A stretch of DNA of 64,000 bases from Parcubacteria group bacterium GW2011_GWA2_40_23 (lineage in GTDB: Bacteria; Patescibacteriota; Patescibacteriia; UBA11705; JABHMO01), in assembly GCA_000996245.1 (NCBI GenBank), contig LBYP01000002.1, positions 5,352-69,351 of the forward strand, read 5' to 3'. The notes under the pieces were generated by a model. The model saw only the letters and a list, made by a program, of their open reading frames with translations, ran no database searches and was not told where the DNA came from. Made by a program: the position numbers and the translations under genes. Each line of letters starts with the position of its first letter. Positions within the stretch are counted from its first letter, which is position 1. Below, piece after piece: positions 1 through 64,000 of this stretch.

Positions 1-186
1 ATTTGTAAGATCGCAAAAAAACTTTGCTTTGATTAAAGCATTCTCTTGAAAAGCTGTCCCTGTTTCCTCCACATCATCAGTAATACTTAGATCTTCCAAG
101 GATACGGCCTCAATGTTCCAAAGAGCTAAAAACTTTTTGAGTTCTTGAGCTTTTCCGACATTATGTGTTGCGATTACGAGTTTCAT
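1..186 (-). CDS. rdgB: Non-canonical purine NTP pyrophosphatase RdgB/Ham1, N-terminal 62 aa only; the gene runs off the window edge
   Basis: Minus-strand ATG at 186..184. The translation MKLVIATHNVGKAQELKKFL... matches the Ham1/RdgB N-terminal signature (xxTxNxGK). Confidence 0.7.
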   Translation of the reverse strand, partial: MKLVIATHNVGKAQELKKFLALWNIEAVSLEDLSITDDVEETGTAFQENALIKAKFFCDLTN

Positions 187-298
187 ATATAAATATTCTA
201 CAAACAAACAAATCAACCCTGCACTATAAAGTGTGCCCTTTAAGTACAGGGCAAGCAAAGCAAACAATTATGCAAAAAGTCCTTTGACCATTCTTAGC

Positions 299-343
299 TA
301 ATCATAGTAATCACTTGGTAATCATGCTAATTATAGTCAATCA
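299..343. repeat. Array of five TAATCAT-like direct repeats (TAATCAT, TAATCAC, TAATCAT, TAATTAT, TCAATCA) at 9-11 bp phasing; iteron-like
   Basis: Read directly from the sequence. A near-identical array occurs at 18662-18696. Both abut a GC-rich minus-strand terminator. Confidence 0.4.
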
Positions 344-345
344 GA

Positions 346-985
346 GTAAAAAAAGGAGGGTCGACGCACTGTAGCATCGACCCTCGTGAACATGTCTTTA
401 CCACCGCGACCTTGACGGGCTTGCGATCAGAACAGCCCCGATCTTGGTCCGGCATGGATCCTCGGGGAACCGGCGTCCCATAGATACTGGGACGCGATGG
501 AGCTACGTGAACCAGCTCGGATACCGCTTGCACATGGCAAGTTCTCCTTCTGCTGTGGCCGCGAGCGTGGTGCTCGTTCTTCGGCCTCGTTCTTGCTCCA
601 GAACCGAGTTCGTGTGGCACGTCGCGAGTTGAGCTCTCGCAGCGTGCCGTCAGAAGCCGAAGATGAGCGTACCGGAGTGGAGCCGCATGAAGCCTCCGTC
701 TGCGGAATTCTCGCATCCAATTTCGAACTTCGAACCGTGTTGATCTCTTGTTGCTTGGTGAACAGCCTGTTGCACTCGGTGTTCCGCGGACTTGCTCGAT
801 GAACACAGTCTACAACAAATGAGTTCTGCGGACTTGTCCTACACGGGCGGGGGACGTGCTCTGAGCATGCGCACCTCCATGTTGTGGAACCTTGAGAACC
901 AACGTGGTGTTGATGGCCAGAAGCCGATATTCGAACGAACGCGGCTTCTTTCTCGCTAACACCACAAAAGCGAGACGATAAAAAT
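346..985 (-). other. GC-rich non-coding island A1, with no protein-like ORF in any frame
   Basis: Composition shifts abruptly. All six-frame ORFs are Arg/Ser-rich low-complexity and read through a terminator. The island ends (minus strand) in a 9-bp GC hairpin followed by a T7 tract. Confidence 0.4.
348..385 (-). terminator. Intrinsic terminator, minus strand (GAGGGTCGA-loop-TCGACCCTC followed by a T tract)
   Basis: Perfect 9-bp stem at 356-364/377-385, preceded on the plus strand by A7, which reads as U7 on the minus strand. Confidence 0.6.
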
Positions 986-1025
986 ATCCTATACTATTTA
1001 TAAACTAATGTCAAGTTTTTGGCAA

Positions 1026-1056
1026 AGGAAAAAGCGGTCGAGATGAGTCGAACCGC
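1026..1056 (-). terminator. Intrinsic terminator, minus strand, closing GC-rich island A2
   Basis: Stem GCGGTCG/CGAACCGC with an A-run on the plus-strand 5' side, which gives a U-run on the minus strand. Confidence 0.45.
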
Positions 1057-1270
1057 TTCTGGATTACTTGCTCGCCACGCCGTGGCACGCCGCTTCGAGG
1101 GAATCCAACCCCGGAAAAGCCTGTCTGTGGTAAACACTAAGGGGCCTTTCGACCTTAGTGCTCTGGACACTCTTCCATAGATCCTCCATGGTGTTTGTGC
1201 GTGCGCGAATCGTGACCGAACAGGATCTCTGCGTTGCTTCGCCGTTGATACGGCTTGGCAGTCCAGCATG
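1031..1270 (-). other. GC-rich non-coding island A2, multi-hairpin and possibly a structured RNA
   Basis: GC-rich block separated from A1 by about 45 nt of AT-rich sequence. Several perfect 7-8 bp stems are visible, for example ACTAAGG...CCTTAGT. No SD-led ORF is present. Confidence 0.3.
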
Positions 1271-1342
1271 TATATAATAGCACAATAATAAAATTATGTC
1301 AATAGCAGTTTTACTTATTTTTGAAAATAGTCTAATTTAAGC

Positions 1343-1379
1343 AAAAAAAGAAGGGGTACCGCGTGAGCAAATACCCCTT
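1343..1379 (-). terminator. Intrinsic terminator, minus strand (AAGGGGTA-loop-TACCCCTT followed by a T7 tract)
   Basis: 8-bp stem with A7 on the plus-strand 5' side. Confidence 0.55.
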
Positions 1380-1443
1380 AGAACCGTGCCACCATTACAG
1401 TGGCGAGATCATGGTGTCCTCCAGTAATGGGGAAGACTAAAGT
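1345..1443 (-). ncRNA. Candidate ~100-nt small RNA, divergent from rsmI
   Basis: Minus-strand TTGACA (plus 1473-1478), a 16-17 nt spacer, then an A/T-rich -10 (plus ~1450-1456). Nested hairpins follow (CCATTAC...GTAATGG, GTGGC, GGGGTA), ending in the terminator. The only internal ORF is 5 codons. Confidence 0.25.
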
Positions 1444-1533
1444 GACTACATTATTACATAAAACAGCTTATATGTCAATAGTTAAGCCTGAGAAATAGAC
1501 AAAATCGTCTGATTTTAGTATAATTTACATAAT

Positions 1534-2175
1534 ATGCTTTACATTGTAGCCACACCTATTGGAAACCTCGAAGACATTACTTTTAGAGCTTTAAGAACGC
1601 TTAAGGAGGTGGATGTCATCTTGTGTGAAGATACAAGACAGACCATGAAGCTTTTGTCCCATTTTCAGTTTTCAAAGCATCTGATTTCTTTGCATCAGCA
1701 CACCTCGGACGAAAAGATGTTAGCTCTCTTAAAACAGTATGAAAATATTGCTTATGTAAGTGATGCAGGCACCCCAGGAATTTCTGACCCAGGAAATAAG
1801 TTAGTCGCTAAAGCGGTTGAATTGAATCTTCCGGTTTGTCCAATTCCAGGAGTTGCTGCCGTGACGACTGCACTTAGCATTTCTGGTTTTCAAACAGATC
1901 ATTTTATGTTTTTGGGTTTTATGCCCCTGCGCGGGCGAACCAAAATATTTAATTTAATCAAAGATTCTGATGTGACTATCGCATTTTACGAATCACCACA
2001 TCGAATAATCAAAACACTCGAAGCATTAAAGCCAATCGTGGGGAATCGCTTATTCTGCGTTTGTCGAGAACTGACTAAAAAGTTCGAAACTATTTACCGC
2101 GGAACTGTCGACGAGGTGCTTCCCGAAATATCTAAAAAAGTAAAAGGTGAATTTACAATTATTATAAGTAAATAA
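1534..2175 (+). CDS. rsmI: 16S rRNA (cytidine1402-2'-O)-methyltransferase RsmI
   Basis: MLYIVATPIGNLEDITFRALRTL...VILCEDTR, characteristic of the RsmI/tetrapyrrole-methylase fold. TATAAT at 1519-1524 lies 9 nt before the ATG. Confidence 0.85.
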   Translation: MLYIVATPIGNLEDITFRALRTLKEVDVILCEDTRQTMKLLSHFQFSKHLISLHQHTSDEKMLALLKQYENIAYVSDAGTPGISDPGNKLVAKAVELNLPVCPIPGVAAVTTALSISGFQTDHFMFLGFMPLRGRTKIFNLIKDSDVTIAFYESPHRIIKTLEALKPIVGNRLFCVCRELTKKFETIYRGTVDEVLPEISKKVKGEFTIIISK

Positions 2176-2179
2176 GCTC

Positions 2180-2230
2180 GTAAGCCCCGCACCACAAACT
2201 GCCTTTGGGTGCAGGGTAAACGAGATAAGT
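2180..2230 (-). repeat. 51-nt structured intergenic element, copy 1, in reverse orientation relative to copy 2
   Basis: Exact reverse complement of 6066-6116. Contains the hairpin CCCCGCACC...GGTGCAGGG. The flanking motif gtgaaataagc..caagg (2229-2249) is also shared. Confidence 0.65.
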
Positions 2231-2295
2231 GAAATAAGCTAATTCAAGGTTTACTTAGCACTTAACTTGCTTAAAACTTATCTCGCTAGAAAAAT

Positions 2296-3807
2296 ATGGA
2301 AAAATATTACATAACAACACCTATTTATTACGCTAATAGCAAGCCACATATTGGTCATGCTTATACGACGATAGTGGCCGATATTTTAGCGCGATATTAT
2401 CGTTTAAAATTAGGACAAGAAAATGTTTGGTTTTTAACGGGGACAGATGAACATGGTTCAAAAATTGCGCAGGTTGCAGAAAAAGAAGGCAAAGATCCTC
2501 AAACTTTTGTTGATGATGTTTCAGCTCTTTTTCAGTTGTCTTGGAAAAATTTGAATATTAGTAATAACGATTATATTCGCACGACAGAAAAAAGACATGA
2601 AGACGTCGTCACTGAGATCCTCACGAAATTGAAATCAGCTAAAACTCCACTTGGCAATGACTTTATTTATTCTGGTGATTATGAGGGTTTATATTGTGTC
2701 GGTTGTGAATCATACAAAAAGCCTGAAGATTTGGTAGACGATAAATGTCCAGATCATAACAAAGAACCAGAATTGCTTAAAGAAAGTAATTGGTATATTC
2801 GTTTGTCAGATTATGCCGAGATACTCAAAAATAAAATTCAAAACGATGAAATAAAAGTTTTGCCAGCCGATCGTAAAACAGAAGTTTTGTCATTTATCGA
2901 ACAAGGTTTGGAGGATGTGGCCATTAGTCGTCAACAAGTTAAATGGGGCATACCGGTACCATTCGACAAAGATCAAACTATATACGTTTGGGTCGATGCT
3001 CTTCTAAACTATATCTCAGCACTTGGTTATCCAAATGACGAAAAGTTTAAAAAATTTTGGCCAGCAAACACTCAACTCTTGGCAAAAGATATTTTAAAGT
3101 TTCATGCCATCATTTGGCCAGCGATGCTCATTGCGGCCGGCATCGAGGCACCCAAAGAACTTTTTATCCATGGTTATTTCACTATTGATGGTAAGAAAAT
3201 GAGTAAAACTATTGGTAATGTTATTGATCCAAATGATTTAGTCTCTGAGTTCGGAGTTGACGCCGCACGCTATTTAATCGTTTCACAATTTCCATTTGGA
3301 CAAGACGGTGACGTCAAAGCTGATGAATTTAAAGTAAAATATAATTCTGATCTTGCTAATGGTATCGGTAATTTAGTTAGTCGTGTAATTACGATGGCTG
3401 AAAAGTATTGCGATAATAAAATTCCAGCATTGAAATATACTGGCACTTTTAATTTAACCGCACTTTGGAAAAGAGTGGAACAAAATTATGTAGATTATAA
3501 GATTTTTGAGAACCTTAGAGAAATTCAAGAATTAATTAGCTGGGCTGACAATCATATTGCCGAAACTACGCCTTGGGCCAAGGCTAAAGAAGGGAAGGCA
3601 GCAGAAGTAAACCAAATCCTTTATAATTTAATTGAAGTCCTGAAACAACTTGCGGGGTTATTACTTCCGATACTTCCACAAACCGGAGCAGAGATTCTTA
3701 AACGTATAAATTTTGCTTCTACTGATATAGAATCAATTAAAACACTGAATAATCTCGACTCAAAAAAAACATTAGATAAAGGTGAGCCTTTATTCCTTAG
3801 AAAGTAG
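2296..3807 (+). CDS. metG: Methionyl-tRNA synthetase (short form)
   Basis: HIGH motif (PHIGHAYT), KMSKS variant (KKMSKT), and a Cys-containing CP knuckle (CVGCESYKK...CPDH). Confidence 0.9.
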   Translation: MEKYYITTPIYYANSKPHIGHAYTTIVADILARYYRLKLGQENVWFLTGTDEHGSKIAQVAEKEGKDPQTFVDDVSALFQLSWKNLNISNNDYIRTTEKRHEDVVTEILTKLKSAKTPLGNDFIYSGDYEGLYCVGCESYKKPEDLVDDKCPDHNKEPELLKESNWYIRLSDYAEILKNKIQNDEIKVLPADRKTEVLSFIEQGLEDVAISRQQVKWGIPVPFDKDQTIYVWVDALLNYISALGYPNDEKFKKFWPANTQLLAKDILKFHAIIWPAMLIAAGIEAPKELFIHGYFTIDGKKMSKTIGNVIDPNDLVSEFGVDAARYLIVSQFPFGQDGDVKADEFKVKYNSDLANGIGNLVSRVITMAEKYCDNKIPALKYTGTFNLTALWKRVEQNYVDYKIFENLREIQELISWADNHIAETTPWAKAKEGKAAEVNQILYNLIEVLKQLAGLLLPILPQTGAEILKRINFASTDIESIKTLNNLDSKKTLDKGEPLFLRK

Positions 3808-3815
3808 TAATTTGC

Positions 3816-3843
3816 TTTTTTGTTTTCTTGCTTTTTTGATTAT
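3816..3843 (+). repeat. 28-nt exact repeat (ttttttgttttcttgcttttttgattat). The second copy, at 12733-12760, encodes a lipoprotein signal peptide.
   Basis: Identical strings verified by eye. The intergenic copy would translate to LLFCFLAFLII-stop, which looks like a signal-peptide remnant. Confidence 0.55.
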
Positions 3844-3863
3844 CGTTAAATAATTTTCTAAAT

Positions 3864-4706
3864 ATGATAGACACTCATGCCCATGTTAATTTTAGCACCT
3901 TTAAAGATGATGCTGATGCAGTAATTCAATCAGCTTTAGATAAAAAAATTGCTATTATTAATGTTGGGTCGCAAATCAGCACTAGTCGTCGTGCCGTCGA
4001 GTTGGCCGCTAAGTATCCTCGTGTGTTTGCAGCTATTGGTTTACATCCGATTCAATTACAGGATGAAGAAGTAATTGAGGAGGGAATCACTTTCACTACA
4101 CGGAAAGAAGAGTTTAACTACTCAACATACAAAGAGTTGGCTAAACAGAAACATGTCATCGCTATTGGTGAGACTGGTTTGGATTATTACCATATTCAAG
4201 AAAGGCCTGAATTTAAAGAGATTGTTGAAGATCAGAAGAAAGTTTTTCATCAACATATAGATTTGGCAAATGAAATGAAATTGCCCATGATCATTCATAC
4301 CCGAAGTGGTAAAAATAATAGTGATGCGGCGTGCATCGATATTCTCTCGGAGTTAAGAAAAAATAAACCTAAATATGGTGGAGTTATGCATTGCTATGCT
4401 GGTCCGCCTGAATTGATTAAGGATTTTGTGGCCCTGGATATGTATATTAGTTTTAACGGTATTTTAACTTTTGATAAAACGGGACTCATCGAAAAAATCT
4501 TGTTCTCAACACCCGAAGATCGAATTCTAACTGAAACCGATTGTCCTTATCTAACTCCTGCGCCATATAGAGGCAAACGTAATGAACCGGCCTATGTGGA
4601 TTTTGTAGTTTCTAAAATCGCTGAACTAAAAAATCGTGAATTTGCTGAAATTGATCTTTTAACGACCAGAAACGCAGAACGACTTTTTCATATCGCTTTA
4701 CAATAG
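3864..4706 (+). CDS. tatD: TatD-family metal-dependent DNase/hydrolase
   Basis: N-terminal MIDTHAHVNF (HxH metal motif) and a TIM-barrel-sized ORF. Confidence 0.85.
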   Translation: MIDTHAHVNFSTFKDDADAVIQSALDKKIAIINVGSQISTSRRAVELAAKYPRVFAAIGLHPIQLQDEEVIEEGITFTTRKEEFNYSTYKELAKQKHVIAIGETGLDYYHIQERPEFKEIVEDQKKVFHQHIDLANEMKLPMIIHTRSGKNNSDAACIDILSELRKNKPKYGGVMHCYAGPPELIKDFVALDMYISFNGILTFDKTGLIEKILFSTPEDRILTETDCPYLTPAPYRGKRNEPAYVDFVVSKIAELKNREFAEIDLLTTRNAERLFHIALQ

Positions 4707-4770
4707 GATTTTATGATCAAGCTTCGTATTGTGACTTATAAACAAGAATGCTTGATTTTTTTTTATTTTC

Positions 4771-5097
4771 ATGATAGATTGTAGGTGCTTTTCTATACCT
4801 ATGCAAAATTCTAAGAATGAGAAAGTTTGGTGGCAACCGGCCATCGAAATCTTTGTTCAAGTCTCTGGATGGATTGTATTCCCGCTACTCATCGGTATTT
4901 ATTTAGGCCGATGGTTACAGGAAAAATGGGGACATGAACCGTGGATATATATAGGTTGTGTTGCGGCTGCTTTCATTATTACAAATGTGGGTTTAATACT
5001 GATTGTTTTAAAGGCGGCCAAGAAAATGCAAAAAGTCATCGACGAATCCGAAAAACAAGTTCAGAATCACAAAGAGACTGAGCAAGTAAAAAAATAA
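4771..5097 (+). CDS. Small membrane protein preceding atpB, probably AtpZ/AtpI-like. An alternative ATG at 4801 has AGGTG upstream.
   Basis: Two TM segments, its position immediately 5' of atpB, and a Gly-rich C-terminal TM segment (GIYLGRWLQEKWG). Confidence 0.4.
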   Translation: MIDCRCFSIPMQNSKNEKVWWQPAIEIFVQVSGWIVFPLLIGIYLGRWLQEKWGHEPWIYIGCVAAAFIITNVGLILIVLKAAKKMQKVIDESEKQVQNHKETEQVKK

Positions 5098-5100
5098 TAT

Positions 5101-6006
5101 ATGGCTCAAAGTGGTCACGCGACAACTGAAGTGCAAGAAATAGAAACTGCTCAAACAGAAGAGGCAGTTACGCTTGGTCACAATTCTACGGATGCAAAAA
5201 CAGAAGTTTCGCACGAAGCTACTTTAGCGGCAGAACCAATTGCTCATTTTGGTGCTTTCCCAATTACAAATTCTTTATTAAATACCTGGATAGTTGTCGC
5301 TATCCTTTTTGTTTTTGCCATTGTTTTACGATCTAAATTGAAAATAATTCCAAAGGGTTTGCAGAATCTATTTGAAATTGTAGTTGATGGTGCCTTGAAT
5401 CTGTGCGACTCAGTAACTAATGACCGCAAAAAAACCTTAAAAGTTTTTCCAATCGTTTTTAGTTTCTTTATATTCATTTTAATTGCTAATTGGATGGGTT
5501 TAGTCCCGGGAATTGGTTCAATCGGATTTATTGAAACTGAAGGAGCTCATAGTATTTTTGTCCCATATTTTCGTGGTGGTACGGCCGATTTAAATACAAC
5601 ATTAGCTTTAGCTTTGATTGCAGTTATTGGTTCGAATATTTTCGGTATTATAGCAGTGGGCGGCTGGAAGTATTTTAATAAATTTGTAAATCTAAAAATT
5701 TTGGCTCGAATCCCATTTACGATAAAAAAGGATCCAAGTGTCATCATTGTTAACCCTATTAAGTTTTTTGTGGGTATTATAGAAATTATCGGTGAAGTGG
5801 CAAAAATTGCTTCGCTCTCTTTTCGGCTTTTTGGAAATGTTTTTGCTGGCGAGGTTCTACTTTCATCATTAGCTGTTATTTTGGCCTTTGGATTACCAAT
5901 ACCTTTTATGTTTTTGGAAGTTATAGTAGGTGTTATTCAGGCATTAATATTTGGCATGTTGACTTTGGTTTATTTCAGCATTGCCATGACTGAAGAAGAA
6001 CATTAA
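5101..6006 (+). CDS. atpB: F0 ATP synthase subunit a, carrying an unusual ~55-aa hydrophilic N-terminal extension
   Basis: Conserved Arg region LSFRLFGNVFAGE and multiple TM helices. Confidence 0.85.
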   Translation: MAQSGHATTEVQEIETAQTEEAVTLGHNSTDAKTEVSHEATLAAEPIAHFGAFPITNSLLNTWIVVAILFVFAIVLRSKLKIIPKGLQNLFEIVVDGALNLCDSVTNDRKKTLKVFPIVFSFFIFILIANWMGLVPGIGSIGFIETEGAHSIFVPYFRGGTADLNTTLALALIAVIGSNIFGIIAVGGWKYFNKFVNLKILARIPFTIKKDPSVIIVNPIKFFVGIIEIIGEVAKIASLSFRLFGNVFAGEVLLSSLAVILAFGLPIPFMFLEVIVGVIQALIFGMLTLVYFSIAMTEEEH

Positions 6007-6065
6007 TAAAGTGAGTAAGCTTGTAAGCTAGTAAGTGAAATAAGCAAGTCAAGGACTCGCTTGAA

Positions 6066-6116
6066 ACTTATCTCGTTTACCCTGCACCCAAAGGCAGTTT
6101 GTGGTGCGGGGCTTAC
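6066..6116 (+). repeat. 51-nt structured intergenic element, copy 2
   Basis: acttatctcgtttaccctgcacccaaaggcagtttgtggtgcggggcttac. Flanked by cttatctcg direct repeats at 6067-6075 and 6123-6131. Confidence 0.65.
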
Positions 6117-6163
6117 GGCTTATCTCGCTATAAAATAAGAGTGATAAACCAAGCAGACGTTAA

Positions 6164-6418
<255 letters not shown>

Positions 6419-6488
6419 TTTGTTCTTAGATTACTCTGCTCATTTGAGCAGGGTAGTAAAGAGTAAATTATAAAATATAAATATTTAT

Positions 6489-7004
6489 ATGGATGATTTA
6501 ATAAAAACATTTCACATCGATTGGAAATTACTTATTGCGCAAATAATTAATTTTGGCATTGTGGTGGTTGTTTTGGGCGTATTTGCTTTGAAGCCATTAA
6601 TTAAAATGATGAAAGAGAGGGAAGAAAAGATTTCTGATGGGATAAAACATGCCGAAGAAATGGAAGAAAAGATTAAGGAAGTTGCTAAACTTAAAGAAGA
6701 AGAAATAAAACAAGGGAGAAAAGAAGCTCAAGTTTTAATTGCACAGGCAGAAAAGAAAGCGGAAGATTTACGACAAGAAAAAATTAAAAAAACTATCACT
6801 GAAATTGAAAAAATGGCCATAGATGCTCGTGGTCGTATCCGTGAAGAACGTGACGAGATGATTAAGAGTGTCAAGGATGAACTCGGAGCTTTAATTGCAA
6901 CCGCTTTAAACCGGGTTATGAGTAATGTTATTTCAGAAAAAACACATACACAGGTAATTGATGATGTTATTAAAGATCTTGAAAAAGAAGCCATTACCAA
7001 ATAA
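6489..7004 (+). CDS. atpF: F0 ATP synthase subunit b
   Basis: N-terminal TM segment followed by a long charged coiled coil; position in the operon. Confidence 0.75.
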   Translation: MDDLIKTFHIDWKLLIAQIINFGIVVVVLGVFALKPLIKMMKEREEKISDGIKHAEEMEEKIKEVAKLKEEEIKQGRKEAQVLIAQAEKKAEDLRQEKIKKTITEIEKMAIDARGRIREERDEMIKSVKDELGALIATALNRVMSNVISEKTHTQVIDDVIKDLEKEAITK

Positions 7005-7006
7005 TT

Positions 7007-7549
7007 ATGTCCCAGACTTCTACAATTAAACATTATGCTACTGCCTTGGTGGAACTTGGTATTGAAAACCAATGTTATGAAGCTTTAGTGGCTGACTTAG
7101 TAGATGTTGATTCTAAGATCAATGAGAATTTAGAATTTAAAAAGTATTTAACCGACAAGCATGTAACTTTTACTAAAAAACAAGAAGCTTTAAAAAACAC
7201 TTTTCAGGATTTTATCAGCGATAAAACATATAATTTTTTATATTTATTGATTAAAGATGGAAAGCTTCTGGATTTATCATCAATATTAAAGATTGCCGCT
7301 AAAACACATTTAGAATCGCAGGATTTGTTTGAGGTTATGGTGGAATCAGTTATTCCTTTGACTGTAGCTCAGGAAAAGAAGATTCAAGAAAAATTGTCAC
7401 AAACGATTAAGCAAAAATTAATTACCAAAAATATAATTAATCCCGAAATTATCGGCGGTTTAAAAATTTTCTTAGGCGACACTGAGATAGATGGCAGTAT
7501 TCGCGGAAAAATTTTGCGACTAAAGAAAAAGATTGAGGATTACGAATAA
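7007..7549 (+). CDS. atpH: F1 ATP synthase subunit delta (OSCP)
   Basis: Operon position, size, and an OSCP-like helical N-terminal domain. Confidence 0.7.
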
Positions 7550-7565
7550 ATTATCAAATAACAAT

Positions 7566-9104
7566 ATGGTACAAAAAAAAGACGATTACGTAATAGAAGC
7601 CTTAAAGAAACAAATTAATGAGTTCAAAGAACATGTATCAGTTGATACTGTTGGACGTGTTTTGGAAGTGGGCGATGGTATTGCCAAAATATCAGGACTT
7701 TCGAATGTTATGTATTCAGAAATGCTAGATTTTGGTTCTGGTGTCTTCGGTGTTGCTTTAAATCTTGAAGAGGATGCAGTCGGTGCCATGATTTTGGGTG
7801 ACTGGTTAAAGATTAAAGAAGGTGATGTCGTTAAAAGTACTGGACGTGTGTTGGAAGTTCCAGTGGGCGAGAATTTAATTGGACGTGTGGTTAACCCCTT
7901 GGGTGAAGCTATGGATGGCAAAGGAAAAATTGATTCAAAAATATTTTATCCAGTAGAAAAAATAGCGCCGGGTGTTATTACTCGAAAATCTGTAAATGTC
8001 CCAGTGCAAACTGGTATTAAAGCAGTTGATTCCATGATTCCAATCGGACGTGGTCAACGCGAACTTATTATTGGTGATCGTCAAACAGGCAAGACTGCCA
8101 TTGCTATTGATACAATTATCAACCAAAAAGGAAAAGATTTAATTTGTGTTTACGTTGCGATTGCTCAAAAGGAATCAAAGATTGCTAAGATTGTAGCCAA
8201 GCTCGAAGAAGCCGGTGCTATGGATCACACGATTATTGTTTTGGCGGGTGCTTCTGCTCCAACATCATTAAATTATATTGCGCCTTTTGCTGGTTGTGCC
8301 ATGGCAGAATATTTTATGGATAAGGGCAAGGATGTTTTAATAGTTTATGATGATTTATCAAAACATGCTGTAGCTTATCGCGAAATTTCATTGTTATTAC
8401 GCCGACCACCAGGACGTGAAGCTTATCCTGGAGATGTTTTCTATTTACATTCCAGATTATTAGAAAGATCCGCTCGCTTAGACAAGGAATATGGTGGTGG
8501 TTCTATTACTGCTTTGCCAATTATTGAAACTCAAGCAGGGGACATCTCTGCCTATATTCCCACAAATGTAATTTCAATTACTGATGGACAAATTTTCTTG
8601 GAAAGTGATTTGTTTTATCAGGGTATTCGTCCAGCGATTAATGTGGGTTTATCTGTTTCTCGTGTCGGTTCAAGCGCCCAAATTAAAGCTATGAAAAAAG
8701 TAGCTGGTAAATTACGTTTGGAGGTAGCGCAATATCGAGAATTGGCAGCCTTCGCTCAATTCGGTTCAGATTTAGATGAATCAACTAAGAATCAACTCGA
8801 ACGTGGTAAACGTATTGTTGAAATTTTGAAACAGGGTCAATACGTTCCAATGGCAGTTGAAAAACAAGTTGTGATTCTTTTTGCAGCAATTAAGGGATTA
8901 CTCGATAATGTTGATGTCAGCAAATTAAATGAATTTGAAATTGGTTTACATAATTATTTGGAAACTACAGTTCCAGAGATTTTGAAAGAAATTTTAGAGA
9001 AAAAAGAAATTGATGAAATGCTAGAAGCCAAAATCATTAAAACTATTAATGAATACAAGTCAACGGTAGAAGAACTATTGGTAAAAGCTGAGGCTGATGT
9101 TTAG
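7566..9104 (+). CDS. atpA: F1 ATP synthase subunit alpha
   Basis: Walker A GDRQTGKT. The ATG at 7566 (MVQKK) is preferred over the TTG-extended ORF at 7533, which overlaps atpH. Confidence 0.9.
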
Positions 9105-9216
9105 GGTTTGTCATGCATCATACATCATGTAACACTTTGATACAGGTTACATGATACATGCCGGAGTTAAGCAGTAATTCGTAACATCATTATAAATGTA
9201 CTATTCGTAAAACAAT

Positions 9217-10170
9217 ATGGCTGGTGGAACAAGAGAATTAAAACGTCGTATCAAATCTGTTGCTAGTACTCAAAAGGTAACTAAGGCAATGGAAATGGTC
9301 GCTGCATCAAAAATGCGTCGCGCCATTAATTCGGTTTTGGCTACACGCGATTACTCTAATCTTGCTTGGGCGACTATTATGAACTTGGCACAAAGAACAG
9401 ACTCGGCTTTGCATCCATTATTAGCCAAAAAAGATAAAGTCGAAAGTGTTTGCTTGATTCTAATCAGTTCAAACCGTGGACTTTGCGGTGGATTTAATAT
9501 GCAAGTTGTTCAAAAGGCTATTAACTCAATCAAAAAACACGAAGAGAATGTTAAAGTTACAGATGTAATTACCATGGGAACAAAGGGCCGAGACATTATT
9601 CGTGGTTTTAAATTTAATGTTGCAGCTGATTTTAAAAAACAAGATTTAACTTTAAGAGTTTCCGATGTTTACGCAGTAGCTCATTTGATCATAAAAGATT
9701 TTACTTCTGGGAAATACGATAAAGTTTTTGTGGCTTTTACAGATTTTGTTTCAACTTTAAAGCAAGAACCGCGCGTTAAACAATTATTACCGATCGATCA
9801 AGAACCAGATGAATATCTTGGTGTAGTTGGAAAGAGTGCAGGCGTTGGTACTACAAAAAAGTTTATTCAAGCCAAAGCTGAAAAATATTTGAAAAAAGGC
9901 GAATATTCTTATGAATATGTTTTCGAACCTAATGCTAAAACTGTTTTAGAAGAAATGTTGCCACGTTTAATCGAAACTCAGATCTATCAGGCTGTTTTGG
10001 AATCTGAAGCATCCGAACACAGTGCCAGAATGTTCTCTATGCGCAATGCTTCTGAAGCTGCTTCGGACATGATTAGCGATTTATCATTATCATATAACCG
10101 TGCTCGTCAAGCTGGTATTACGCAGGAAATTGCGGAAATCAGTTCTGCGGCTGAATCTTTAAAAAAATAA
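9217..10170 (+). CDS. atpG: F1 ATP synthase subunit gamma
   Basis: Operon position, and conserved N-terminal (IKSV..TQKVTKAMEMVAASK) and C-terminal helices. Confidence 0.85.
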   Translation: MAGGTRELKRRIKSVASTQKVTKAMEMVAASKMRRAINSVLATRDYSNLAWATIMNLAQRTDSALHPLLAKKDKVESVCLILISSNRGLCGGFNMQVVQKAINSIKKHEENVKVTDVITMGTKGRDIIRGFKFNVAADFKKQDLTLRVSDVYAVAHLIIKDFTSGKYDKVFVAFTDFVSTLKQEPRVKQLLPIDQEPDEYLGVVGKSAGVGTTKKFIQAKAEKYLKKGEYSYEYVFEPNAKTVLEEMLPRLIETQIYQAVLESEASEHSARMFSMRNASEAASDMISDLSLSYNRARQAGITQEIAEISSAAESLKK

Positions 10171-10189
10171 TTCAATTTAAAAATAGTAA

Positions 10190-11563
<1,374 letters not shown>

Positions 11564-11568
11564 ACATT

Positions 11569-12024
11569 ATGGAAAAAATGAATTTTAAAATTGCGACTCC
11601 CGAACGTGTCGTCTTCAAAGAAGACATTGATTCAGTTACTTTGCCAACAAGAGCTGGTGAAATTACGGTTTTACCAAATCACGTCCCACTGATTTCAGTT
11701 TTGCAACCAGGGGAAATAAGAATTCAAAATGAGGGCAAGGAAACAGTTCTGGCCATCTCGGGTGGTTTTGTTGAAGTTTTATCAACCAAGGTTGTTGTCT
11801 TGGCTGACACTGCTGAACGTTCAGAAGAAATTGATGTGGCTCGAGCCGAAGCCGCGATTCGCAAAGCGCAAGAATTGCGTGAACAAAGAGCGGGGGATAG
11901 TCGCGAGTTTGCAGCTCTTTCAGCACAAATTGAAAAAGAATTGGCACGTGTGAAAGTCGGTCGTAAAATGGCGCATCGGGTTCAAATGCAAGGCGCGCAA
12001 AGAAGTCAGCTAGAAAAAGAATAG
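11569..12024 (+). CDS. atpC: F1 ATP synthase subunit epsilon
   Basis: Last gene in the operon; N-terminal beta-sandwich followed by a helical hairpin. Confidence 0.8.
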   Translation: MEKMNFKIATPERVVFKEDIDSVTLPTRAGEITVLPNHVPLISVLQPGEIRIQNEGKETVLAISGGFVEVLSTKVVVLADTAERSEEIDVARAEAAIRKAQELREQRAGDSREFAALSAQIEKELARVKVGRKMAHRVQMQGAQRSQLEKE

Positions 12025-12040
12025 TATAAAGTTATAATAG

Positions 12041-12076
12041 AAGGTCAGAGTTTAATGCTCATGACCTTTTATATTT
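12041..12076 (+). terminator. Intrinsic terminator of the atp operon
   Basis: AAGGTCA-loop-TGACCTT followed by TTTTATATTT. Confidence 0.6.
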
Positions 12077-12118
12077 ATCATGATTTTGCTATAATTCCAT
12101 TGAATAAAAATAAAAAAT

Positions 12119-12616
12119 ATGGTGATTCTAGATTACATTTTGCTTGGTATCATTATCCTCTTGGGAATCTTAGGATTAAGAAGGGGACTAATTCAATCAG
12201 TTGGATCAATCATCGGCATTATTGTGGGAACGCTTGTGGCGAGTCGTTTTTATCCGCTGGTTGCAGATTGGTTTGGCGGATCTAATTTAACAACTTTGCT
12301 AACATTTATTGTAATTTTTAGCATAACTGTTAAACTGGTCAGTATCTTGTTTTGGCTCCTTGGCAAGATCTTTAAGATAATAACCATTCTACCTATAATA
12401 TCGCATTTTGACAGGTTTTTAGGCCTAATTTTAGGGCTTGTAGAAGGGCTGCTAGTCCTCGCAGTGATTCTAAGCTTTTTACTGAAATATCCATTTAACT
12501 ATTGGATAGTAACTCAAATGGGTGCTTCAGTTGTCGCAAAAGTTTTGTTGAAAATCGGGTTTGTGTTTATTCCACTTTTCCCAGATGCTTTGAAGAAAAT
12601 TAAATCATTCATGTAA
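12119..12616 (+). CDS. cvpA: CvpA-family membrane protein (colicin V production protein-like)
   Basis: MVILDYILLGIIILLGILGLRRGLI... four TM helices; typical CvpA N-terminus. Confidence 0.7.
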   Translation: MVILDYILLGIIILLGILGLRRGLIQSVGSIIGIIVGTLVASRFYPLVADWFGGSNLTTLLTFIVIFSITVKLVSILFWLLGKIFKIITILPIISHFDRFLGLILGLVEGLLVLAVILSFLLKYPFNYWIVTQMGASVVAKVLLKIGFVFIPLFPDALKKIKSFM

Positions 12617-12707
12617 TATGTCAAATGTAAAACAGTATAAAAGAAGGGAAAAGGGAAAAGGGATATGGGGTATGGGAGTTAGATCTTCCCTTATACCTTA
12701 CCCCATA

Positions 12708-13490
12708 ATGCTTACCCCAAATAAATTGTTTTTTTGTTTTCTTGCTTTTTTGATTATGCTTACAGGTTGTACTAAAGTAGGTGATTATTCTTTCGTCAAT
12801 TATGGACTTAACACCAAGACCAATGAAATAGTAAAATCCGCAGATGGTCAATCCGTTTCTTGGGTATCACAAGATGTAAGTGGCGAAAAAGTAATGAACA
12901 GAATTTTTTCCGCAACAAACACCGGTAAAAACAAAACAGAACTTTTGAGTATGGAATTAGAGAAGGAACGTTCTTTACGTATTTTAGGTTTTTATCCAGA
13001 GAATAGCGTTTTCGTTTATGCTATCGAATATCAAAATCCAAACTTTGGAGTTGCTGTACAACGAGAAACTTTTTATAAATTTTTTAATGAAGATAATTCA
13101 CACAGTATTGGTAAAGATTATTTACGATTTTTCAAAACAGATCGTGGTGTCATGGGCTTAAGAGTCGGTGATGTCTTAGCTTACTATCAACTATCAATGA
13201 ACAATGCCTATGCGGTTGATTCTAAAAGTAATTACATCCAAGATAGTAAGGTAAAAGCATTATTTACAGATGCACAATTAACTCCTGATCTTAAAAAAAT
13301 TGTCTATACTTTTGAATATGAACCAGCAACTCAAGGCTATAATCAGAATAAGCTAATGGTCAGCGATTTTTATGGGGAGAATCGCAAGGAACTTGTCGCC
13401 TCAGACAAAAGTATTGATATTCTTGAAATGATTGGCAATGATAAAGTTAAGGTCAAAGTCGGGGATGAAGAAAAAGAGTTTTCCTTTTAA
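12708..13490 (+). CDS. Lipoprotein of unknown function
   Basis: Signal peptide with lipobox LTGC (MLTPNKLFFCFLAFLIMLTGC). The internal ATG at 12708 is preferred over 12618. Confidence 0.55.
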   Translation: MLTPNKLFFCFLAFLIMLTGCTKVGDYSFVNYGLNTKTNEIVKSADGQSVSWVSQDVSGEKVMNRIFSATNTGKNKTELLSMELEKERSLRILGFYPENSVFVYAIEYQNPNFGVAVQRETFYKFFNEDNSHSIGKDYLRFFKTDRGVMGLRVGDVLAYYQLSMNNAYAVDSKSNYIQDSKVKALFTDAQLTPDLKKIVYTFEYEPATQGYNQNKLMVSDFYGENRKELVASDKSIDILEMIGNDKVKVKVGDEEKEFSF

Positions 13491-13500
13491 GTAAATTATG

Positions 13501-13532
13501 AAGAGGCGAGCTAGGCTCGTCTCTTTTTGTTT
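13501..13532 (+). terminator. Intrinsic terminator (GAGGCGAGC-tagg-GCTCGTCTC followed by TTTTTGTTTT)
   Basis: 9-bp stem with one G.U pair, plus a U tract. Its two halves recur as direct repeats at 14270-14280 and 14325-14341. Confidence 0.6.
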
Positions 13533-13705
13533 TCATATAAATATCAATTGTCTAGTAGAGGAGAATATGGATAATTTGTAATTCGTAAAATAATGTTTAA
13601 ATTTAGCTAAAATAAGTAAGTGTCCATATGATTCCTGTTGACAAACATAAGAAAGTATGTTATTGTTATGGCAATTGAACCTGTGCTACAACGATGGAGG
13701 AATCC

Positions 13706-13990
13706 ATGGATCTGATCGGATTGGACATGAAGGCTCGTCAGGCTCGGGAGAAGTTCACGGTCGTGACCAAGCTGGGTGATGCGGTCTGGACGCCGGCGGA
13801 GATCAACCGACTGGTGCACCAGTACAGAACCATCATCAGCACGCTTCCCAGGATGCCCTCCGTCGCGATTCTCGCGGGAGAGTACTCCAAGGACCAGCTC
13901 GTCGCGTTCCTCGGGACGGACAACTTCACCGTCGAGCTGATGGTCGGTCGCCAGAACCCCAAGCTGCCGTTCAGCGCTCCGATGCTCTGA
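13706..13990 (+). CDS. Small GC-rich protein, paralogue 1 (94 aa), unknown family
   Basis: GGAGGA SD 5 nt upstream. Shares KFTVVT..G..VW...RL...PR.SVAI.AGE.SK...LGTD.F.VEL.V with the next ORF. Confidence 0.5.
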   Translation: MDLIGLDMKARQAREKFTVVTKLGDAVWTPAEINRLVHQYRTIISTLPRMPSVAILAGEYSKDQLVAFLGTDNFTVELMVGRQNPKLPFSAPML

Positions 13991-14020
13991 GCGCGGCAAG
14001 TTCGAAAGAGAGGAACGGAC

Positions 14021-14248
14021 ATGCTGGTTCTGTTGACTCCTGCCAAGTTCACCGTCGTGACCTTGTTCGGTTTTGGGGTGTGGCATAAGGACGAGGTTCA
14101 ACGTCTGGCGAACAGGCTGAGAGCCTGCGTCTACACGTATCCAAGGAGGCTTTCGGTCGCGATCATCGCGGGAGAGCACTCCAAGGCTTCGATCGTGGAC
14201 GTCCTCGGTACGGACGACTTCGGCGTCGAGCTGAAGGTCAAGTGCTAG
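14021..14248 (+). CDS. Small GC-rich protein, paralogue 2 (75 aa)
   Basis: AGAGAGGAA SD. About 45% identical to paralogue 1 over the shared core. Confidence 0.5.
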   Translation: MLVLLTPAKFTVVTLFGFGVWHKDEVQRLANRLRACVYTYPRRLSVAIIAGEHSKASIVDVLGTDDFGVELKVKC

Positions 14249-14269
14249 AAACCAGTCACTCAAGGTTTC

Positions 14270-14341
14270 AAGAGGCGAGCAGCTTCGTAGTTGCTCGCCT
14301 TTTAAATTTTAGGAAATGAGACAACTCGTCTCTTTTTGTTT
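14270..14341 (+). terminator. Composite terminator: GAGGCGAGC...GCTCGCC+TTTT, then GAGAC-loop-GTCTC+TTTTTGTTT
   Basis: Two hairpins with U tracts. The outer 11 and 17 nt duplicate the 13501-13532 terminator. Confidence 0.5.
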
Positions 14342-14364
14342 ATTATGCTAATATTTACTTGAAT

Positions 14365-17337
14365 ATGAGCTTATTAGAATCATCAAACAAAGAGCAGCTT
14401 TCAGCTATTATGCATGAGGCTGGGCCTCAGCTGATCGTTGCCGGAGCGGGGACGGGCAAGACGCGAGTAATTACAGCCCGTATAGCTTATTTAATTACAG
14501 AAAAAAACATAAATGTCGACGAAATTCTGGCTTTGACTTTTACTGACAAAGCAGCCGAAGAAATGGAAGAACGTGTAGATAAAATGTTGCCTTATGGCTA
14601 TGTCGACTTGTGGATTTCAACTTTTCACTCCTTTTGTGACAAACTATTAAAACGCCACGCTCTCGATATTGGACTCTCTAACAATTATAAACTTATAAAC
14701 GAAACTGAGGCTTGGTTACTGATTAAAAAGAATTTAGCGCGTTTTGATTTGGATTATTACCGTCCGCTTGGTAATCCAACCAAATTTATTCATGCTTTGC
14801 TAAAACATTTTTCGCGTTGTAAAGATGAGGGCATTTCGGCCGAAGAATATTTGGAATTTGCTGATGGTTTAAAATTGGACTTGGATGTAACTGATTATGT
14901 AAAAAAATTAGATTTGCCAGAAGACTTTGCGGAACTGAAGAAAGAAGAAAAACAAGCGTTGCTCAAACAGGAAATTATTCGAATTAATGAAATCGCTAAG
15001 GCATATCACACATATCAACAAATATTAATCGAAAATGATTGCTTGGATTTTGGCGATTTGCACAATTACGCCATTAAACTTTTTAAAGATCGTCCCTTGA
15101 TTTTAGATAAATATCGACGTCAATTTAAATATATACTTGTCGATGAATTTCAGGACACAAATTTTGTTCAATATGAACTCATCAAGCTTTTAGCAGCTCC
15201 CAAAAATAATTTGACAGTGGTGGGGGATGATGACCAGTCAATTTATAAATTCCGAGGAGCTTCTATTAGTAATATCATGCAATTTAAAGAAGATTACCCA
15301 AACGCGCAGGAAGTTGTCTTAACGGAAAACTATCGATCGGCGCAGGAAATTTTAGATTTGTCATATAATTTTATTAAGCAAAATGATCCTAATCGGTTGG
15401 AAGCGAAGTTGAATATCAATAAAAAATTAAAATCGAATAAAACTGAGCAGGGAGTTATCGATCACAAACATTTTGAAACTATCGATGCTGAAGCGCAGTT
15501 TGTTATAAGTCAGATTCGAGAAATACAAAAAGTAACTCAGTGCGAGTGGAAACAATTTGCCATATTGGTACGTGCCAATGAAAGCGCTAATATTTTTATT
15601 AGTTATTTAGATTCCGCAAATATTCCATATCAGTTCTTAGCATTACGTGGATTGTATACGAAGCCAGTCATTGTTGATTTGCTCAACTACCTAAAGTTGT
15701 TAGATGATTATCATGAGGGAGCTTCGGTTTATCGATTGTTAAATTTCCCATGTTTCAAATTAAAAACTGATCAAATCATCAAAATTGTTCATTATGCAAA
15801 GCAAAAAAGTTTTTCATTGTACGACACGTTGAAGAAGATTGTTATAATTCCTGGTATTGAAATGGAAACAATAACTCAGGTTGGGAAAATATATGCTCAG
15901 GTTGAAGCTGATACTGCTTTGGCACAAAAGAAACGTCCGACCGAAGTCTTGCTAAATTTTTTATACACTTCCGGTTATTTAGAACACGTAAAAAATTTGG
16001 ACGAAAAAATTGCTAAAGAAAATTTAGATTATATCCAACAGTTTTTTCAAAAAGTTAAAGAGATAGAAACCACTTACGAAGATGCGCGCATTAAAGATAT
16101 AGTCGAGGTTTTTGATTTAGAATTGCAATCTGGCGAAGCTGGGCGATTGGCTTTTGATGTTGAAACAGGTCCAGACATGGTAAAGGTCATGACAGTGCAT
16201 GGATCAAAAGGTTTGGAGTTTGACTATGTTTTCTTGCCAAATCTTGTCGACCGTAAATTCCCAACAGACGAACGCAAAGAGGCTATCGAGATTCCAGCAG
16301 CCTTGATTGAAGAAAAACTGCCCGAAGGTAATTTCCATTTAGAAGAAGAACGCCGACTTTTTTATGTGGCGATGACTCGAGCGCGACGTGGTTTATTTTT
16401 TACATCGGCAGAGGATTATGGCGGAGTACGCAAAAAAAGGTTATCGAGATTTTTAATAGAAATGGGTTATAAAAAAGATTATGACATCCAATCGACTGAA
16501 ACTATTTTAATCAAGCCAAGTAAATCATCAGCAGTTGATAAATTTGTTTATGAATTACCAAAAAGATTTAGCTTTTCGCAAATTGCAACTTACGAAAAAT
16601 GTCCTTTACAATACAAATACGGAAATATTTTAAAAATCCCAGCTTTTGGCAGTCATTATTTTACTTTTGGTACAATTATCCACTCAACTTTGCAGAAATT
16701 TCTAGAAGAATCGTATCAAGTTAATAATAATGTTCAAGAAGATTTATTTAGCAATATAAAAAAGACGATTAAAAAGGGAACTTTGCCCTTGGATCGATTG
16801 TATCAAGTTTATGATGATGTTTGGTTTGATGATTGGTTCCAAGATCCTAAGCAGAAAGAAGAATATTATAAAAAAGGAAAAGCTTTGCTGAAAAGTTTTC
16901 ATGCTGATTTTAATTCAGAGTTACCAGAAGTAAGAAATCTCGAAATATCATTTAAATTGCCAGTCGGCCCATATTTCTTTTCTGGTAGAATTGATCGAGT
17001 CGATAATTTAGAGTCTGGTTTAGTGCAGATCATTGATTATAAAACCGGGCAAGCCAAGGATGATAAATTAACAACAGATGACAAACGTCAACTTTTATTT
17101 TATCAGATTGCGGCCGAGGAAGCCTTAAAGTTGAAAGTTGAAAAGATGACATACCATTATTTAGAAGAAAATAAGAAAATATCTTTTATGGGTAAAGAAA
17201 AAGACAAGGAAGAATTAAAGAAAAGATTTATTGAAGATATTGAATTGATCAAGGCACAGAAATTCGAAGCCACGCCAAGTCCTTATGTTTGTGGTAGTTG
17301 CGATTATCGAAATATTTGTGAGCATAAAAAATTGTAA
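14365..17337 (+). CDS. UvrD/PcrA-family ATP-dependent DNA helicase with a C-terminal PD-(D/E)XK Cas4/RecB-like nuclease domain
   Basis: Walker A AGAGTGKT, DEFQD (motif II), and a C-terminal Cys cluster (CPLQYKYG ... CGSCDYRNIC). The ATG at 14365 is preferred over TTG at 14359. Confidence 0.85.
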   Translation: MSLLESSNKEQLSAIMHEAGPQLIVAGAGTGKTRVITARIAYLITEKNINVDEILALTFTDKAAEEMEERVDKMLPYGYVDLWISTFHSFCDKLLKRHALDIGLSNNYKLINETEAWLLIKKNLARFDLDYYRPLGNPTKFIHALLKHFSRCKDEGISAEEYLEFADGLKLDLDVTDYVKKLDLPEDFAELKKEEKQALLKQEIIRINEIAKAYHTYQQILIENDCLDFGDLHNYAIKLFKDRPLILDKYRRQFKYILVDEFQDTNFVQYELIKLLAAPKNNLTVVGDDDQSIYKFRGASISNIMQFKEDYPNAQEVVLTENYRSAQEILDLSYNFIKQNDPNRLEAKLNINKKLKSNKTEQGVIDHKHFETIDAEAQFVISQIREIQKVTQCEWKQFAILVRANESANIFISYLDSANIPYQFLALRGLYTKPVIVDLLNYLKLLDDYHEGASVYRLLNFPCFKLKTDQIIKIVHYAKQKSFSLYDTLKKIVIIPGIEMETITQVGKIYAQVEADTALAQKKRPTEVLLNFLYTSGYLEHVKNLDEKIAKENLDYIQQFFQKVKEIETTYEDARIKDIVEVFDLELQSGEAGRLAFDVETGPDMVKVMTVHGSKGLEFDYVFLPNLVDRKFPTDERKEAIEIPAALIEEKLPEGNFHLEEERRLFYVAMTRARRGLFFTSAEDYGGVRKKRLSRFLIEMGYKKDYDIQSTETILIKPSKSSAVDKFVYELPKRFSFSQIATYEKCPLQYKYGNILKIPAFGSHYFTFGTIIHSTLQKFLEESYQVNNNVQEDLFSNIKKTIKKGTLPLDRLYQVYDDVWFDDWFQDPKQKEEYYKKGKALLKSFHADFNSELPEVRNLEISFKLPVGPYFFSGRIDRVDNLESGLVQIIDYKTGQAKDDKLTTDDKRQLLFYQIAAEEALKLKVEKMTYHYLEENKKISFMGKEKDKEELKKRFIEDIELIKAQKFEATPSPYVCGSCDYRNICEHKKL

Positions 17338-17370
17338 AAAAAGGGCCACGCAAACTTGTGTCTGCGTGGC
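17336..17370 (-). terminator. Intrinsic terminator, minus strand, of the GC-rich secreted-protein gene
   Basis: GCCACGCA-loop-TGCGTGGC with an A-run on the plus-strand 5' side. Confidence 0.6.
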
Positions 17371-17396
17371 TCCTTGCGACGAGTTGTGACTCGGCG

Positions 17397-18377
17397 CTAG
17401 TTGGTGAGCACGTGGCTGATGTCCATGTCCGGACTGACGATCAGCTTCTGTGCCGTGTTCTCGCCGATGACCTCGATCGCCTCGTTCGGACCCGTACCCA
17501 GGTTCGGGATGAACCCGATCTGGATGTACGAGTACTGCTCGAGGGGATCGACGTCGCAGCGCACGTCGAAGGCCGTCGTGGTGCCCTTGGGTAGGAAGAT
17601 GTCCGTCAGGTCATGGAAGACGAGCTGCGCGTTCCATCCCTCGGTGTTTACGTAGGGTTGACCCTGGTAGGCCAGGGTGTGGCCACCCGAGATCAGGCTG
17701 CAGTTGCGCACCTTCTCGAAGTGGTCCCCGGTCATCATCATCGACAGCGTGACCTCGGTGAGAACGCCGTCCTCGGCGTAGGCCGTGTCTTCGGCGTCGA
17801 CCATCAGGTAGAACGTGAACAAGTGGACCTGCGAACCTTCGACGAGCAGGTTGCTGGTTTCCTTCTTCCAGACCATGACGGTCGAGAATTGCGGCTCCAT
17901 GTACGGCGCGCAGACTTCTTCGACGGAGCAGTAGAACGTACGGTTGCCCCTGGCGATGGCGTCGTAGAAGGCTTGGAAGTTGCTGTGCCAGACGTTCATC
18001 ATCGCGATCTGCTTCTGCGCCGCGATCCGTCGCAGCTTGTAGGTCGGGATCATGGCGATGGGGTATTTGGGGTCTCCCGCCAAGGCCAGCTTGATCTTCC
18101 AGGTGTTGGTCGTCGCGTTCTGCGTCGCCTTGGCCAGGAACTGGCCCTCGTACTGGAAGTAGTAGCTGATGTTGTCGGTGAAGTTGGTCCACCCGACGCA
18201 GTCGGTGCCGTACCAGTCCGGCAACTGGCCGGTCAGGTTGAAGTAGTCGATGCTTTCCTGGTTGTACGTCTCGGCGACGTACTTGAGGTCGGCGAAGGTC
18301 TGGGGCGGACCGCCCCCGGCGTACGCGGCACTCGAGAAGCACAGGACGGCGAGCAGGGCGATGAGGGTCTTCTTCAT
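17397..18377 (-). CDS. GC-rich secreted protein of unknown function (326 aa)
   Basis: Signal peptide MKKTLIALLAVLCFSSAAYA. GAAGGAGGAA SD. Consensus promoter upstream. Natural amino-acid composition, unlike the overlapping frames. Confidence 0.6.
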   Translation of the reverse strand: MKKTLIALLAVLCFSSAAYAGGGPPQTFADLKYVAETYNQESIDYFNLTGQLPDWYGTDCVGWTNFTDNISYYFQYEGQFLAKATQNATTNTWKIKLALAGDPKYPIAMIPTYKLRRIAAQKQIAMMNVWHSNFQAFYDAIARGNRTFYCSVEEVCAPYMEPQFSTVMVWKKETSNLLVEGSQVHLFTFYLMVDAEDTAYAEDGVLTEVTLSMMMTGDHFEKVRNCSLISGGHTLAYQGQPYVNTEGWNAQLVFHDLTDIFLPKGTTTAFDVRCDVDPLEQYSYIQIGFIPNLGTGPNEAIEVIGENTAQKLIVSPDMDISHVLTN

Positions 18378-18447
18378 CTCGGATTCCTCCTTCGGACGTT
18401 TCGAACCTTAGATCGATGGTGTACATCACCAATCTCTCTTTGGCACC

Positions 18448-18476
18448 ATTCTAGCATGTTTTTAATAAATTGTCAA
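18448..18476 (-). promoter_or_regulatory. Consensus sigma-70-like promoter (TTGACA-N17-TAGAAT) for the secreted-protein gene
   Basis: Minus-strand -35 at plus 18471-18476 and -10 at 18448-18453. Confidence 0.5.
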
Positions 18477-18661
18477 ACCTATTTTCATCGTTTTGCGAGC
18501 CTGCCTGCCGGCCAGGCAGGGAGCACTTTCGTTAAAAAGCGACGTGGCAATCTCTAATTCGATTTCTAATTAATCAAATCAATAGGTTATACATTTTTAT
18601 TCGTAAATTTAGCAAAATACTAGATACTGTCTAAGCGAACCTAACTGCAAATCGAGGATAC

Positions 18662-18696
18662 TAATCATGATAATCATGAAAATCATAGTTAATCAT
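18662..18696. repeat. Array of four (T/A)AATCAT direct repeats at 9-10 bp phasing
   Basis: TAATCAT at 18662, 18671 and 18690; AAATCAT at 18680. Same motif and phasing as 299-343. Confidence 0.4.
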
Positions 18697-18699
18697 GGC

Positions 18700-18735
18700 A
18701 AAAAAGAGCCCCACCGTTCGCGACGAACGGTGGGG
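18700..18735 (-). terminator. Intrinsic terminator, minus strand (perfect 12-bp stem CCCCACCGTTCG/CGAACGGTGGGG)
   Basis: Stem at 18709-18720/18724-18735 with A6 on the plus-strand 5' side. Confidence 0.7.
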
Positions 18736-18740
18736 CAGGG

Positions 18741-19364
18741 CTAGAAGTTCCAGACCAGGCGCAGGTACAGCACGTGGTCACCCGCGATCTCCGGCGTGAA
18801 GTCGTAGGCGACCCAGATTCGGCCCGCGCCGAGCAAGATCGAGGGGCCGATGGCCGCCTCGTCGAACGTCTTCTCGGAGAAGAAGTTCTCCTGGACGATG
18901 CCGAACCCAGCGATGTTGCCTGGCTTCATCCAGTCGAGGGTGGTCAGCGTGTAGTAGTTCCGCTGCACGTGCCCCTTGTCGCCGTCGACAGGGAAGTAGA
19001 CGTCGCCCTCGACGCACAGGAGCAGGTCGCTTGGCAAGGGCTGCGTGAGCCAGATGCTCGCGAGAGCGGACATGCCGCCGTCGTTGGTCATCCAGAGACC
19101 TCCCAGGAGCTTGAGGTTCGTCTTCGTCGACAGGACGCTCATCTCCGGCCCGAAGTAGCCGAAGATCATGGAGTTGCCGCGCATTGACACCAGGCCGGTG
19201 GCGTGGGCGTAGATGCCGCCCGTGATGTTCTCGCTGAGCGTGAACGGGGAGAAGGTTCGGCCCAGGGTGACCAGGAACTGGCCGTTGGACTCGACCTTGG
19301 CCTCGGCGGCCGTGGGGATGATCATCGCACACAGCAACAGGATCACGAGCAGGAAGCGCTTCAT
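18741..19364 (-). CDS. GC-rich small outer-membrane beta-barrel-like protein (208 aa)
   Basis: Signal peptide MKRFLLVILLLCAMIIPTAAEA. C-terminus ...YLRLVWNF (alternating hydrophobics ending in Phe). GGAGG SD. TTGACT promoter-like sequence upstream. Confidence 0.5.
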   Translation of the reverse strand: MKRFLLVILLLCAMIIPTAAEAKVESNGQFLVTLGRTFSPFTLSENITGGIYAHATGLVSMRGNSMIFGYFGPEMSVLSTKTNLKLLGGLWMTNDGGMSALASIWLTQPLPSDLLLCVEGDVYFPVDGDKGHVQRNYYTLTTLDWMKPGNIAGFGIVQENFFSEKTFDEAAIGPSILLGAGRIWVAYDFTPEIAGDHVLYLRLVWNF

Positions 19365-19438
19365 CGAAGCCTCCAAAGTGGTGTGACGTCCCGTGAAACA
19401 GGACATTCTAATTTATCATAAATAATAAAAAAGTCAAG

Positions 19439-19762
19439 ATGCAAGGCATTAGTGGTATACTAAAATCAACTTTCAATAAAAGAAGTGTCCTCAGCAAACA
19501 AGTGCAATCTGGGATGATTGTTGAGTTTGTTAATGAACTAATTCATGAATACTGGGGCAAAAAGGGCGCTGAACAGGCAAAGGCTAAATTTATAAAAAAT
19601 AAAATTTTAACTATATTTACTGTAAATGCAGGCATGTCGCAGGAAATTAAATTTAAACAAAATAAAATATTAGAAACAGTTAACACTAGGTTTGATGAGC
19701 GGGTACTTAATCAATTAAAAATCGTTGCCGGCGGAATTGACAAAGGCGATGATATACCGTAA
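19439..19762 (+). CDS. DUF721/DciA-like small protein (tentative)
   Basis: 107 aa; pattern ...W...G...A..T.P..L..G.L.V.V.s..w..EL... judged by eye to fit the DUF721 core. Confidence 0.35.
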   Translation: MQGISGILKSTFNKRSVLSKQVQSGMIVEFVNELIHEYWGKKGAEQAKAKFIKNKILTIFTVNAGMSQEIKFKQNKILETVNTRFDERVLNQLKIVAGGIDKGDDIP

Positions 19763-19797
19763 AACGAAGTGATGGCCTTTCCATCAAGGAGGTTCCC

Positions 19798-20115
19798 ATG
19801 GATGCACGACAAAAGGTCGTGGCAGTGTTCGATCTTCCGCACGGTGAAGGTCAGGTCGATCTGATGGTCGACATGGCACTTGAGTCCAGCTGGACTGGCC
19901 AAGGAATCGATACTTCGTACTTCATGTTCCACAAGCCGCACTGCGGCGGTCCCATGCGGCCGATCAAGGTGGCGGACAAGAAGATGGTTCTGTACTGCAG
20001 CGGTTGCGTGTTGCGTCTTCAGCTTCTGATCATGAAACTGCCTACGAACCTGGGCGAACTCGGTGAAGCGATCAACGAGACCTGCACGCATTCGGATCTG
20101 CCCTCACGTTTCTAA
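19798..20115 (+). CDS. GC-rich Zn-ribbon-like small protein (105 aa), unknown function
   Basis: AAGGAGGT SD. HKPHCGG...YCSGC Cys/His cluster. Strong terminator follows. Confidence 0.5.
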   Translation: MDARQKVVAVFDLPHGEGQVDLMVDMALESSWTGQGIDTSYFMFHKPHCGGPMRPIKVADKKMVLYCSGCVLRLQLLIMKLPTNLGELGEAINETCTHSDLPSRF

Positions 20116-20127
20116 TCGAGATAATAT

Positions 20128-20161
20128 CAGGCCTTCCTAGCACTAGGAGGCCTGGTTTTTT
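20128..20161 (+). terminator. Intrinsic terminator (CAGGCCTTCCTAG/CTAGGAGGCCTG followed by a T6 tract)
   Basis: About 12-bp stem with one bulge, plus a U tract. Confidence 0.65.
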
Positions 20162-20201
20162 ATGTTGAAAAGCTCTAGCTTCTGTGATAGAATATCTGCA
20201 T

Positions 20202-20585
20202 ATGAGTATAGGGCGTTTTTTCCTAGTTTTAGGTCTGGCTACAGGTCTGTGTTGGTTGGCCTGGATTGCTGTTTTATTTTTTATGAATCCAGCAGAAAAT
20301 AGTCCCGTGGCTCTAATCTTATTTTATTTAAGTCTTTGTTTGTCCTTAATTGGTACCTTTTTATTCATCGGGTATCTTGTTAGAGGTTTAACTAACCAAA
20401 CCGAAATGCCGTATAAGCATGTTAAAGCAGCTTCAAGGCAGGCAGTCTTATTTACCGTACTCATTGTTCTAGCCTTGATGCTACAAAGTTATCGTTTTTT
20501 AACTTGGTGGAATTTGTTAATTTTGGTGGCCTTACTTGGGTTCGTAGAATTATTCTTTATTTCATACAAAAAATATAATAAATAA
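20202..20585 (+). CDS. Integral membrane protein (4 TM), unknown function
   Basis: Hydrophobic helices. The ATG at 20202 lies 7 nt after TAGAAT, a leaderless-like arrangement. Confidence 0.5.
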   Translation: MSIGRFFLVLGLATGLCWLAWIAVLFFMNPAENSPVALILFYLSLCLSLIGTFLFIGYLVRGLTNQTEMPYKHVKAASRQAVLFTVLIVLALMLQSYRFLTWWNLLILVALLGFVELFFISYKKYNK

Positions 20586-20588
20586 AAT

Positions 20589-22274
20589 ATGAGACAGTCA
20601 AAGTTATTTGGTAAAACACAAAAAGAAACACCATCTGATGCTGTAGCCGAAAGTCAGAAGCTTCTACATCGAGCAGGTTATGTGCGCGATTCTGTGGCCG
20701 GTAGATATTATTTTTTACCATTGGGAATGCGCGTACATGAAAAAATAGAAAAAATTATCCGTGAAGAAATGGATCGCACCGGCGCGGAACAAATATTAAC
20801 ACCAACCTTACATCAACTAGAATTATGGAAAGAAACAAATCGTACAGACACCGCTGGCTTTGAGTTGATGAAAGTAAAAGATAGAAATGGGGCGGAGTTC
20901 GCTTTGGGTGGAACGGCCGAGGAAATGATTGTTGATGTGGTGCGAAAGTTTAATATCAGTTACAAAGATTTACCTTTTAATATTTATCAATTCTCAAATA
21001 AGTTTAGAGATGAAATGCGTGCTCGCGGTGGCCTTTTGCGAACTCGAGAATTCATCATGAAAGACGCTTACTCTTTTCATGAAACAGAAGCTGATTTTAA
21101 AAAAGAATATGAAAAGATGTGGAAGGCATACGAAACAATTTTTGCTCGTATGGGGCTAAAAACTGTTGCGATTGAATCTGATAATGGTTACATTGGTGGT
21201 GAATATTGTCACGAATTTATTGTTGAATCTGCCAGTGGAGAAAGTAAAGCTTTGACTACAGAGGATGGAACTTATGCTGCACACGAAGAAGTGGCAAAAT
21301 TCAAACGAGATAATAAAAATTTAGATGAGTCTCTGGGTGGAATGATTGAAGTCGAGGCCAAGAGAGAAAACACCATGCAAGCTGGTGTGGAATTGCATAA
21401 GTTACCTTTATGGCAACAAATTAAGAATGTTTTATTTGTGACAGAAAAAGGGAGATTTATTTTGGCTGTGATCCGTGGTGATTTAGCCGTCAATGAGTTA
21501 AAGCTTGTGCACGCAGTTGGTGCGTTGATATTAAGAGCAGCAACGGATGAAGAAATTCGATCAATCGGAACAGAACCTGGCTTTATTGGTCCTGTAGGGC
21601 TTGATCATAAAAAAGTCACAGTTGTTGGTGATTTATCGTTACGAACAGCTGTTAACTTTTGTACTGGTGCTAATAAACAATATTGTGACTTACAAAACGT
21701 AAATATTGATCGTGACTTTAATGTAGACAAAGAAGCTGACATCGCCTTGGCGGAAGCAGGCTTTTTAAGTGAATCCGGCAAAGAGTTACGAGAGATCAAA
21801 GGTATTGAGGTTGGAAATATTTTTCAACTTGGTTATCATTATTCCAAATTAATGAATGCAACTTTTACAGGTAAAGATGGTAAAGAAGAATTTTACTATA
21901 TGGGCTGTTATGGAATAGGTTTGGGGCGAACTATGGCCACAATTGTAGAAATGCATAATGATGAAAAAGGTATAATTTGGCCAGAAGCTGTCGCACCTTT
22001 TCAAGTACATTTACTGACATTGGGCGAAGACGAGAAGGTGATGAAAGCATCCGAACAATTATATGAGGAGTTGTTGGCGGCAGGTATTGAGGTGTTGTTT
22101 GATGATCGCGATCTAAGCGCTGGAATCAAATTAAAAGATAGTGATCTTATTGGTTTGCCAAAGCGTATTGTCGTAAGCACTAAAACCCTGGAGCAAAATA
22201 AAGTTGAATTGAAATTACGATCAGAGGACGAAATAGAACTGGTTGACATTAGTTCAATCGCAAAAAAGGTGTAA
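20589..22274 (+). CDS. proS: Prolyl-tRNA synthetase (bacterial type)
   Basis: Class II motifs; N-terminal MRQSKLFGKTQKETPSDAVAESQKLLHRAGYVR.... Confidence 0.9.
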   Translation: MRQSKLFGKTQKETPSDAVAESQKLLHRAGYVRDSVAGRYYFLPLGMRVHEKIEKIIREEMDRTGAEQILTPTLHQLELWKETNRTDTAGFELMKVKDRNGAEFALGGTAEEMIVDVVRKFNISYKDLPFNIYQFSNKFRDEMRARGGLLRTREFIMKDAYSFHETEADFKKEYEKMWKAYETIFARMGLKTVAIESDNGYIGGEYCHEFIVESASGESKALTTEDGTYAAHEEVAKFKRDNKNLDESLGGMIEVEAKRENTMQAGVELHKLPLWQQIKNVLFVTEKGRFILAVIRGDLAVNELKLVHAVGALILRAATDEEIRSIGTEPGFIGPVGLDHKKVTVVGDLSLRTAVNFCTGANKQYCDLQNVNIDRDFNVDKEADIALAEAGFLSESGKELREIKGIEVGNIFQLGYHYSKLMNATFTGKDGKEEFYYMGCYGIGLGRTMATIVEMHNDEKGIIWPEAVAPFQVHLLTLGEDEKVMKASEQLYEELLAAGIEVLFDDRDLSAGIKLKDSDLIGLPKRIVVSTKTLEQNKVELKLRSEDEIELVDISSIAKKV

Positions 22275-22367
22275 AACCCCGCACCAGAAAGTATTCTCTT
22301 TCGGTTCGGGGCAAGTAAAAACAAAAATCAAAGTAATAATTTATTATTGATTTTTATTTTAAATAGT

Positions 22368-23423
22368 ATGTTAAGAAGATTGTTAAATAGATTCTCCAAG
22401 AAAATCGGTATTGATCTTGGAACATCAAATACAACTATCGCCTTGCAGGACAAGGGGATTGTTATTCGTGAGCCATCGGTTGTGGCCATTAATAATCGTT
22501 TAGATCAAATTATTGCCGTGGGCGAAGAGGCTAGTAAGATGATTGGTAAGAATCCAAAATATATTACCTTGGCTTATCCTTTGGTTAATGGTGTTATCTC
22601 TGATTTTGAGGTAACTGAAAAGATGTTCAAGTATTTTTTTGATAAGATATTTCAGGAAAACTTTAATTTTACAGCTAGACCCTCGGTAATTATTAGTATT
22701 CCGCTTGATGTTACAGAAGTTGAAAAGAAAGCTGTTGAAGATGCTGCCCTGGGTGCAGGTGCTGGGAAAGTTTTTTTGGTTGAAGAAGTTATGGCTGCAG
22801 CTATTGGCGCGCGCTTACCGATTAACGATGCTTCTGGTAGCATGATTATTAATTTGGGTGGTGGCAAGACCGAAATTGCAGTTATTTCTTTGCATGGTGT
22901 TGTAATTTCGAAGTCTTTGAAATTAGCTGGCGAAGAATTAAATAAAAATATTATTCAATACGCTCGTGATCGTTTTAACCTACTTATTGGAGAAAAAAAT
23001 GCTGAAGATATAAAAATTAAAATTGGTTCAGCATTCGAACAGGGTGAGTCTATGTCTGTAGAAATGCGTGGACGTGATTTAATCAGTGGTTTGCCACGAG
23101 AAATTATTATCACTGATTATCAAGTTAGGGAAGCGATCGCCAGTTCTATCCACAATATAATTGATGCTATAAAAAGTGTGCTTGAAGTAACCCCGCCGGA
23201 GTTGGTAGCTGATATTTTCGAACGAGGTATTGTACTTTGCGGCGGTGCAGCGCAATTGCGTGGCATGGAAAAAATTATTTCGAAGGAAACTGAAATTCCA
23301 GTCAGAGTTGCAGATGATCCAACGACTTGTACTATACGCGGCGTAATGGTTTTGTTGGATGATGACAATTTACTCAAAGATATTTTATTGCCTTCTGCTA
23401 ACGAAGAAAAAGTAGTTAGATAA
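22368..23423 (+). CDS. mreB: Rod-shape protein MreB
   Basis: IGIDLGTSNTTIAL actin-fold phosphate-1 motif. The ATG at 22368 is preferred over the TTG extension. Confidence 0.85.
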   Translation: MLRRLLNRFSKKIGIDLGTSNTTIALQDKGIVIREPSVVAINNRLDQIIAVGEEASKMIGKNPKYITLAYPLVNGVISDFEVTEKMFKYFFDKIFQENFNFTARPSVIISIPLDVTEVEKKAVEDAALGAGAGKVFLVEEVMAAAIGARLPINDASGSMIINLGGGKTEIAVISLHGVVISKSLKLAGEELNKNIIQYARDRFNLLIGEKNAEDIKIKIGSAFEQGESMSVEMRGRDLISGLPREIIITDYQVREAIASSIHNIIDAIKSVLEVTPPELVADIFERGIVLCGGAAQLRGMEKIISKETEIPVRVADDPTTCTIRGVMVLLDDDNLLKDILLPSANEEKVVR

Positions 23424-23424
23424 T

Positions 23425-24231
23425 ATGCCCTTAACACCAAAACCAACAAAGCTGATTATTCTAACAGTAGTAATTATTTTGCTACTGGTTTTTTTACATT
23501 ATACGCACATTCTTTCTCCACTAGAGCGAGCTGTAACTGGAATGACAAAAATGATTATGAGAATTTCTTATAATTTTTCTAATAATATTGGGGCAAACTA
23601 TTTGGAATTCAAGTTAAAGAGAGAGTTGTTGAATGAAAATAAAGAATTGAAGGATCAACTGGCCATACTGTTTAAGGAAAAGAGTCGTTATTTAAATGAA
23701 AAGGAAGAAAACGATTTTCTGCGTGAACAGTTGAAGTTTTCACAAACATTGAATTACGAATTTATAATTGCCAATGTGGTCGGAAAAAATGTTGCAGGCG
23801 TACAAAATATTTTATTATTAGATGTTGGTGCTCAAAACGGGTTGCTTGTTGGTCAGCCAGTTCTTGGTGAACAAGGAGTGGTAATTGGTAAAATTAGCAA
23901 AGTCGAAAAAAATCGAGCTTTCATGTTACTTATAAATGATGATCTATCGCGCCTGGCCGTAAAAGTTCAAGGTTCTGATAAAACCATGGGAATTATTGAG
24001 GGTGAATTTGGACTTGGTATAAAGATGCGTCTCATACCGCAAAACGAAACAATAAGTGAGGGCGATTTGGTGGTTACTTCCGGATTGGAGGAATTAGTTC
24101 CAGCAAATTTAATTATTGGAACCATAGAGAAAATAACCAGAGCCCCCGAAGATCTTTTTCAAGAAGCTGCGATTAAGTCGCCGATTGATTTTAGTAAAAT
24201 TACTCTGGTTAATATTATAAAAAATAAATGA
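23425..24231 (+). CDS. mreC: Rod-shape protein MreC
   Basis: N-terminal TM segment, coiled coil, and beta-rich C-terminal domain; follows mreB. Confidence 0.7.
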   Translation: MPLTPKPTKLIILTVVIILLLVFLHYTHILSPLERAVTGMTKMIMRISYNFSNNIGANYLEFKLKRELLNENKELKDQLAILFKEKSRYLNEKEENDFLREQLKFSQTLNYEFIIANVVGKNVAGVQNILLLDVGAQNGLLVGQPVLGEQGVVIGKISKVEKNRAFMLLINDDLSRLAVKVQGSDKTMGIIEGEFGLGIKMRLIPQNETISEGDLVVTSGLEELVPANLIIGTIEKITRAPEDLFQEAAIKSPIDFSKITLVNIIKNK

Positions 24232-24770
24232 TAAAATCAACATTAAAACATTTTTTCATTATAATAATAGTCGCTTTATTACAGGTGGCTATTTTGCCCA
24301 ATTTATCAAGTAAAATGGGTAATTTAGATCTTGTCTTGGTTGTTTTAATCTTCATAGCAGTTGTTTATAAGTTTTATCTAGGGGTGATTTATGGTTTAAT
24401 ACTTGGATTTTTCCTTGACCTCTATTCTGCTTTGCCCTTTGGCATGATTATTCTGTGCTATATGTTGGTTTTGTATTTTGTCTATTTGATATTTCAAAAG
24501 TTATTAACAAATAAATCATTTTATTCATTACTCGGAGTGACATTTATCGGGACTATAATTTATAGCATTTTGATATATATTTCGAAAATTAGTTATTATT
24601 TCATAAATACTAAGGATTACTTATTAATAAAAAATTATTCAATAATAAGTTTTCAAAATATAGGTTGGCAGGTTTCACTAAATATATCATTAGCTATAAT
24701 TTTGTTCATGTGTTTCCATTTTGGCAGCCGTCAGTTTAACGCCGGTTTTATTGATACAACAAAAAAGTAA
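24228..24770 (+). CDS. mreD: Rod-shape protein MreD-like polytopic membrane protein
   Basis: ATGA overlap with mreC; five TM helices. Confidence 0.55.
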   Translation: MIKSTLKHFFIIIIVALLQVAILPNLSSKMGNLDLVLVVLIFIAVVYKFYLGVIYGLILGFFLDLYSALPFGMIILCYMLVLYFVYLIFQKLLTNKSFYSLLGVTFIGTIIYSILIYISKISYYFINTKDYLLIKNYSIISFQNIGWQVSLNISLAIILFMCFHFGSRQFNAGFIDTTKK

Positions 24771-24771
24771 T

Positions 24772-26808
24772 ATGTGGTCTTACCTTAAATACAAATTCAC
24801 AAATAAGCTCAAAAAAAAATATCAAGATGATAGTGCAATTTTTGCCGGCAGCAAAACACACATTGAAAGTTCTGGCATTAAATCTAGAAATAAAAGCGCG
24901 TGGGTAGAAGAAGCTTTTGTCAATTATACGGAAGAAGACTTAGTTAGCACAAAACAAAATTATTTGGGAACAGTTTTACCAGCCAAACGAATGATAATTT
25001 TTTGGTTTTGTCTTATGCTCGGCGTTGTTTTGCTACTCGCTCGAGCCCTACAATTGCAGGTCATTAAAGGACCATATTATCGTTCAGTAGCTGAAAAAAA
25101 TCGTATTCGTGTTTATAATTTACCAGCTCCTCGAGGCATAATTTATGACATTAATAATATCCCACTCGTGCGCAATGTGCCGACTTTTGCTCTTTACATA
25201 ATTCCCAACGATTTATCATCTAGCTTAGAAAATAAAGATGAGGTTTTAACTTGGCTTAATAAAAATTTGAAGATGGATTCCAATAATGAAGATCTGCAAA
25301 AAATACTTAAAATTAAATCTTCACAAAAAGAATATTACGAACCTGTTTTACTAGTCGAAGATATTGATTATGAGGCTGCGCTTAAAATGCATATTGAAAG
25401 CGCAATTTATAACGGAGTTGACGTAGAAATTCAATCAAGACGTGAGTATTTAAATACCAATAATCAACAACTTGTTAGCAGTTTAGCCCATGTTTTAGGG
25501 TATGAAGGAAAGATAAGTCAAGAGGAATATGAAAATCGGGTAAATGATGGTTATTTATTTAATGATTTTATTGGAAAAACCGGATTAGAAGAAAGTCTTG
25601 AAAAGACTTTACGCGGTGTTTATGGAAAAGAACAAGTTGAAGTTGATTCTAGTGGCAAGGCTATTAAAATTCTAGCACAGGAAGATGTTAAAAAGGGCGA
25701 TAATGTTATTTTAAATATTGATTTTGAAATGCAAAAAAAGCTTGAATCTATAACTCAGGCATATTTGAATAAATATAATAAGCAGAAATCGGCCATCGTT
25801 GTTTTGAATCCGCAAAACGGAGCCGTCATGGTGTTGCTTAGTTTGCCGGGATATGACAATAACGCATTTTCAAAGGGCATATCTGGGACTGAGTATAATA
25901 AATTGATGGAAGACAAAAATAAGCCACTGTTCAATCGAGTCATTAGTGGTGAGTATCCTTCGGGTTCAACAATTAAACCCGTGATGGCCGCGTCAGCTCT
26001 AGAGGAAGGAATTATAACGGCTTCAACTTCATTTTTGAGCACCGGTGGAATTCGCATTGGTCAGTGGTTCTTCCCCGATTGGTTGGCTGGGGGACATGGC
26101 ATTACTGATGTCAAAAAAGCGCTGGCGCAATCAGTTAATACCTTCTTCTATATTATTGGTGGGGGCTATGGTGAACAACCGGGCTTAGGCGTTTATAAAA
26201 TAAAAGAGTATTTAGAAAAATTTGGTTTGTATAAAGTTAGTGGTATTGAATTACCCAACGAACACGCTGGTTTCTTGCCCACTCCCGAATGGAAAGAAAA
26301 AGCAAAAAATGAACCATGGTACATTGGAGATACTTATCATTTATCTATCGGACAAGGTGATTTATTGGTCACGCCATTACAAATTGCCAATTATACCGGT
26401 GTTTTTGCAAATAAAGGAACTCTTTATAAACCACATTTAGTCAACCATTATTTTGATCAAAACACACAACAAACATTGATGATTGAGCCGGAAGTAATCA
26501 ATTCAAATTTTATTAAGGAAAATAATATTGAGATTGTTCGTCAGGGAATGCAACAAGGCGTCAAAAACGGTAGCTCACGCATTTTAAATTCCTTGCCCGT
26601 AACTTCGGGCGCTAAAACTGGCACAGCTCAATGGAATTTGGAAAAAGACCCGCATGCTTGGTTTACAGCCTTTGCTCCTTACAATGATGCTGAAATTGTT
26701 ATAACGGTCTTGGTTGAAGAAGGTAAGGAGGGAAGTCAAATTTCAGCTTATATTGCCAATGATTTTTTAAATTGGTATTTTCGTGAGTATCATAAATTGT
26801 CGCGCTAG
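24772..26808 (+). CDS. mrdA: Penicillin-binding protein 2 (transpeptidase)
   Basis: SxxK motif STIK, SGN-like and KTG motifs (KTGTA). The ATG at 24772 is preferred over the TTG ORF that overlaps mreD. Confidence 0.8.
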   Translation: MWSYLKYKFTNKLKKKYQDDSAIFAGSKTHIESSGIKSRNKSAWVEEAFVNYTEEDLVSTKQNYLGTVLPAKRMIIFWFCLMLGVVLLLARALQLQVIKGPYYRSVAEKNRIRVYNLPAPRGIIYDINNIPLVRNVPTFALYIIPNDLSSSLENKDEVLTWLNKNLKMDSNNEDLQKILKIKSSQKEYYEPVLLVEDIDYEAALKMHIESAIYNGVDVEIQSRREYLNTNNQQLVSSLAHVLGYEGKISQEEYENRVNDGYLFNDFIGKTGLEESLEKTLRGVYGKEQVEVDSSGKAIKILAQEDVKKGDNVILNIDFEMQKKLESITQAYLNKYNKQKSAIVVLNPQNGAVMVLLSLPGYDNNAFSKGISGTEYNKLMEDKNKPLFNRVISGEYPSGSTIKPVMAASALEEGIITASTSFLSTGGIRIGQWFFPDWLAGGHGITDVKKALAQSVNTFFYIIGGGYGEQPGLGVYKIKEYLEKFGLYKVSGIELPNEHAGFLPTPEWKEKAKNEPWYIGDTYHLSIGQGDLLVTPLQIANYTGVFANKGTLYKPHLVNHYFDQNTQQTLMIEPEVINSNFIKENNIEIVRQGMQQGVKNGSSRILNSLPVTSGAKTGTAQWNLEKDPHAWFTAFAPYNDAEIVITVLVEEGKEGSQISAYIANDFLNWYFREYHKLSR

Positions 26809-26925
26809 AAAATATATTTTGTTTGTTTGTTTGTGGATAACTTGACTTTAAGCCCATATTTGTTATATTTAAATCATAAGGAATAAAACCAGGTCTAAAC
26901 GACCTGTATTTAATTTAGTAGTATT

Positions 26926-27390
26926 ATGTCAGCTCCAATTATTTTAACAGCCGAAGGACGAAGTAAGCTCGAGATAGAATTAAAAAATTTAAAAGAAGTT
27001 AGACGACCAGAAATTATCGAGAAAATTGAACAAGCTAAGGAATTGGGTGATCTTTCTGAAAATGCTGAATACCATGACGCTAAAGATCAACAGGGTCGCA
27101 TCGAATTGCGTATTCGTGAAATTGAAGAAATTTTTAGAAAAGCCATTGTTAGTGAGCAAACTAAAACTAAAGACAAAATTACTCTAGGCTCAAAGTTTAT
27201 TGTTAAAGACGCAGCAGGGAACAAAAAAGAGTTTTTCATAGTTGGTTTTAACGAAGCCGCACCCGCAGAAGGTAAGATTTCTATAGATTCTCCTATAGGG
27301 CAGGCCTTTATGAATGCTAAAAGGGGGGAGGAGGTAGAATTTATAGCGCCTCGTGGTAAAGTCGTTTATCAGGTTGTAGAAATATTGTAA
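26926..27390 (+). CDS. greA: Transcription elongation factor GreA
   Basis: N-terminal coiled coil with acidic tip (DLSENAEY) plus an FKBP-like C-terminal domain. Confidence 0.85.
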   Translation: MSAPIILTAEGRSKLEIELKNLKEVRRPEIIEKIEQAKELGDLSENAEYHDAKDQQGRIELRIREIEEIFRKAIVSEQTKTKDKITLGSKFIVKDAAGNKKEFFIVGFNEAAPAEGKISIDSPIGQAFMNAKRGEEVEFIAPRGKVVYQVVEIL

Positions 27391-27402
27391 GATCAAATAA
27401 GG

Positions 27403-27436
27403 GAGGCGCTTAGATCAAGCGCCTCTTTGCGTTTTT
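27403..27436 (+). terminator. Intrinsic terminator of greA
   Basis: GAGGCGCTT-agatc-AAGCGCCTC followed by TTTGCGTTTTT. Confidence 0.65.
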
Positions 27437-27469
27437 ACTTAAAATAAGCTATAATTTCACTATAAATAT

Positions 27470-28048
27470 ATGCAAACAGGAATATCTATTGCTGATGCGC
27501 GAGAACTCCTTAAAAAGTACATCAAGCAAACAAACACATTAAATCATTGCCGCGAATCAGAAGTTGTTATGGCAGCTTTGGCTGAACGCTTAGGCGAAGA
27601 TCAAGAATCATGGGCCATTGCAGGCTTATTACACGATTTAGATTGGGAATTGGTTCAAGATGATGTTAATGAACATGGTGTTAAAGTCCAAGAACTTTTG
27701 CGGTCCGAGGGTGTTTCCGAGGAATTGATTTCGGTCATTGTTTCTCATGTTGGCGGTTTAACTAGTCATTATCCAGAGAGTAAGCGAGAATCCAAGATTG
27801 AACACGCTCTCGCTGCAGGGGAAACTGTTACCGGCTTAATTTTCGCCTCAGCTTTGGTCAATCCAGAGAAAAAGTTTGAGTTCGTCAAAGTTAGTTCCTT
27901 GCGCAAAAAGATGAAGGACAAAGGCTTTGCGGCTAAGGTTAATCGTGATGTTATTATGGAATGTGAAAAGATTGGACTTACTATTGATGAGTTTTTAGAA
28001 ATTAGTTTAAAAGCGATGCAGGCGATTGCAAAGGAAATCGGATTATAA
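27470..28048 (+). CDS. HD-domain metal-dependent phosphohydrolase
   Basis: H...HD motif (LNHCRE ... AGLLHDLD). Confidence 0.55.
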   Translation: MQTGISIADARELLKKYIKQTNTLNHCRESEVVMAALAERLGEDQESWAIAGLLHDLDWELVQDDVNEHGVKVQELLRSEGVSEELISVIVSHVGGLTSHYPESKRESKIEHALAAGETVTGLIFASALVNPEKKFEFVKVSSLRKKMKDKGFAAKVNRDVIMECEKIGLTIDEFLEISLKAMQAIAKEIGL

Positions 28049-28062
28049 ATATAATTTGAAAT

Positions 28063-29547
28063 ATGTCTGAAACAACTGAAGAACAAATTCGTCTACAAAA
28101 ACTAAGTCAATTAGCTGATTTAGGCATGCAAGCCTATCCTGAGAAGTTTGATAAAAAACAATCATTAGCTGAATGTATTGAGTTGAAAGAGGGCAAAAAA
28201 GTTCAAACTGCTGGCCGTTTGATTATGTTTAGAGATATGGGCAAGCTAACCTTTGCTCATATCCAGGATTTTTCTGGCAAAATGCAAATTGCTTTCAAAC
28301 AAGACGATTTGGGCAAAGATAATTATAAGGCTTTGTTAAAGCTGATTGATTTGGGTGATTTTATCGGTGTAGAAGGGGAAACATTTGTTACTCATAAAGG
28401 TGAATTAACGATATTAGTTTCAAAATGGACTTTTTTAGGTAAGGCCTTACGTCCTTTACCAGAAAAATGGCATGGCTTAAAAGACAGGGAGGTCGCTTAT
28501 CGACAACGATATTTAGATCTTATTTCCAATCCCGAAGCGATGTCTAGATTCCAGTTCCGCAGCAATTTTGTTAAAGCTTTACGTGAATTTTATTGGTCCA
28601 AAGGTTTTTCTGAAGTAGAAACTCAAACCCTGTGCCATAAGGCAACTGGTGCGCACGCTCAGCCTTATAAGACACATAATAATGCACTTGATATGGATGT
28701 CTATTTGAGAATTTCGCATGAATTACCATTAAAAGAACTTATAGTCGGTGGATTTGAAAAAATATTCGAGCTTGGAAAAGCTTTTAGAAATGAAGGTCAT
28801 GATCCTTCTCATTTGCCAGAGCATACTCATCTTGAGCATTATTGCGCATATTGGAATTATGAGGATAATATGAAGTTTTTGGAGGAAATGTTTGATTATT
28901 TATTTGAAAAATTAAATTTACCAAAGAAGATTAAGATTAAAGATAAAGAGGGTAATGAACGTGATGTTGATTTTACCACACCATTTGAACGTATTAATTT
29001 TGTCGAATTGATAAAAAAGGATTCAGGTATTGATATTGCTGAAGTTAGAGACAGTAAGGAGCTTATTAAGCAAATTAAAGCAAAAAATATTAAGATCGAG
29101 GGTATGGACGAAATGGGCTATGCTACATTGGTTGATAATCTTTATAAAAAGGTTTCTAGACCTAAAATTACTGGCCCAGCCTTCCTTTATCATTATCCGA
29201 TAGAATTGCAGCCTTTAGCTCGTAGAAATGATGAAGACAAGAGTATCGTCGATCAATTCCAAATTGTTGTAAACGGTTGGGAGGTTGGTAAGGCTTATTC
29301 TGAGTTAGTTGATCCAATTGATCAGGAACAGCGCTTTGCTGAACAATCTAGTTTAAAAGAAACAGGGGATGATGAAACTATGGAAGGTGATCCAGAATAT
29401 ATTACTGCCATGAAAACTGGTATGCCACCAATTTCTGGTTGGGGCATGGGAGTTGATAGAATAATTACACTTTTGACAGGACAAGAAAATCTTCGCGATG
29501 TTGTACTCTTCCCCTTAATGAAACCAAAAGATGGAGAAGATGAATAA
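28063..29547 (+). CDS. lysS: Lysyl-tRNA synthetase, class II
   Basis: N-terminal OB fold anticodon-binding domain plus class II motifs 1-3 (e.g. GGFEKIFELGKAFRNE). Confidence 0.9.
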   Translation: MSETTEEQIRLQKLSQLADLGMQAYPEKFDKKQSLAECIELKEGKKVQTAGRLIMFRDMGKLTFAHIQDFSGKMQIAFKQDDLGKDNYKALLKLIDLGDFIGVEGETFVTHKGELTILVSKWTFLGKALRPLPEKWHGLKDREVAYRQRYLDLISNPEAMSRFQFRSNFVKALREFYWSKGFSEVETQTLCHKATGAHAQPYKTHNNALDMDVYLRISHELPLKELIVGGFEKIFELGKAFRNEGHDPSHLPEHTHLEHYCAYWNYEDNMKFLEEMFDYLFEKLNLPKKIKIKDKEGNERDVDFTTPFERINFVELIKKDSGIDIAEVRDSKELIKQIKAKNIKIEGMDEMGYATLVDNLYKKVSRPKITGPAFLYHYPIELQPLARRNDEDKSIVDQFQIVVNGWEVGKAYSELVDPIDQEQRFAEQSSLKETGDDETMEGDPEYITAMKTGMPPISGWGMGVDRIITLLTGQENLRDVVLFPLMKPKDGEDE

Positions 29548-29566
29548 ATAATGTGTTCACATTCTT

Positions 29567-29638
29567 GTCACCATGAGTTTACTTGCCCAGCACCCAAACG
29601 TAGTGAGTGGTGCTGGGCCGAAGGGTGACATTTTGTTT
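29567..29638 (+). terminator. Compound intrinsic terminator after lysS: nested stems GTCACC...GGTGAC around a 10-bp GCCCAGCACC/GGTGCTGGGC stem, then ATTTTGTTT
   Basis: Read directly from the sequence. Confidence 0.5.
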
Positions 29639-29686
29639 CACAAAATAAACAGCGAGAAATCATTTGAGACGTCCCGCTGAGTTGGA

Positions 29687-29878
29687 CTAGGCGCGTTGCT
29701 TGACCTTGAGTTGCATGTACAAGGCGATAGGAAAGAAGATCAGCCCGAAGAGTCGGTAGATCAGGAAGTCGCCAGCAGGAACCCCTGAACGTAAGGTTGG
29801 ATCATCTCTGACGAGACTCGCAGCGAAATAACCCCAGAGCAAATTGAGCAGGACGACGGCTACTGCGATAGAAAGCAT
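29687..29878 (-). CDS. GC-rich small membrane protein (63 aa, two TM)
   Basis: GGGGGAGG SD 3 nt upstream. TTGACA-N17-TAATAT promoter-like sequence upstream (minus strand). Hydrophobic helices. Confidence 0.45.
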   Translation of the reverse strand: MLSIAVAVVLLNLLWGYFAASLVRDDPTLRSGVPAGDFLIYRLFGLIFFPIALYMQLKVKQRA

Positions 29879-30120
29879 TCAAGCCTCCCCCAAAAGATTT
29901 GCGCACCCGAAAGCATATATTAGTTTTATTATACCTGTTTGTCAATAATTTGAAAAAAACAGTGATTTGCTGTAAAATTATGTTGTTATATGATTTATAC
30001 ATTAATTAATCAAATAAAAATCTCCCCGGTGGGGGAATAACCTTGTCTCCTCAACGTTTGTGTTGCTGTAATTCTTCCATGATCCATGTCCTATGTATAA
30101 CTAAACAATTCTTAAAATAT

Positions 30121-31392
30121 ATGTTAGATATAAAATTTATCCGTGAAAATAAAGAGCTCCTGCAAACAGTCGCAGGTCAAAAGAATATTAAGGTCGACTT
30201 CGAAAAGCTTATTAAGCTTGACGATAAGCGTCGCACTTTGAATCAGAAAATTGACGAACTCAGGACTCAAAAGAATCAAACATCTAAAGAGATTCCACAA
30301 ATGTCATCCAAGGATAGAGAAATTGCCCTAGAAAAGATGAAAGTGGTCGATACGGAACAAGATAAGCTTGAAGAGCAATTAAAACCATTATTAATTGAAA
30401 TTAACGATTTGATGTTGCAAGTCCCCATGTATGTTCATAAAGATACACCTGTCGCGCTTGATGAAGGCGGCAATGTCTCAATTAAAGAGGTTGGAGAGAT
30501 TCGAAAATTTGATTTTACAATTAAAGATCATGTTCAACTTGGTAAAGACTTAGATATTATTGATGGCGAACGTGGTGTCAAAATTGGTGGATCTCGAGCT
30601 TATGTCCTAAAAGGTGATGGAGCACGACTTGAACAATCTCTTTTGAAATATGCTCAGGACTTCATTTCACGTAAAGGTTATACTTTAATGTATGTGCCAG
30701 TGATAGTCGATCGTTTCGCTTTGGAAGGCACCGGTTTTTTCCCTGGTTCAGAAGATCAAATTTATCATTTGGGAAAAGATGATAAGTATTTGGTCGGTAC
30801 GTCCGAAGTTGCTTTAGGCGCATATTATTCAAACGAGGTGTTAGATATTAAGAATATTCCGTGTAAAATGGCGGGGATTTCAACCTGTTTTAGACGCGAA
30901 GCTGGTACTTATGGTAAAGATACGTCTGGGGTTTATCGTGTCCACCAATTTAACAAAGTCGAACAATTTATTCTTTGTGAAGGTAGTGAAGAAAAAAGCC
31001 AAGCTATGTTTGATGAGTTAGCCAAGAATGTTGAAGAATTTTTAGCATCATTAAAACTGCCTTATAGAATATTGAATATCTGTACAGGCGACATGGGGCG
31101 TGGCAAATATCAAATGTATGATTTTGAATGTTGGATGCCAAGCAGAAAAAATTATGGAGAAACTCATTCTTGCTCAAATCTTCATGATTTCCAGGCGCGA
31201 CGACTTAATCTACGTTACAAAGACGCCGATGGTAAGATAAGTTATTGCCATACTCTGAATAATACTTTGGTCGCGACACCAAGAATACTTATTCCAATTC
31301 TTGAATTGAACCAAAATGAGGATGGCAGCATCAATATACCTGAAGTTTTACGACCATACATGGATAATCAAGAGAAAATAGTCAAAAAATAG
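30121..31392 (+). CDS. serS: Seryl-tRNA synthetase
   Basis: MLDIKFIRENKELL canonical start, N-terminal coiled coil, class II core. The TTG-extended ORF from 30043 is rejected. Confidence 0.9.
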   Translation: MLDIKFIRENKELLQTVAGQKNIKVDFEKLIKLDDKRRTLNQKIDELRTQKNQTSKEIPQMSSKDREIALEKMKVVDTEQDKLEEQLKPLLIEINDLMLQVPMYVHKDTPVALDEGGNVSIKEVGEIRKFDFTIKDHVQLGKDLDIIDGERGVKIGGSRAYVLKGDGARLEQSLLKYAQDFISRKGYTLMYVPVIVDRFALEGTGFFPGSEDQIYHLGKDDKYLVGTSEVALGAYYSNEVLDIKNIPCKMAGISTCFRREAGTYGKDTSGVYRVHQFNKVEQFILCEGSEEKSQAMFDELAKNVEEFLASLKLPYRILNICTGDMGRGKYQMYDFECWMPSRKNYGETHSCSNLHDFQARRLNLRYKDADGKISYCHTLNNTLVATPRILIPILELNQNEDGSINIPEVLRPYMDNQEKIVKK

Positions 31393-31401
31393 AGATCTAG
31401 A

Positions 31402-31434
31402 AGAAGCTCCGCAGTTGTGGGGCTTCTTTGTTTT
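31402..31434 (+). terminator. Intrinsic terminator of serS
   Basis: AGAAGC-loop-GCTTCT followed by TTGTTTT. Confidence 0.5.
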
Positions 31435-31454
31435 ATAAAACACCTAAAATCTGC

Positions 31455-31467
31455 TATAATTTAGCAT
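31455..31467 (+). promoter_or_regulatory. -10 element TATAAT placed 7 nt before the alr ATG (leaderless-type promoter)
   Basis: The string TATAATTTAGCATATG is identical at 51573-51588. Confidence 0.4.
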
Positions 31468-32601
31468 ATGAATAACGAAAAAACCTGGGTCGAAATTGAT
31501 CAAGGAAAAATTTTAAATAATTTCAGTCAATTCCGTAAAAGAGTGGGGAAGGGGGTTAAAATTGCTGCAGTTCTTAAGGCTAATGCATATGGTCATGGCC
31601 TTGAAAATGTAACTGAGATCCTTAAAAATAAAACTGATTATTTTGCAGTTGATTCGATTCGCGAAGCGTTGATAGTTAGAAAAATTTCTAAACTTCCAGT
31701 AGTTATTTTTGGTTATACTTCGGAAGGGGAGTATCCAAAACTGCTGAACAATAATTTTGAACAAACTATTTTTGATTTTTCTAATTTAAGCCAATTAAAC
31801 GTTGTGGCGAGTCGATTGCACAGGGTTGCACAAATTCATTTAGAAATTGAAACTGGTACTTCTCGTAATGGGATTTTATTGAAGGATTTGCCTATGTATC
31901 TTGGGTTCATAAAAAAGAACAAGTCCTTGAGTTTGGCAGGTTTGTTTACACATTTTGCCAATATTGAGGACACAACTAATCATGCATATGCAGAAAAGCA
32001 ATTAAAGATATATAAAGAGGCAGTTAAGTTGGTAAATGAATTTGGTTTTAAAGATTTTATTAAACATACGGCCTGCACGGCTGCGAGCATTCTCTTTGAT
32101 AAAACTTATTTTGATATGATACGTTTAGGTATTGGTCTTTATGGTATGTGGCCGTCAGAAGAAACAAAAATTAGTGCGCAGAACGATAGGATTGATCTTA
32201 AGTTGAAACCAGCATTAACCTGGAAAACAAGAATTGCACATATCAACGATTTACCAACAAAAACATATGTCAGTTATGGTTGTACTGAACGTTTAATGCG
32301 TGACAGTAAGGTTGCAGTCATCCCTGTGGGTTATTATGATGGCTTTGATAGAGGGCTCTCAAATATAGGTGAAGTCCTGGTTGGAGGCCTACGTTGCCCA
32401 GTTTTAGGTCGAATTTGTATGAATATGAGTATGATTGATGTTACTAACGTTAAAAACGTAAAGATTGATGATGAAGTTGTCCTTCTTGGCCGTCAAAAAC
32501 AAGAAGAAATCACAGCGGAAACAACGGCACAAAAAATAAATACGATTAATTACGAGGTTACGACGCGCATCAACCCCCTAATAAAGAGATTTACAATTTA
32601 A
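31468..32601 (+). CDS. alr: Alanine racemase
   Basis: PLP-lysine motif AVLKANAYGHG. Confidence 0.85.
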   Translation: MNNEKTWVEIDQGKILNNFSQFRKRVGKGVKIAAVLKANAYGHGLENVTEILKNKTDYFAVDSIREALIVRKISKLPVVIFGYTSEGEYPKLLNNNFEQTIFDFSNLSQLNVVASRLHRVAQIHLEIETGTSRNGILLKDLPMYLGFIKKNKSLSLAGLFTHFANIEDTTNHAYAEKQLKIYKEAVKLVNEFGFKDFIKHTACTAASILFDKTYFDMIRLGIGLYGMWPSEETKISAQNDRIDLKLKPALTWKTRIAHINDLPTKTYVSYGCTERLMRDSKVAVIPVGYYDGFDRGLSNIGEVLVGGLRCPVLGRICMNMSMIDVTNVKNVKIDDEVVLLGRQKQEEITAETTAQKINTINYEVTTRINPLIKRFTI

Positions 32602-32603
32602 AT

Positions 32604-33425
32604 ATGGGCATTAGCAGTAAATATCAACGTGATTATTCAAATGTCAGCTTCGATAATCCACGTTTATTAAAAAAGCGTGAAAATCGTAAGCTTTTTTTAG
32701 CGCGTACTATATCAATAATAAGCGGCGTTATTATAATTGCTTTATTTTACTTTATATTTTATTCAAGTTTTTTTAGAGTTACGACTTATGAAGTCAATGG
32801 CTTACAAAAGATAAAGCAGGAAAACATAGACAATATTATCAATAATTACTTGAATAAACGTAGGTTATTGATTTTTTCTCATCATAATTTTTGGTTGTTA
32901 GATAAGAATGGTTTAAAGACAGAAATCAATAAATATTATTATTTTGAGCAATTAGAAATAAAACGAAAGCTACCAAACCGATTGATTATCAATATCTCCG
33001 AAAAACAGCCTATGATTAATTGGGTTTCAAATGAATTGTGTTTTCACGTTGACTTGAGTGGAAATGCAATTGGTTATTGTGAAAATGATAGTGGATTAGT
33101 GACTATACGTGATTTACAACAAAAAGAAGTCAAAATTGGGTCATTGGTAGCCAGCCCAGAGACCTTAAACTACATCATTAATTTGCATCAGCAAGCCACG
33201 AATATATTAAAAGAGCGATATAAACCTCTTTATTATGAACTAAATGATAAGTTACTCACGGCACATAGTGATTCGGGTCCTGAGATTCGATATAATTTAG
33301 ATATTGCGATAGGGGAACAAGTGGGGCGATTAGATCTTGTCTGTAGGCAGAAAGAGGTTAAAGACAATTATCAAAATCTTAAGTATATTGATTTGCGCTT
33401 TGGAGAAAAAGTTTTCTATCAATAA
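32604..33425 (+). CDS. FtsQ/DivIB-like cell-division protein (TM segment plus POTRA-like domain)
   Basis: N-terminal TM helix followed by FRVTTYEVNGLQKI...LPNRLIINISEKQP, a POTRA-like pattern. Confidence 0.5.
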   Translation: MGISSKYQRDYSNVSFDNPRLLKKRENRKLFLARTISIISGVIIIALFYFIFYSSFFRVTTYEVNGLQKIKQENIDNIINNYLNKRRLLIFSHHNFWLLDKNGLKTEINKYYYFEQLEIKRKLPNRLIINISEKQPMINWVSNELCFHVDLSGNAIGYCENDSGLVTIRDLQQKEVKIGSLVASPETLNYIINLHQQATNILKERYKPLYYELNDKLLTAHSDSGPEIRYNLDIAIGEQVGRLDLVCRQKEVKDNYQNLKYIDLRFGEKVFYQ

Positions 33426-33697
33426 TAATTCTCTTAATTCCCCCTTGTTATATTTTACGACACTCAACATAGCGAGTATGAATAGTGGGCGATATTAAAT
33501 AATGCAGAAAGAACTGGTATTGCTAGACTTATTGATAGAGGAGCTAAAGACTACCGCGAAAATTTTTTAAAAAATTTTGGCGGCGTACCATCAGTAATTT
33601 GGTTTAAAAAGTCTTTTTAAATGATTATCCACACGCGCCGCTTGTTCTAAGCTTTAAAAGCCCTATACTTAGTATAGTACAACTCTTAATTAGCATT

Positions 33698-34678
33698 ATG
33701 CGACGTATGTATAATTCAGATAAGCCTATAATTAAACATATCCCCGACTTCCTCGACTACCTCGAGATTGAAAAAGGTCTGGGAAATAAAACGCAAGAAA
33801 ACTACGCGCGTTTTTTACATCGTTTCTCGGAATGGTTGCAGCAGAACAATCAAGAGAAGCTTCTCCCCCACGAATTAAGCCCGGAGCTCGTTTGGGCTTA
33901 TCGTGTATATTTGTCGCGCGAAACAAAATCTAGAAGAAAGAACGAGGACTTTTTGAAAAAATCAACCCAGAATTATTATTTGATTGCCTTGCGCGGATTA
34001 TTGAATTTTTTCACAGAAAGAGATATTAATGCGATTCCTGGTGAAAAAGTTAAACTGGCTAAAAACTTAAAGGAACATAGCATTCATTTTTTAAATCTTG
34101 ATCAAATTAAACAATTATTAGAAGCTCCTGATATTAAACATACTCCTGGTTTAAGAGATCGAGCCATTCTCGAAAGCCTCTTTTCAACTGGATTACGCGT
34201 AGCTGAGCTGGCTAAATTAAATCGAGAAGATTTTAAAGTAAAAGATGGTGTTGTTTTTTTAGAACTTAATGTCATGGGTAAAGGAAGTCATCCTCGAGTA
34301 GTTTATTTTTCCGAGCGAGCTTTAAACTGGATAAAAGCATATTTAGCAAAGCGTGCAGATATTGACCCTGCCCTCTTTATTAATTATAAGCCAGGAAAAA
34401 ATGAAGTTAATGATCGGCGTTTAACGGTTCGTTCGATTGAAGTAATTGTAAAAAAATATGTAAAAATAGCCGGACTACCACTAACAACAACTCCACATAC
34501 GTTGCGACATTCATATGCCACGGACTTGTTGACACAGGGTGTCGATTTGAGGCTTGTTCAGGAGTTTTTGGGTCATCGAAGTATTTCGACGACTCAAATA
34601 TATACTCACGTGACTAACAAGAATCTGCGTGATGTTTACTTGAAATATCATAGTGGCGCACAAGATAAAAAATATTAA
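33698..34678 (+). CDS. Tyrosine recombinase XerC/XerD family
   Basis: C-terminal R..HxxR..Y catalytic motifs (LRHSYATDLL, GHRSISTTQIYTHV). Confidence 0.8.
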   Translation: MRRMYNSDKPIIKHIPDFLDYLEIEKGLGNKTQENYARFLHRFSEWLQQNNQEKLLPHELSPELVWAYRVYLSRETKSRRKNEDFLKKSTQNYYLIALRGLLNFFTERDINAIPGEKVKLAKNLKEHSIHFLNLDQIKQLLEAPDIKHTPGLRDRAILESLFSTGLRVAELAKLNREDFKVKDGVVFLELNVMGKGSHPRVVYFSERALNWIKAYLAKRADIDPALFINYKPGKNEVNDRRLTVRSIEVIVKKYVKIAGLPLTTTPHTLRHSYATDLLTQGVDLRLVQEFLGHRSISTTQIYTHVTNKNLRDVYLKYHSGAQDKKY

Positions 34679-34689
34679 TTTATATTTTT

Positions 34690-34959
34690 ATGATGAGAAA
34701 ATTTTGGCAAATTATGGGAGGAACTTATCTCTTCTTATTCAAAAGAAGAAAAGTGATTTTGGGTCTAGTTATTACTGTTTTGGTTGTTGGTCAGCTTTTT
34801 TTGTTAATTTGGTTGGTTGTGGGACAAGTTAAAATTAAAAAAGACATGAAGAAAAATCAGGACGCGGTCGTAAAGCTTCTCAATAAAACCTATAGTCAAG
34901 CTTGGCAGTTAAATACCAAGTTTAATCAAAGAGAAGCTGCAGCCAACCCCAAAAAATGA
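34690..34959 (+). CDS. Small single-TM protein
   Basis: 89 aa with a hydrophobic helix. Confidence 0.35.
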   Translation: MMRKFWQIMGGTYLFLFKRRKVILGLVITVLVVGQLFLLIWLVVGQVKIKKDMKKNQDAVVKLLNKTYSQAWQLNTKFNQREAAANPKK

Positions 34960-35069
34960 TATCCACTACTTAATAGATGTAATTTTGAAGATATTTTGCT
35001 ATAATTTAAGTGTCAAACAGACAATGACGTTGATATATTTTAAATATTGTAAATTAAATTTATAAAGCT

Positions 35070-35315
35070 ATGTCAAAACTAGTTGATTTTTTGAAGTTTC
35101 CGTGGCTAATTAGAAGCATACGTGAAATAAAAATTTTGTATTTAATTGTTTTTGTGATGTTGGCGGTACAAACAATTTTGTCCGCTCTTTTATTTATGCG
35201 TCTCGAGAAGCTTGATAATAGCTTTATCGATTACCGCGAAACATCCATGAAACGAATTAACCAGATTTACGGTCAGGTCTATTCCCTATCGTCGAGAATT
35301 GAAAATAAAAAATAA
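35070..35315 (+). CDS. Small single-TM protein
   Basis: 81 aa; its stop overlaps the next start (ATAATG). Confidence 0.35.
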   Translation: MSKLVDFLKFPWLIRSIREIKILYLIVFVMLAVQTILSALLFMRLEKLDNSFIDYRETSMKRINQIYGQVYSLSSRIENKK

Positions 35316-38300
35316 TGTATTTATATAATATAAAAATAAAATTTAGTATGACAAAAACAATTTTCATGAATCGTGCTTTTGTCAGTATTATCGCCGTGGT
35401 TACTGTTTTTACCATGAGCGGTATTGCTGGCTTAATACAACCGGCTAACGCAGCTAATCCCCCGCTTGATCCACCGTTAACAACGGCACTAGTTTATTCT
35501 AATCTTGTTGAACCAACAAATTTGACTGTTGGCGTGGATGGAAGTGTTTTGATTGCTGATTTTGACCTTCAAGGAAATGATCAACCATTAAGTAGTTTTA
35601 TGGTTTATGTTGAACCTGTAGGAGATTTTGACCCAGCAACTGATTTGGGTGCAGAAGGTTTGGCAAGTTTCACTCTTGGAATTGTTGAATCACCACAGGG
35701 GCCAGATGACGTTTTATTAAGTTTTATTGGAAACACTCCCATGGTTGGTTCGGGATTCTTTACTGGTATGTATGCTTATCAACTAACTCCAACCGGTTCA
35801 GATCCTTTAATTTCCAGTACCCTTACCACGTACTACCTAAACGCCGTGTATACGGATACGGCCGTTGTTGGGCATTCATTTGTGGTAAAAATCACTTCCC
35901 TTTCTGTTGCTTCTGGTGAATCTGCTGCAGTTTTTACGAACGTAGTTGGAGGTGATCCTGCATTACTAACAACAGAAACAATGACTTTTGTTGAAGGCGA
36001 AGAACCACCACCGGGTGGGGATGGTTTTTCCTTGGTCGCCTACGGTCCGATGCAACAAATGACTATTCCTAAATACGCTCCTGTAGATTTTTTCTTCAAT
36101 GAAGATTTAAATAGCGCTGTGAGAGCAGATTTAGATAGTTATTTTCAAACAGACCCGGTAGTTGCTGGCAATTGGAATCTCTATGATGAATATTGGGGCG
36201 AAAATCATATTTATCATGTTGGGTTTTTTCCGGCTGATGGTTGGGAGACAGGTACGTCTTACAATGTTAAAGCAGCAAAAAGCATTACAAACACTGAGGA
36301 TGAAGCATTTTCATTGGATTTGGGTGGCGGTGATGGTTTTGAATATGGTGACATGGCTTCTGACGAACTTTTTTATTATTTTACTGTTGTCGGTAGTGAT
36401 CAAGAAGACAGTGGTTACTTCCCTCCCATGGCTTTCTTGGGTTATCCTAATAATGAAATGCATAATGTACCAACAAGTTTACAACAGATAGGTGTTGAAT
36501 TTGATCGTAATGATATGGATGCTACAACGTTTACTAACGAAAATATTTATTTAGTCAAAGTTTCACCTGGCGGTGGCGAAGAGACGGTTGATGATGTAGA
36601 ACTATCCCCTGCAAGCGGCTTATCTGGCTCTGTAAGTTTGTCTGGATTTACATTAGAGGCAAATACTAAATATAGGGTTTATGTAACTCGCGATGTCATG
36701 GATAGCCGCGGGAATCGACTAGCTGGACAATTTAGTCAAGGTAGTGAACCCGGTCCCTTTACGAGCAGTTTTTATACTGGTGGAGGTTCAGATCAGCTTA
36801 TAGCTAGGTACATGGGCACAAATTTGAATTTTTTTAGAAATGGTGCCGGACAAATTGTTAACGTCCCCACGGCTGAAAATGTTCGACTATCATTTGACAA
36901 TCCTTTAATGGCCTCATCATTAACGGGCAATATTACAATTGAACCAAGCTTGGGCTGCGGTGAAGGTGGAGATTTATCTTTGTCGTATGATGCCAACTCT
37001 TTTGAAGCAATTGTAATCCCAAACTGTCTTTTTACCGCTTCAACTTCTTATACCTTAAGCTTTGAAGATTTAATGTCGGTTACGGGAACGGAGGTTAACG
37101 CTGGTAGTCTTGTTTTCACGACAGGACTAGCAGATGCCGCACAACCAACAATAAATTCTGTTATGGCCGACAATTATGGTTTGATAATTGAATTTAACGA
37201 GCCAATGGACACTACTCTTGCAGAAAACAAAGGAAACTATGCCTTAAAAGTGCGGAATGATGCTACAGACTGGGCAGAAGTTACAGCCACTCCACTTTCA
37301 AATGCTGTTGTCAGATATGAAAGTGATAATAAAACCGTGTTCATAGATATCTCATTGACTGCTGGGTCTGAATATCAAGTAACTGTCAGCAGCAATTTAA
37401 CAGATTTATCTGACAATCCCCTTTTGACTGATGGCGGTGTTAATGTTCGTACCGGTTATGTTATGGACGCGTCAAAATTTGCGGGCGGTCAAGGAAACCA
37501 AGGCATGGGTGGTAGTACTTTCGACATGGGAAACATGGGAGAAATGCCAATTGCTGTACGACCTATGTCAAAATTAGTTGGAGTTACAACAAAATATTTT
37601 GTTGATTTACCGATAAGTCAACAAATTAATGCTGGTGGCAAAATTGAATTTTGGTTCCCACAGGGATTTATAACGAGTGCTGCGATTCGTGATGCGCAAA
37701 GTCCAGTAAATGGTGACTTTAATCAACCAGCACCAGGTAAACCAAGTTTTGCGAATACAGATCCTGCCGGCACAACCAGTAATGGTGTTGCCAATGATGG
37801 TATTGGCATAATCGGCGAGCGAACTATTGTAATTAAGTTGAGCGAGGGTACTATGCCACAGGATTTTTTGCGTATCGACCTTGATGGCATTGTCAATTCT
37901 TCTACTGTGAAAAAAGAAGATACGGCAGGTTGGCAGGTCAGCATAATGACATATAATTCTTCAGGTGTAATGTTAGAAGGGCTTACATCAATGCCATTTT
38001 ATACGAGTGCTGGTGGTACAAATTCATTGACGGTTGACATTGATGGCGTTAGTGACGGTGACGATGGTTCTTTGGGAGTTTACCTATTCTCCCCCATGAC
38101 CGGTCAAATTATGCAAACAGCGACAATTACGGGCGATGAGTCAGAAGGGGTGGCCGATGGTAGTGTCACTTTCAATAATTTAGATGATGGACAATATGAG
38201 TTCTTCACAGATAAAAATGCACAACTAGATGGCAATATGTACTATGGGAATTCATTTATGGATAGTATTTCGCTGTCAGGCGGTGAGGATGAAACAAGAG

Positions 38301-41300
38301 AAATTATCTTTTCTGATCCTGCAACGCAAGACAATTTATACGCATTAGAAGTTACATTAATTGGAGATTTTACAACCGATGGCGAAAATGACAATGTTGA
38401 TATTTTTGCTGGTTCACCAAATGGATTTCGGGTTATCACGGCTTCACCGGGCAATACTGCTGGTTATCCTGTGACTCTATATTTACCTGATGGTGAATGG
38501 AATGTCGGTATGGGGCCGGCCATGTCTGCAACATCAACGATGGCTTCTCAAATAGATTGGATGCCACCACAAAATCAATTTGTTAAGGTTTGGAATAATG
38601 GATGGAATGCGAGCGTGCAAGAAGTAATATTGGATAGCAGTAATATAGAACAGTATTCAATCAGCGGATCAGTTGTTGATGAAAATGATGTTGGAATTGC
38701 TGATGTTGAAGTTTATGCCTATCAACCGCAAGCAAGTTTCGGAAAACAAAGTGTTAAAACGCAGTCAGATGGTTCTTTTGTCTTGAACGTAGGCTGGCCG
38801 GGTGTTTATACTCTTGGTACAAATAAAAATGGTTTTCCGGAGTCTTCACAGCAATCGATTGCGGTTAATGATGATGTCTCTGATGTTAGTTTTGTGTTGA
38901 AAAAACCAGCTTTTACAATTTCTGGCATGGTAAAAGATTATAATGGTAATGGCGTCCCTAACGCTCCTGTTTGGTCCTATCAAACAGCGGGTGGATTTGG
39001 CTGGTCTGGGACATCAACAGACGTAACAGGTTCATTTATTCTTTATGTTGATACGGGTACTTGGATGGTTGAATCAGACCCAAAAAGTGTCGGGTGGATG
39101 CAATACTCTGATGCAATTGAAATAACAGATGAATCTGTCAGTGGCATTACACTCCAACCAGATACTGATCTTGATTATGTAACCATAACAGGAAATGTAA
39201 GCATAGATGGTAATGCATATACGTACGGACCTATTCGGGCTGTAAAATACAATGCCAATGGGTCATTCGCTGGTCAGCAATATGGTGGTCAAACTGATAG
39301 TCAAGGAGATTATTCAATAACAGTACCAGAAGGAATTTATCGTGTAGATATTTGGGCTCCTGGTTATGGAGAGATTGAACGAACAGACTCTGATGATTAT
39401 CCAAATAACCCTGCAAACGTAAATGCAACCAGTGGCAATGTTGACGGAGTTGATATTACTGTCGGTGCGGATGACTTAATTGATGTCAGCGTTAATTTTA
39501 CAAATCTCGATAGCGGCGAATATGACGGTGTGTCAGCTTTTGTAACACTTAGTGCTGTTAACTTGGGGACAGGAATCCCTACCGGATACAAAAACAATAT
39601 CATGATCAAAAACATTGCTGACCCAACTTTTGATAATATTGTTAAGGTCAAGGAAGGAAATTATTTTGCCTTTGTTCAAGTGCCAGGGTATGGTGAATTT
39701 ATTCCGTTAGAGGGCCAACTAAATGCGGCCACAACACCAGGATACATTGATGTAGGCGCTGGAAGTACCGATAGTAATACACTCACTATTGATCTTCCGG
39801 ATGTAGATAATTTAATTACAGTCACTGGCTCTGTAATTGATGCAGAAGAAAGTCCAGTAGAAAATGCTTGGGTGACAATCAATAACATGGAAAAAGGTTT
39901 TAATCGCGGAGTTAATACTGATAGTAGCGGTGAATTTTCGATTAATTTACCGGTTCTTCAATCAGGAAATTATAATATTGCTGTTGGTAAACCAGGTTAT
40001 ATGGCTGTGACGCCAGAAGCTGTTGATTTAACTGATGTAAATCTAAATGGTATTGCTGATGCATTATATGAATTTACACTTCAACAGCAAACAGCACTTA
40101 TTACAGGTAATATATTTGCTGATAAAGATGGAGGCACAAATAATGTTCTTGATGTGGGAGAAGGTCTCGCTTATGGTTGGATCTTTGCTCAAGAAACAAT
40201 TACAGGTCTAGTAAGTAATACACCTGTTGATGGCAAAGGATATTATCAACTTGGAGTTGTTAATGGTACCTGGGAAGTTTTTGGTAATGCGGATGGATAT
40301 GAACAAACACAGTATAAATCGGGCGGAGTACCTGCAACGATTGTTGTCAACAATGGAAACCAAACCAACAAAAATATTGAACTTGGTTTGCGTGCAGATT
40401 GGAACAAAAAAACCAAAAAGAGCCCCATGACTTTGAATCAAGGTGGTACTATTGATGATTCAGCTTCAACCGGAACTGGTGTTAAATTGGTTGTTCCAGC
40501 GAATGCCATGGGGACATCAAGTTCTTCTGGGTCATTCAATATATCGAACACAACATCAGTTGGTTCATCTAATACGTCTAGACCCTTTGGTATGGAAGGA
40601 AAAGTTGTTAGTGCTGTTGATGCAGATGGTCAACCAATCACGACATTAAGCGATTACATTGACATTGAAATGGTTGTTTGGAAATCAGAAGTTGATGCTG
40701 AAATTGCAGCTGAAAGAATGACTGAAATGTCTGATCTTTTATCCGCTCAACTTGGGTATTATGACAATTCAACAGATAATTGGGTCGCATTAGAAACAAC
40801 GCGTGTCGCCTACTATCAAGAAAATGAAGATGATGCAGAATGGAAAACTTACATTAGCGATGATGAAACATTAAATGATTATGAAGCTTTTATTACGGAT
40901 GCTTTGATTGACGAAACCTTCACTGCTTATTTCGACTATAAGCTTGTTTTCACAGCCAAAACAAACCACTTAACGACTTTTGGGGTAACAACCGCGCTCG
41001 GTGTTGCCGGTGGCGAGGAATCAGCTAATGATGCACCAAGAAGCACTAGCGGCGCCGGTTCAGCTGTTATTCTTGTAACTGAAACAATTGTAGACAAAGC
41101 TATTACAGTTCCCCTTTCAACTTCATCATCAACAGTAGTTTTATCAAAGGCAGGGACTATGAATTTTACAAGCTCCGGTTTAGCTCATAGTTTAACGCTC
41201 AAAAATGTTGATGTGACTGGTCAGTCAGCAATTTTAGTAGTAGCGAGTACCCCCTTCGAAGTAACGGCTAAATTGAACAAGGCGGAATTAGTAGACATAA

Positions 41301-42001
41301 ATAAAGATGGTGTTAATGACATGGAAGTCTTGTTAACAGCGATAAATTCAGCAAATGATGTGAAATTAACAGTGAAGTTATTAGTTGGGGCGAGTATAGT
41401 CCCTCCAGGAGCCGTTGTGACACCAACTCCTGTAGCTGAAACACCCGCAACCACAGCTGTTACCACAGAGTATATGCCTCGTAAAGCTGCTGTGATTAAT
41501 CTTATGAGTGAACAGCAGGCCTTAACTGACTTCATTGCTTTGACAAAACTCGTACCAAACACGCAAGCCGACAACTGGGTAGTAGATTACCTTGCTTATG
41601 GTAATTCAACTCGTACCTTGGCAATGTCAGCTCGAGAAAGAAAGGGCATCTTGGAAGATTTTATCTCAATTTATGGCAACTTACCTAAGACTGAAAGTGA
41701 TTGGAAGGCTCTAGCTGAAATAGCGGCCGGTAAAGTCACTCCTAAGCGTGTTATTGCTCAGGAAGTTAAAGCGATCAAGGAATTCTTTAAAATCTTTAAG
41801 AAGACTGTTAATTTTAAAGATAAAACCAACGAATCCTTTGTTCACAAATTGTCTTATAGAATGCGAGTTGATCAGCGGAATTTAGCTAAGGAGCAAACAG
41901 CTTTAACTAAATTTATAAAAGTGTATCAAAAGAAGCCTTGGGATGGATATGCTTGGTCGATTGTGAGAGCACTCGCCTATTCTGGGATATTAGACAAATA
42001 A
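35315..42001 (+). CDS. Giant secreted/surface protein (2228 aa) with tandem Ig-like and carboxypeptidase-regulatory-like beta-sandwich repeats
   Basis: Signal peptide (...GIAGLIQPANA). At least five repeats of the pattern hydrophobic-T/S-I-S/T-G-x-V-x-D...G-V-Y-T-L. Confidence 0.7.
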   Translation: MYLYNIKIKFSMTKTIFMNRAFVSIIAVVTVFTMSGIAGLIQPANAANPPLDPPLTTALVYSNLVEPTNLTVGVDGSVLIADFDLQGNDQPLSSFMVYVEPVGDFDPATDLGAEGLASFTLGIVESPQGPDDVLLSFIGNTPMVGSGFFTGMYAYQLTPTGSDPLISSTLTTYYLNAVYTDTAVVGHSFVVKITSLSVASGESAAVFTNVVGGDPALLTTETMTFVEGEEPPPGGDGFSLVAYGPMQQMTIPKYAPVDFFFNEDLNSAVRADLDSYFQTDPVVAGNWNLYDEYWGENHIYHVGFFPADGWETGTSYNVKAAKSITNTEDEAFSLDLGGGDGFEYGDMASDELFYYFTVVGSDQEDSGYFPPMAFLGYPNNEMHNVPTSLQQIGVEFDRNDMDATTFTNENIYLVKVSPGGGEETVDDVELSPASGLSGSVSLSGFTLEANTKYRVYVTRDVMDSRGNRLAGQFSQGSEPGPFTSSFYTGGGSDQLIARYMGTNLNFFRNGAGQIVNVPTAENVRLSFDNPLMASSLTGNITIEPSLGCGEGGDLSLSYDANSFEAIVIPNCLFTASTSYTLSFEDLMSVTGTEVNAGSLVFTTGLADAAQPTINSVMADNYGLIIEFNEPMDTTLAENKGNYALKVRNDATDWAEVTATPLSNAVVRYESDNKTVFIDISLTAGSEYQVTVSSNLTDLSDNPLLTDGGVNVRTGYVMDASKFAGGQGNQGMGGSTFDMGNMGEMPIAVRPMSKLVGVTTKYFVDLPISQQINAGGKIEFWFPQGFITSAAIRDAQSPVNGDFNQPAPGKPSFANTDPAGTTSNGVANDGIGIIGERTIVIKLSEGTMPQDFLRIDLDGIVNSSTVKKEDTAGWQVSIMTYNSSGVMLEGLTSMPFYTSAGGTNSLTVDIDGVSDGDDGSLGVYLFSPMTGQIMQTATITGDESEGVADGSVTFNNLDDGQYEFFTDKNAQLDGNMYYGNSFMDSISLSGGEDETREIIFSDPATQDNLYALEVTLIGDFTTDGENDNVDIFAGSPNGFRVITASPGNTAGYPVTLYLPDGEWNVGMGPAMSATSTMASQIDWMPPQNQFVKVWNNGWNASVQEVILDSSNIEQYSISGSVVDENDVGIADVEVYAYQPQASFGKQSVKTQSDGSFVLNVGWPGVYTLGTNKNGFPESSQQSIAVNDDVSDVSFVLKKPAFTISGMVKDYNGNGVPNAPVWSYQTAGGFGWSGTSTDVTGSFILYVDTGTWMVESDPKSVGWMQYSDAIEITDESVSGITLQPDTDLDYVTITGNVSIDGNAYTYGPIRAVKYNANGSFAGQQYGGQTDSQGDYSITVPEGIYRVDIWAPGYGEIERTDSDDYPNNPANVNATSGNVDGVDITVGADDLIDVSVNFTNLDSGEYDGVSAFVTLSAVNLGTGIPTGYKNNIMIKNIADPTFDNIVKVKEGNYFAFVQVPGYGEFIPLEGQLNAATTPGYIDVGAGSTDSNTLTIDLPDVDNLITVTGSVIDAEESPVENAWVTINNMEKGFNRGVNTDSSGEFSINLPVLQSGNYNIAVGKPGYMAVTPEAVDLTDVNLNGIADALYEFTLQQQTALITGNIFADKDGGTNNVLDVGEGLAYGWIFAQETITGLVSNTPVDGKGYYQLGVVNGTWEVFGNADGYEQTQYKSGGVPATIVVNNGNQTNKNIELGLRADWNKKTKKSPMTLNQGGTIDDSASTGTGVKLVVPANAMGTSSSSGSFNISNTTSVGSSNTSRPFGMEGKVVSAVDADGQPITTLSDYIDIEMVVWKSEVDAEIAAERMTEMSDLLSAQLGYYDNSTDNWVALETTRVAYYQENEDDAEWKTYISDDETLNDYEAFITDALIDETFTAYFDYKLVFTAKTNHLTTFGVTTALGVAGGEESANDAPRSTSGAGSAVILVTETIVDKAITVPLSTSSSTVVLSKAGTMNFTSSGLAHSLTLKNVDVTGQSAILVVASTPFEVTAKLNKAELVDINKDGVNDMEVLLTAINSANDVKLTVKLLVGASIVPPGAVVTPTPVAETPATTAVTTEYMPRKAAVINLMSEQQALTDFIALTKLVPNTQADNWVVDYLAYGNSTRTLAMSARERKGILEDFISIYGNLPKTESDWKALAEIAAGKVTPKRVIAQEVKAIKEFFKIFKKTVNFKDKTNESFVHKLSYRMRVDQRNLAKEQTALTKFIKVYQKKPWDGYAWSIVRALAYSGILDK

Positions 42002-42006
42002 CGGAT

Positions 42007-42072
42007 AAAAAAATATACGGGGGTAGGGAACAAAAATCTTTGTTCCCTACAAACACCCGTATATTTTTTTTG
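42007..42072. terminator. Bidirectional intrinsic terminator between the convergent giant-protein and M23-peptidase genes
   Basis: A7, then ATATACGGG, then the 12-bp stem GTAGGGAACAAA/TTTGTTCCCTAC, then CCCGTATAT, then T8. Confidence 0.7.
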
Positions 42073-42081
42073 TAATTCTAT

Positions 42082-43269
42082 TTAAGGCAAATAGTTTAAA
42101 GGATTAACCGGAATTCCATTCAACCTAACTTCAAAGTGCAAGTGTGGCCCAGTTGTCAGATTGCCGGCGCCTTGGGTTCCTGGCATACCGCCTGTATTCC
42201 CTATTATTTCTCCCTTGGCAACGAATTCATCATTTTGCACAAATATTTTACTGACGTGTCCATAAACCGTAGAAAGACCGTCGCTGTGAATCAAGGAAAT
42301 GTAACTGTATCCCATACCTGCATTTCTAACGTTTAGCACATAGCCATCGGCTGGAGCCCTGATTGAAGTCCCTTGTTTAACCGCAATATCGATGGCTGGG
42401 TGTTCAAATAAATAACGAAACGGATAGCCGGGGTCATGGAATGTAGTGGTGATTCGGCGTGAGCTAAGAGGCCAATCAAAATCTGAAGAAGTTAATTGTT
42501 GAGGTTTAGATTTAAGTTTACTGCGCAATGCCTTTTCCATCTGCGCAATTTGCGCACTAACTGCATCCTGATCACGTTTTGCTTGCTTGTATAATTCATT
42601 GTACTTTTTTTCAGACTGTTTGGTTGTTACTAAAAGGTTATCTTTGTAACTTACCTCTCCTGTTATTTCTGTCTTTTTAAGCTCAAGATCATCTTTTAAC
42701 TGAGCATATTCTTTTTGCTTAGCTTCGAGCTGGCTTTTTTTGTCAACTTGTTCCTTTTTTACTGTTTTTAAATCCCCAAGTGTTGTTTGTAGATTGACTT
42801 GAAGGTCGCGGGTGTATTCTATTTGATTGTAAAAGTCAGAAATTGTGTTGTTAAGTAAAAAAATATGGAGTTCATTCTTTTGATCATTCTCATGTATTTC
42901 TTGAAGCACTGCTGAAAGGTTCAGTTTTTGATTACTGATTCTGTCGTTAGTGTTAATTATTTGAAGTTCTAGCTTTCTTGATTCTAACTTGGCTGTGTTT
43001 ATTTCTTGCTCCGTAGCCTTGATATCAAGATTAGTTTTGGCTATTTGATTGTCGAGAATTGAAAGTTGATTAGCAAGTGAAGCAGATTCTTGTTGTTTTT
43101 TCTTGATATTTTCTTGATAAATGGACATTTGCTTTTTGAGATCATTAGCTGCATTCTTTTTTTGCTCAATTTGCAGTGTTAAGTCATCAGTTGTTTCTGC
43201 TTGAGTTAAAAAAGGTAAAAATAAAAACACTAAGCTAAGTGTTAATAAAATTTTTGTTTTTGATTTCAT
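42082..43269 (-). CDS. M23 family metallopeptidase with N-terminal coiled coil (EnvC-like)
   Basis: Signal peptide MKSKTKILLTLSLVFLFLPFLTQA, long coiled coil, and a C-terminal HxxxD...HxH region (GPHLHFEVR). Confidence 0.75.
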   Translation of the reverse strand: MKSKTKILLTLSLVFLFLPFLTQAETTDDLTLQIEQKKNAANDLKKQMSIYQENIKKKQQESASLANQLSILDNQIAKTNLDIKATEQEINTAKLESRKLELQIINTNDRISNQKLNLSAVLQEIHENDQKNELHIFLLNNTISDFYNQIEYTRDLQVNLQTTLGDLKTVKKEQVDKKSQLEAKQKEYAQLKDDLELKKTEITGEVSYKDNLLVTTKQSEKKYNELYKQAKRDQDAVSAQIAQMEKALRSKLKSKPQQLTSSDFDWPLSSRRITTTFHDPGYPFRYLFEHPAIDIAVKQGTSIRAPADGYVLNVRNAGMGYSYISLIHSDGLSTVYGHVSKIFVQNDEFVAKGEIIGNTGGMPGTQGAGNLTTGPHLHFEVRLNGIPVNPLNYLP

Positions 43270-43302
43270 TTGTTGTAAATGTTGAAAATGTTTATCCCGC
43301 AT

Positions 43303-43380
43303 TTTAAGGGCTTGTCATGTAGTTAAAGAGTATACTTTATACTACATGGAACACTTTATAGTGCGGGATTCTAAATGTTC
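43303..43380. promoter_or_regulatory. Nested inverted repeats in the gltX / M23-peptidase intergenic region
   Basis: ATCCCGCA (43303) paired with TGCGGGAT (43373); CATGTAGT (43325) paired with ACTACATG (43350); AGTATA paired with TATACT at the centre. Confidence 0.35.
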
Positions 43381-43420
43381 AAATTCTTCCATTACATTGT
43401 AACACAACTGAGCCTAGAAC

Positions 43421-44956
43421 TTAAGATAAGAAGTCGAGGGCTTTTTGAATCCGAGCTAATGTTTTATCTTTCCCTAGCGCAGAAGCTAGTTCAAACGGTC
43501 CTGGTGATTTGTCTCGACCAGAAAGAGCATAGCGCAAAGGCCACAGAATTGAACCAGTATCAAGGTTGTTTTGTTGAATCAAGGCCTTGAGATCAACCTC
43601 TATTTTTTCTGAGTTGAATGATTCGTCTTTTAAATCTTGAAAATATTGTAAGAGAAGTTTTAAATTCACTTTTGTTTGTTCTTTGTCGGATTTCTTCCAG
43701 ATCAAATTCTCTGCAGGATATCCAAGATTGTTACTAAGCATAAAGCCAATCGCCTCTGGTAAGTCACTTAACTTTTTAATGCGACTCTTTTCGAGGGCTA
43801 AAATGCGGTTCAATTCAGTTGGTTTAATGCTCTCCCCTGTTTCGTTAATAACAATTTTATTGTCAGAAAAAGTCAAAAGTTCAGCTTTTTCTAAATATGG
43901 TTTGGCCAGTTCTAGGAATTTTGCTTCTGAAGATTCGCGAATATAAATGCCATTAATCCAATCTAATTTATCGACGTCGAAAACAGCACCTGCTTTATGA
44001 ACATTATCAAGTGAAAATTGATTAATAAGTTCATCGAAAGTATAAACTTCTTGTTCTGTGCCGGCGTTCCAGCCGAGTAAGGCAATAAAGTTCAAAAGAG
44101 CTTCTTTTAAATAACCAGATTCAACAAAATCAGAAACACTTGAATCTCCGTCGCGTTTGCTAAGCTTTTTGCGTTGTTTGTTTAATAATTGTGGTAAATG
44201 TGCGAATTGGGGCATTTGCCAACCAAAAGCTTCATACAATAAAACATGTTTGGGTGTGCTGGCAATCCATTCGTCTCCACGCATAACTTGAGTTATTTTC
44301 ATCAAATGATCATCAACAATATTGGCAAAGTGATAAGTTGGGAAATTATCTGCTTTCATTAAAACATAGTCATCGAGGTTCTTGGTATTAAAAATAATTT
44401 CGCCACGAATTAAATCATCACAAATTACATCTTTATTTTCGGGCATGCGGAAACGAATAACATGCGGTGCCCCCTGTTTTAAAAGCGTTTGAACTTCATC
44501 TTTAGATAAATCTCGACATAAATTATCGTATTTGGGTGCCAGTTTATTTTTAACCTGATCTTCGCGTAAAGTTTCCAGTCTTTCTTTACTGCAAAAACAA
44601 TAATAGGCTTTATTTTTGTCTAATAAATCTTGTATATGTTGTTGATAGATGTCTAGTCGCTGTGATTGCGTATAAGGTCCAAAATCACCTTTTTCCTTGA
44701 CCTTGCCATCTTTTGTGAGGTATGGACCTTCATCACCCGAAATATTAGCCCATTCAAGGACTTTAAGTAAATTTTCTACTGCTCCTGGCACTTTTCTTGT
44801 TTGGTCTGTGTCTTCGATTCTAATTAAAAAATTACCTTTATAATGTTTAGCAAAAAGAAAGTTATAAAGAATGGTTCTTAGGTTGCCAATATGAACAAGT
44901 CCTGTTGGGCTTGGAGCAATACGAACGCGTACATTTTGAGTATTAAGTTTTTCCAT
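43421..44956 (-). CDS. gltX: Glutamyl-tRNA synthetase
   Basis: RVRIAPSPTGLVHIGNLRT (HIGH-class motif) and a KLSKR-type KMSKS region. Confidence 0.9.
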   Translation of the reverse strand: MEKLNTQNVRVRIAPSPTGLVHIGNLRTILYNFLFAKHYKGNFLIRIEDTDQTRKVPGAVENLLKVLEWANISGDEGPYLTKDGKVKEKGDFGPYTQSQRLDIYQQHIQDLLDKNKAYYCFCSKERLETLREDQVKNKLAPKYDNLCRDLSKDEVQTLLKQGAPHVIRFRMPENKDVICDDLIRGEIIFNTKNLDDYVLMKADNFPTYHFANIVDDHLMKITQVMRGDEWIASTPKHVLLYEAFGWQMPQFAHLPQLLNKQRKKLSKRDGDSSVSDFVESGYLKEALLNFIALLGWNAGTEQEVYTFDELINQFSLDNVHKAGAVFDVDKLDWINGIYIRESSEAKFLELAKPYLEKAELLTFSDNKIVINETGESIKPTELNRILALEKSRIKKLSDLPEAIGFMLSNNLGYPAENLIWKKSDKEQTKVNLKLLLQYFQDLKDESFNSEKIEVDLKALIQQNNLDTGSILWPLRYALSGRDKSPGPFELASALGKDKTLARIQKALDFLS

Positions 44957-45220
44957 AATTTATGTAAATTTCATCAACATTATAGTCTATTTTGAGCAAC
45001 AAGTAAATGACAGTCAAGGTCAACGAATATATTGGCTAAATTTATTTAAAATATTGACATATCGTTTGAAGGGGTTGACAAAATTGTAATTATTTGCTAT
45101 TATTACCTGTTATTCAAGTGTTTACCTTAGCTTTTTGAGGCTGAGTTAATTTCCGCCTTTTAAAGGTGTAGTGAACACCACAAGTGATCTGTTCCCCAAC
45201 CATCCGTGAGGAGGTGCCTG

Positions 45221-46735
45221 ATGCTGTACCAGAAACTGCTCGATGCGAAGATCGGAGTCGGTCCGGCCACCATCACCAAGCTCGACGAGGCGGGTCTCAA
45301 GACCGCCGAGGCCATCCTGGCCGCCGGGCTCGACGGGCTGCGCGCCATCAAGGTCTTCCCGCCGATCGCGGGCAAGATCCTCGAGGTCGCGCTCGCCAAC
45401 CCGACGCCCGCCACCGAGATCGAGGCCGCGTCGGCCCCGATCATCCTCCACCCCGACGACGCGGCCAAGGTGGCCGAGGTCGCCCCCACCACCACGAAAA
45501 ACGAGACCCCCGCGGTCCTGGTCAAGCGGCAGACGGTGTTCGCCGCCAAGCTCGAGGAGGCCGCCAAGGCCAACGGTACGACGGTGGAGGAGCTCCGCGC
45601 CGCCGCCAAGGCCAACGTGCCGGCCGAGAAGCCGGTCGTGGTGACCCACAAGACCCTGGCCAAGCCCGAGAACGAGCACGTGAACTTCATCGACGTCGGG
45701 ATCGAAACCCCGACCGAGTTCACGAGCCCCGTGCGTCTGCGCGACTTCTTCGACAAGCTGCCCAAGGGGCAGGTGCCGGACAGCGCGCGCTACATCAAGA
45801 ACCTCTTCCCCGTCTGCGCGATGTGTCGCGCCGCGGGCAGCACGAAGACCCTCCAGATCGACCACGTGCACGTGCTCGTGGTCACCCGTCTCGACGGCAG
45901 CGTCAACAGCGGTTTGTTCTGCGACGACCACATCACGGTGGCGTACGGACAGGCCAAGGACCTGGTCAAGGACGGGAAGCTGAAGGAGGTCAAGATCATC
46001 TGGCTGCGCGAGGCGTGGGCCAACCTGACCCGCGCGTACAGGGCGCAGGTCGACGAGGCGCGCGAAGAGCGCTACCGCAAGGAGCGCGCCGACCGCCGCA
46101 CGGCCGCCCTCCGGGCCGTGATGGAGGATCTCGGCTCGGTGACCAGCGAGCACTGGATGACCGACGAGCAGCTCGGCAGCTACGTGTCGCCCATGGACGT
46201 CCCGGTCTTCACGTGCGGACTCGAGGCGAAGCAGGCCCGTGAGCTGCACCTCCTGCCCAACGACAAGGAGAAGGGTACGTTCAAGGGGCGCTGGGGGCGG
46301 TTCTACGACGAGTACGGCATCCGGCTCGTCATGCGGCCCCCGCAGGACCTGACCCAGCACAACACGCTCGTCCAGCACTTGCGGGACGACGCCAAGGCCG
46401 CCCAGGCCACGCCGTTCTTCCCCGTCGTCCTGGTCCGCCGTTACTTCGGTGACGACCTGGGCTGGCGCTACCTGGCGATCCACGAACTGGTCATCGAGGA
46501 GTTCGTGGCGACCTACGAGCAGGCGCACAACTTCAAGGTGCGCACCGGGGCCATGGCCTACGAGTGGCTGACCCGTCGCTGGGAGGTCCAGCGCGAAGAA
46601 GCCGCCAAGGCCGCGGCGCAGGCGTTCGCCAAGAGCGACGAAGGCAAGGCGCTGAACGCCTTCCTCAACGCCGCCCCGGACGACGAGGCCGCCGCCGACA
46701 GCGCCCTGTTGGCCGGCAGCGCCCACAAGAAGTAA
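45221..46735 (+). CDS. GC-rich 504-aa protein with N-terminal tandem helix-hairpin-helix motifs and a central HNH-like nuclease motif
   Basis: GAGGAGGTG SD. HhH motif LLDAKIGVGPATITKL. HNH-like motif CAMC..LQIDHVHV..(12)..NSGLFCDDH. Confidence 0.5.
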   Translation: MLYQKLLDAKIGVGPATITKLDEAGLKTAEAILAAGLDGLRAIKVFPPIAGKILEVALANPTPATEIEAASAPIILHPDDAAKVAEVAPTTTKNETPAVLVKRQTVFAAKLEEAAKANGTTVEELRAAAKANVPAEKPVVVTHKTLAKPENEHVNFIDVGIETPTEFTSPVRLRDFFDKLPKGQVPDSARYIKNLFPVCAMCRAAGSTKTLQIDHVHVLVVTRLDGSVNSGLFCDDHITVAYGQAKDLVKDGKLKEVKIIWLREAWANLTRAYRAQVDEAREERYRKERADRRTAALRAVMEDLGSVTSEHWMTDEQLGSYVSPMDVPVFTCGLEAKQARELHLLPNDKEKGTFKGRWGRFYDEYGIRLVMRPPQDLTQHNTLVQHLRDDAKAAQATPFFPVVLVRRYFGDDLGWRYLAIHELVIEEFVATYEQAHNFKVRTGAMAYEWLTRRWEVQREEAAKAAAQAFAKSDEGKALNAFLNAAPDDEAAADSALLAGSAHKK

Positions 46736-46755
46736 CGTTCAACAACGTTCGTAGC

Positions 46756-46799
46756 CGCCTCCCGAGGACTCATTTCTCGGGGGGCGCTTTTTTTTGACA
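46756..46799 (+). terminator. Intrinsic terminator (11-bp stem CGCCTCCCGAG/CTCGGGGGGCG followed by a T9 tract)
   Basis: Read directly from the sequence. Confidence 0.65.
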
Positions 46800-46855
46800 A
46801 ATATACACCTGAACTCTATGATTGTACTAAGTGGTACTGTTCTAAGGAGCGTGGC

Positions 46856-47473
46856 ATGAATGCGAAACATCTTCCTCCGCCCACTCCCACGACGCTCTCC
46901 GAAGCGTTTTGGCCCCTGTTCATGACGAACAAAGTGATGGTGCGTTTTGTCGGTGCGTATATCTGCTTCGGCGTGGCAGATGACAGCAACCGACTACTCG
47001 TAGTGTATGCACACGACACTGCCAGCCGATTGCATCTTCCTACACAGGAAGCAATTGCTCGAGCGTTCCCTCTGCGGAATGCCAAACAACAAGAATACAC
47101 CGGACCACATGATCTGCCAGTGTCGTACAGTGACATTCAACGAGTTCGCAACGTGATGCGTTATGAGTTTCTTCAGGAAAACCGGCGCGTCTTACTGCTT
47201 GTTTCGACTCCTGAGGAGTCGGTAGTTGAAAACCAGGAACAACTCATGTTCATCCAATGGAGTAGACCGAACCCACTTCAAATTGCTCGCATCGTCGAAA
47301 CTATTGGTGCGGATCGTGTCCACGTCGTACGAAAAAATGCGCTGGAAACGCGCCTCCTGGTGGAGTTGAAACCCAATGAACGATTGAAGTTCTCTGTGAC
47401 CGGTTGCCACTTCAGCAGCCCCTTTGCAACTGCGGCTCTGTTGCCGGTGCAGTGCGACACCTGCACTGCTTGA
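46856..47473 (+). CDS. Moderately GC-rich 205-aa protein, unknown function
   Basis: AAGGAG SD. Natural composition. Terminator follows. Confidence 0.45.
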   Translation: MNAKHLPPPTPTTLSEAFWPLFMTNKVMVRFVGAYICFGVADDSNRLLVVYAHDTASRLHLPTQEAIARAFPLRNAKQQEYTGPHDLPVSYSDIQRVRNVMRYEFLQENRRVLLLVSTPEESVVENQEQLMFIQWSRPNPLQIARIVETIGADRVHVVRKNALETRLLVELKPNERLKFSVTGCHFSSPFATAALLPVQCDTCTA

Positions 47474-47478
47474 AAATA

Positions 47479-47519
47479 AGCCAGCCTTGATCCTCGAATC
47501 TTGGCTGGCTTTCTTTTTA
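47479..47519 (+). terminator. Intrinsic terminator (AGCCAGCC-loop-GGCTGGCT followed by TTCTTTTT)
   Basis: 8-bp stem plus a U tract. Confidence 0.65.
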
Positions 47520-47529
47520 CAAAATAAAT

Positions 47530-48735
47530 CTAAATTTCATCAATAAATTTTTTGGTAAATTCTTGTCGAACCGGATGTAATAGTTTTAATAGTTCATCTT
47601 TTTTGACCCACTTGATGGCAGCGACTTCCCTATTTGGTCGGAATTGATTTGAGTCGATAGCCCCGCTATATTCTACTAAAAATGCAATTTGCTTTTGTCC
47701 TTTGTACCCATGAAGTAATTGATAATGTTTTGGTGAGATATAGGCATGTTCTGCCTTAATTCTTTTAACTACTTTCATCTTATCTAATTCGAATCCGAGC
47801 TCTTCATTAATTTCACGCAGGATTGCAATCTCAATATTCTCGTTTTTATCAACGCCGCCTTGTGGAAATTGCCAGTGATTGGGAAGATGAGCATTTTCTT
47901 GAATTAAATATAGACCGTCTTTGTTTTTTATAACGCCGAGAACATTGGCACGATATTCTGTTTTAATTCTTTTAGCCCATTTATGACATTCTAAAAGAAA
48001 ATCTGCGGTGGCATGTTTAATGCGCATCAACCTTTTTGGTTCTTGATAAAGTCTAAAGAGCCATTCCATTCCCAGTTCTTGCATTAACTTTGGCGCGCGC
48101 TTTATCTTGCCTGATAAAAAATCAAAAGATCCCCCGACACCCAATGCTATTCTGACTGATGATCCATACCCCTTATCCCCTATCCCTTTTCCCAAATTGT
48201 TTTCAATCCACTCCTCTTGTTCTGGCGCACCCAAACAGACAAACAATACTTGAGTTTGATGCTTTTTGATTTTGTCCAAAAGAACTTTATCAGCGATTGG
48301 AGTTTTAGCGGATAAAGCACATCCAAGTTTAACTTGAGGATATGAATTATCGAAAAACTTTTTTAGGTCCTCAAGCGTTGTTAGCGAATCGTTTCGTAGA
48401 AGTACAAAAACACGAGCCGAGTTGTTTTGGCCTAATAGTTCGCGCGTGAAGTCAGCGCCTGTGACTCGGTTTTTTAAATCTGTTCCAAGTATTTTGGCAC
48501 CGAGTTTGAGCCCAAAGCCATCTGGCAAATTTAAGTCTGCCGAGTTCAATGTGTCTTTGTATTCTTCCGAGCTTGCAGCTTTTAAGCAGATTTCTGGGTT
48601 GGGCGTATAAACGCTATGGGGAGCATCCGAGGCCATGAACTCCCTGGTTTTTTCAAGAAAATATTCCAAAGGCTGGTCGTCTATTTTAACGCCAAGAATT
48701 ATCGCTTTGTTTTGTAGGTCTTTGGGGACGTTCAT
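47530..48735 (-). CDS. Fusion protein: WecG/TagA-family glycosyltransferase (N-terminal) plus NUDIX hydrolase (C-terminal)
   Basis: TagA-like C-terminal WLFRLYQEPKR motif, then Nudix box GGVDKNENIEIAILREINEELG. The ATG at 48735 is preferred over the TTG at 48816. Confidence 0.6.
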   Translation of the reverse strand: MNVPKDLQNKAIILGVKIDDQPLEYFLEKTREFMASDAPHSVYTPNPEICLKAASSEEYKDTLNSADLNLPDGFGLKLGAKILGTDLKNRVTGADFTRELLGQNNSARVFVLLRNDSLTTLEDLKKFFDNSYPQVKLGCALSAKTPIADKVLLDKIKKHQTQVLFVCLGAPEQEEWIENNLGKGIGDKGYGSSVRIALGVGGSFDFLSGKIKRAPKLMQELGMEWLFRLYQEPKRLMRIKHATADFLLECHKWAKRIKTEYRANVLGVIKNKDGLYLIQENAHLPNHWQFPQGGVDKNENIEIAILREINEELGFELDKMKVVKRIKAEHAYISPKHYQLLHGYKGQKQIAFLVEYSGAIDSNQFRPNREVAAIKWVKKDELLKLLHPVRQEFTKKFIDEI

Positions 48736-48809
48736 AATGTTTTGATACTTGTGGGTAAACAAGAACAATATAGCAGATTTTTGCTTAAATTTAAATAACA
48801 CCACTAGAT

Positions 48810-48837
48810 TTGACAAATTATGGCTATCCCCTATAAT
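48810..48837 (+). promoter_or_regulatory. clpB promoter-like sequence (TTGACA-N16/17-TATAAT)
   Basis: -35 at 48810-48815; -10 at 48832-48837. Confidence 0.45.
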
Positions 48838-48840
48838 TAA

Positions 48841-48867
48841 TTAGCAGTCCTAATGTTAGACTGCTAA
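48841..48867. promoter_or_regulatory. CIRCE-like HrcA operator (TTAGCAGTC-N9-GACTGCTAA)
   Basis: One mismatch per half-site against TTAGCACTC-N9-GAGTGCTAA, with the exact 9-nt spacer; sits immediately downstream of the -10. Confidence 0.6.
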
Positions 48868-48879
48868 TTAACAAAAAAT

Positions 48880-51519
48880 ATGGATATTAGAAAATTTACC
48901 ACAAATTCACAACAGGCCATGCAAGAAGCACAGGCTCTGGCTTTTGAATATAATCACCCGCAAATCGATACCTTGCACTTACTCTATGCCCTACTCCAAC
49001 AAGACGAGAGTATTGTTTTAACGGTCTTAAAAAAGATGGAAGCACCTGTTGAAAACATTATTCGAGATGTTGAAACAGCCTTGCGTCGCATGCCCAAGGG
49101 CGCAGTTAACAAACAGCCACAATCTGGTCAGGTTTTTATAACTGCTTACATGAATCATGCGTTGGTTTATTCAGAAAAAGAAGCTTTAAAGTTGGGGGAT
49201 GAGTTTGTCAGTACAGAACATCTTTTATTGGCTTTGCTGAAAGTTGATTCTGCTGCCAGCGAGATACTGAAACTTTACAATATTAATTACGATTTAGTTT
49301 CCAAAATTTTATTAGATGTACGCGGTGGTCAAAAAGTTGACTCAGCTGAACCAGAAAATAAAGTTAATATCTTGAGCAAACATACGGTTAATTTAACTGA
49401 AGAAGCCCGACAAGAAAAATTAGATCCAGTTATTGGTCGTAACGAAGAAATCCGTCGTGTACTTCAAGTCCTTTCTCGACGCACCAAAAATAATCCAGTA
49501 TTAATTGGCGAACCCGGCGTTGGTAAAACTGCTATTGCTGAAGGTTTGGCTCAACGAATTGTCTCGGGTGATGTTCCAGAAAATTTAAAAGACCGAGAAG
49601 TCTTATCTTTGGATATTGGTTCATTGGTTGCTGGTTCAAAATTCCGCGGTGAATTTGAGGAACGCATGAAAGCTATTTTAACTGAAATTAAAAAGAATAA
49701 AGATCGTTATATTATTTTTATTGATGAGTTACATACCATAGTCGGTGCTGGTTCAATTGAAGGCACACTCGATGCATCGAATATGTTAAAACCGGCCTTA
49801 GCGCGTGGCGATTTACATTGTGTTGGCGCTACTACTTTGAAAGAATATCAAAAGCATATTGAAAAAGATGCTGCTTTGGAACGTCGCTTCCAGCCAGTCT
49901 TTGTTAGCGAACCATCAGTTGATGATACGATCGCTATTCTACGTGGTATTAAAGAAAAATATGAAGTTCATCATGGTGTTCGTATTACTGACGATGCTTT
50001 AATTGCAGCGGCTAAACTTTCTCAAAAATATATTACTGATCGTTTCCTTCCAGATAAGGCAATTGATTTGGTTGATGAAGCCACCTCAGCTTTACGGATT
50101 GAATTAAATAGCATGCCTGTTGAATTAGATTTAATGAAGCGCGACATTATGCGTTTAGAAATTGAAAAGCAAGCTATTTCCAAAGAAAAAACTGTGACGA
50201 CCATTAAACGTCTCAGGGAAATCAATAAAAATCTGGCTGAACTTAAAGAAAAAGCACACCAATTAGAATTGCATTGGAAGAAAGAACGTGAACTCATTAA
50301 CGATATTCAAGAAGCCAAAAAAGAAATAGACAAAATGCGACAAGAAGCAGAAATTTTTGAACGCAAAGCTGAATATGAACGTGTCGCTGAAATCCGTTAT
50401 GGCCGCATTCCCGAAAGAGAAAAAGCGATCAAGAGTTTGCAAATGCGTATGAAAAAATTGCAGTCAGGCCCTGGTGGTAGAAAAATGTTGAAAGAAAAAG
50501 TTACTGAGGAAGATATCGCAGTTGTAGTTTCAAAATGGACGGGAATTCCAGTTTCCAAAATGCTGCAAAGTGAAATTGAAAAACTGGCTCATGCAGAAGA
50601 AGAATTAAGTAAGCGTGTTATTGGTCAAAAAAGAGCCATACAAGCCGTGTCAAATGCATTACGTCGTTCACGCGCCGGTTTATCTGAAGAAAATCAACCA
50701 ATTGGAACTTTTATGTTCCTTGGTCCAACTGGTGTTGGGAAAACAGAACTGGCGAAAGCGTTGGCAGAATTCATGTTTAATAGTGAAGAAGCCATTGTGC
50801 GTGTAGATATGTCGGAGCTGATGGAAAAACATGCTGTTTCAAAATTGATTGGTTCGCCCCCAGGATATATTGGTTACGAAGAAGGCGGACAACTTACAGA
50901 AAAAGTTAGACGACGCCCCTACTCTGTTGTTTTGTTTGATGAAATTGAAAAAGCCCATCCCGATATATTTAATGTTTTATTACAACTTTTAGACGACGGT
51001 CGTTTGACTGATGCCAAAGGGCGTATAGTCAATTTCAAAAATACTGTTATTATCATGACTTCAAATATCGGTAGTGATATGATTTTGCAAGCTTTGAATA
51101 AACGAGGCGATCTTGGTTTTCAAGGCAATGAAATCAATCAACATGATGATATTGAGTCAAAGGTAAAAGATCGTCTTAAAGAGTTCTTTAATCCAGAATT
51201 TTTGAATCGTGTAAATGAAATAATCGTTTTTGAAGCTTTACAAAAAGAAGATATAAGACAAATAGTCGATTTACAACTAAATTTAGTCGCAAAACGACTT
51301 GCAGATCATAATGATATTAAACTCACCTTTACCAAAGCCATTAAAGAGTTACTGGTAGAAAAAGGATTTGATCCTCAATTTGGCGCCCGGCCGCTAAAAA
51401 GACTGATACAAAATAAAATCTTGGATGAATTAGCCTTAAATATCATAGAGGGCAAGATCAAAAATAAAGTAACCATTGACTACAGTAATGAAAAGCAAAA
51501 AGTGATGATTAAGTGCTAA
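48880..51519 (+). CDS. clpB: Chaperone ClpB (two AAA+ modules with middle coiled coil)
   Basis: Walker A motifs GEPGVGKT and GPTGVGKT; long M-domain; 879 aa. Confidence 0.9.
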
Positions 51520-51572
51520 TATAGCGCAGCTCTGCTTACCGCAGGGCTGTTTACTTTGAGGCAGAATTTCTG

Positions 51573-51585
51573 TATAATTTAGCAT
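51573..51585 (+). promoter_or_regulatory. -10 element TATAAT placed 7 nt before the ATG (leaderless-type), identical to the alr promoter string
   Basis: TATAATTTAGCATATG. Confidence 0.4.
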
Positions 51586-52959
51586 ATGACAAAAACCAAA
51601 ATTTTATTTAATTTAATAGTAATTTGTGCTCTTTTGGTGCCTTTTATTCCCGCTGAAGCTGCCAGTTTTGACCCTGGTAATATCATTTCTGACGTGAACA
51701 TGACGAATTATGGGACCATGACGCAACAGGATATCCAAAATTTTTTAAATAAAAAAAGCGGCACTCTAAAGGCCTTGATATCTCCAGATGTAAATGGCAT
51801 TCCTAAGTTAGCCAGCGAAATTATTTATCAAGCAGCTATACAGAACCGGATCAATCCGATGTATTTGTTGGTCATGCTTCAGAAAGAAATGAGTTTAATT
51901 GAAGATTCTACTCCTAAAGCGTCTCAATACGATTGGGCAATGGGCTATGGTGTTTGTGATAATTGCAGCGTCGAAGATCCGAAAGTACTAGCGTTAAAAG
52001 GTTTTGGTGTGCAAGTTGATCGTGCGGCTGGTGTTCAAAGATGGTTTTACGATAATGCGCAGAATGGTTGGGTAAAACGAGCTGGTAAATCCTATACGAT
52101 TGATAATCAGGAAGTGTTTATGCAAAATCAGGCGACAGCTAATTTGTATAATTATACGCCGCATATCAGAGGGAATAATAATTTTTGGAAAATTTGGAAC
52201 AATTGGTTTTCACAAAAATATCCTGATGGAACCTTACTTCAAAAAGCCAATGATCCTGGTGTCTGGTTAATTCAAAACAGTATGCGTCGCGCATTCCAAT
52301 CTAAATCAGCCTTACTCTCACGCTTCGATTTAAAGAATATTATTATTGTTAGTGCTGATGAGTTAGATAAATATGAAATTGGTTCTGCCATTAAATATCC
52401 CAACTATTCATTGCTAACAACACCTGACGGAGCTGTATACATGATTGTTAATGACAAACTGAGAAAATTTGAATCAAAAGAAGTTATACGAACTTTAGGT
52501 TATAATCCAGAAGAGTTTGAAGATATCACTTTTGATGAATTGGCTACTTACGAACTTGGTGATTTAATAACTATTACAAGTTCATATCCAGCAGGAGCCT
52601 TGTTACAAGATAAAAAATCAGGTGGCGTGTATTTTGTAATGGATGGATATAAATATCCAATTATCGCCAGGGAAATCATGCAAATTAATTTTCCCAAGAT
52701 GAAAATAACAGCAATTTCAACAGAAGAATTAGATAAATTCCCACGTATGGATTCGGTGAAAATTAAGGACGGTACTCTAGTAAAATCAAAAGAGTATTCA
52801 TCGGTTTATGTAATTGCCAATGGACAAAAAATGCCAATTTCCGCAGGTACTGTTTTCGAAGGTTTAGGCTATAAATGGGCCAATATCAAAGTGGTTCCTG
52901 AAGTTGCTTTAAGCAATTTACCACAAGGCAATTATTTGGATCTTGATTATAAAAAATAG
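51586..52959 (+). CDS. Secreted protein with four C-terminal ~60-aa repeats; putative cell-wall-associated
   Basis: Signal peptide (...FIPAEAASF). Repeats GVWLIQNSMRRAF / GAVYMIVNDKLRKF / GGVYFVMDGYKYPI / SSVYVIANGQKMPI. Confidence 0.5.
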   Translation: MTKTKILFNLIVICALLVPFIPAEAASFDPGNIISDVNMTNYGTMTQQDIQNFLNKKSGTLKALISPDVNGIPKLASEIIYQAAIQNRINPMYLLVMLQKEMSLIEDSTPKASQYDWAMGYGVCDNCSVEDPKVLALKGFGVQVDRAAGVQRWFYDNAQNGWVKRAGKSYTIDNQEVFMQNQATANLYNYTPHIRGNNNFWKIWNNWFSQKYPDGTLLQKANDPGVWLIQNSMRRAFQSKSALLSRFDLKNIIIVSADELDKYEIGSAIKYPNYSLLTTPDGAVYMIVNDKLRKFESKEVIRTLGYNPEEFEDITFDELATYELGDLITITSSYPAGALLQDKKSGGVYFVMDGYKYPIIAREIMQINFPKMKITAISTEELDKFPRMDSVKIKDGTLVKSKEYSSVYVIANGQKMPISAGTVFEGLGYKWANIKVVPEVALSNLPQGNYLDLDYKK

Positions 52960-52960
52960 T

Positions 52961-53749
52961 ATGATTGTTTTTGCAGGCATAACCCCCCACTCACCTATCT
53001 TGATACCAACGATAGGCAAAGAGAATCAAGCAAAACTTAAAAAAACCTTGAAGGCTTTTGATATTTTAGAAGAAGAACTTTATAAGGCGGCACCAGATAC
53101 AATCATTGTTATTTCTCCGCACGGTGAGATTAATAATAATAATTTTATTGTAAACACACAAAGTGATTATAAAGCAAAGTTGCATGAATTTGGTGATTTT
53201 GGAACAGAATTACAATTTAAGTCTGATTTAATATTTATCAATCAACTGAAAAGTCAGAATGAAATGACTTTGCCTATTCAGTTGACATATAGCGATAACA
53301 TAGATCATGGTTTCTCTGTCCCTTTATATTTTTTAACGAGAAAGCATAAAAATTATCGGGTTGTCCCCATTAATTATTCTATGTTGAATTACGAAATGCA
53401 TCTTAAATTAGGCGAAGCTATAAAAGAAGCTTGTTTTTCTCTTGATAAACGTTTTGCCATTATTGCTTCCGGCGATTTATCGCATCGTCTATCGTATCAT
53501 GCGCCGGCTGGATTCTCTCCCCAAGCAAAAGAGTTTGATAAAAAAATGATTCAGCTTTTAAAAAAGAAAAATGTTGAGAATATTTTGAATCTAGACCCAG
53601 ATTTAATTGAAAATGCAGCTGAATGTGGTTTGCGTTCATTTCTTGTTTTGTTGGGTGCTATCAAAAAAATGGATTATGACTTTCAGGTTTTGAGTTATGA
53701 AGCACCTTTTGGCGTTGGTTATCTTGTGGGCGAAGCCAAATTTAAATAA
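52961..53749 (+). CDS. LigB-family (class III extradiol dioxygenase / Memo-like) protein
   Basis: IVISPHGE and ASGDLSHRL motifs resemble the LigB-family His ligand regions. Confidence 0.4.
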   Translation: MIVFAGITPHSPILIPTIGKENQAKLKKTLKAFDILEEELYKAAPDTIIVISPHGEINNNNFIVNTQSDYKAKLHEFGDFGTELQFKSDLIFINQLKSQNEMTLPIQLTYSDNIDHGFSVPLYFLTRKHKNYRVVPINYSMLNYEMHLKLGEAIKEACFSLDKRFAIIASGDLSHRLSYHAPAGFSPQAKEFDKKMIQLLKKKNVENILNLDPDLIENAAECGLRSFLVLLGAIKKMDYDFQVLSYEAPFGVGYLVGEAKFK

Positions 53750-53753
53750 ACTT

Positions 53754-55661
53754 ATGATGACTATAGGACAATTTATTCCACTCACAAAACTACCAAGAAA
53801 TCTTGGTTGTTTTGATTATCAAATAAAACCAGAATTAATATCTCAAATAAAAGTTGGTCAAGTAATTAAGATCCCATTCGGCAAAAGAGAGGTTTGGGGT
53901 TGTTTCGTAGGTTTAATTGAGAAAAGTACTTTTGAAAACATAAAAGCTATCGATAAAATCGAGACGCTAACAGAACTTGATAGCTTTCAATTAGAGTTTT
54001 TGAAATGGTTCTCAAAATATTATTATTATTCTTTAGGGTCAACCTTCAAGCTTATGCAACCCGAGCGCCCCTTAAAGAAACAAGGTCTTCGCGAAAGCCA
54101 TGATGCAAATGATTACATTGCTATTGAGTTTAAACCCGAGACACAAATAAAGAAAATAGCACAAACAATTTTAAACAATAAAGAAGAAAAGTATTGGCTG
54201 GCTGATTTTGACAAAAATGTTAAATGGTCTTTATATCTAGAGTTAGTCAAAAACTCCCAGCTTCACTCACTGAGTTCGGATGCTGGGCAAGCAAAGAAAC
54301 AAATCTTCATTTTATTTCCAGAAGTTTCTCTTGCACAAAGCTTTTATCAATCGCTCCCACGTGATATTCAAAATGAATCACGCTTAGCAATTGGCGACAA
54401 CATGAAAACCAAGAACAAGGCTTATCAAATTTGGTCCGATATAAAAGATAATAAATGTAAGTTGATTGTTGGGACTCGCTCAACCTGTTTTTATTTGACG
54501 CAAAACATTGGAACAATTGTTGTTGATAGCGCCGAGTCTGGCGATTACAAACAATGGGATCAATCGCCATATTATGATTCTATTGAAATTTTAAGAAAGG
54601 CTCAATCTTTTTTAAAAAATAAGTTAATTTTGACAACAACAAAACCACGAATCGAAGACACTTTTGTTTTTAAACAAGAAAATTATCAATACATTGCTTT
54701 GGGCGACAAACAAAAACAAAACATTATCGTTGTCGACATGAAAAAGGAACAAAAACGAAAATTCTTTTTTCTTTCTTATCAAGCTGAAGCAGCTCTTGAT
54801 GATTGTATCGAAAACAATAAACAGGCTTTAATAATTATCAATAAGATGGGTTTATTCAGTAAATTAGTTTGTTCCGATTGCGGTTACGAGGCGCATTGTG
54901 AAAAATGTGAATTACCTATGATGGTTAATGAGCAAGGTGAATTAGAATGCCGTCATTGTAAACTAACAATAAAAGCTCCTACGGCTTGTCCTAAATGTGG
55001 TAACATTAAATTACAAGGACGTGGTGCTGGTTTAGCACAAATAAAAAAAGAATTGAGCCAGCAATATACTTGTTCCGAAAATTTAGCTGACAAAAAAGCA
55101 CAGGTTTTACTAAGTACGGGGCAGTATATGAATCCGGGTGAATTAAAAGATATTGACGTTGTAATATTCGCTTACTTTGACAGTTTAATTTATTTGACTG
55201 ATTTTAATTCTAATTTTAGACTTTACAACTTTGTTCAAAATATTATTGAAGGTTTGAACAAACCACAAAAGATTATTATTCAAACACATTTCCCAAATAA
55301 TGAAGTTTTTAAGTTTATCAATAATAATTATTCATTTTTATATAACAATGAAATTTCAGCTCGTAAAGAACATTACTATCCCCCATTTTGCACTTTGATT
55401 AAACTTTTTTTCCAACATCATGACAAAAAGATTTGTTCTGCAGAAGCAGCACGATTATACGCAGAGCTGTTGGTGCGAGTTAAAAACATTGGTGGTTCTA
55501 TTTCTGAACCATACCTTTATTACTTGAATAAAATACGTAAACGATATCGTTATATCTTGACGATTAAACTTCCGCCTTGTGACTTAAATAAAGAAAATGA
55601 GTTATTGTCAACTGTGCCAGATTTCTGGAGCATTGACAAGAATCCTAAAGACTTGTTATAA
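53754..55661 (+). CDS. priA: Primosomal protein N' (PriA) homologue with degenerate ATPase motifs
   Basis: N-terminal PriA 3'-binding-domain pattern. Cys cluster CSDCGYEAHCEKC...CRHC...CPKCG. Motif Ia-like FPEVSLAQ and IVGTRS retained. Walker A and DExH replaced by FDKNVKWS and DSAE. Confidence 0.7.
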   Translation: MMTIGQFIPLTKLPRNLGCFDYQIKPELISQIKVGQVIKIPFGKREVWGCFVGLIEKSTFENIKAIDKIETLTELDSFQLEFLKWFSKYYYYSLGSTFKLMQPERPLKKQGLRESHDANDYIAIEFKPETQIKKIAQTILNNKEEKYWLADFDKNVKWSLYLELVKNSQLHSLSSDAGQAKKQIFILFPEVSLAQSFYQSLPRDIQNESRLAIGDNMKTKNKAYQIWSDIKDNKCKLIVGTRSTCFYLTQNIGTIVVDSAESGDYKQWDQSPYYDSIEILRKAQSFLKNKLILTTTKPRIEDTFVFKQENYQYIALGDKQKQNIIVVDMKKEQKRKFFFLSYQAEAALDDCIENNKQALIIINKMGLFSKLVCSDCGYEAHCEKCELPMMVNEQGELECRHCKLTIKAPTACPKCGNIKLQGRGAGLAQIKKELSQQYTCSENLADKKAQVLLSTGQYMNPGELKDIDVVIFAYFDSLIYLTDFNSNFRLYNFVQNIIEGLNKPQKIIIQTHFPNNEVFKFINNNYSFLYNNEISARKEHYYPPFCTLIKLFFQHHDKKICSAEAARLYAELLVRVKNIGGSISEPYLYYLNKIRKRYRYILTIKLPPCDLNKENELLSTVPDFWSIDKNPKDLL

Positions 55662-55681
55662 TTCTCTTAATTTAAATAAAT

Positions 55682-56161
55682 ATGATATACAAAATTTTAA
55701 CACATCCGAATAAAGAATTGCGTAAAAAATCACAAAAAGTATTGGTGGCTGAAATTTGCACTCCAGAAAAGCAGAAGTTTTTGATTAACATGTCAAAAAC
55801 AATGATTACGAAGGATGGTATTGGTTTGGCAGCACCACAAATAGGTGTTTTAAAAAGAATTATTACAATTGCGTATAAAGATAAAGTGCTAGTCCTAATC
55901 AATCCAATATTAACAAAAAAATCATGGCTCAAAGAAGTTGAAGAAGAAGGCTGTTTAAGTGTCCCTGGGGTTTATGGATTAGTTAAAAGACATCATAAAT
56001 TATTTGTAACTGCTTATAACGAACAGGGCAAAAAAGTTGAGTTTGAAGCCAAGGGTTTACTGGCACGTATCATTCAGCATGAAGTTGATCATTTGGATGG
56101 GGTTTTATTTATTGATAAAGTTATAAAAATTACTCAAGGAGTAATGCCAGAAACACAATGA
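55682..56161 (+). CDS. def: Peptide deformylase
   Basis: GLAAPQIG, EGCLS and HEVDHL motifs. Confidence 0.9.
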   Translation: MIYKILTHPNKELRKKSQKVLVAEICTPEKQKFLINMSKTMITKDGIGLAAPQIGVLKRIITIAYKDKVLVLINPILTKKSWLKEVEEEGCLSVPGVYGLVKRHHKLFVTAYNEQGKKVEFEAKGLLARIIQHEVDHLDGVLFIDKVIKITQGVMPETQ

Positions 56162-57105
56162 ATAAAAAAGACATAAAAATAATATTTATTGGTTCAGCCA
56201 ATTTTTCAGTTCCGATTTTAGAAATGTTAATCAAAAATTATACAGTTCAACTTATTGTCACTGAAGAAGATAAGGCCGCTGGACGCGGTAAAAAAATTAC
56301 TGCACCACCGCCTAAGTCAATTGCCCAAGCAAGCAATATTTCCTGCGTGCAACCTCAAAGAGTAAAAGGAAATGTGGAGCTATTCGAACAAATAAAAAAA
56401 TTAGCACCAACGGTTTTGATTGTCGCAGCTTATGGCAAAATTTTACCTAATAAAATCTTAGAGATGACTGAATTTGGTTGTTTAAATGTGCATCCTTCAC
56501 TACTCCCAAAATATCGCGGTCCCTCACCTATTCAAACAGTTTTACTGAACGGAGAAAGTCAGACTGGAGTCTCGATCATGCTTTTAAATAGTGCCATGGA
56601 TGAGGGTGATATTTTAAAACAGGATGAAGTCGCTATTGAATCAAACGAAACTTATGAAGAACTAGAATCTAAACTAGCATTAAAGAGTACTAAGATGCTT
56701 GACGAGGTCTTGCCTCAATATATTAACGAAAAGATAGAATTAACCAAACAAAATGATAGCGAAGCAACCTATTGTTATAAAATTGATAAACTTGATGGTT
56801 GCATAGATTTCACCAATTCAGCCGAAACAATCTATAACCAATATCGAGCTTATCATTATTGGCCCGGGATTTATTGTTTTTATGGGAAACTAAAACTCGA
56901 TTTGATCGAAGTCAAGAATGAACCTATTGAAGACATTGATAATTACAAAGTTGGTAAAGTTTTCAAAAAAAATAAAGCCGTCTATGTGAAGTGTCAAAAT
57001 TCTGCCTTACAGTTAGTAAAAGTTAGATTAGAATCGAAAAAAGAAACGCTTGTACTTGATTTTTTGAATGGACATCAAGATTTTATTGGAACTGTTTTAG
57101 AGTAA
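56158..57105 (+). CDS. fmt: Methionyl-tRNA formyltransferase
   Basis: HPSLLPKYRG motif; ATGA overlap with def. Confidence 0.85.
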   Translation: MNKKDIKIIFIGSANFSVPILEMLIKNYTVQLIVTEEDKAAGRGKKITAPPPKSIAQASNISCVQPQRVKGNVELFEQIKKLAPTVLIVAAYGKILPNKILEMTEFGCLNVHPSLLPKYRGPSPIQTVLLNGESQTGVSIMLLNSAMDEGDILKQDEVAIESNETYEELESKLALKSTKMLDEVLPQYINEKIELTKQNDSEATYCYKIDKLDGCIDFTNSAETIYNQYRAYHYWPGIYCFYGKLKLDLIEVKNEPIEDIDNYKVGKVFKKNKAVYVKCQNSALQLVKVRLESKKETLVLDFLNGHQDFIGTVLE

Positions 57106-58616
57106 TTAAGACATTCGATAGTAGCCATCACTAAAATTATATAGCCGATTCCTAACGGATGATTTAAGTAAGGGCTAAAGACATGCGTGGCGACAAGTGC
57201 TACTAATCCCAAAAACAAGCCGATGAGAAGTGCATTGTTAGAATGTACTTCTTTATTTTTCAGTTGAATAAATAAATTACGTACAATTTGATAAATAAAT
57301 GCTAAATATATTAAAAGACCAATAACACCGATCTTCAGTATTATATCCAAGTAGCCCCACTCAAACGCGTATGTCGTGTATACTCCAGTCGGATTTTTAA
57401 TACTTGTGATGCGTGGATCGCGACTTTCATAAGTAATTGTAGTTCCCCATCCAGAACCTAAGATCGGATGTTTTGTGATGGCCTTAAAAAGATGTGGTAA
57501 TTGATTCCAACGACTGGCGCCGGCTTGATCCTGTATATCAAAACGAGAGTTTAAAGCTGAACTTGGATTTATTACTGTTTGTTGTGGTACAGGGAAAAAC
57601 AGCGCGATCGCTAAAACAATAAACGACAATAAAGCTAGGATTAATGCTTTTCCGGCTAGGCCTAAAATATTTGTAAATTTGTAACGATAATAAAATATTG
57701 CAAAACCTAATATTACTATTCCGGCGGCAAGTAGCCCGACCCAGAAGCTTCTAGACAAGGAAAGTAATACTGTTACGACACTTAAAGCGACTATGGCAGC
57801 ACAATACCACCAATCTTTTGTATTTGTTTTAGTTTTTTTTATCAAAAGAATATCGACAAGTAAAATCACTGCCCCAATCATAGTAAAGAGTTGGGCTTGA
57901 GAAAAAATGCGGAATAATCCCCCACTGACCAAAGTGAATTCACCCCAACGAGTGTCGCGACCCCAGTCGTATAAATAATTCTGGAGATTACTGAACTTGT
58001 GGGAAAAAGCGTAGAGAAAAAATAACGATTTTAATGAAACTGCCGTGACGCTAGCAAGTAAAATCGGCCATACTGGTGCAAGATACTTTTTTTCACGTAG
58101 GATATAAATCAGCGGAAGTAAATAAAGGAAATATAACCAAGCATTAAAATCATTAAAAATGTTTCCTAATGTGTTTCCCTTAATTAAGGCCATGAGTAAG
58201 CCCCAAAGACAAACTAGTCCTAATAATAAAAGGGATTTATTTTTAAAAATTACACTCAAAAATTGTTTTAATGTTTTCTGGCGGATAGTATGATAGAAAA
58301 AAGATAGCAAAACAATAACAAAAATAGCCATGCGAATCGAAATGGTTTGTCCGTTGATGACAAGATCAAAGTAATGACCTTGCGAACCAATAAATAGTTC
58401 AATTAAGGCAGTATAAACTCCATATTGTAATCGATAAATACTTATACAGGCAATAAAGAAACACAAAACAACAAAGACAAGGTTATTTATCGATAGAAAA
58501 GGATTTATCCAATGAGTGAAAAAGGAAAGTAACTCAATAAAAAAAATCAGCAGTAACGTAGTTTTAAACGCTCTGCCAAACCAAGTGAAGTTTAAAATGT
58601 GTGTATTGTCAGTCAT
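57075..58616 (-). CDS. Polytopic membrane protein of the O-antigen ligase/Wzy-like family (tentative)
   Basis: 513 aa with more than 10 TM helices and a large loop; adjacent to glycosyltransferases. Confidence 0.45.
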   Translation of the reverse strand: MTDNTHILNFTWFGRAFKTTLLLIFFIELLSFFTHWINPFLSINNLVFVVLCFFIACISIYRLQYGVYTALIELFIGSQGHYFDLVINGQTISIRMAIFVIVLLSFFYHTIRQKTLKQFLSVIFKNKSLLLLGLVCLWGLLMALIKGNTLGNIFNDFNAWLYFLYLLPLIYILREKKYLAPVWPILLASVTAVSLKSLFFLYAFSHKFSNLQNYLYDWGRDTRWGEFTLVSGGLFRIFSQAQLFTMIGAVILLVDILLIKKTKTNTKDWWYCAAIVALSVVTVLLSLSRSFWVGLLAAGIVILGFAIFYYRYKFTNILGLAGKALILALLSFIVLAIALFFPVPQQTVINPSSALNSRFDIQDQAGASRWNQLPHLFKAITKHPILGSGWGTTITYESRDPRITSIKNPTGVYTTYAFEWGYLDIILKIGVIGLLIYLAFIYQIVRNLFIQLKNKEVHSNNALLIGLFLGLVALVATHVFSPYLNHPLGIGYIILVMATIECLNYSKTVPIKS

Positions 58617-59043
58617 CCGTTTTTCGGTAGAGTTTATAAATTAAACTTTCAGAATTATTAGAGACATAACAATGCGTATCGAAAAATTGTCGTAAATAAG
58701 ATGGTGCACAGTTAGGGCAGTTTTCGAATTGCTTAATAGTTAAATCGATTAAGAGGTCGTTAATTTTTATCCAACAATGTTTTATTGGCGTTTCGCCAAA
58801 TTCACCTGATTCAACATTACAATCACATCGATTTGAGCGTAAATAGTTAGCCAACTCGTTGTGATGGTAATCTGCTAAGCCGCTGATATTCAAAACGTGC
58901 ACAGGTTGACCATCAATAATTGTTTTACGTGTTTTTTCGTGTATATACTCTTCAATTCTTTGTATAATATCATTGATGTTGATTTCTGGTTTTTGCAAAT
59001 CAATAAAAGGTTGAAATGAAAATGATTTTTCGATAATTAACAT
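58609..59043 (-). CDS. Cys-rich hypothetical protein (144 aa)
   Basis: ORF with an 8-nt overlap to the downstream gene. Contains CDC...HCW...CPNC...HC. Confidence 0.35.
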   Translation of the reverse strand: MLIIEKSFSFQPFIDLQKPEININDIIQRIEEYIHEKTRKTIIDGQPVHVLNISGLADYHHNELANYLRSNRCDCNVESGEFGETPIKHCWIKINDLLIDLTIKQFENCPNCAPSYLRQFFDTHCYVSNNSESLIYKLYRKTDD

Positions 59044-59047
59044 ATTG

Positions 59048-60013
59048 TTAAACCCGTGATTGAGGTCGAGCTTTTATTTTTAAAAATTGAACTAATAATG
59101 TTAAAGCCCAGCTAATTGGTTGCAAAGCGTAGAGTATCCAATATTCATAAGCCTTATGATGTTTCTTGAAATAACGTAACATACCCTGGTTAAAACGTTT
59201 TTGTTTTTTAAGACCAAAAGTTTGGGCAAAACTCTTGCCTTCATAATGAGTCACTTCAGCGAGTGGCGTAAAGTAAATTTTATATCCCTTAGCTAATATG
59301 TTTTGGCATAGTTCAACATCTTCCCACCAGAGCCAATAACTTTCGTCCCAGCCACCAATTTTATCCATAATTGATTTTCTGGTAAATATACAAGCACCCA
59401 TAGCTTGTTCTACTTCCCTTTCAGATAAATAGTTAAAATCTTTCATTAAATAATTCTTAATGCAAGGAAGCCAATTTAAAAAGTGATGTAGTTTTAGTAA
59501 AATTAATATTTGGCTGCAGAGATCAGGCAACTTTTTAACACTAGGCTGAATAGTCTTGTCAGCATAGATTAAACGACAAGTAACTATACCCGCATTTATT
59601 TTGGATTTAAAATAATCCTGTAGTTTTAAGACAACATTTTCTTTAATTTCCATATCAGGATTCATGAAAAAGATGTATTCACCTTTTGCAACCGTTAAAC
59701 CTTGGTTATTTGCTTTCGCAAAACCAGCGTTAAAATCGTTAGCTATTATAACTAAGCGTTTTTCATTTATTTCTGATCTGAAAATTTGTTGTAAATGTTC
59801 GACAGAACCATCTGAAGATTTATTGTCTATAAGAATGACTTCAAAACGAATATTTCTGGTGTATTTAAAAAGAGATTGAATCATTTTAGTAACAATCTCT
59901 TTTACGTTCCAGTTAACAATTATAATTGAAACATCAACTTGGTCACGAAGTTCAGAGTTCATGGCTTGAAGTTGTGTAACGAATTTATAGGTTTGATCTA
60001 AAAGCGTTTTCAT
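59048..60013 (-). CDS. Family 2 glycosyltransferase
   Basis: VSIIIVNWN...ILIDNKSSDGS...NNQG and an NPD (DxD-like) motif. Confidence 0.7.
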   Translation of the reverse strand: MKTLLDQTYKFVTQLQAMNSELRDQVDVSIIIVNWNVKEIVTKMIQSLFKYTRNIRFEVILIDNKSSDGSVEHLQQIFRSEINEKRLVIIANDFNAGFAKANNQGLTVAKGEYIFFMNPDMEIKENVVLKLQDYFKSKINAGIVTCRLIYADKTIQPSVKKLPDLCSQILILLKLHHFLNWLPCIKNYLMKDFNYLSEREVEQAMGACIFTRKSIMDKIGGWDESYWLWWEDVELCQNILAKGYKIYFTPLAEVTHYEGKSFAQTFGLKKQKRFNQGMLRYFKKHHKAYEYWILYALQPISWALTLLVQFLKIKARPQSRV

Positions 60014-61218
60014 GAGTGAAAAATTTTACTGTAAATAATCTTAGTCATCATGTCGGCGCGTTTTTCCCAGGTATGATCCTTAACTATTAATTGACGCTCT
60101 AGATGTTTTACATCCGAGTCTTCCTTGAGGGCACGGTCGATTAAATTCAAAAAGTCGTTTGAATCTTGAGCAATATAAATATCATTTTTAAACTTTTCTA
60201 CTCCAGCACCGTTTGTTGTCACGACCGGCAACCCACAAGCCAAATAGTCATAAAGTTTCATGGGGTTCATGGAGTTAACAAAATGATTCAATTTGTGTGG
60301 AATAATGGCAACATCAAAACGTTTTAAGTAACTTGGAGCATCATCATAAGCGACGCGGCCAAGCCAATGGACATTCTGAAAATGCTTTAATGCTCGCTCG
60401 GCCGCATTCCTTACTGATGGCCAAACAGGACCGCATAAGACTAATTCTTTGTCTGGATTTTTTTGAGCTATTTTTGCTAGCAATTCAAAATCAATGCGTT
60501 CTTCGATTGTGCCTAAATAACCAATAACTGGTTTAGTGATTTCCGAAATATCGTTTGTTTTATCAACTAAGTCTGGATTATTGAAATGATCATAATCAAC
60601 TCCATTCGGTACCCAATAAACATCTTCGGTTCTATCAAATTCTTTAAACATGTCCTTCATGTGTTCGGATACAGTAAAAACAACCTGAGCTTTTTCGCTA
60701 ATTGTTTTGTAGTTGTTGAGAATACGCTGCTTTGACATCAGTTTTGTATAACTTGGATGCTCGGACCAATCATCAACCGCATCAAATACAAAAAGATGCT
60801 CATTTAATTTTCCAATAAAATCTGTAAACAGCGGATTATAGGACCAAAAAACAACGTTTTTAAGATTAAGTATTTTTTCAATTCGTTTTAATTCGTTAGC
60901 AACAGTTTTGTGCGAGAAAAATGAATCAACCGTACTGTAAACATAAATCTTGTCGGTTTTCTGCCAACACGCACTCGTGAGGTCACCGTAAATCATTTCT
61001 GAACTTTTTTTCTCAAAAAGTATATTTTTAATAAAATGACCAATCGTTTTTTTAAATCCGATAGGCAAAAAATCTACAGCTACAATTTTTTCTATTTTAT
61101 CTTCTTCGGCTAAGGCTTGGAGAATATTATAGTTACGATTGACTATGCCGTGATCCCAATCAAAATAAGATGACATGTTAAACATGACTAGATTTATTTT
61201 TTCGTGGTGTGCAAGCAT
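60010..61218 (-). CDS. Family 4 (GT-B, group 1) glycosyltransferase
   Basis: C-terminal NPMKLYDYLACGLPVV-type motif. Confidence 0.65.
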   Translation of the reverse strand: MLAHHEKINLVMFNMSSYFDWDHGIVNRNYNILQALAEEDKIEKIVAVDFLPIGFKKTIGHFIKNILFEKKSSEMIYGDLTSACWQKTDKIYVYSTVDSFFSHKTVANELKRIEKILNLKNVVFWSYNPLFTDFIGKLNEHLFVFDAVDDWSEHPSYTKLMSKQRILNNYKTISEKAQVVFTVSEHMKDMFKEFDRTEDVYWVPNGVDYDHFNNPDLVDKTNDISEITKPVIGYLGTIEERIDFELLAKIAQKNPDKELVLCGPVWPSVRNAAERALKHFQNVHWLGRVAYDDAPSYLKRFDVAIIPHKLNHFVNSMNPMKLYDYLACGLPVVTTNGAGVEKFKNDIYIAQDSNDFLNLIDRALKEDSDVKHLERQLIVKDHTWEKRADMMTKIIYSKIFHS

Positions 61219-61219
61219 A

Positions 61220-62160
61220 TTAATTTAAAAATAATTTTGTATCAAGGGCAAAAATGCGATCGGAAAAATCTGCCGGAGAGCCTTGATTATCGAAGATAGC
61301 TTTATCAGCGACGTTAACCTTAGTAGATAGATCATCCAAATGATTTAGCGCAACTGCTTCGCGTGTTTGTGGTAAAACAGGGCTACCAAACTCTAAACGG
61401 CCATGATGACTGGCAATTAAATGTAGCACTTTTGTTTTTAATAAATCAGGAAAATCTTTTATACTCTCGATAGCTTTAGACACAGCAATTGTGCCTAACA
61501 TTAAATGACCAATGAGCGCCCCATCAACAGTACGAAAAATTGTATGATTTACATCCAATTCATCGAGTTTGCCAATGTCATGTAATAAAACTCCAGTCTT
61601 TAAAAGATCTTTATCTATTCTTGTAAAACTGGCACATAAACATTCTGCTAATGCAAGCATCTCGGATACATGTTCTACAAAACCACCAACGTAAGCATGA
61701 TGTATACGTTCTGCTGCCGGAGCTTTCTTGAACTTTTCGATAAATTTTTCATCTTTAAAAAAAGAATTTACGAGTTTCTTTAAATCATCATTCTCGATAC
61801 TATCGACTTGTTTTAAAATTGTTTTGAAGAGCGCTTCTAAATCCTTCTCTGATCCGGGTAGAAAATCGGCTGTTTCTTGATTTTGAGCTTTTTGTAAAAA
61901 TGAAATTATAAGTTGATTTTTTTCTTTAAATTCATTGACCTTGCCTCCAAGACTAATGATGTCACCAATCTCAAACTCATCACAATTGTTCAAATTATCT
62001 TCCCAAATTTTAGCTGTTATTTCACCGGTTCGATCAGCTAAAATAAGGTCAATAAAATCTTTATTTTGGCTGGTTTTCCCTTTTTTAATGTCTCGTACTA
62101 CTGCTAAAAAATTGGCGACTTGGTCTCCGGCTTGTAAATCCTTGATGAATTTATCTTTCA
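61220..62160 (-). CDS. YhaM-like 3'-5' exoribonuclease (OB fold plus HD domain)
   Basis: MKDKFIKDLQAGDQV... OB fold, then HHAYVGGFVEHV...LLHDIGK HD motifs. The ATG at 62160 is preferred; the longer ORF runs into the GC-rich island. Confidence 0.6.
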
Positions 62161-62274
62161 TATTTGATTGTTTTTTATGATTTGTGACCTCTTCTATAAA
62201 TGAAAGTTGAGTCATAATGCTGTGATTTATACTAAAATAGCGTAAGAGTATAAAATTATTATAGCATTTTTTGA

Positions 62275-62311
62275 GAAATATAAAAGGCGCACTGATCTTG
62301 AGACCAGGCGC
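62275..62311 (-). terminator. Intrinsic terminator, minus strand, of the receiver-domain gene
   Basis: GGCGC-loop-GCGCC with TTTTATATTT on the minus strand. Confidence 0.5.
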
Positions 62312-62318
62312 CAACGTT

Positions 62319-62660
62319 CTACGCAGCTGCAACGATTTTCTTGATTTTTCGACGCAGTTCAATCGCATCGAAAGGCTTGGTGACCACTTCGTCGGGTTGC
62401 TCGGCACAAGAGAAGTGTTCTGGCGGGGCGCTTGAAACCATGATGATGCGAGCATCAGGGCAAAGTCGTCGTGCGTAGACGATGAACTCGGCTCCCGTCA
62501 TTCCAGGCATGTCGTGGTCTGTGACAATGACCCGGGCTGAGCGACCGCTAAGGCATTTTAAGGCCTCGAATGGTGAATGATGCGTTCGGTGTGGCAAAGT
62601 ACCAGCAACAGCCTTGAATAGAGCTAGATTCTCTGGCAGATCATCAACGAAAAGCACCAT
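62319..62660 (-). CDS. GC-rich stand-alone CheY-like receiver (REC) domain protein (113 aa)
   Basis: AGGGAG SD. LFVDD, phospho-acceptor region VIVTDHDMPGMTG, and the conserved TKPF lysine. Confidence 0.6.
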   Translation of the reverse strand: MVLFVDDLPENLALFKAVAGTLPHRTHHSPFEALKCLSGRSARVIVTDHDMPGMTGAEFIVYARRLCPDARIIMVSSAPPEHFSCAEQPDEVVTKPFDAIELRRKIKKIVAAA

Positions 62661-62747
62661 AACATGACTCCCTATGTTGATAAGAGCTTCAATACTGTAT
62701 ACTAAAAAAAACTTCCTGTCAAGGATCGCTTTTGTGAATAAGTCGAT

Positions 62748-63779
62748 TTATTTAAAAAAACAAGCATCTCCAAAACTAAAAAACTTATATTTTTGTTTGA
62801 TAGCTTTTTGATATAGTTCAAGAGTAGTTTTTCGTCCAATAAGTGCGCTGACAAGCATTAAAAGTGATGATTTTGGTAAATGGAAATTAGAAATTAGTGC
62901 GTCAACAAATTTGAATTTGTAACCGGGATAAATAAATATGCTTGTATTTTGTTTAATTGCTTCGTTGCTTAATTGATTATTTGAAAATGCGGTTTCAAGA
63001 GTTCTAAGACTGGTTGTTCCGACTGCAATTATTCTCTTGCCTGCTTTTTTCGCCTTGATTAATTGATTAATTGTTTGTTTGTTTACTTCAATATATTCTG
63101 AATGAATTTGGTAGTCTTCAATCTTTTCAGTATTAACGGGATCGAACGTTCCAAGTCCTACATGCAAAGTGACAAATTCAATTTGACATCCGACTCTTTT
63201 GATTTGGGTCAGCAATTTTTTGGTAAAATGAAGTCCAGCGGTTGGTGCTGCGGCAGATCCTAGTTTTTTTGCATAAATAGTTTGATATTGTTTTTGAAGA
63301 ACACTTTCAGTCGATTTTGAATGAATATAAGGAGGTAATGGCATTTGACCAATTTTAAGTAAAATGCTGTTAAATTTTTTACCCTTAAAATTGAACTCTA
63401 CGAGCCACGTTTTCCCTTCATTTCTAGATATTACTTGAGCCTTTAAACCAGCCTTAAAAAGCAATTTTAGACCAACCTGGGGGTTCCGTAGTCCAAGTAA
63501 GACTTCCCATTTGTGGTCTTCGGTTTGATCTAGCAGCAAAACCTCTGCCCGACCACCACTTTCTTTGTTCCCCATTAAGCGGGCCGGCATAACTTTCGAA
63601 TCATTAAAAACTAAAACGTCGTTTTTAGTTAAATATTTAGGTAGATCATAAAAATGTTTATGCTCAATCTTTTTTGTTTTGCGATCATAAATCAAAAGAC
63701 GCGCACTGTCTCGTGGCGTCGCTGGTTTTTGAGCAATTAATTCTGATGGCAATTTGTAATCAAAAAGTTTTAAATTCAT
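62748..63779 (-). CDS. queA: S-adenosylmethionine:tRNA ribosyltransferase-isomerase
   Basis: MNLKLFDYKLPSELIAQKPATPRDSARLL, a canonical QueA N-terminus. Confidence 0.9.
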   Translation of the reverse strand: MNLKLFDYKLPSELIAQKPATPRDSARLLIYDRKTKKIEHKHFYDLPKYLTKNDVLVFNDSKVMPARLMGNKESGGRAEVLLLDQTEDHKWEVLLGLRNPQVGLKLLFKAGLKAQVISRNEGKTWLVEFNFKGKKFNSILLKIGQMPLPPYIHSKSTESVLQKQYQTIYAKKLGSAAAPTAGLHFTKKLLTQIKRVGCQIEFVTLHVGLGTFDPVNTEKIEDYQIHSEYIEVNKQTINQLIKAKKAGKRIIAVGTTSLRTLETAFSNNQLSNEAIKQNTSIFIYPGYKFKFVDALISNFHLPKSSLLMLVSALIGRKTTLELYQKAIKQKYKFFSFGDACFFK

Positions 63780-63781
63780 AT

Positions 63782-64000
63782 TTATAAGTTACTCAACTGT
63801 TTCAGCAATTCATTAGTTTCAATGCGATCGTCATATTCCTTCCCCACATAACGATAAAGCTCTGTTCCGTTGTTGTCGAAAAGCATAATAGCAGGTTTAG
63901 AAACTTCTTTGCCTTTATAAACAGTTCTGAAATTGAAAGAATCGATAACTTTATAATCGTTGTCAGAGAGGACTGGATAATCAAGCTTTAAAAATTCTTT
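63782..64000 (-). CDS. Peroxiredoxin (Bcp/AhpC-TSA family), C-terminal 72 aa only; the gene runs off the window edge
   Basis: DYPVLSDNDYKVIDSFNF...KPAIMLFDNNGTELYRYVG matches the thioredoxin-fold peroxiredoxin C-terminus. Confidence 0.55.
   Translation of the reverse strand, partial: KEFLKLDYPVLSDNDYKVIDSFNFRTVYKGKEVSKPAIMLFDNNGTELYRYVGKEYDDRIETNELLKQLSNL

Follow-up and report, generated by a model that had tools for sequence, protein, structure and literature searches.

The window analysed here is a stretch of 64,000 nt from Parcubacteria group bacterium GW2011_GWA2_40_23. Near its left end two divergent genes were recognised by Pfam, one encoding the N-terminus of an RdgB/Ham1 protein (nt 1–186, minus strand) and the other an RsmI-type methylase (nt 1534–2175, plus strand). 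The longest ORFs in the gap between them are of 159 aa (nt 327–806, minus strand), 97 aa, 101 aa and 91 aa. Neither these ORFs nor the six-frame translations of the gap matched any Pfam domain, a phmmer search with the 159-aa ORF found no homologue among 1.84 billion representative proteins, and a six-frame pseudo-translation of the gap gave no match to 5.8 billion proteins. The first-pass annotation had described nt 187–1533 as lacking any protein-like ORF, and the ORF, Pfam and protein searches bear this out.

The GC content is about 0.35 in the flanks and reaches 0.51–0.64 at nt 350–950 and 1000–1250. The gap was confirmed to hold three minus-strand units, each with its own GC hairpin and T-run terminator at the places first proposed. 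They are named A, B and C in the order of minus-strand transcription (Table 1), and their GC contents are 0.49–0.57, compared with 0.38 for the host genome. The terminator of unit C came from a scan, and those of units B and A from the sequence and folds. A promoter had been noted for unit A only; it is real, but units B and C also have promoters, and those of all three units are of the sigma-70 type and match the TTGACA-17-TATAAT consensus at 10–11 of 12 positions. All three units fold more stably than dinucleotide shuffles. Repeats within the gap are short and chance-like, and the GC islands of the window have no sequence in common with one another.

Table 1. Features of the gap between rdgB and rsmI, in the order of minus-strand transcription. 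L182 is the relative with 94% RsmI identity.
Feature	Position (nt)	Strand	Details
Unit A promoter	1450–1478	-	TTGACA-17-AATAAT, extended TG; 11/12 consensus matches
Unit A transcript	1344–1443	-	~100 nt; 5′ end predicted from promoter; MFE -35.1 kcal/mol; folding z -3.1 and -4.4 (two shuffle runs)
Unit A SD and mini-ORF	1395–1422	-	GGAGG 1422–1418; ATG 1412–1410; predicted peptide MISPL; stop TAA 1397–1395
Unit A terminator	1343–1379	-	AAGGGGUA...UACCCCUU then U7
Unit B promoter	1274–1302	-	TTGACA-17-TATTAT with TG; 11/12 consensus matches
Unit B transcript	1028–1267	-	~240 nt; folding z -2.1 and -2.9 (two shuffle runs)
Unit B SD (GGAGG) and 7-codon mini-ORF	1155–1187	-	MEECPEH; ATG 1178–1176; TAA 1157–1155
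Unit B stop-codon hairpin	1135–1160	-	CACUAAGG-loop10-CCUUAGUG; stop codon in 5′ arm
Unit B terminator	1029–1059	-	AGAAGCGGU...ACCGCUU then U5
Unit C promoter	986–1014	-	TTGACA-17-TAGGAT; 10/12 consensus matches
Unit C transcript	349–979	-	~631 nt, 57% GC; three SD/mini-ORF modules; folding z -5.0 and -4.3 (two shuffle runs)
Unit C module a	839–878	-	GGAGG; ATG 868–866; peptide MLRARPPPV; stop TAG
Unit C module b	616–700	-	GGAGG; ATG 688–686; peptide MRLHSGTLIFGF; TGA 652–650; then nested hairpin
Unit C module c	503–549	-	AAGGAG 549–544; ATG 535–533; peptide MCKRYPSWFT; stop TAG
Unit C terminator	348–385	-	12-bp stem then U7
AT-rich spacer and rdgB leader	187–347	-	outside the units; not alignable with L182
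Weak promoter-like site in rdgB leader	330–301	-	small hairpin also within 187–347

The comparison with Rfam that had been proposed at first pass was run, and no family was matched. With Rfam 15, nt 1–3000 of the window (E ≤ 1) returned only a chance match to P31, on the wrong strand and at 23.8 bits against a cutoff of 40, while the whole window at the gathering threshold gave none; nor did the related loci L163, L164, L168, L171, L174, L176 and L182. ARAGORN found no tRNA or tmRNA. As neither program gave a match, 6S RNA, SRP RNA, RNase P RNA, tmRNA and the large ncRNA classes were rejected as candidates; the Rfam families covered also include OLE, ROOL, GOLLD, HEARO, raiA, T-box and the riboswitches.

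The units had also been suggested to be decayed high-GC genes, and the same window does hold genuine high-GC genes in promoter–terminator cassettes, with GC by codon position of 0.67/0.42/0.95, 0.52/0.38/0.91 and 0.53/0.42/0.92. Against these, the profile of unit C is 0.61/0.55/0.55, that of unit B is 0.52/0.54/0.63, and a sliding GC-periodicity profile shows no sustained phase over the units, so that GC3 periodicity is lacking. The BLASTX-type check for a pseudogene, run with all six frames against the 5.8 billion proteins, returned nothing, in line with the blank results from Pfam and the 1.84 billion representatives, and the architecture is conserved in 10 genomes. It is extremely improbable that the units derive by decay from high-GC protein genes gained by horizontal transfer, and this part of the first-pass interpretation is abandoned.

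Every unit carries an extended SD (AAGGAGGU-like, AAGGAGG-type), a start codon 5–9 nt downstream and a tiny ORF of 5–12 codons. When a mini-ORF was defined as an ORF of no more than 16 codons whose start codon is preceded by a strong SD, the units of the window (971 nt) were found to hold five, against 0.09 ± 0.30 expected from 300 shuffles. The 29 units of 10 genomes hold 35, against 0.92 expected, and their antisense strand holds one. Among k-mers, only the terminator T-runs are more enriched than AAGGAGG. The earlier designation of non-coding islands and a candidate sRNA thus stands as regards GC-richness and stable folds, but not as regards coding, given the SD-led mini-ORFs and, in the largest unit, a 10-codon ORF under selection for its amino-acid sequence. 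Because all of the units carry SD-led mini-ORFs, they are better called translated mini-ORF RNAs, and their signals indicate that they are probably independent, translated mini-ORF transcription units.

The array occupies the same rdgB/MTase-to-rsmI gap in 10 related groundwater Parcubacteria genomes. The array-bearing relatives, found via exact-protein contig look-ups, show RsmI identities of 94, 83, 83, 69, 67, 66, 65, 65 and 64%. Scanning of about 160 more distant loci (1.45 Mb) gave only four matches, all chance-like, blastn and nhmmer searches with the units found no match in 80 loci around distant rsmI genes, and protein-anchored genome and metagenome scans at RsmI identities of 59% or less found no arrays among the loci reached. 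Two close relatives, L162 and L168, are without the array and retain rdgB beside a gap of 64 bp or 182 bp, and for this reason the array is considered dispensable.

The retention of rdgB in these two genomes also bears on the idea that the array is a long cis-regulatory leader, with the mini-ORFs as leader peptides and the terminators as attenuators of downstream minus-strand genes. Short SD-led ORFs followed by terminators do resemble attenuators, and in six relatives a methyltransferase gene starts 30–45 nt after the last terminator. Yet each unit has a near-consensus promoter of its own, and in L176, L178 and L180 the stretch from the last terminator to the methyltransferase start contains an extended -10 element (TGCTATAAT). 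The terminator of unit C and rdgB are 160 nt apart in the window, with a promoter-like site in between. A leader function of this kind is very improbable, as is the corresponding assignment of controlled genes, namely rdgB/Ham1 here and the N6_N4 methyltransferase together with Ham1 in relatives.

Unit A is about 95% identical in L182, where its promoter hexamers are also kept. The loop of a hairpin (GCCAC/GUGGC) contains its stop codon, and its SD is able to pair with GUCUUCC upstream. In units of type A the ORF has 3–5 codons and its stop is placed in a hairpin loop. This stop-loop hairpin has 4–5 bp and occurs with five unrelated stem sequences, the geometry being common to L171, L174, L176 and L180. 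The stop codon falls inside a hairpin in five of the seven type A units (p = 0.02).

The corresponding arrangement in unit B places the stop codon in a hairpin arm. The 3′ half of this unit has about 90% identity in L182 and is homologous in L163, which also has the terminator 5′ arm CAGAAGCGGT. At the position of the unit B ORF, L182 carries a different 7-codon ORF (MTYVSVL) that ends in the same hairpin. Compensatory changes in this hairpin were found in L182, L163, L171 and L176, with two compensatory pairs in L182. Type B units have ORFs of about seven codons with the stop in a covarying hairpin and a peptide that is not conserved, and the stop codon is inside a hairpin in six of eight such units (background 0.21, p = 0.0014). 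L164 carries a unit reduced to a bare ATG-TAG. In units A and B, as judged from these comparisons, the predicted translation geometry is kept and the predicted peptide is free to vary.

The hairpin arms were read by eye and tested by script, because MAFFT alignments of short hairpins were structurally inaccurate; the 'compensatory' counts given by MAFFT and alifold on sequence pairs are uninformative. A specific global fold of unit C is unsupported: of the 25 MFE pairs that are changed in L182 in the 3′ part of the unit, no more than 7 remain canonical, and the structural claim is for this reason restricted to local hairpins. Base-pair probabilities predict neither clear sequestration nor clear exposure of the SDs.

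The promoter of unit C differs from its L182 counterpart by a single spacer base. In module a, five synonymous changes in L182 leave A-R-P-P-P intact, the C-terminus being different and the peptide length going from 9 to 16 residues; its positional counterpart in L164 is MSRRYPSGCPPGV, with C-P-P-G. Module b lies in a block of about 85 nt that is identical over its whole length in L182. Module c is, by its predicted translation, a canonical member of a conserved decapeptide ORF family. Type C units contain two to four repeats of this 10-codon ORF, M-x-x-R-[Y/F]-P-S-[G/W]-F-x-UAG. In type C the stop codon falls inside a hairpin in 6 of 29 cases, which is no enrichment; a general rule of stop codons in hairpins is supported for types A and B only. 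Reassignment or read-through of UAG was considered and rejected, TAG being the stop codon in 10 of 45 housekeeping genes.

Sixteen RYPSG-type ORFs were aligned, of which 12 are exactly 10 codons long. In the core codons 4–8, pS is 0.67 and pN is 0.25, and in the two other frames pN equals or exceeds pS. Serine is encoded by AGC, AGT, TCA and TCC, that is, by both codon families, and the start codons are ATG, GTG or TTG. The GC-rich spacers around the ORFs are unalignable. From this substitution pattern, the predicted decapeptide is under purifying selection at the amino-acid level, and it is retained across the ten genomes.

These data weigh on the proposal that the units are untranslated structured sRNAs, in which GGAGG would serve as a protein- or RNA-binding site (a Csr/Rsm-type sponge or an anti-SD mimic) and the ORFs would be incidental. 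Csr/Rsm sponges such as CsrB and RsmZ likewise have their own promoter and terminator, repeated SD-like GGA motifs and a structured RNA. The units share the promoters, terminators and high GC content expected of such RNAs, GGA-containing motifs are repeated in them, all 26 units tested across relatives fold more stably than shuffles, and part of unit B is conserved as RNA while its ORF is not. In a sponge, however, many GGA motifs would be displayed in hairpin loops and be free of coding constraint, whereas here a start codon comes after each SD and opens an in-frame ORF with synonymous-site evolution. The strong SDs all have a canonically spaced start and an early stop (the 35 cases against 0.92 expected, with one antisense), ORF length is kept despite replacement of the sequence, and the synonymous substitutions and serine codon-family switches are inexplicable at the RNA level. 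The untranslated reading is accordingly improbable.

If the ORFs are translated, the array might instead be a set of tiny protein-coding genes, with unit C as a polycistronic mRNA releasing related decapeptides of the RYPSG family. The selection at the amino-acid level fits this, as do the very strong expression signals, the presence of two to four copies per transcript, and the paralogue-specific residues kept across genomes, exemplified by the last module with P-[S/N]-[W/H]-F in the window, L182, L171 and L174. Yet there are no adjacent export, processing or modification genes, and the type A and B peptides have 0–8 residues and are unconserved even at 94% RsmI identity, with the L164 unit being a bare start–stop. 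Module a, moreover, keeps only A-R-P-P-P as its length changes. Such a supply of released micropeptides is considered unlikely, and so, to the same degree, is the accompanying proposal that the decapeptides act in trans as signals, inhibitors or cofactors while the GC hairpins only insulate or stabilise the cistrons.

Considered together, the signals suggest, tentatively, that the RNAs act in cis through ribosome engagement, that is, through loading and short translation. Ribosomes would load on the very strong SDs and translate a few codons. In units A and B termination would then take place within a conserved hairpin, which the ribosome has to melt, with ORF length and geometry maintained and the peptide sequence variable. 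In unit C the ribosomes would instead be held or slowed by a conserved Pro-containing nascent chain (R-Y/F-P-S-G or A-R-P-P-P); A-R-P-P-P of module a and C-P-P-G of L164 suggest the flavour of a stall motif. How the GC-rich RNA folds, how long it lasts or how available it is would in turn be set by ribosome occupancy. Several observations count against this cis mechanism. Type C stops show no enrichment in hairpins, predicted SD accessibility is unremarkable, a specific global fold of unit C is unsupported and the array is dispensable. The transcripts contain no downstream gene on which a stalled ribosome might act, and to our knowledge R-Y/F-P-S-G is not among the known arrest motifs. Released peptides fit at least as well, because several paralogous peptide types are conserved across genomes.

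Several known systems resemble the array in part. Minigenes, such as lambda bar and the 23S rRNA 'E-peptide' pentapeptide, combine a strong SD with an ORF of 2–6 codons, and it is the act of translation that has the effect (peptidyl-tRNA drop-off, or eviction of a drug from the exit tunnel) and not a stable product. They are single, cryptic or phage-borne, whereas the units described here appear to be dedicated genes of the chromosome, with strong promoters and hairpins of conserved geometry. Phage morons are autonomous promoter–gene–terminator cassettes of deviant GC content, and the units are similarly self-contained, deviate in GC (0.49–0.57 against 0.38) and vary in presence between close relatives. 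Unlike morons, they lie between housekeeping genes in conserved synteny, at the same position across the clade down to 64% RsmI identity, and have a tiny-ORF payload and no viral matches (a degenerate motif scan of 2.9 million viral contigs returned none). The tarsal-less/polished-rice RNA of insects, once regarded as non-coding, has several ORFs of about 11 codons in tandem, which encode related peptides; that RNA is eukaryotic and without SD sites, so the likeness is in layout only, and there is no evidence of common descent. Type I toxin–antitoxin systems pair a hydrophobic toxin of about 19–60 aa with an overlapping or adjacent antisense RNA. They were rejected as a model, since the peptides here are polar or basic and of 5–12 aa, and no plus-strand promoter was found inside the units.

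Another parallel is offered by the arrest-peptide leaders ErmCL, ErmBL, ErmDL, TnaC and the RAPP-type ApdA/ApdP/SecM (PMC10951233, PMC12992588), in which an SD-led ORF of about 5–25 codons lies near hairpins. As in those ORFs, an Arg/Pro-rich amino-acid sequence is conserved here and the flanking RNA is not. A conserved short SD-led ORF, as in a leader peptide, is present, but it does not lie in the 5′ leader of a regulated gene: unlike the arrest-peptide leaders, the units end in their own terminator, the next promoter follows, and the RNA has no cistron downstream to be regulated. Each RNA also carries two to four repeats of the ORF. The core of the RAPP-like arrest motifs is a C-terminal R-[A/G]-P-[P/G] (PMC12992588, PMC10951233), with a small residue needed at position 2 and a C-terminal location (PMC12992588). 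The core found here, R-[Y/F]-P-S-G, differs in lying mid-peptide, at residues 4–8 of 10, and is a candidate for stalling only; A-R-P-P-P occurs in module a only and is polyproline, not RAPP.

The units also resemble the dual-function sRNAs SgrS/SgrT, RNAIII/hld and SR1/SR1P in being free-standing, with a promoter, a rho-independent terminator and a small ORF (PMC12310071, PMC5521070). By its sequence signals each is an independent unit with a translatable ORF, as in that class. The dual-function sRNAs encode one peptide of about 26–45 aa, whereas here there are several ORFs of 1–13 codons per RNA, and the units form a syntenic array of three to four.

It is possible, if rather doubtful, that the arrays represent a previously undescribed class of autonomous, strongly transcribed and GC-rich 'ribosome-engaging' RNAs in Patescibacteria; full-text literature searches found no description of such arrays. 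Conserved information in this class would be confined to an exceptionally strong SD, the start codon and a tiny ORF, which either has its end in a defined hairpin or codes for a conserved decapeptide containing Pro. Its function would be programmed ribosome loading or stalling and not a protein product or base pairing. It might, for example, sense a tunnel-binding compound or the status of a translation factor or aminoacyl-tRNA, or serve as a ribosome reservoir.

Gene finders and RNA-family scans miss these loci entirely, calling junk ORFs or nothing, although few loci in this reduced genome carry signals as strong as those of the array. If translated, the mini-ORFs would be among the shortest conserved bacterial cistrons (10 codons, in tandem repeats), and the array would join the few free-standing RNAs in which ribosome engagement itself is what is conserved. 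Translation control, or peptide signalling, in the uncultured, episymbiotic Parcubacteria could then be approached through it. Units A and B are constrained in geometry and unit C in peptide sequence, a contrast that in vitro translation could test. The locus also points to a genome-wide pattern, in this lineage, of GC-rich, fast-evolving orphan promoter–terminator cassettes in a genome of 38% GC.

In the gap between the Ham1/RdgB and RsmI genes (RsmI protein accessions KKR07547.1 and KKR55347.1), GC content rises from about 0.35 to 0.51–0.64; the window as a whole, from a Parcubacteria genome of Rifle groundwater, has 38% GC. The only ORFs present are junk-like, Arg-rich frames, none with a Pfam match, in agreement with the first-pass annotation, which had placed a region lacking protein-like ORFs between these two genes. 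The three minus-strand units with terminators proposed there were also recovered, by a promoter/terminator scan, in the sequence and in predicted folds. Labelled A, B and C in the order of transcription, they have predicted transcripts of about 100, 240 and 631 nt, with folds more stable than dinucleotide shuffles (z = −4.4, −2.9 and −4.3, respectively). A TTGACA promoter had been noted for the smallest unit; it is present, but is not limited to that unit, since all three carry one. With these predicted signals the units are autonomous cassettes.

The description of the region as non-coding islands and a candidate sRNA holds in so far as the units are self-contained, but it overlooked a mini-ORF with a ribosome-binding site in each. 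Five sites on the transcribed strand consist of GGAGG/AAGGAG, a 4–9 nt spacer, ATG and a short ORF, three of them forming modules a, b and c of unit C. The chance expectation for such Shine-Dalgarno (SD) mini-ORFs in the three units is 0.09 ± 0.30, with a maximum of 2 (300 dinucleotide shuffles).

Table. Features of the gap and GC-rich cassette genes elsewhere in the window
Feature	Position	Strand	Remark
Ham1/RdgB N-terminus	1-186	−	left flank of gap
RsmI-type methylase	1534-2175	+	right flank; then MetRS, TatD, ATP synthase
Unit A promoter	1478-1450	−	scan, 10-11/12 vs consensus
Unit A mini-ORF	1412-1395	−	MISPL, stop
Unit A terminator	1379-1343	−	visible in sequence and folds
Unit B promoter	1302-1274	−	scan, 10-11/12 vs consensus
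Unit B mini-ORF	1178-1155	−	MEECPEH, stop
Unit B terminator	1059-1029	−	visible in sequence and folds
Unit C promoter	1014-986	−	scan, 10-11/12 vs consensus
Unit C module a mini-ORF	868-839	−	MLRARPPPV, stop
Unit C module b mini-ORF	688-650	−	MRLHSGTLIFGF, stop
Unit C module c mini-ORF	535-503	−	MCKRYPSWFT, stop
Unit C terminator	385-348	−	recovered by scan
High-GC3 protein gene	45206-46735	+	GC3 0.95
High-GC3 protein gene	17397-18377	−	GC3 0.91
High-GC3 protein gene	18741-19406	−	GC3 0.92
Small GC-rich gene	62319-62660	−	
Small GC-rich gene	13706-13990	+	
Small GC-rich gene	14021-14248	+	
Small GC-rich gene	29687-29878	−	
Small GC-rich gene	~19798-20100	+	

An Rfam search, which the first-pass annotation had suggested, was run on the gap at a permissive score and returned no known RNA family (E ≤ 1), nor was there a match in seven related loci or, at the gathering score, in the whole window; ARAGORN found no tRNA or tmRNA. 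By these two methods the entire 64 kb (1–64000) is without a tRNA, rRNA or other Rfam-recognised RNA gene. For the GC-rich bodies, decayed high-GC genes had been offered as an alternative. This pseudogene reading fails on each count: a six-frame Pfam search of the gap returned no match, a 159-aa ORF had none among 1.84 billion representative proteins, the concatenated six frames had none among 5.8 billion proteins, and the units lack three-base GC periodicity. The periodicity test carries weight, since real genes with extreme GC3 make up the other GC-rich islands of the window (0.91–0.95, against 0.25–0.36 in housekeeping genes), and we consider a pseudogene extremely improbable.

DNA and protein-anchored scans of genome and metagenome collections, reaching RsmI identities of at most 59%, found no similar array, while the orthologous locus was obtained from 11 other genomes by looking up closer RsmI homologues as exact proteins. 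The gene order is kept (Translin, hypothetical gene, Ham1 with or without an N6_N4 methyltransferase, gap, RsmI with or without NUDIX, MetRS, TatD, ATP synthase). In several relatives the NUDIX gene occupies the place of the rsmI-metG spacer of the window (2176–2295), which has no Rfam match and carries a 9-bp GC hairpin (CCCCGCACC...GGUGCAGGG) and a 10-bp long-range inverted repeat (ACGAGATAAG...CTTATCTCG).

Table. Orthologous loci, ranked by gap length (L, locus of a related genome)
Locus	RsmI identity	Gap	Type B stop hairpin	Type C peptides	PF01555 methyltransferase gene
L162	92%	64 bp (309-372)			
L168	82%	182 bp (2192-2373)			
L164	83%	817 bp		MSRRYPSGCPPGV, MRRRYPSGCT	
L163	83%	827 bp	CGUUAGG/CCUAACG	MRRCFPSGFF, MRRRYPSGDT	
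L172	67%	1174 bp		MRYTSGFP, MYTSGFD	7954-8826
L180	65%	1191 bp			2961-3809
L178	65%	1340 bp			2803-3660
Window	100%	1347 bp	CACUAAGG/CCUUAGUG	MCKRYPSWFT	
L182	94%	1377 bp	CUCUAGG/CCUAGAG	MWNRYPSWFT, MHTRFPNWFE	
L171	69%	1486 bp	CGUAGAGG/CCUCUACG	MKIRYPSGDT, MTFRFPSGFD, MHFRYPSHFL	7672-8514
L174	64%	1556 bp		MRVRHPSGFV, MQRRFPSGGT, MTFRFPNWFF	7593-8444
L176	66%	2488 bp	CGCUAAGG/CCUUAGCG	MRRFTSGFL, MMRRYPSSPY, MRRYPSGFC	1667-2512

The flanking genes share 70–82% DNA identity among relatives; the gap contents are not alignable by BLAST. Each long gap nevertheless carries, on the same strand, two to five GC-rich units with consensus promoter and terminator, each with strong-SD mini-ORFs. In 29 units (9.8 kb) there are 35 SD mini-ORF sites against 0.92 expected and a single one on the antisense strand, a strong enrichment of predicted SD, start codon and tiny ORF. 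An untranslated sRNA or sponge, to which these sites would be incidental, is quite improbable. More distant loci, about 160 in number and totalling 1.45 Mb, yielded only four cases of a promoter with a strong SD and an ORF of up to 14 codons, in AT-rich surroundings and chance-like, and a motif scan of viral contigs gave no match. The array is known from only 10 related genomes, which are not mutually independent; all the genomes are metagenome-assembled. The Ham1-rsmI intervals of L162 and L168 hold no unit, so that the array is present or absent between near neighbours; by its distribution it is clade-restricted and dispensable. Two tiny units of 86 and 61 nt in L178 (4823–4908 and 4655–4715, minus strand) have a consensus promoter and hairpin/terminator and share the sequence AGAACGACNACNGTCG, with neither SD nor ORF, and could represent either decayed units or a fourth type.

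The units fall into three types. Type A units (about 100–185 nt) have ORFs of 3–5 codons (MISPL, MRRPG, MRRQG, MICG, MGL), the last sense codons forming the 5' arm of a 4–5 bp hairpin with the stop codon in the loop; five stems are unrelated in sequence and fully complementary (GCCAC/GUGGC, CCGGG/CCCGG, CAAGG/CCUUG, UGCGG/CCGCA, GGCC/GGCC). At the first-unit position of L164 there is a bare ATG-TAG. Type B units (about 220–420 nt) have ORFs of 5–11 codons with the stop codon in the 5' arm of a 7–8 bp hairpin, which shows compensatory changes at three stem positions. The type B peptide is not conserved (MEECPEH in the window versus MTYVSVL in L182), while both ORFs have seven codons and stop at the identical hairpin site. 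RNA-level blocks are common to L171 and L176, and to L172 and L180. When a Watson-Crick hairpin of at least 5 bp was required, the stop codon lay in one in 5/7 type A (background 0.28, p = 0.02) and 6/8 type B ORFs (background 0.21, p = 0.0014); as 6/29 for type C does not differ significantly from its background of 0.23, the feature is claimed for types A and B only. In these two types the predicted ORF length and hairpin geometry are kept without peptide conservation, and the start-stop unit together with the freely varying peptides excludes a peptide product for them.

Type C units (416–1275 nt) contain two to four modules, often spaced about 130–200 nt apart (wider in L174 and L176), each an SD and an ORF of about ten codons encoding M-x-x-R-[Y/F]-P-S-[G/W]-[F/C/D]-x, nearly always with a UAG stop. 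The modules align only in SD, ORF and stop codon. Start codons are ATG, GTG or TTG, serine is encoded by AGC, AGT, TCA and TCC, and there is synonymous variation in the codons for Arg, Tyr, Pro and Gly. For core codons 4–8, pS is 0.67 and pN 0.25, whereas in the other two frames of the same bases pN ≥ pS, which demonstrates selection on the putative decapeptide at the amino-acid level. Modules a and b of the window start 112 and 292 nt from the predicted 5' end, matching modules of L163 (120 and 300) and L164 (114 and 309), and so look like diverged copies; by eye, module a looks like L164 MSRRYPSGCPPGV minus the RYPSG core. An unusually long type C unit in L176 (3022–4296, minus strand; 1275 nt, 59% GC, three RYPSG-type ORFs) is much more structured than the rest of the set (MFE z = −10.6); its 5' part spans about 370 nt.

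A comparison of the window with L182 shows the locus to be a mosaic. Identity is about 95% in unit A and in the first 130 nt or so of unit C; unit B has a conserved promoter and 3' half (about 90% identical, with a recognisable homologue in L163), its whole 5' half being replaced and unalignable. Module a retains A-R-P-P-P despite five synonymous changes (GCA to GCT, CGT to CGC, CCC-CCG-CCC to CCG-CCC-CCG) and differs beyond it, the ORF having 9 codons in the window and 16 in L182. Module b with its downstream hairpin (700–616, about 85 nt) is identical, module c differs at residues 2–3 and by one synonymous Arg change, and L182 has an extra RFPNWF module with no counterpart in the window. The window MFE structure is not preferentially kept: of 25 pairs changed in the 3' part of unit C, only 7 remain canonical in L182. 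In the 3' half of unit B the figure is 4 of 7, two of them compensatory, and substitutions affect 11% of paired versus 29% of unpaired positions. The earlier reading of structured RNA bodies can therefore be kept with respect to local hairpins and overall stability; it does not extend to a defined global fold.

The units would act via ribosome engagement, and we tentatively prefer, at somewhat short of an even chance, a model in cis: ribosomes would load, translate a few codons and terminate or pause, and thereby remodel or stabilise the RNA. We prefer it because ribosome engagement is the only property common to the three types, because types A and B leave no room for a peptide product, and because only a polyproline stall-type motif is conserved in module a. 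The main rival, in which unit C would be a polycistronic mRNA for micropeptides, is favoured by paralogue-specific residues conserved across genomes; we judge it rather unlikely.

An ORF of ten codons is comparable in length to the drug-dependent Erm, Cat and Msr leader peptides, from which the present units differ in the absence of a downstream cistron; a leader function for rdgB or the methyltransferase gene is very improbable. To our knowledge, R-Y/F-P-S-G is not among the known arrest motifs. The RAPP-like arrest motif is a C-terminal R-[A/G]-P-[P/G] (PMC12992588, PMC10951233). The nearest concepts are leader/arrest peptides, dual-function sRNAs (PMC12310071, PMC5521070), minigenes, moron-like cassettes and Csr-type sponges, and the array misses at least one defining feature of each. 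The published literature searched contained no description of such arrays. We rate the array among small-ORF-bearing small RNA genes; a separate class of ribosome-engaging RNAs is a real possibility, though less likely than not.

Immediately downstream of the array, the more distant relatives carry a PF01555 (N6_N4) methyltransferase gene, some of the proteins matching the UPF0020 RNA-methylase family faintly; the subclade of the window is without it. An extended −10 element, TGCTATAAT, occurs 7–20 nt before the methyltransferase start in at least L176, L178 and L180. A second recurrent site of GC-rich cassette insertion lies just after bacA (uppP), with small membrane-like proteins on the minus strand under their own promoters and terminators (L164 2960–3640, L171 2780–3300, L174 1400–3130); in the window's own genome (L001) it is empty, bacA being followed directly by an NTP-transferase gene. 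Within the window, three high-GC3 protein genes each lie between a near-consensus promoter and a strong terminator; two of the three encode a signal peptide, and Pfam matched none. For the 509-aa protein, a search of 5.8 billion proteins returned only one homologue (65% identity), on the contig of the 94%-RsmI relative. The three are fast-evolving orphans rather than recent imports from any known high-GC donor. Five further small GC-rich genes lie in promoter/terminator cassettes, four of them without a Pfam family; in the order of the first table they comprise a receiver-domain protein (Response_reg, E = 3e-9), a tandem pair of paralogues, 94 and 75 aa long (195-nt repeat, 70% identity), a 63-aa membrane-like protein and an ORF of about 100 aa.

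Follow-up and report, generated by a model that had tools for sequence, protein, structure and literature searches.

A probable horizontally acquired operon of two small paralogous genes in a variable intergenic slot of a Patescibacterium

Two small paralogous genes, pA and pB, lie between a lipoprotein gene and a helicase gene and probably form a small accessory operon that was acquired horizontally and occupies a variable intergenic slot. The evidence supports a unit of foreign composition that is present in some relatives and missing from others. The pair was analysed within a 64-kb AT-rich segment of chromosome (the window; GC about 35%) that is crowded with housekeeping genes, including those for ATP synthase, aminoacyl-tRNA synthetases, MreB/MreC and PBP2. 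The helicase has its best matches in Candidatus Kuenenbacteria (64% amino acid identity) and Falkowbacteria, which identifies the host as a Patescibacterium of the candidate phyla radiation. A Pfam scan of the lipoprotein gave no match, and a search of the window with Rfam at gathering thresholds and with ARAGORN returned neither an Rfam match nor a tRNA. The features discussed below are collected in Table 1.

Table 1. Positions of the pair, its predicted signals and other features of the window
Feature	Position	Strand	Description
Lineage-specific lipoprotein gene	12618..13490	+	Native; lipobox LTGC; GC3 0.26; left border of the variable slot
Left intrinsic terminator (predicted)	13500..13536	+	GAAGAGGCGAGC-TAG-GCTCGTCTCTTT, 12-bp stem and T-run
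Sigma-70-like promoter (predicted)	13638..13666	+	TTGACA-N17-TATTGT, TG before the -10; 10/12 consensus matches
pA ribosome-binding site	13696..13700	+	GGAGG, 6 nt upstream of ATG 13706; kept in L056
pA	13706..13990	+	94 aa; full-length family member; GC3 0.84
pB ribosome-binding site	14007..14013	+	GAGAGGA, within the 30-nt GC-rich pA-pB spacer
pB	14021..14248	+	75 aa; truncated paralogue; GC3 0.79
T1 hairpin	14267..14306	+	15-18-bp stem, then TTTT; predicted terminator of the pair
T2 hairpin	14318..14341	+	GAGAC-AACTC-GTCTC and TTTTTGTTT; just upstream of the helicase promoter
UvrD/PcrA-type helicase fused to nuclease	14365..17337	+	Native; GC3 0.30; right border of the slot
326-aa protein	17397-18377	-	Signal peptide; GC3 0.91
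221-aa protein	18741-19406	-	Signal peptide; GC3 0.92
105-aa protein	19798-20115	+	GC3 0.68
Xer-like tyrosine recombinase	33698-34678		Adjoins an ORF with an FtsQ-type POTRA domain; 20 kb from the pair
509-aa protein	45206-46735	+	GC3 0.95

Both open reading frames are found where the initial annotation had placed them. Their paralogy is confirmed by BLASTP (35 of 65 positions identical, 54%; E = 1e-22), so that the earlier estimate of about 45% identity was slightly low; in global alignment the two proteins are 48-51% identical. A GGAGG-type Shine-Dalgarno sequence had been proposed for both genes. This holds for pA, whereas pB is preceded only by the motif listed in Table 1. The true start of pA is at 13706, since an upstream ATG at 13694 is missing in the diverged relative L056 (see below) and family members begin with MDL(I/V)G. 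pB represents the core domain alone: it begins at the first strand, ends right after the last strand, and has neither the N-terminal helix nor the conserved C-terminal tail of pA. Its closest relative is pA (54%), other family members being at most 42% identical to it, which marks pB as a duplicate specific to this lineage.

pA and pB are real protein-coding genes. In comparison with L056, their sense frames have dN/dS ratios of 0.39 (pA) and 0.30 (pB). A 218-aa open reading frame on the opposite strand had been rejected in the initial annotation as low-complexity sequence, and its dN/dS of 1.1 (window versus L056) likewise rules it out as a gene; it is a by-product of the GC-rich third codon positions.

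The composition of the pair is strikingly local. From roughly 13690 to 14260, GC content is about 0.6 instead of about 0.3, and pA and pB fill this GC-rich segment between the lipoprotein and helicase genes. GC1 and GC2 are 0.58 and 0.40 in pA and 0.55 and 0.38 in pB, similar to those of native genes, and the excess thus resides almost wholly in the third codon positions. The codon-phase-specific signal is continuous across both genes. The median GC3 is about 0.29 in window ORFs of at least 200 aa, and neighbouring genes have values of 0.26-0.36. In composition and codon usage, the pair is therefore unlike its host, one of the marks of a genomic islet. At about 7 of 10 other loci, the GC3 of the family gene is close to that of its surroundings (for example, 0.37 versus 0.34, 0.42 versus 0.43 and 0.65 versus 0.72); exceptions include a short paralogue at locus L052 (0.63 versus 0.34) and the gene at L062 (0.81 versus 0.65). 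A GC3 of 0.79-0.84 against a background of 0.29 is seen in both the window and L056, and the foreign composition is peculiar to their lineage. Patescibacterial genomes range from 24% to 63% GC (PMC9166423), which makes a GC-rich donor inside the phylum plausible. Our literature search on GC-rich genes and codon usage in Patescibacteria yielded nothing relevant beyond this phylum-wide range.

The initial annotation had called the two proteins unlike any recognized family and had proposed a search for their core across metagenomes. A word-index search returned only the query protein itself, but an exhaustive HMMER search of 1.8 billion proteins with a two-sequence profile (pA and pB) recovered 67 cluster representatives (E ≤ 1e-3). 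Their length is almost always 83-110 aa, typically about 93 aa, and they share the consensus MDLxGM...R...KFTVLxR...W...E...L......P..P..LILxGE...E.I...LG...F....V.G.DNP.LPF.P. pA matches the profile over residues 1-94 with all motifs kept (FTVL, W, GE and the tail, which reads GRQNPKLPF); pB matches it in the core only. No Pfam, NCBIfam or PADLOC match was obtained for pA, pB and 65 family members, pA and pB have no match among PHROGs, and the family profile has none among PDB sequences. These results bear out the earlier impression and support the conclusion that the family belongs to no curated family.

The family occurs in Patescibacteria and on uncultured metagenome contigs. Two members carry NCBI names, ACYC44_00285 from a Patescibacteria group bacterium (E = 2.7e-21 in the profile search) and KBD06_01465 from a Candidatus Pacebacteria (E = 4.2e-19). 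Both resemble pA in family, length class and motifs; they differ from it in being single-copy genes with 33-36% identity to pA, and both are unannotated. The GC3 of these named Patescibacterial members agrees with that of their host genomes. The window pair, in contrast, is a tandem of a long and a truncated copy with foreign codon usage. At 11 independent loci the family gene is solitary, with the exception of an independent short-plus-long tandem (L052), and no conserved neighbour was found within 3 kb of the family gene. At one locus (L067) the gene adjoins an MvaI/BcnI endonuclease and a methylase; at another (L055) it lies beside HNH and Dnd-associated genes, and at a third (L053) near GmrSD. 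A tblastn search with pA against phage and plasmid collections gave no match, and a degenerate motif scan of IMG/VR gave two chance matches, neither of them a family member. No close GC-rich donor was found in these searches, the nearest non-self relative being about 47% identical.

An AlphaFold2 model of pA built with the 65-sequence family alignment is confident (pLDDT 93, pTM 0.81); a model built on the two paralogues alone is poor (pLDDT 47). In the confident model, an N-terminal helix is followed by a beta-alpha-beta-beta-alpha-beta core, and the chain ends in a G-x-(D/Q)NP-x-LPF tail; the predicted fold is generic ferredoxin-like. The tail, G-x-DNP-x-LPF, is the most conserved element of the family and bears a loose resemblance to peptides that bind the beta sliding clamp. 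Known small binding domains with this topology include ACT, RRM, HMA, PII/PstA-like and MzrA domains. Such families carry signatures of their own, for example, CxxC in HMA and RNP1/RNP2 in RRM domains. Membership of the ACT, RRM or HMA families, which takes a significant profile or structure match together with such motifs, is rejected for pA and pB.

Several other sequences, among them two contigs of identical sequence, reproduce the arrangement in the window. A Logan contig (1542 bp, SRR29904083) carries the 3' end of the lipoprotein gene, ORFs of 98 and 75 aa and the 5' end of the helicase gene, spaced exactly as in the window, and an ENA MEGAHIT contig (L001) is 100% identical over 13812-14389, spanning the right junction. 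L056, part of an 87-kb JGI contig, stems from a diverged relative: AtpD, AtpC and CvpA are 97-99% identical at the amino acid level, and its flanks show high synonymous divergence (pS 0.41-0.67). It nevertheless has the same succession of left hairpin, TTGACA-N17-TATTAT, GGAGG, pA, spacer, pB and T1, at 92% nucleotide identity. pA is 85% and pB, of equal length, 91% identical in amino acid sequence, and the pA-pB spacer differs by a single nucleotide. The junctions are not an assembly artefact.

The pair is missing from two further relatives, L057 and L058. The lipoprotein gene is present in all three (87% amino acid identity in L056, 73-74% in L057 and 78-80% in L058), but in L057 and L058 the slot holds a different ORF of about 70 aa and ordinary composition. 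A pair-less site, as sought by the initial annotation, thus exists, although it is not the empty site that had been envisaged. In both genomes, a 68-nt spacer without a terminator separates the lipoprotein stop codon from the 70-aa ORF, which is followed by T1 (GGCGAGCA-loop-TGCTCGCC-TTT), T2 (GAGACGA-CTGAA-CTCGTCTC-TTTTTGTTT) and the helicase promoter. Patchy presence at a syntenic site, a further mark of genomic islets, is thus seen in the window and L056 on one side and L057 and L058 on the other. More distant relatives (L002, L039, L050 and L003) have yet other contents between cvpA and the helicase gene. A block just upstream of the start codon, CTGTGCT..ACAA..GGAG, is similar in both cargo types. 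The swapped DNA thus starts at about the ribosome-binding site and ends immediately ahead of T1.

These comparisons also change the interpretation of the hairpins. As initially reported, exact direct repeats bracket the pair: the 11-mer AAGAGGCGAGC at 13501 and 14270 and the 17-mer CTCGTCTCTTTTTGTTT at 13516 and 14325. The 17-mer occurs twice in the window against 0.03 occurrences expected, a count reached in none of 100 shuffles, and within the window the 11-mer is found only in these hairpins. Outside the 11-mer and 17-mer, the terminator repeats show no significant similarity (191 of 500 shuffles score as well). The left hairpin (13500-13532; -17.7 kcal/mol, z = -4.5) is composite, with a 5' arm equal to that of T1 (11/11) and a 3' arm and tail equal to those of T2 (17/17). 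It is confined to pair-bearing genomes, being kept in L056 and missing in L057 and L058. Since T1 and T2 are present without the pair in L057 and L058, the right-hand structure (14267-14341) is native and predates the pair, and the left terminator, whose arms match those of T1 and T2, is the derived one. The view that a cassette had integrated into the lipoprotein terminator and duplicated it at both ends is therefore not supported in that form, as the lipoprotein gene of L057 and L058 has no terminator and the right-hand element is the older one. T2 has a longer stem in L057 and a broken one in L056. The left hairpin, T1 and T2 all combine a GC-rich stem-loop with a T-run and are predicted to be intrinsic terminators, with folding z-scores of -3.1 to -6.7.

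The promoter-like site reported in the initial annotation is present, but about 21 nt upstream of the position given there (13659-13687). It precedes the GC-rich segment and is itself surrounded by AT-rich DNA, and L056 retains TTGACA-N17-TATTAT even though identity is no more than about 74-78% in the 170 nt around it. The assignment of pA and pB to one transcription unit with a predicted promoter of its own is supported. No terminal inverted repeats were found bounding the GC-rich segment.

The pair has diverged much less between the window and L056 than its surroundings. Its pS is 0.17 for pA and 0.15 for pB, about 25% of the saturation level for its codon usage (0.62), compared with 0.41-0.67 for the native flanking genes, or 52-79% of their saturation levels. 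Likewise, nucleotide identity is 0.90-1.00 in the pair, 0.74-0.78 just upstream and 0.73-0.86 in the 5' part of the helicase gene. In the simplest reading, the pair was shared between the two lineages after their split by recombination via the conserved flanks. Alternatively, the low pS could stem from constraint on synonymous sites rather than from recent exchange.

We propose that the cargo came from a GC-rich bacterium, probably another Patescibacterium, and entered the slot by recombination for which the conserved right flank (T1/T2/helicase) served as anchor, rather than through a dedicated mobile element. A pA-like gene that was duplicated and truncated would have given rise to pB. The hybrid T1/T2 hairpin may insulate the pair from the lipoprotein gene on its left, the sigma-70-like promoter would drive pA and pB, and the native T1 would terminate their transcription; the pair would then have been exchanged between the lineages of the window and L056 following their split. 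The weakest step concerns the proteins. Judging from fold and conservation only, they are most likely small cytoplasmic, non-enzymatic binding modules of the ferredoxin-like type. The G-x-DNP-x-LPF tail probably mediates a contact, and pB, which has no tail, may modulate pA or partner it, as in a heterodimer.

A pattern that the initial annotation did not note is that the window contains several coding mini-islands rich in GC3, of which the pair is one (the four others are listed in Table 1). The genes for the 326-aa and 221-aa proteins keep their positions in L056, still with a GC3 of 0.94-0.95, although they have diverged to 44% and 67% identity (dN/dS 0.87 and 0.55) and pS has reached 67-85% of saturation. 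A positional homologue of one of the two in Kuenenbacteria (L002) has a GC3 of 0.67 against a background of 0.34. GC3-rich genes kept in position in diverged relatives are not what plain import followed by amelioration predicts, and the unexplained force on these genes could also act on the pair. The pair may then belong to a class of mini-islands of one or two genes held without decay at a GC3 of 0.8-0.95 in a background of 0.29, although we consider this unlikely. Some members of the proposed class are secreted, very fast-diverging proteins. Such a class would need a locus-specific force, candidates being targeted GC-biased conversion or mutation, continual replacement at fixed slots from a GC-rich gene pool, and selection on genes or transcripts that serve in, or pass to and from, a GC-rich partner organism.

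The same observations underlie an alternative to acquisition, in which the pair is a long-standing resident whose high GC3 is upheld by a persistent force, be it selection at synonymous positions, GC-biased conversion or mutation confined to the locus, or the requirement to work in, or be exchanged with, a GC-rich partner. High GC3 is common to several genes of the window, the two position-kept genes and the Kuenenbacteria homologue fit such a force, and synonymous constraint would likewise give the low pS of the pair. However, L057 and L058 have a different gene in the slot, and most family genes elsewhere show no GC3 excess. Our literature searches for such a mechanism found nothing, and we know of no mechanism that would keep up GC3 at single loci in this way. 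We therefore regard long residence as unlikely. It is less probable again that the pair is cargo of a hairpin-targeting mobile system (an integron-like cassette with an attC-like hairpin, an IS200/IS605-type element or another terminator-targeting element) and that the repeated hairpin halves are attL/attR scars. The exact repeats around the pair, the clean hybrid nature of the left hairpin and a slot content that varies among relatives, as in a cassette array, all speak for this possibility. Against it, no integrase or transposase was found next to pA and pB in a Pfam scan of 30 window ORFs, and the only tyrosine recombinase among these is the distant Xer-like one. Moreover, the 64 kb contain no other occurrence of the hairpin motifs, T1 and T2 exist without the pair, and the GC-rich segment is not bounded by terminal inverted repeats.

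We consider it slightly more improbable still that pA and pB form an addiction, anti-defence or toxin-antitoxin module within an island that is variable or devoted to defence. Two small proteins forming a unit of patchy distribution would suit this function, as would the restriction or HNH genes near some family genes. However, pA and pB are paralogues of one fold rather than members of two families, most family members are single genes, searches of PADLOC, PHROG and Pfam gave no match, and no partner gene is conserved within 3 kb at the 11 loci. The chance that the GC-rich segment is an assembly chimera, a contaminant or a non-coding element with spurious ORFs is negligible. Its sharp GC steps at both ends and the long antisense ORF might suggest as much, but the junctions recur in three other assemblies, including that of the diverged relative, and the Logan contig, L001 and L056 thus refute a chimera. 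A non-coding element is likewise opposed by the codon-phase GC, the purifying selection and the 67 sense-frame homologues of the two ORFs. Horizontal acquisition of a small accessory operon is the reading that we retain.

What is new here is the unannotated small-protein family; the cargo swap is well documented but ordinary in kind. With a structurally confident model, the family is a candidate for registration as a new domain family. The swap is a clean natural exchange of cargo at one intergenic slot in an uncultured lineage of the candidate phyla radiation, with both states recovered, and the pair region shows terminators and a promoter rearranged around the new cargo. The mini-islands, partly conserved in position across diverged species, are a more intriguing lead than the pair itself: if they do not reflect repeated transfer, they would point to an unknown process that shapes local codon composition in reduced genomes.

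Among known systems, insertion sequences, MITEs and IS200/IS605 elements are recognized by TnpA/TnpB, or by terminal inverted repeats or subterminal hairpins at both ends, and by multiple copies. An insertion of this kind is rejected for the pair, as the 30 ORFs include no transposase, the boundaries carry no inverted repeats and the motifs are unique in the window. A type II toxin-antitoxin module consists of two different, co-conserved small proteins, and was rejected for a pair of paralogues whose family is mostly solitary and has no conserved neighbour. Integron cassettes are closer in appearance. They carry an attC site with R''/L''...L'/R' cores (R' = GTTRRRY), lie next to IntI and attI and are usually promoterless. 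Like them, the pair consists of small ORFs of unknown function between related imperfect hairpins, at a single site of variable content. It differs from them in having no adjoining IntI and a predicted promoter of its own, in hairpins that misfit the attC cores (GTTGCTC in the 3' arm of T1) and carry T-runs like ordinary terminators, and in being the single such unit in 64 kb. By both the attC core and IntI, an integron cassette was rejected.

The pair compares best with horizontally acquired genomic islets. In both, the break in composition is limited to the cargo, core genes form the flanks, mobility genes are lacking, and relatives show presence or absence of the cargo or carry alternative cargo in its place. 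Compared with usual islets, the pair is very small (about 570 bp) and its contrast between codon positions is extreme (GC3 0.8 versus 0.29). It is, furthermore, one of several islets of one or two genes, some of which have kept both position and GC3 across diverged species.

Two genes for proteins with signal peptides, of 326 and 221 aa, have extreme GC3 values in the window (see the table). In L056, the locus of a diverged relative that also carries pA/pB (the GC3-rich small-protein gene pair), their counterparts occupy unchanged positions and have a GC3 of 0.94–0.95. Between the window and L056, the 326-aa protein shows 44% amino acid identity with a dN/dS of 0.87, and the 221-aa protein 67% identity with a dN/dS of 0.55; the core proteins flanking these genes are 91–99% identical. 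At the same slot in the Kuenenbacteria locus L002, the 221-aa gene has a 37%-identical homologue with a GC3 of 0.67.

The biggest and most GC-rich island is that of the 509-aa ORF, which lies between gltX on one side and a WecG/NUDIX gene on the other. Its Pfam matches, to HhH and Endonuclease VII/HNH-like domains, are weak only, and no PHROG match was found for it. An additional, weaker GC3-rich gene encodes a protein of 105 aa.

Features of the window and of locus L064
Feature	Position	Strand	GC3	Remark
28-nt repeat family, 4 copies	window 13750-13777, 13921-13948, 14044-14071, 14215-14242			64-75% identity
326-aa protein	window 17397-18377	-	0.91 (genome 0.29)	signal peptide
221-aa protein	window 18741-19406	-	0.92 (genome 0.29)	signal peptide
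105-aa ORF	window 19798-20115	+	0.68	directly after dciA
509-aa ORF	window 45206-46735	+	0.95	
205-aa ORF	window 46856-47473	+		intermediate GC; follows 509-aa ORF
small GC3-rich ORF	L064 4704-5201	-	0.81 (background 0.28)	
small GC3-rich ORF	L064 7314-7532	-	0.75 (background 0.28)	

Positions 360–1270 of the window have a GC content of 55–61%. This stretch has no codon-phase signal, no convincing ORF was found in it and even at E ≤ 1 it has no Rfam match; either a structured RNA or the decayed remnant of a GC-rich gene could account for it. Across the whole window (1–64,000), we found neither tRNA or tmRNA genes nor Rfam families at gathering score.

Within and between pA and pB, the 28-nt repeats connect the coding segments of the first (KFTVVT) and last (NFTVEL) strands, which hints that the fold is internally pseudo-symmetric or that gene conversion has taken place. 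Of the two hairpins between the pair and the helicase gene, T1 is 100% conserved in L056. At L056 7590–7610, GTCTC replaces the GAGAC that forms the 5' arm of T2 in the window (14318–14332), and the T2 hairpin is therefore lost there. Elsewhere, L056 differs from the window by an insertion of ∼907 nt, not GC-rich in composition, at a position matching window ∼10100–10200, shortly before atpD begins (window 10199).

The pA/pB family also forms an independent tandem pair in L052, a locus of a Patescibacteria-like MAG (3968–4195 and 4226–4507), where a 93-aa full form is preceded by a 75-aa short form without the N-terminal helix. The GC3 of this short form is raised (0.63 versus a background of 0.34), and it is not close kin of pB, its best match being 37% identical. 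In L064, an AT-rich contig, two small GC3-rich ORFs lie a few kb away from a family member, and GC3-rich mini-islands (one- or two-gene stretches between core genes) may thus occur in other lineages too.

Follow-up and report, generated by a model that had tools for sequence, protein, structure and literature searches.

A clade-restricted, fast-evolving secreted-protein gene with GC-rich silent sites in a low-GC Parcubacteria genome

RESULTS

A self-contained minus-strand transcription unit between AddA and DciA

The sequence analyzed here, referred to below as the window, is a 64,000-nucleotide stretch from Parcubacteria group bacterium GW2011_GWA2_40_23 (LBYP01000002.1:5352-69351), whose genome is roughly 30% G/C. 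The ProRS, GluRS, DciA, and p205 proteins encoded in it match KKR075xx entries of Parcubacteria GW2011_GWC2_39_14 (contig UT32_C0009) exactly. Flanked by genes for an AddA-like helicase and DciA lie two GC-rich genes, p326 and its partner p207, and p326 is transcribed in the direction opposite to that of the surrounding backbone. The features of this region are as follows.

17338-17370 (-), intrinsic terminator of p326, stem of 11 pairs (17345-17370) plus a T7 run
17397-18377 (-), p326 CDS, 326-aa precursor, GC3 0.91
18318-18377 (-), predicted p326 signal peptide, residues 1-20
18384-18393 (-), Shine-Dalgarno (SD) sequence GAAGGAGGAA, 6 nt upstream of the p326 ATG, read directly from the sequence
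18448-18476 (-), sigma-70-type promoter of p326: TTGACA at 18471-18476, N17, TAGAAT at 18448-18453
18500-18520, 8-bp GC hairpin CCTGCCTG-N5-CAGGCAGG upstream of the p326 promoter, with no T-run
18522-18707, AT-rich, non-transcribed spacer between the p326 and p207 units, 186 bp, GC 0.30
18708-18736, p207's own terminator
18741-19364 (-), p207 CDS, 207 aa, start MKRF, predicted signal peptide ending TAAEA/KVES, GC3 0.92-0.94
about 19405-19437, p207's own promoter

The p326 gene is a self-contained monocistronic unit with a near-consensus promoter, a strong SD, the CDS, and a strong intrinsic terminator. A preliminary description of this DNA had reported the 326-aa minus-strand ORF, its SD, the TTGACA-N17-TAGAAT promoter, and a GC hairpin with a T7 tract at the end of the gene, and all of these hold at the coordinates listed. 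The promoter matches 11 of the 12 consensus positions, carries a TG upstream of the -10 element, and is the top-scoring of 32 promoter-like sites between 13 and 21 kb of the window; the terminator folds at -30.8 kcal/mol (z -7.4). Together, promoter, SD, and terminator suggest that p326 is strongly expressed. A near-consensus promoter also stands ahead of the orthologues in L005 and L008, with a weaker one in L002, and each of these loci has terminators behind the upstream genes. The hairpin upstream of the promoter, also described earlier, does have a perfect 8-bp stem, one base away from the position first given (18501-18521). At z -1.1, its folding energy is ordinary for such a composition, and the orthologous loci of L005, L008, and L002 show no clear conservation of it.

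p326 encodes a predicted secreted protein of a previously undescribed family

The N terminus of p326 consists of MKK, TLIALLAVLCFSS, and AYA/GGG; that is, the signal peptide MKKTLIALLAVLCFSSAAYA is followed by GGGPP. The charged n-region, hydrophobic h-region, and A-x-A motif are those of the cleavable signal peptide proposed earlier, and the A-x-A/GG(G) junction is kept in 8 of 8 full-length homologues. By sequence rules and conservation, p326 is thus predicted to be a Sec substrate that signal peptidase I cleaves at AYA/GGG. The precursor has the six cysteines previously counted (residues 13, 60, 150, 156, 226, and 274); since one of them sits in the signal peptide, the mature protein would have five. 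Processing as a lipoprotein by signal peptidase II was considered and rejected: the context of Cys13, A-V-L-C, does not fit the lipobox [LVI][ASTVI][GAS]C, and Cys13 is absent from the homologues.

Searches of Pfam (E <= 1), NCBIfam, PHROGs, and PDB sequences returned no known domain, in keeping with the earlier reading of the gene as one for a secreted, Cys-containing protein of a novel family. An exhaustive phmmer search of 1.84 billion representative proteins found 12 homologues, the best with 45% identity. p326 is thus a genuine gene, and its secreted, Cys-containing product belongs to a family not described before. Its partner, p207, encodes a β-rich protein, predicted from its signal peptide to be secreted, that likewise has no known domain.

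Structure prediction with AlphaFold2, using the 12-sequence alignment, gave a model with a pLDDT of 85.6, in which mature p326 (about 306 aa) would comprise an N-terminal three-helix bundle (approximately residues 28 to 151) and a C-terminal β-sandwich (approximately residues 165 to 325). Foldseek matched the model in the PDB to the cohesin-like structures 2jh2 and 4n2o (E 7e-5 to 3e-4, probability 0.92-1.0), weakly so (TM 0.2-0.48, identity 8-12%), and the β-sandwich further matched Ig-like domains of adhesins and pilins (AspA, PsaA, and SpaP). The cohesin-like module of Clostridium perfringens GH84C (2jh2) and Ruminococcus flavefaciens CohG (4n2o), both of the type that docks proteins to one another, share a β-sandwich with the modeled C-terminal domain of p326 and rank closest to it. 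In p326, however, this domain is fused to the three-helix bundle, and no dockerin partner is evident. Moreover, the cohesin family profile (Pfam PF00963) had no match at E <= 1 and a PDB profile search was also empty, so the likeness is one of fold and not of family membership.

The weakly cohesin-like or adhesin-like β-sandwich is the only fold signal in p326. The proposal that the protein is an effector or toxin is not supported, given the absence of any toxin or enzymatic domain (Pfam, NCBIfam, PHROG, and PDB), of an immunity-like neighbor, and of a secretion-system marker. Indeed, the neighboring p207 is a secreted protein rather than a small cytoplasmic, immunity-like one.

p326 is native to one clade despite its GC-rich codon usage

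The p326 CDS has a GC content of 0.61 (GC1 0.52, GC2 0.38, GC3 0.91), versus a GC3 of 0.24-0.38 in about 45 backbone ORFs, and is thus as GC-rich as first described. Compared with the backbone, its codon usage is a mirror image: NNC codons make up 87-100% of their sets, AAG 96%, CAG 90%, and CTN 90% of Leu codons. This choice resembles that of the backbone shifted by T->C and A->G, and the amino acid composition is shifted just mildly, toward GC-rich codons.

p326 resembles horizontally acquired genomic islets or "moron" cassettes in having atypical composition, ORFan status, its own promoter and terminator, and a position between backbone genes that adjoin each other in distant relatives. A recent foreign cassette from a high-GC donor, encoding a secreted effector or toxin, would account for codon usage like that of an organism of roughly 65-70% GC, for an ORFan with its own signals amid backbone genes, and for the signal peptide and cysteines. 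However, the p326-p207 pair keeps its place between the genes for the AddA-like helicase and DciA in no fewer than nine related low-GC Parcubacteria lineages: the order AddA <- p326 <- p207 / DciA -> is found in L002, L005, L008-10, L011-13, and L015, and p326 also adjoins AddA in L006 and L007. All of the clade members examined have the gene at this position. The identity of p207 ranks with that of the backbone (L011 67%, L015 57%, L002 55-56%, L005 51%, and L008 37-40%, with AddA at 91, 75, 83 [over the C-terminal 94 aa], 66, and 68%, respectively). All placed p326 homologues are in low-GC contexts, and the 1.84 billion representative proteins yielded none from a high-GC genome. There were no phage hits. 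The borders of the gene carry no mobility genes, tRNA, or direct repeats; the window has no tRNA, and its repeats are hairpins. Unlike those of islets, the promoter is AT-rich and native-looking. As a candidate recently acquired island, p326 was rejected: its composition is atypical, and patchy presence, amelioration, and border mobility genes were not found.

GC3 is 0.68-0.97 in every p326 orthologue (0.25-0.39 in neighboring genes), and at 4-fold sites of identical residues the third-base identity between lineages is 0.32-0.45, versus 0.31-0.39 by chance; these sites are saturated, as are those of the neighboring AddA in loci with enough sites. Since GC3 is high everywhere despite saturation, p326 is not an unameliorated recent import, and its composition is actively maintained rather than left over from a transfer. 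The foreign origin originally proposed is therefore contradicted by the synteny, by p207 tracking the backbone, and by the saturated silent sites, and we regard a recent cassette as very improbable. p326 is native, vertically inherited, and confined to one clade of groundwater Parcubacteria near Candidatus Kuenenbacteria. In distant Patescibacteria the gene pair is missing and AddA adjoins DciA with nothing between, so the clade ancestor may have acquired the pair long ago.

The abrupt GC change could also suggest an assembly chimera or high-GC contamination, against which the preliminary description had cautioned. No such signal was seen: GC-rich CDSs are interleaved with AT-rich promoters and backbone genes at intervals on the order of 100-200 bp, and the p326-p207 setting recurs on contigs from many unrelated samples and assemblers. 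Moreover, the Logan assembly of SRR29904083 independently carries p326 on a 2.5-kb contig, with two partial flanking genes that match the window neighbors by length and strand. An artifact, already refuted by these independent assemblies, has a negligible probability.

p326 and p207 evolve rapidly

Relative to the closest relative, L011, backbone proteins are 87-99% identical, versus 45% for p326 (61% at the nucleotide level). For p326, dN is 0.52 and the raw dN/dS is 0.83; dN/dS is 0.55 for p207 and 0.01-0.08 for the backbone. The divergence is spread across the whole p326 protein and not confined to a C-terminal patch, and neither an RT-like ORF nor a long direct repeat of the gene, as signs of a diversity-generating retroelement, stood out in the annotation of the window. 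Given the fast evolution and the constant pairing with secreted p207, we infer a binding protein facing a co-evolving outside partner, rather than an enzyme or toxin. Because the fold match is weak, binding is a guess. On the best reading, p326 would be strongly expressed and would act as a binding protein, secreted or at the cell surface, that evolves rapidly.

Other GC3-rich units in the window

No fewer than five genes in the window are GC3-rich, and several others are intermediate. Besides p326 and p207, these units were identified.

13638-13666, consensus promoter ahead of p98/p75
13694-13990 (+), p98, small, GC3-rich, tandem paralogue of p75
14021-14248 (+), p75, small, GC3-rich, tandem paralogue of p98
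19798-20115 (+), p105, conserved syntenic small gene, GC3 intermediate (0.68-0.70)
45075-45103, p504 promoter
45221-46735 (+), p504, GC3-rich, GC1/GC2/GC3 0.66/0.42/0.95
46756-46786, p504 terminator
46794-46822, consensus promoter ahead of p205
46856-47473 (+), p205 (KKR07588), intermediate-GC unit, GC3 0.54

GC3 is 0.79-0.85 in p98 and p75, whose synonymous divergence is very low (4-fold identity 0.89). The p504 orthologue in the close relative is 65% identical, and p105 has a Cys-x-x-Cys (zinc-ribbon-like) pattern. Strong terminators follow p326, p207, and p504.

DISCUSSION

What keeps the silent sites GC-rich

The silent sites of p326 are held at about 90% G/C against AT-biased drift, and something must be actively keeping them so. 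The effect stops at the edges of transcription units: non-transcribed spacers have a GC content of 0.26-0.31, UTRs 0.44-0.63, and GC3 is 0.9. The 186 bp that separate the p326 and p207 units stay AT-rich and do not align to L011.

Translational selection offers one comparison, in that codon usage is gene-specific and tied to the strongest promoter and SD signals. However, p326 favors every G/C-ending codon (AAG, GAG, CAG, and CTN-Leu) and not a tRNA-matched subset, the gap is extreme (GC3 0.91 versus 0.29), and the proteins evolve fast. Strongly biased, highly expressed genes are usually slow-evolving. Simple high-expression codon bias is disfavored because the genes for ATP synthase, ClpB, GreA, and MreB have a GC3 of only 0.25-0.29.

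An ancient acquisition, perhaps from a high-GC donor, may have been followed by GC-biased gene conversion, in which alleles of these diversifying surface-protein genes recombine often and heteroduplex repair favoring GC keeps GC3 high. This would fit the distant Patescibacteria in which AddA adjoins DciA, the profile of p504, which is that of a genuine high-GC gene, and the mild shift in amino acid composition; fast-evolving genes are plausible recombination targets. A recombination-linked rise in GC3 is reportedly documented in bacteria, and p326 shares with it an excess at silent sites against an AT-biased background. The gap here, of 60 points, is said to be far above the effects reported for bacteria. 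Moreover, a regional bias should not halt at transcript edges, as it would have to do at the AT-rich spacer and flanks. The 61% nucleotide identity to even the closest orthologue should suppress homologous exchange, and GC1 and GC2 are still low despite fast protein evolution. We consider this explanation unlikely.

Transcription-linked mutation, for example, error-prone repair at a strongly transcribed head-on gene that converts A:T to G:C and speeds evolution, would confine the anomaly to transcription units and yield a codon choice like that of the backbone after T->C and A->G changes. It would also suit p326 and p207, the fastest-evolving members, both of which run against the plus-oriented backbone, and the S<->S changes at identical residues, which affect about 20% of p326 codons and about 3% of p98/p75 codons, versus W<->W changes at about 7% of backbone (AddA) codons. 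In contrast, the co-oriented p504, p98, and p75 show the same bias, and p98 and p75 have the very low synonymous divergence noted above. In addition, GC falls well short of 0.9 in the UTRs and at the first and second codon positions, despite the weak constraint on the p326 protein. Known transcription-associated mutagenesis is biased from GC to AT, not from AT to GC. This mechanism is, in our judgment, distinctly improbable.

Selection at the transcript level is the likeliest of these forces because the effect stops at transcription-unit edges and is strongest at silent positions. We consider it moderately likely that p326 is a native, clade-restricted, fast-evolving secreted binding protein whose silent GC is held by such selection. 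The protein would be made from its self-contained unit, exported by Sec, and cut at AYA/GGG, and it would bind a partner outside the cell that co-evolves with it, for instance, the host cell of this presumed episymbiont, or a phage. The synonymous GC is probably maintained by selection on the message or on how it is decoded, with RNA stability and the robustness of strongly expressed messages as examples. CDS folding exceeds synonymous-shuffle controls weakly (z -1.1 for p326, -2.7 for p207), and such selection would therefore have to act on composition rather than on any particular structure. Whether GC-rich synonymous sites confer a general fitness advantage on bacteria is experimentally contested: Mittal et al. 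2018 (PMC6112741) put the correlation of GC with fitness, including that of Raghavan et al. 2012, down to toxic RNA fragments. GC is far lower in UTRs than at silent codon positions, which is not an obvious prediction of a force acting purely on RNA.

Two codon dialects in one genome?

Exact TTGACA-N17-TAnnnT promoters number 10 in the window versus 0.99 expected (0 of 100 shuffles reach 10), and 8 of the 10 lie ahead of GC-rich units; indeed, the best promoter-like sites are exactly those ahead of such units. The rule proposed for p326 would hold for a limited set of further lineage-specific genes with consensus promoters. It is conceivable, though on balance unlikely, that the genome contains two codon "dialects," with the silent sites of a few lineage-specific, consensus-promoter units actively held at approximately 90% G/C, over evolutionary times in which neutral sites become saturated, and the rest at about 29%. 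If so, a force on base composition would act on one class of genes with a strength for which no bacterial example has been described. Such a force might preserve the stability or translation of a special regulon under conditions in which AU-rich messages, or the tRNAs for them, come under attack or run short. In the most extreme version, the messages might be adapted to decoding by a GC-rich host cell. Over three of the GC3-rich loci, the GenBank record annotates ORFs on the wrong strand or in the wrong frame.

Expression signals and structure of p326

The minus-strand open reading frame at 17397-18377 (p326) encodes 326 amino acids and, as the preliminary description had it, begins with a signal peptide, MKKTLIALLAVLCFSSAAYA|GGGPP, the apparent cut site being read from the sequence. 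The six Cys residues reported for it lie at positions 13, 60, 150, 156, 226, and 274, one of them within the signal peptide. The gene has a Shine-Dalgarno sequence (GAAGGAGGAA, 18384-18393), a TTGACA-N17-TAGAAT promoter (18448-18476), and a terminator (stem at 17345-17370 plus a T7 run; z -7.4), all as first described. The promoter matches 11 of 12 consensus positions, carries a TG before the -10 element, and ranks best among 32 promoter-like sites between 13 and 21 kb. The upstream hairpin has the perfect 8-bp stem attributed to it; its position, 18500-18520, is one base from that originally reported, and its folding energy is ordinary for its composition.

The claim that p326 has no recognisable domain also stands: searches of Pfam, NCBIfam, PHROGs, and PDB sequences returned no family match for it, for its secreted neighbor p207, or for p504, p98, p75, and p205, which are further genes of atypical composition. 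An AlphaFold2 model built from a 12-sequence alignment (pLDDT 85.6; 38.6 from the single sequence) shows a signal peptide, three long helices (28-49, 59-99, and 107-151), and a β-sandwich (165-325). The best Foldseek matches in the PDB include cohesin-like modules (2jh2 and 4n2o) and Ig-like domains of adhesins and pilins (E about 1e-4, TM <=0.48); a structure search of a viral library gave nothing useful. The family conserves the mature N-terminus GG(G)PP, Cys150, Cys226, Cys274, and the C-terminal strands. We conclude that p326 is a Sec-secreted, two-domain protein. The post-cleavage GG(G)PP residues (18303-18317) recur in nearly all family members, and one might speculate that the exposed oligoglycine is a flexible linker or an acceptor for sortase-type ligation. 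The neighboring p207 belongs to a second ORFan family, predicted to be secreted and β-rich. The observations of the preliminary description are confirmed and its interpretation partly supported: p326 does represent a novel secreted family, as proposed, and it bears no toxin, enzyme, or immunity signature, with no evidence for the suggested toxin.

A composition anomaly specific to codon position

The segment is GC-rich, as claimed (p326 coding sequence 0.61 versus about 0.36 for the backbone), and the anomaly is specific to codon position. Four more genes, p207, p98, p75, and p504, repeat the p326 pattern.

Genes of atypical composition, the backbone, and their divergence from L011 (372-kb contig of a closely related genome)
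13694-14248, plus strand: p98 and p75, tandem paralogues; GC3 0.79-0.85; against L011, p98 86% amino acid identity, raw dN/dS 0.39; p75 91%, 0.30
17397-18377, minus strand: p326; GC1 0.52, GC2 0.38, GC3 0.91; against L011, 45% amino acid identity, dN 0.52, raw dN/dS 0.83
18741-19364, minus strand: p207; GC3 0.92-0.94; against L011, 67% amino acid identity, raw dN/dS 0.55
45221-46735, plus strand: p504; GC3 0.95
19798-20115 and 46856-47473: p105 and p205; intermediate GC3, 0.54-0.70
Backbone ORFs (about 45): GC1 0.28-0.62, GC2 0.24-0.42, GC3 0.24-0.38; against L011, 87-99% amino acid identity, raw dN/dS 0.01-0.08

Codon usage in the GC-rich genes is the mirror image of that in the backbone: TTC, TAC, AAC, and ATC account for 98-100% of their synonymous sets, AAG for 96%, CAG for 90%, and CTN for 90% of Leu, versus 75-82% A/T-ending codons in the backbone for two-fold amino acids and Ile. 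The shift in amino acid composition is only mild. GC content is about 0.9 at silent codon positions, 0.44-0.63 in untranslated regions (UTRs), and 0.26-0.31 in non-transcribed spacers. The backbone has the content of a typical small CPR genome (ATP synthase, aminoacyl-tRNA synthetases, MreBCD, PBP2, ClpB, and an AddA-like helicase-nuclease). ProRS, GluRS, DciA, and the 205-aa hypothetical protein p205 are identical to GenBank entries of the KKR075xx series, from the 177-kb contig UT32_C0009 of Parcubacteria group bacterium GW2011_GWC2_39_14. Simple high-expression codon bias is rejected, since ATP synthase, ClpB, GreA, and MreB show backbone GC3. Per 120 nt, folding of coding sequences is about two times stronger in the GC-rich genes than in the backbone; nevertheless, the excess over synonymous shuffles is weak (z -1.1 to -2.7), which makes selection for specific mRNA structure unconvincing as the cause of the high GC3. 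Third-position G/C skew, examined as a signature of transcription or R-loops, showed no consistent pattern, and Rfam and tRNA scans found nothing to explain the intermediate-GC segments.

The genes p326, p207, p504, and p205 are monocistronic units, and p98/p75 form a two-gene unit; a near-consensus promoter and a strong Shine-Dalgarno sequence precede each of these units, and a terminator follows. Exact TTGACA-N17-TAnnnT sites number 10 in the window, with about 1 expected, and 8 of these lie directly upstream of GC-rich units (12% of the window). Orthologues on L005 and L008, contigs of related lineages, likewise stand behind near-consensus promoters, and the promoter on a third, L002, is weaker; in all three, terminators follow the upstream genes. 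The p326 and p207 genes oppose the plus-oriented backbone, which has positive GC skew (1.5-42 kb), and so are probably transcribed head-on to replication.

Conserved synteny and vertical descent

Searched exhaustively with phmmer, 1.84 billion representative proteins yielded 12 homologues of p326, the best at 45% identity; word-indexed searches, with the single protein or a family profile, returned just p326 itself and one distant member. The contigs of these homologues, together with locus scans using an AddA alignment and a six-member subset of the p326 family, revealed a shared gene order: AddA <- p326 <- p207 / DciA -> p105 -> membrane protein -> ProRS. This AddA-to-ProRS arrangement, with p326 and p207, occurs in L002, L005, L008-10, L011-13, and L015, and p326 adjoins AddA in L006 and L007 as well. 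Contamination is excluded, because independent assemblies carry the gene and its arrangement. In every orthologue and paralogue of p326 GC3 is 0.68-0.97, versus 0.25-0.39 for the neighbors.

AddA identity between lineages is 64-68% for loci that cover at least 469 amino acids of AddA. At four-fold sites of identical residues, third-base identity is 0.32-0.45 for p326 (expected, 0.31-0.39) and 0.32-0.39 for AddA (expected, 0.28-0.31). Values this near chance indicate that neutral sites have turned over completely; a passively retained foreign composition would have decayed to about 0.3, and the GC3 excess of p326 has therefore been maintained. Identity of p207 follows the same rank order as backbone identity, and from these sequence comparisons the pair appears to be vertically descended. 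In distant Patescibacteria (Falkowbacteria, Buchananbacteria, and others), AddA adjoins DciA with no insert, and about 20 kb contained no comparable GC3-rich gene, five loci having one or two short segments of 390-660 nt; hence, p326 and p207 either originated in the clade ancestor or were acquired by it. A tblastn search of phage genomes with p326 and p504 gave no matches. The preliminary reading of a foreign cassette is contradicted by this synteny and by GC3 kept despite saturated four-fold sites: p326 is native, clade-restricted, and syntenic, and not foreign, at least not recently. The rule that atypical composition marks foreign DNA fails for this gene.

Two related loci depart from the usual form. 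In L015, a GTDB representative MAG, an in-frame stop splits the p326 orthologue (11922-12914, minus strand) into pieces of 133 and 195 aa; the gene could be a pseudogene, or the stop could be a sequencing error or be read through. L006 carries tandem paralogues in one genome, at 408-1373 and 1573-2538 (GC3 0.69 and 0.92), and the gene call for the second was placed on the opposite strand.

Rapid protein evolution with constant third positions

The p326 protein evolves very fast: together with p207 it is the fastest-evolving member of the GC-rich class. The p504 protein is 65% identical to its orthologue. GC3 stays constant all the same (p326, 0.91 in the window versus 0.94 in L011), and synonymous differences in the GC-rich genes are for the most part C<->G, as expected if changes from G/C to A/T are removed. 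Four-fold identity above chance is 0.18 for p326 and 0.35 for p207, versus 0.29 for the backbone, so the orthologues are about as old as the backbone and are not recent imports. The spacer between p326 and p207 is AT-rich in both genomes though unalignable. Silent sites in p98 and p75 are conserved far above neutral expectation, with four-fold identity of 89% (13694-14248 versus L011 4331-4879), compared with 51% in the backbone. We favor, with moderate confidence, a role for p326 and p207 as surface or secreted binding proteins facing a co-evolving partner.

Maintenance of GC-rich silent sites

Bacteria are under universal AT-biased mutation pressure, and it has long been asked whether selection or biased gene conversion opposes it. 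In the present case the opposing force is focused on a small number of genes: the GC3 contrast amounts to 60 points, its edges are sharp, and many lineages carry orthologues. Population genetics and recoding could exploit this as a natural experiment. That the silent sites of p326 are actively maintained is clear. With moderate confidence, p326 is probably strongly expressed, and the target of the force is probably the transcript or its decoding: the GC effect stops where transcripts end, peaks at silent positions, reaches the synonymous first positions of Leu, and accompanies the strongest promoters. Against this, UTR GC is just intermediate, an excess of structure is absent, and whether GC-rich synonymous sites are of general benefit is disputed on experimental grounds (PMC6112741).

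GC-biased gene conversion could also keep GC3 high and would account jointly for the composition and the fast evolution, yet it leaves both the AT-rich spacers and the size of the effect unexplained. A transcription-linked mutational bias fails to account for two observations: GC1, GC2, and UTR GC are low, and p98/p75 show very little synonymous divergence. A force on the transcript or its decoding remains the reading we prefer. The literature searched contained nothing relevant on GC3-rich gene classes in CPR/Patescibacteria and no description of a maintained codon-usage reversal in a conserved gene set.

Annotation errors

In the GenBank record, spurious ORFs overlie three GC3-rich loci:
13607-14263, minus strand: UT32_C0009G0022 (KKR07561), antisense to p98/p75
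18774-19187, plus strand: UT32_C0009G0025 (KKR07564), antisense within p207
45184-46242, plus strand: UT32_C0009G0048 (KKR07587), wrong frame within p504

Only among Logan gene calls are the correct products of these loci, and the exact p326 sequence, to be found. The wrong-strand errors recur in JGI and ENA calls for L001, L005, L006, and L011-13, which helps to explain the apparent rarity of the p326 family and the return of the query alone by word-indexed searches. Gene callers trained on an AT-rich backbone choose the wrong strand or frame in GC3-rich genes, and as a result fast-evolving secreted CPR proteins, which are candidates for host attachment, are largely absent from protein databases.

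Other units in the window

A unit of about 630 nt (345-1014, minus strand; GC about 0.55) has an exact consensus promoter (986-1014) and a terminator-like hairpin near 355-400. It contains no credible ORF and no Rfam match; its folding z is -4.05, and the unit is a candidate for a large non-coding RNA. Another unit of this kind occupies about 1020-1270 (minus strand; promoter 1274-1302). Downstream of another consensus promoter, a CheY-like gene (62319-62660, minus strand), labeled a PAS/GGDEF protein in GenBank, encodes a single-domain response-regulator receiver of 113 aa (Pfam PF00072); with an overall GC of 0.52 but a four-fold GC of just 0.37, it was rejected as a member of the GC3-rich class. 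Between two plus-strand aminoacyl-tRNA synthetase genes, a unit of GC 0.50 (consensus promoter 29917-29945) encodes a 63-aa predicted membrane protein (29687-29878, minus strand; four-fold GC 0.60). Finally, a 2228-aa protein (35315-42001, plus strand) with Big_5 and CarboxypepD_reg-like repeats, probably a giant surface protein, uses backbone codons (GC3 0.28).
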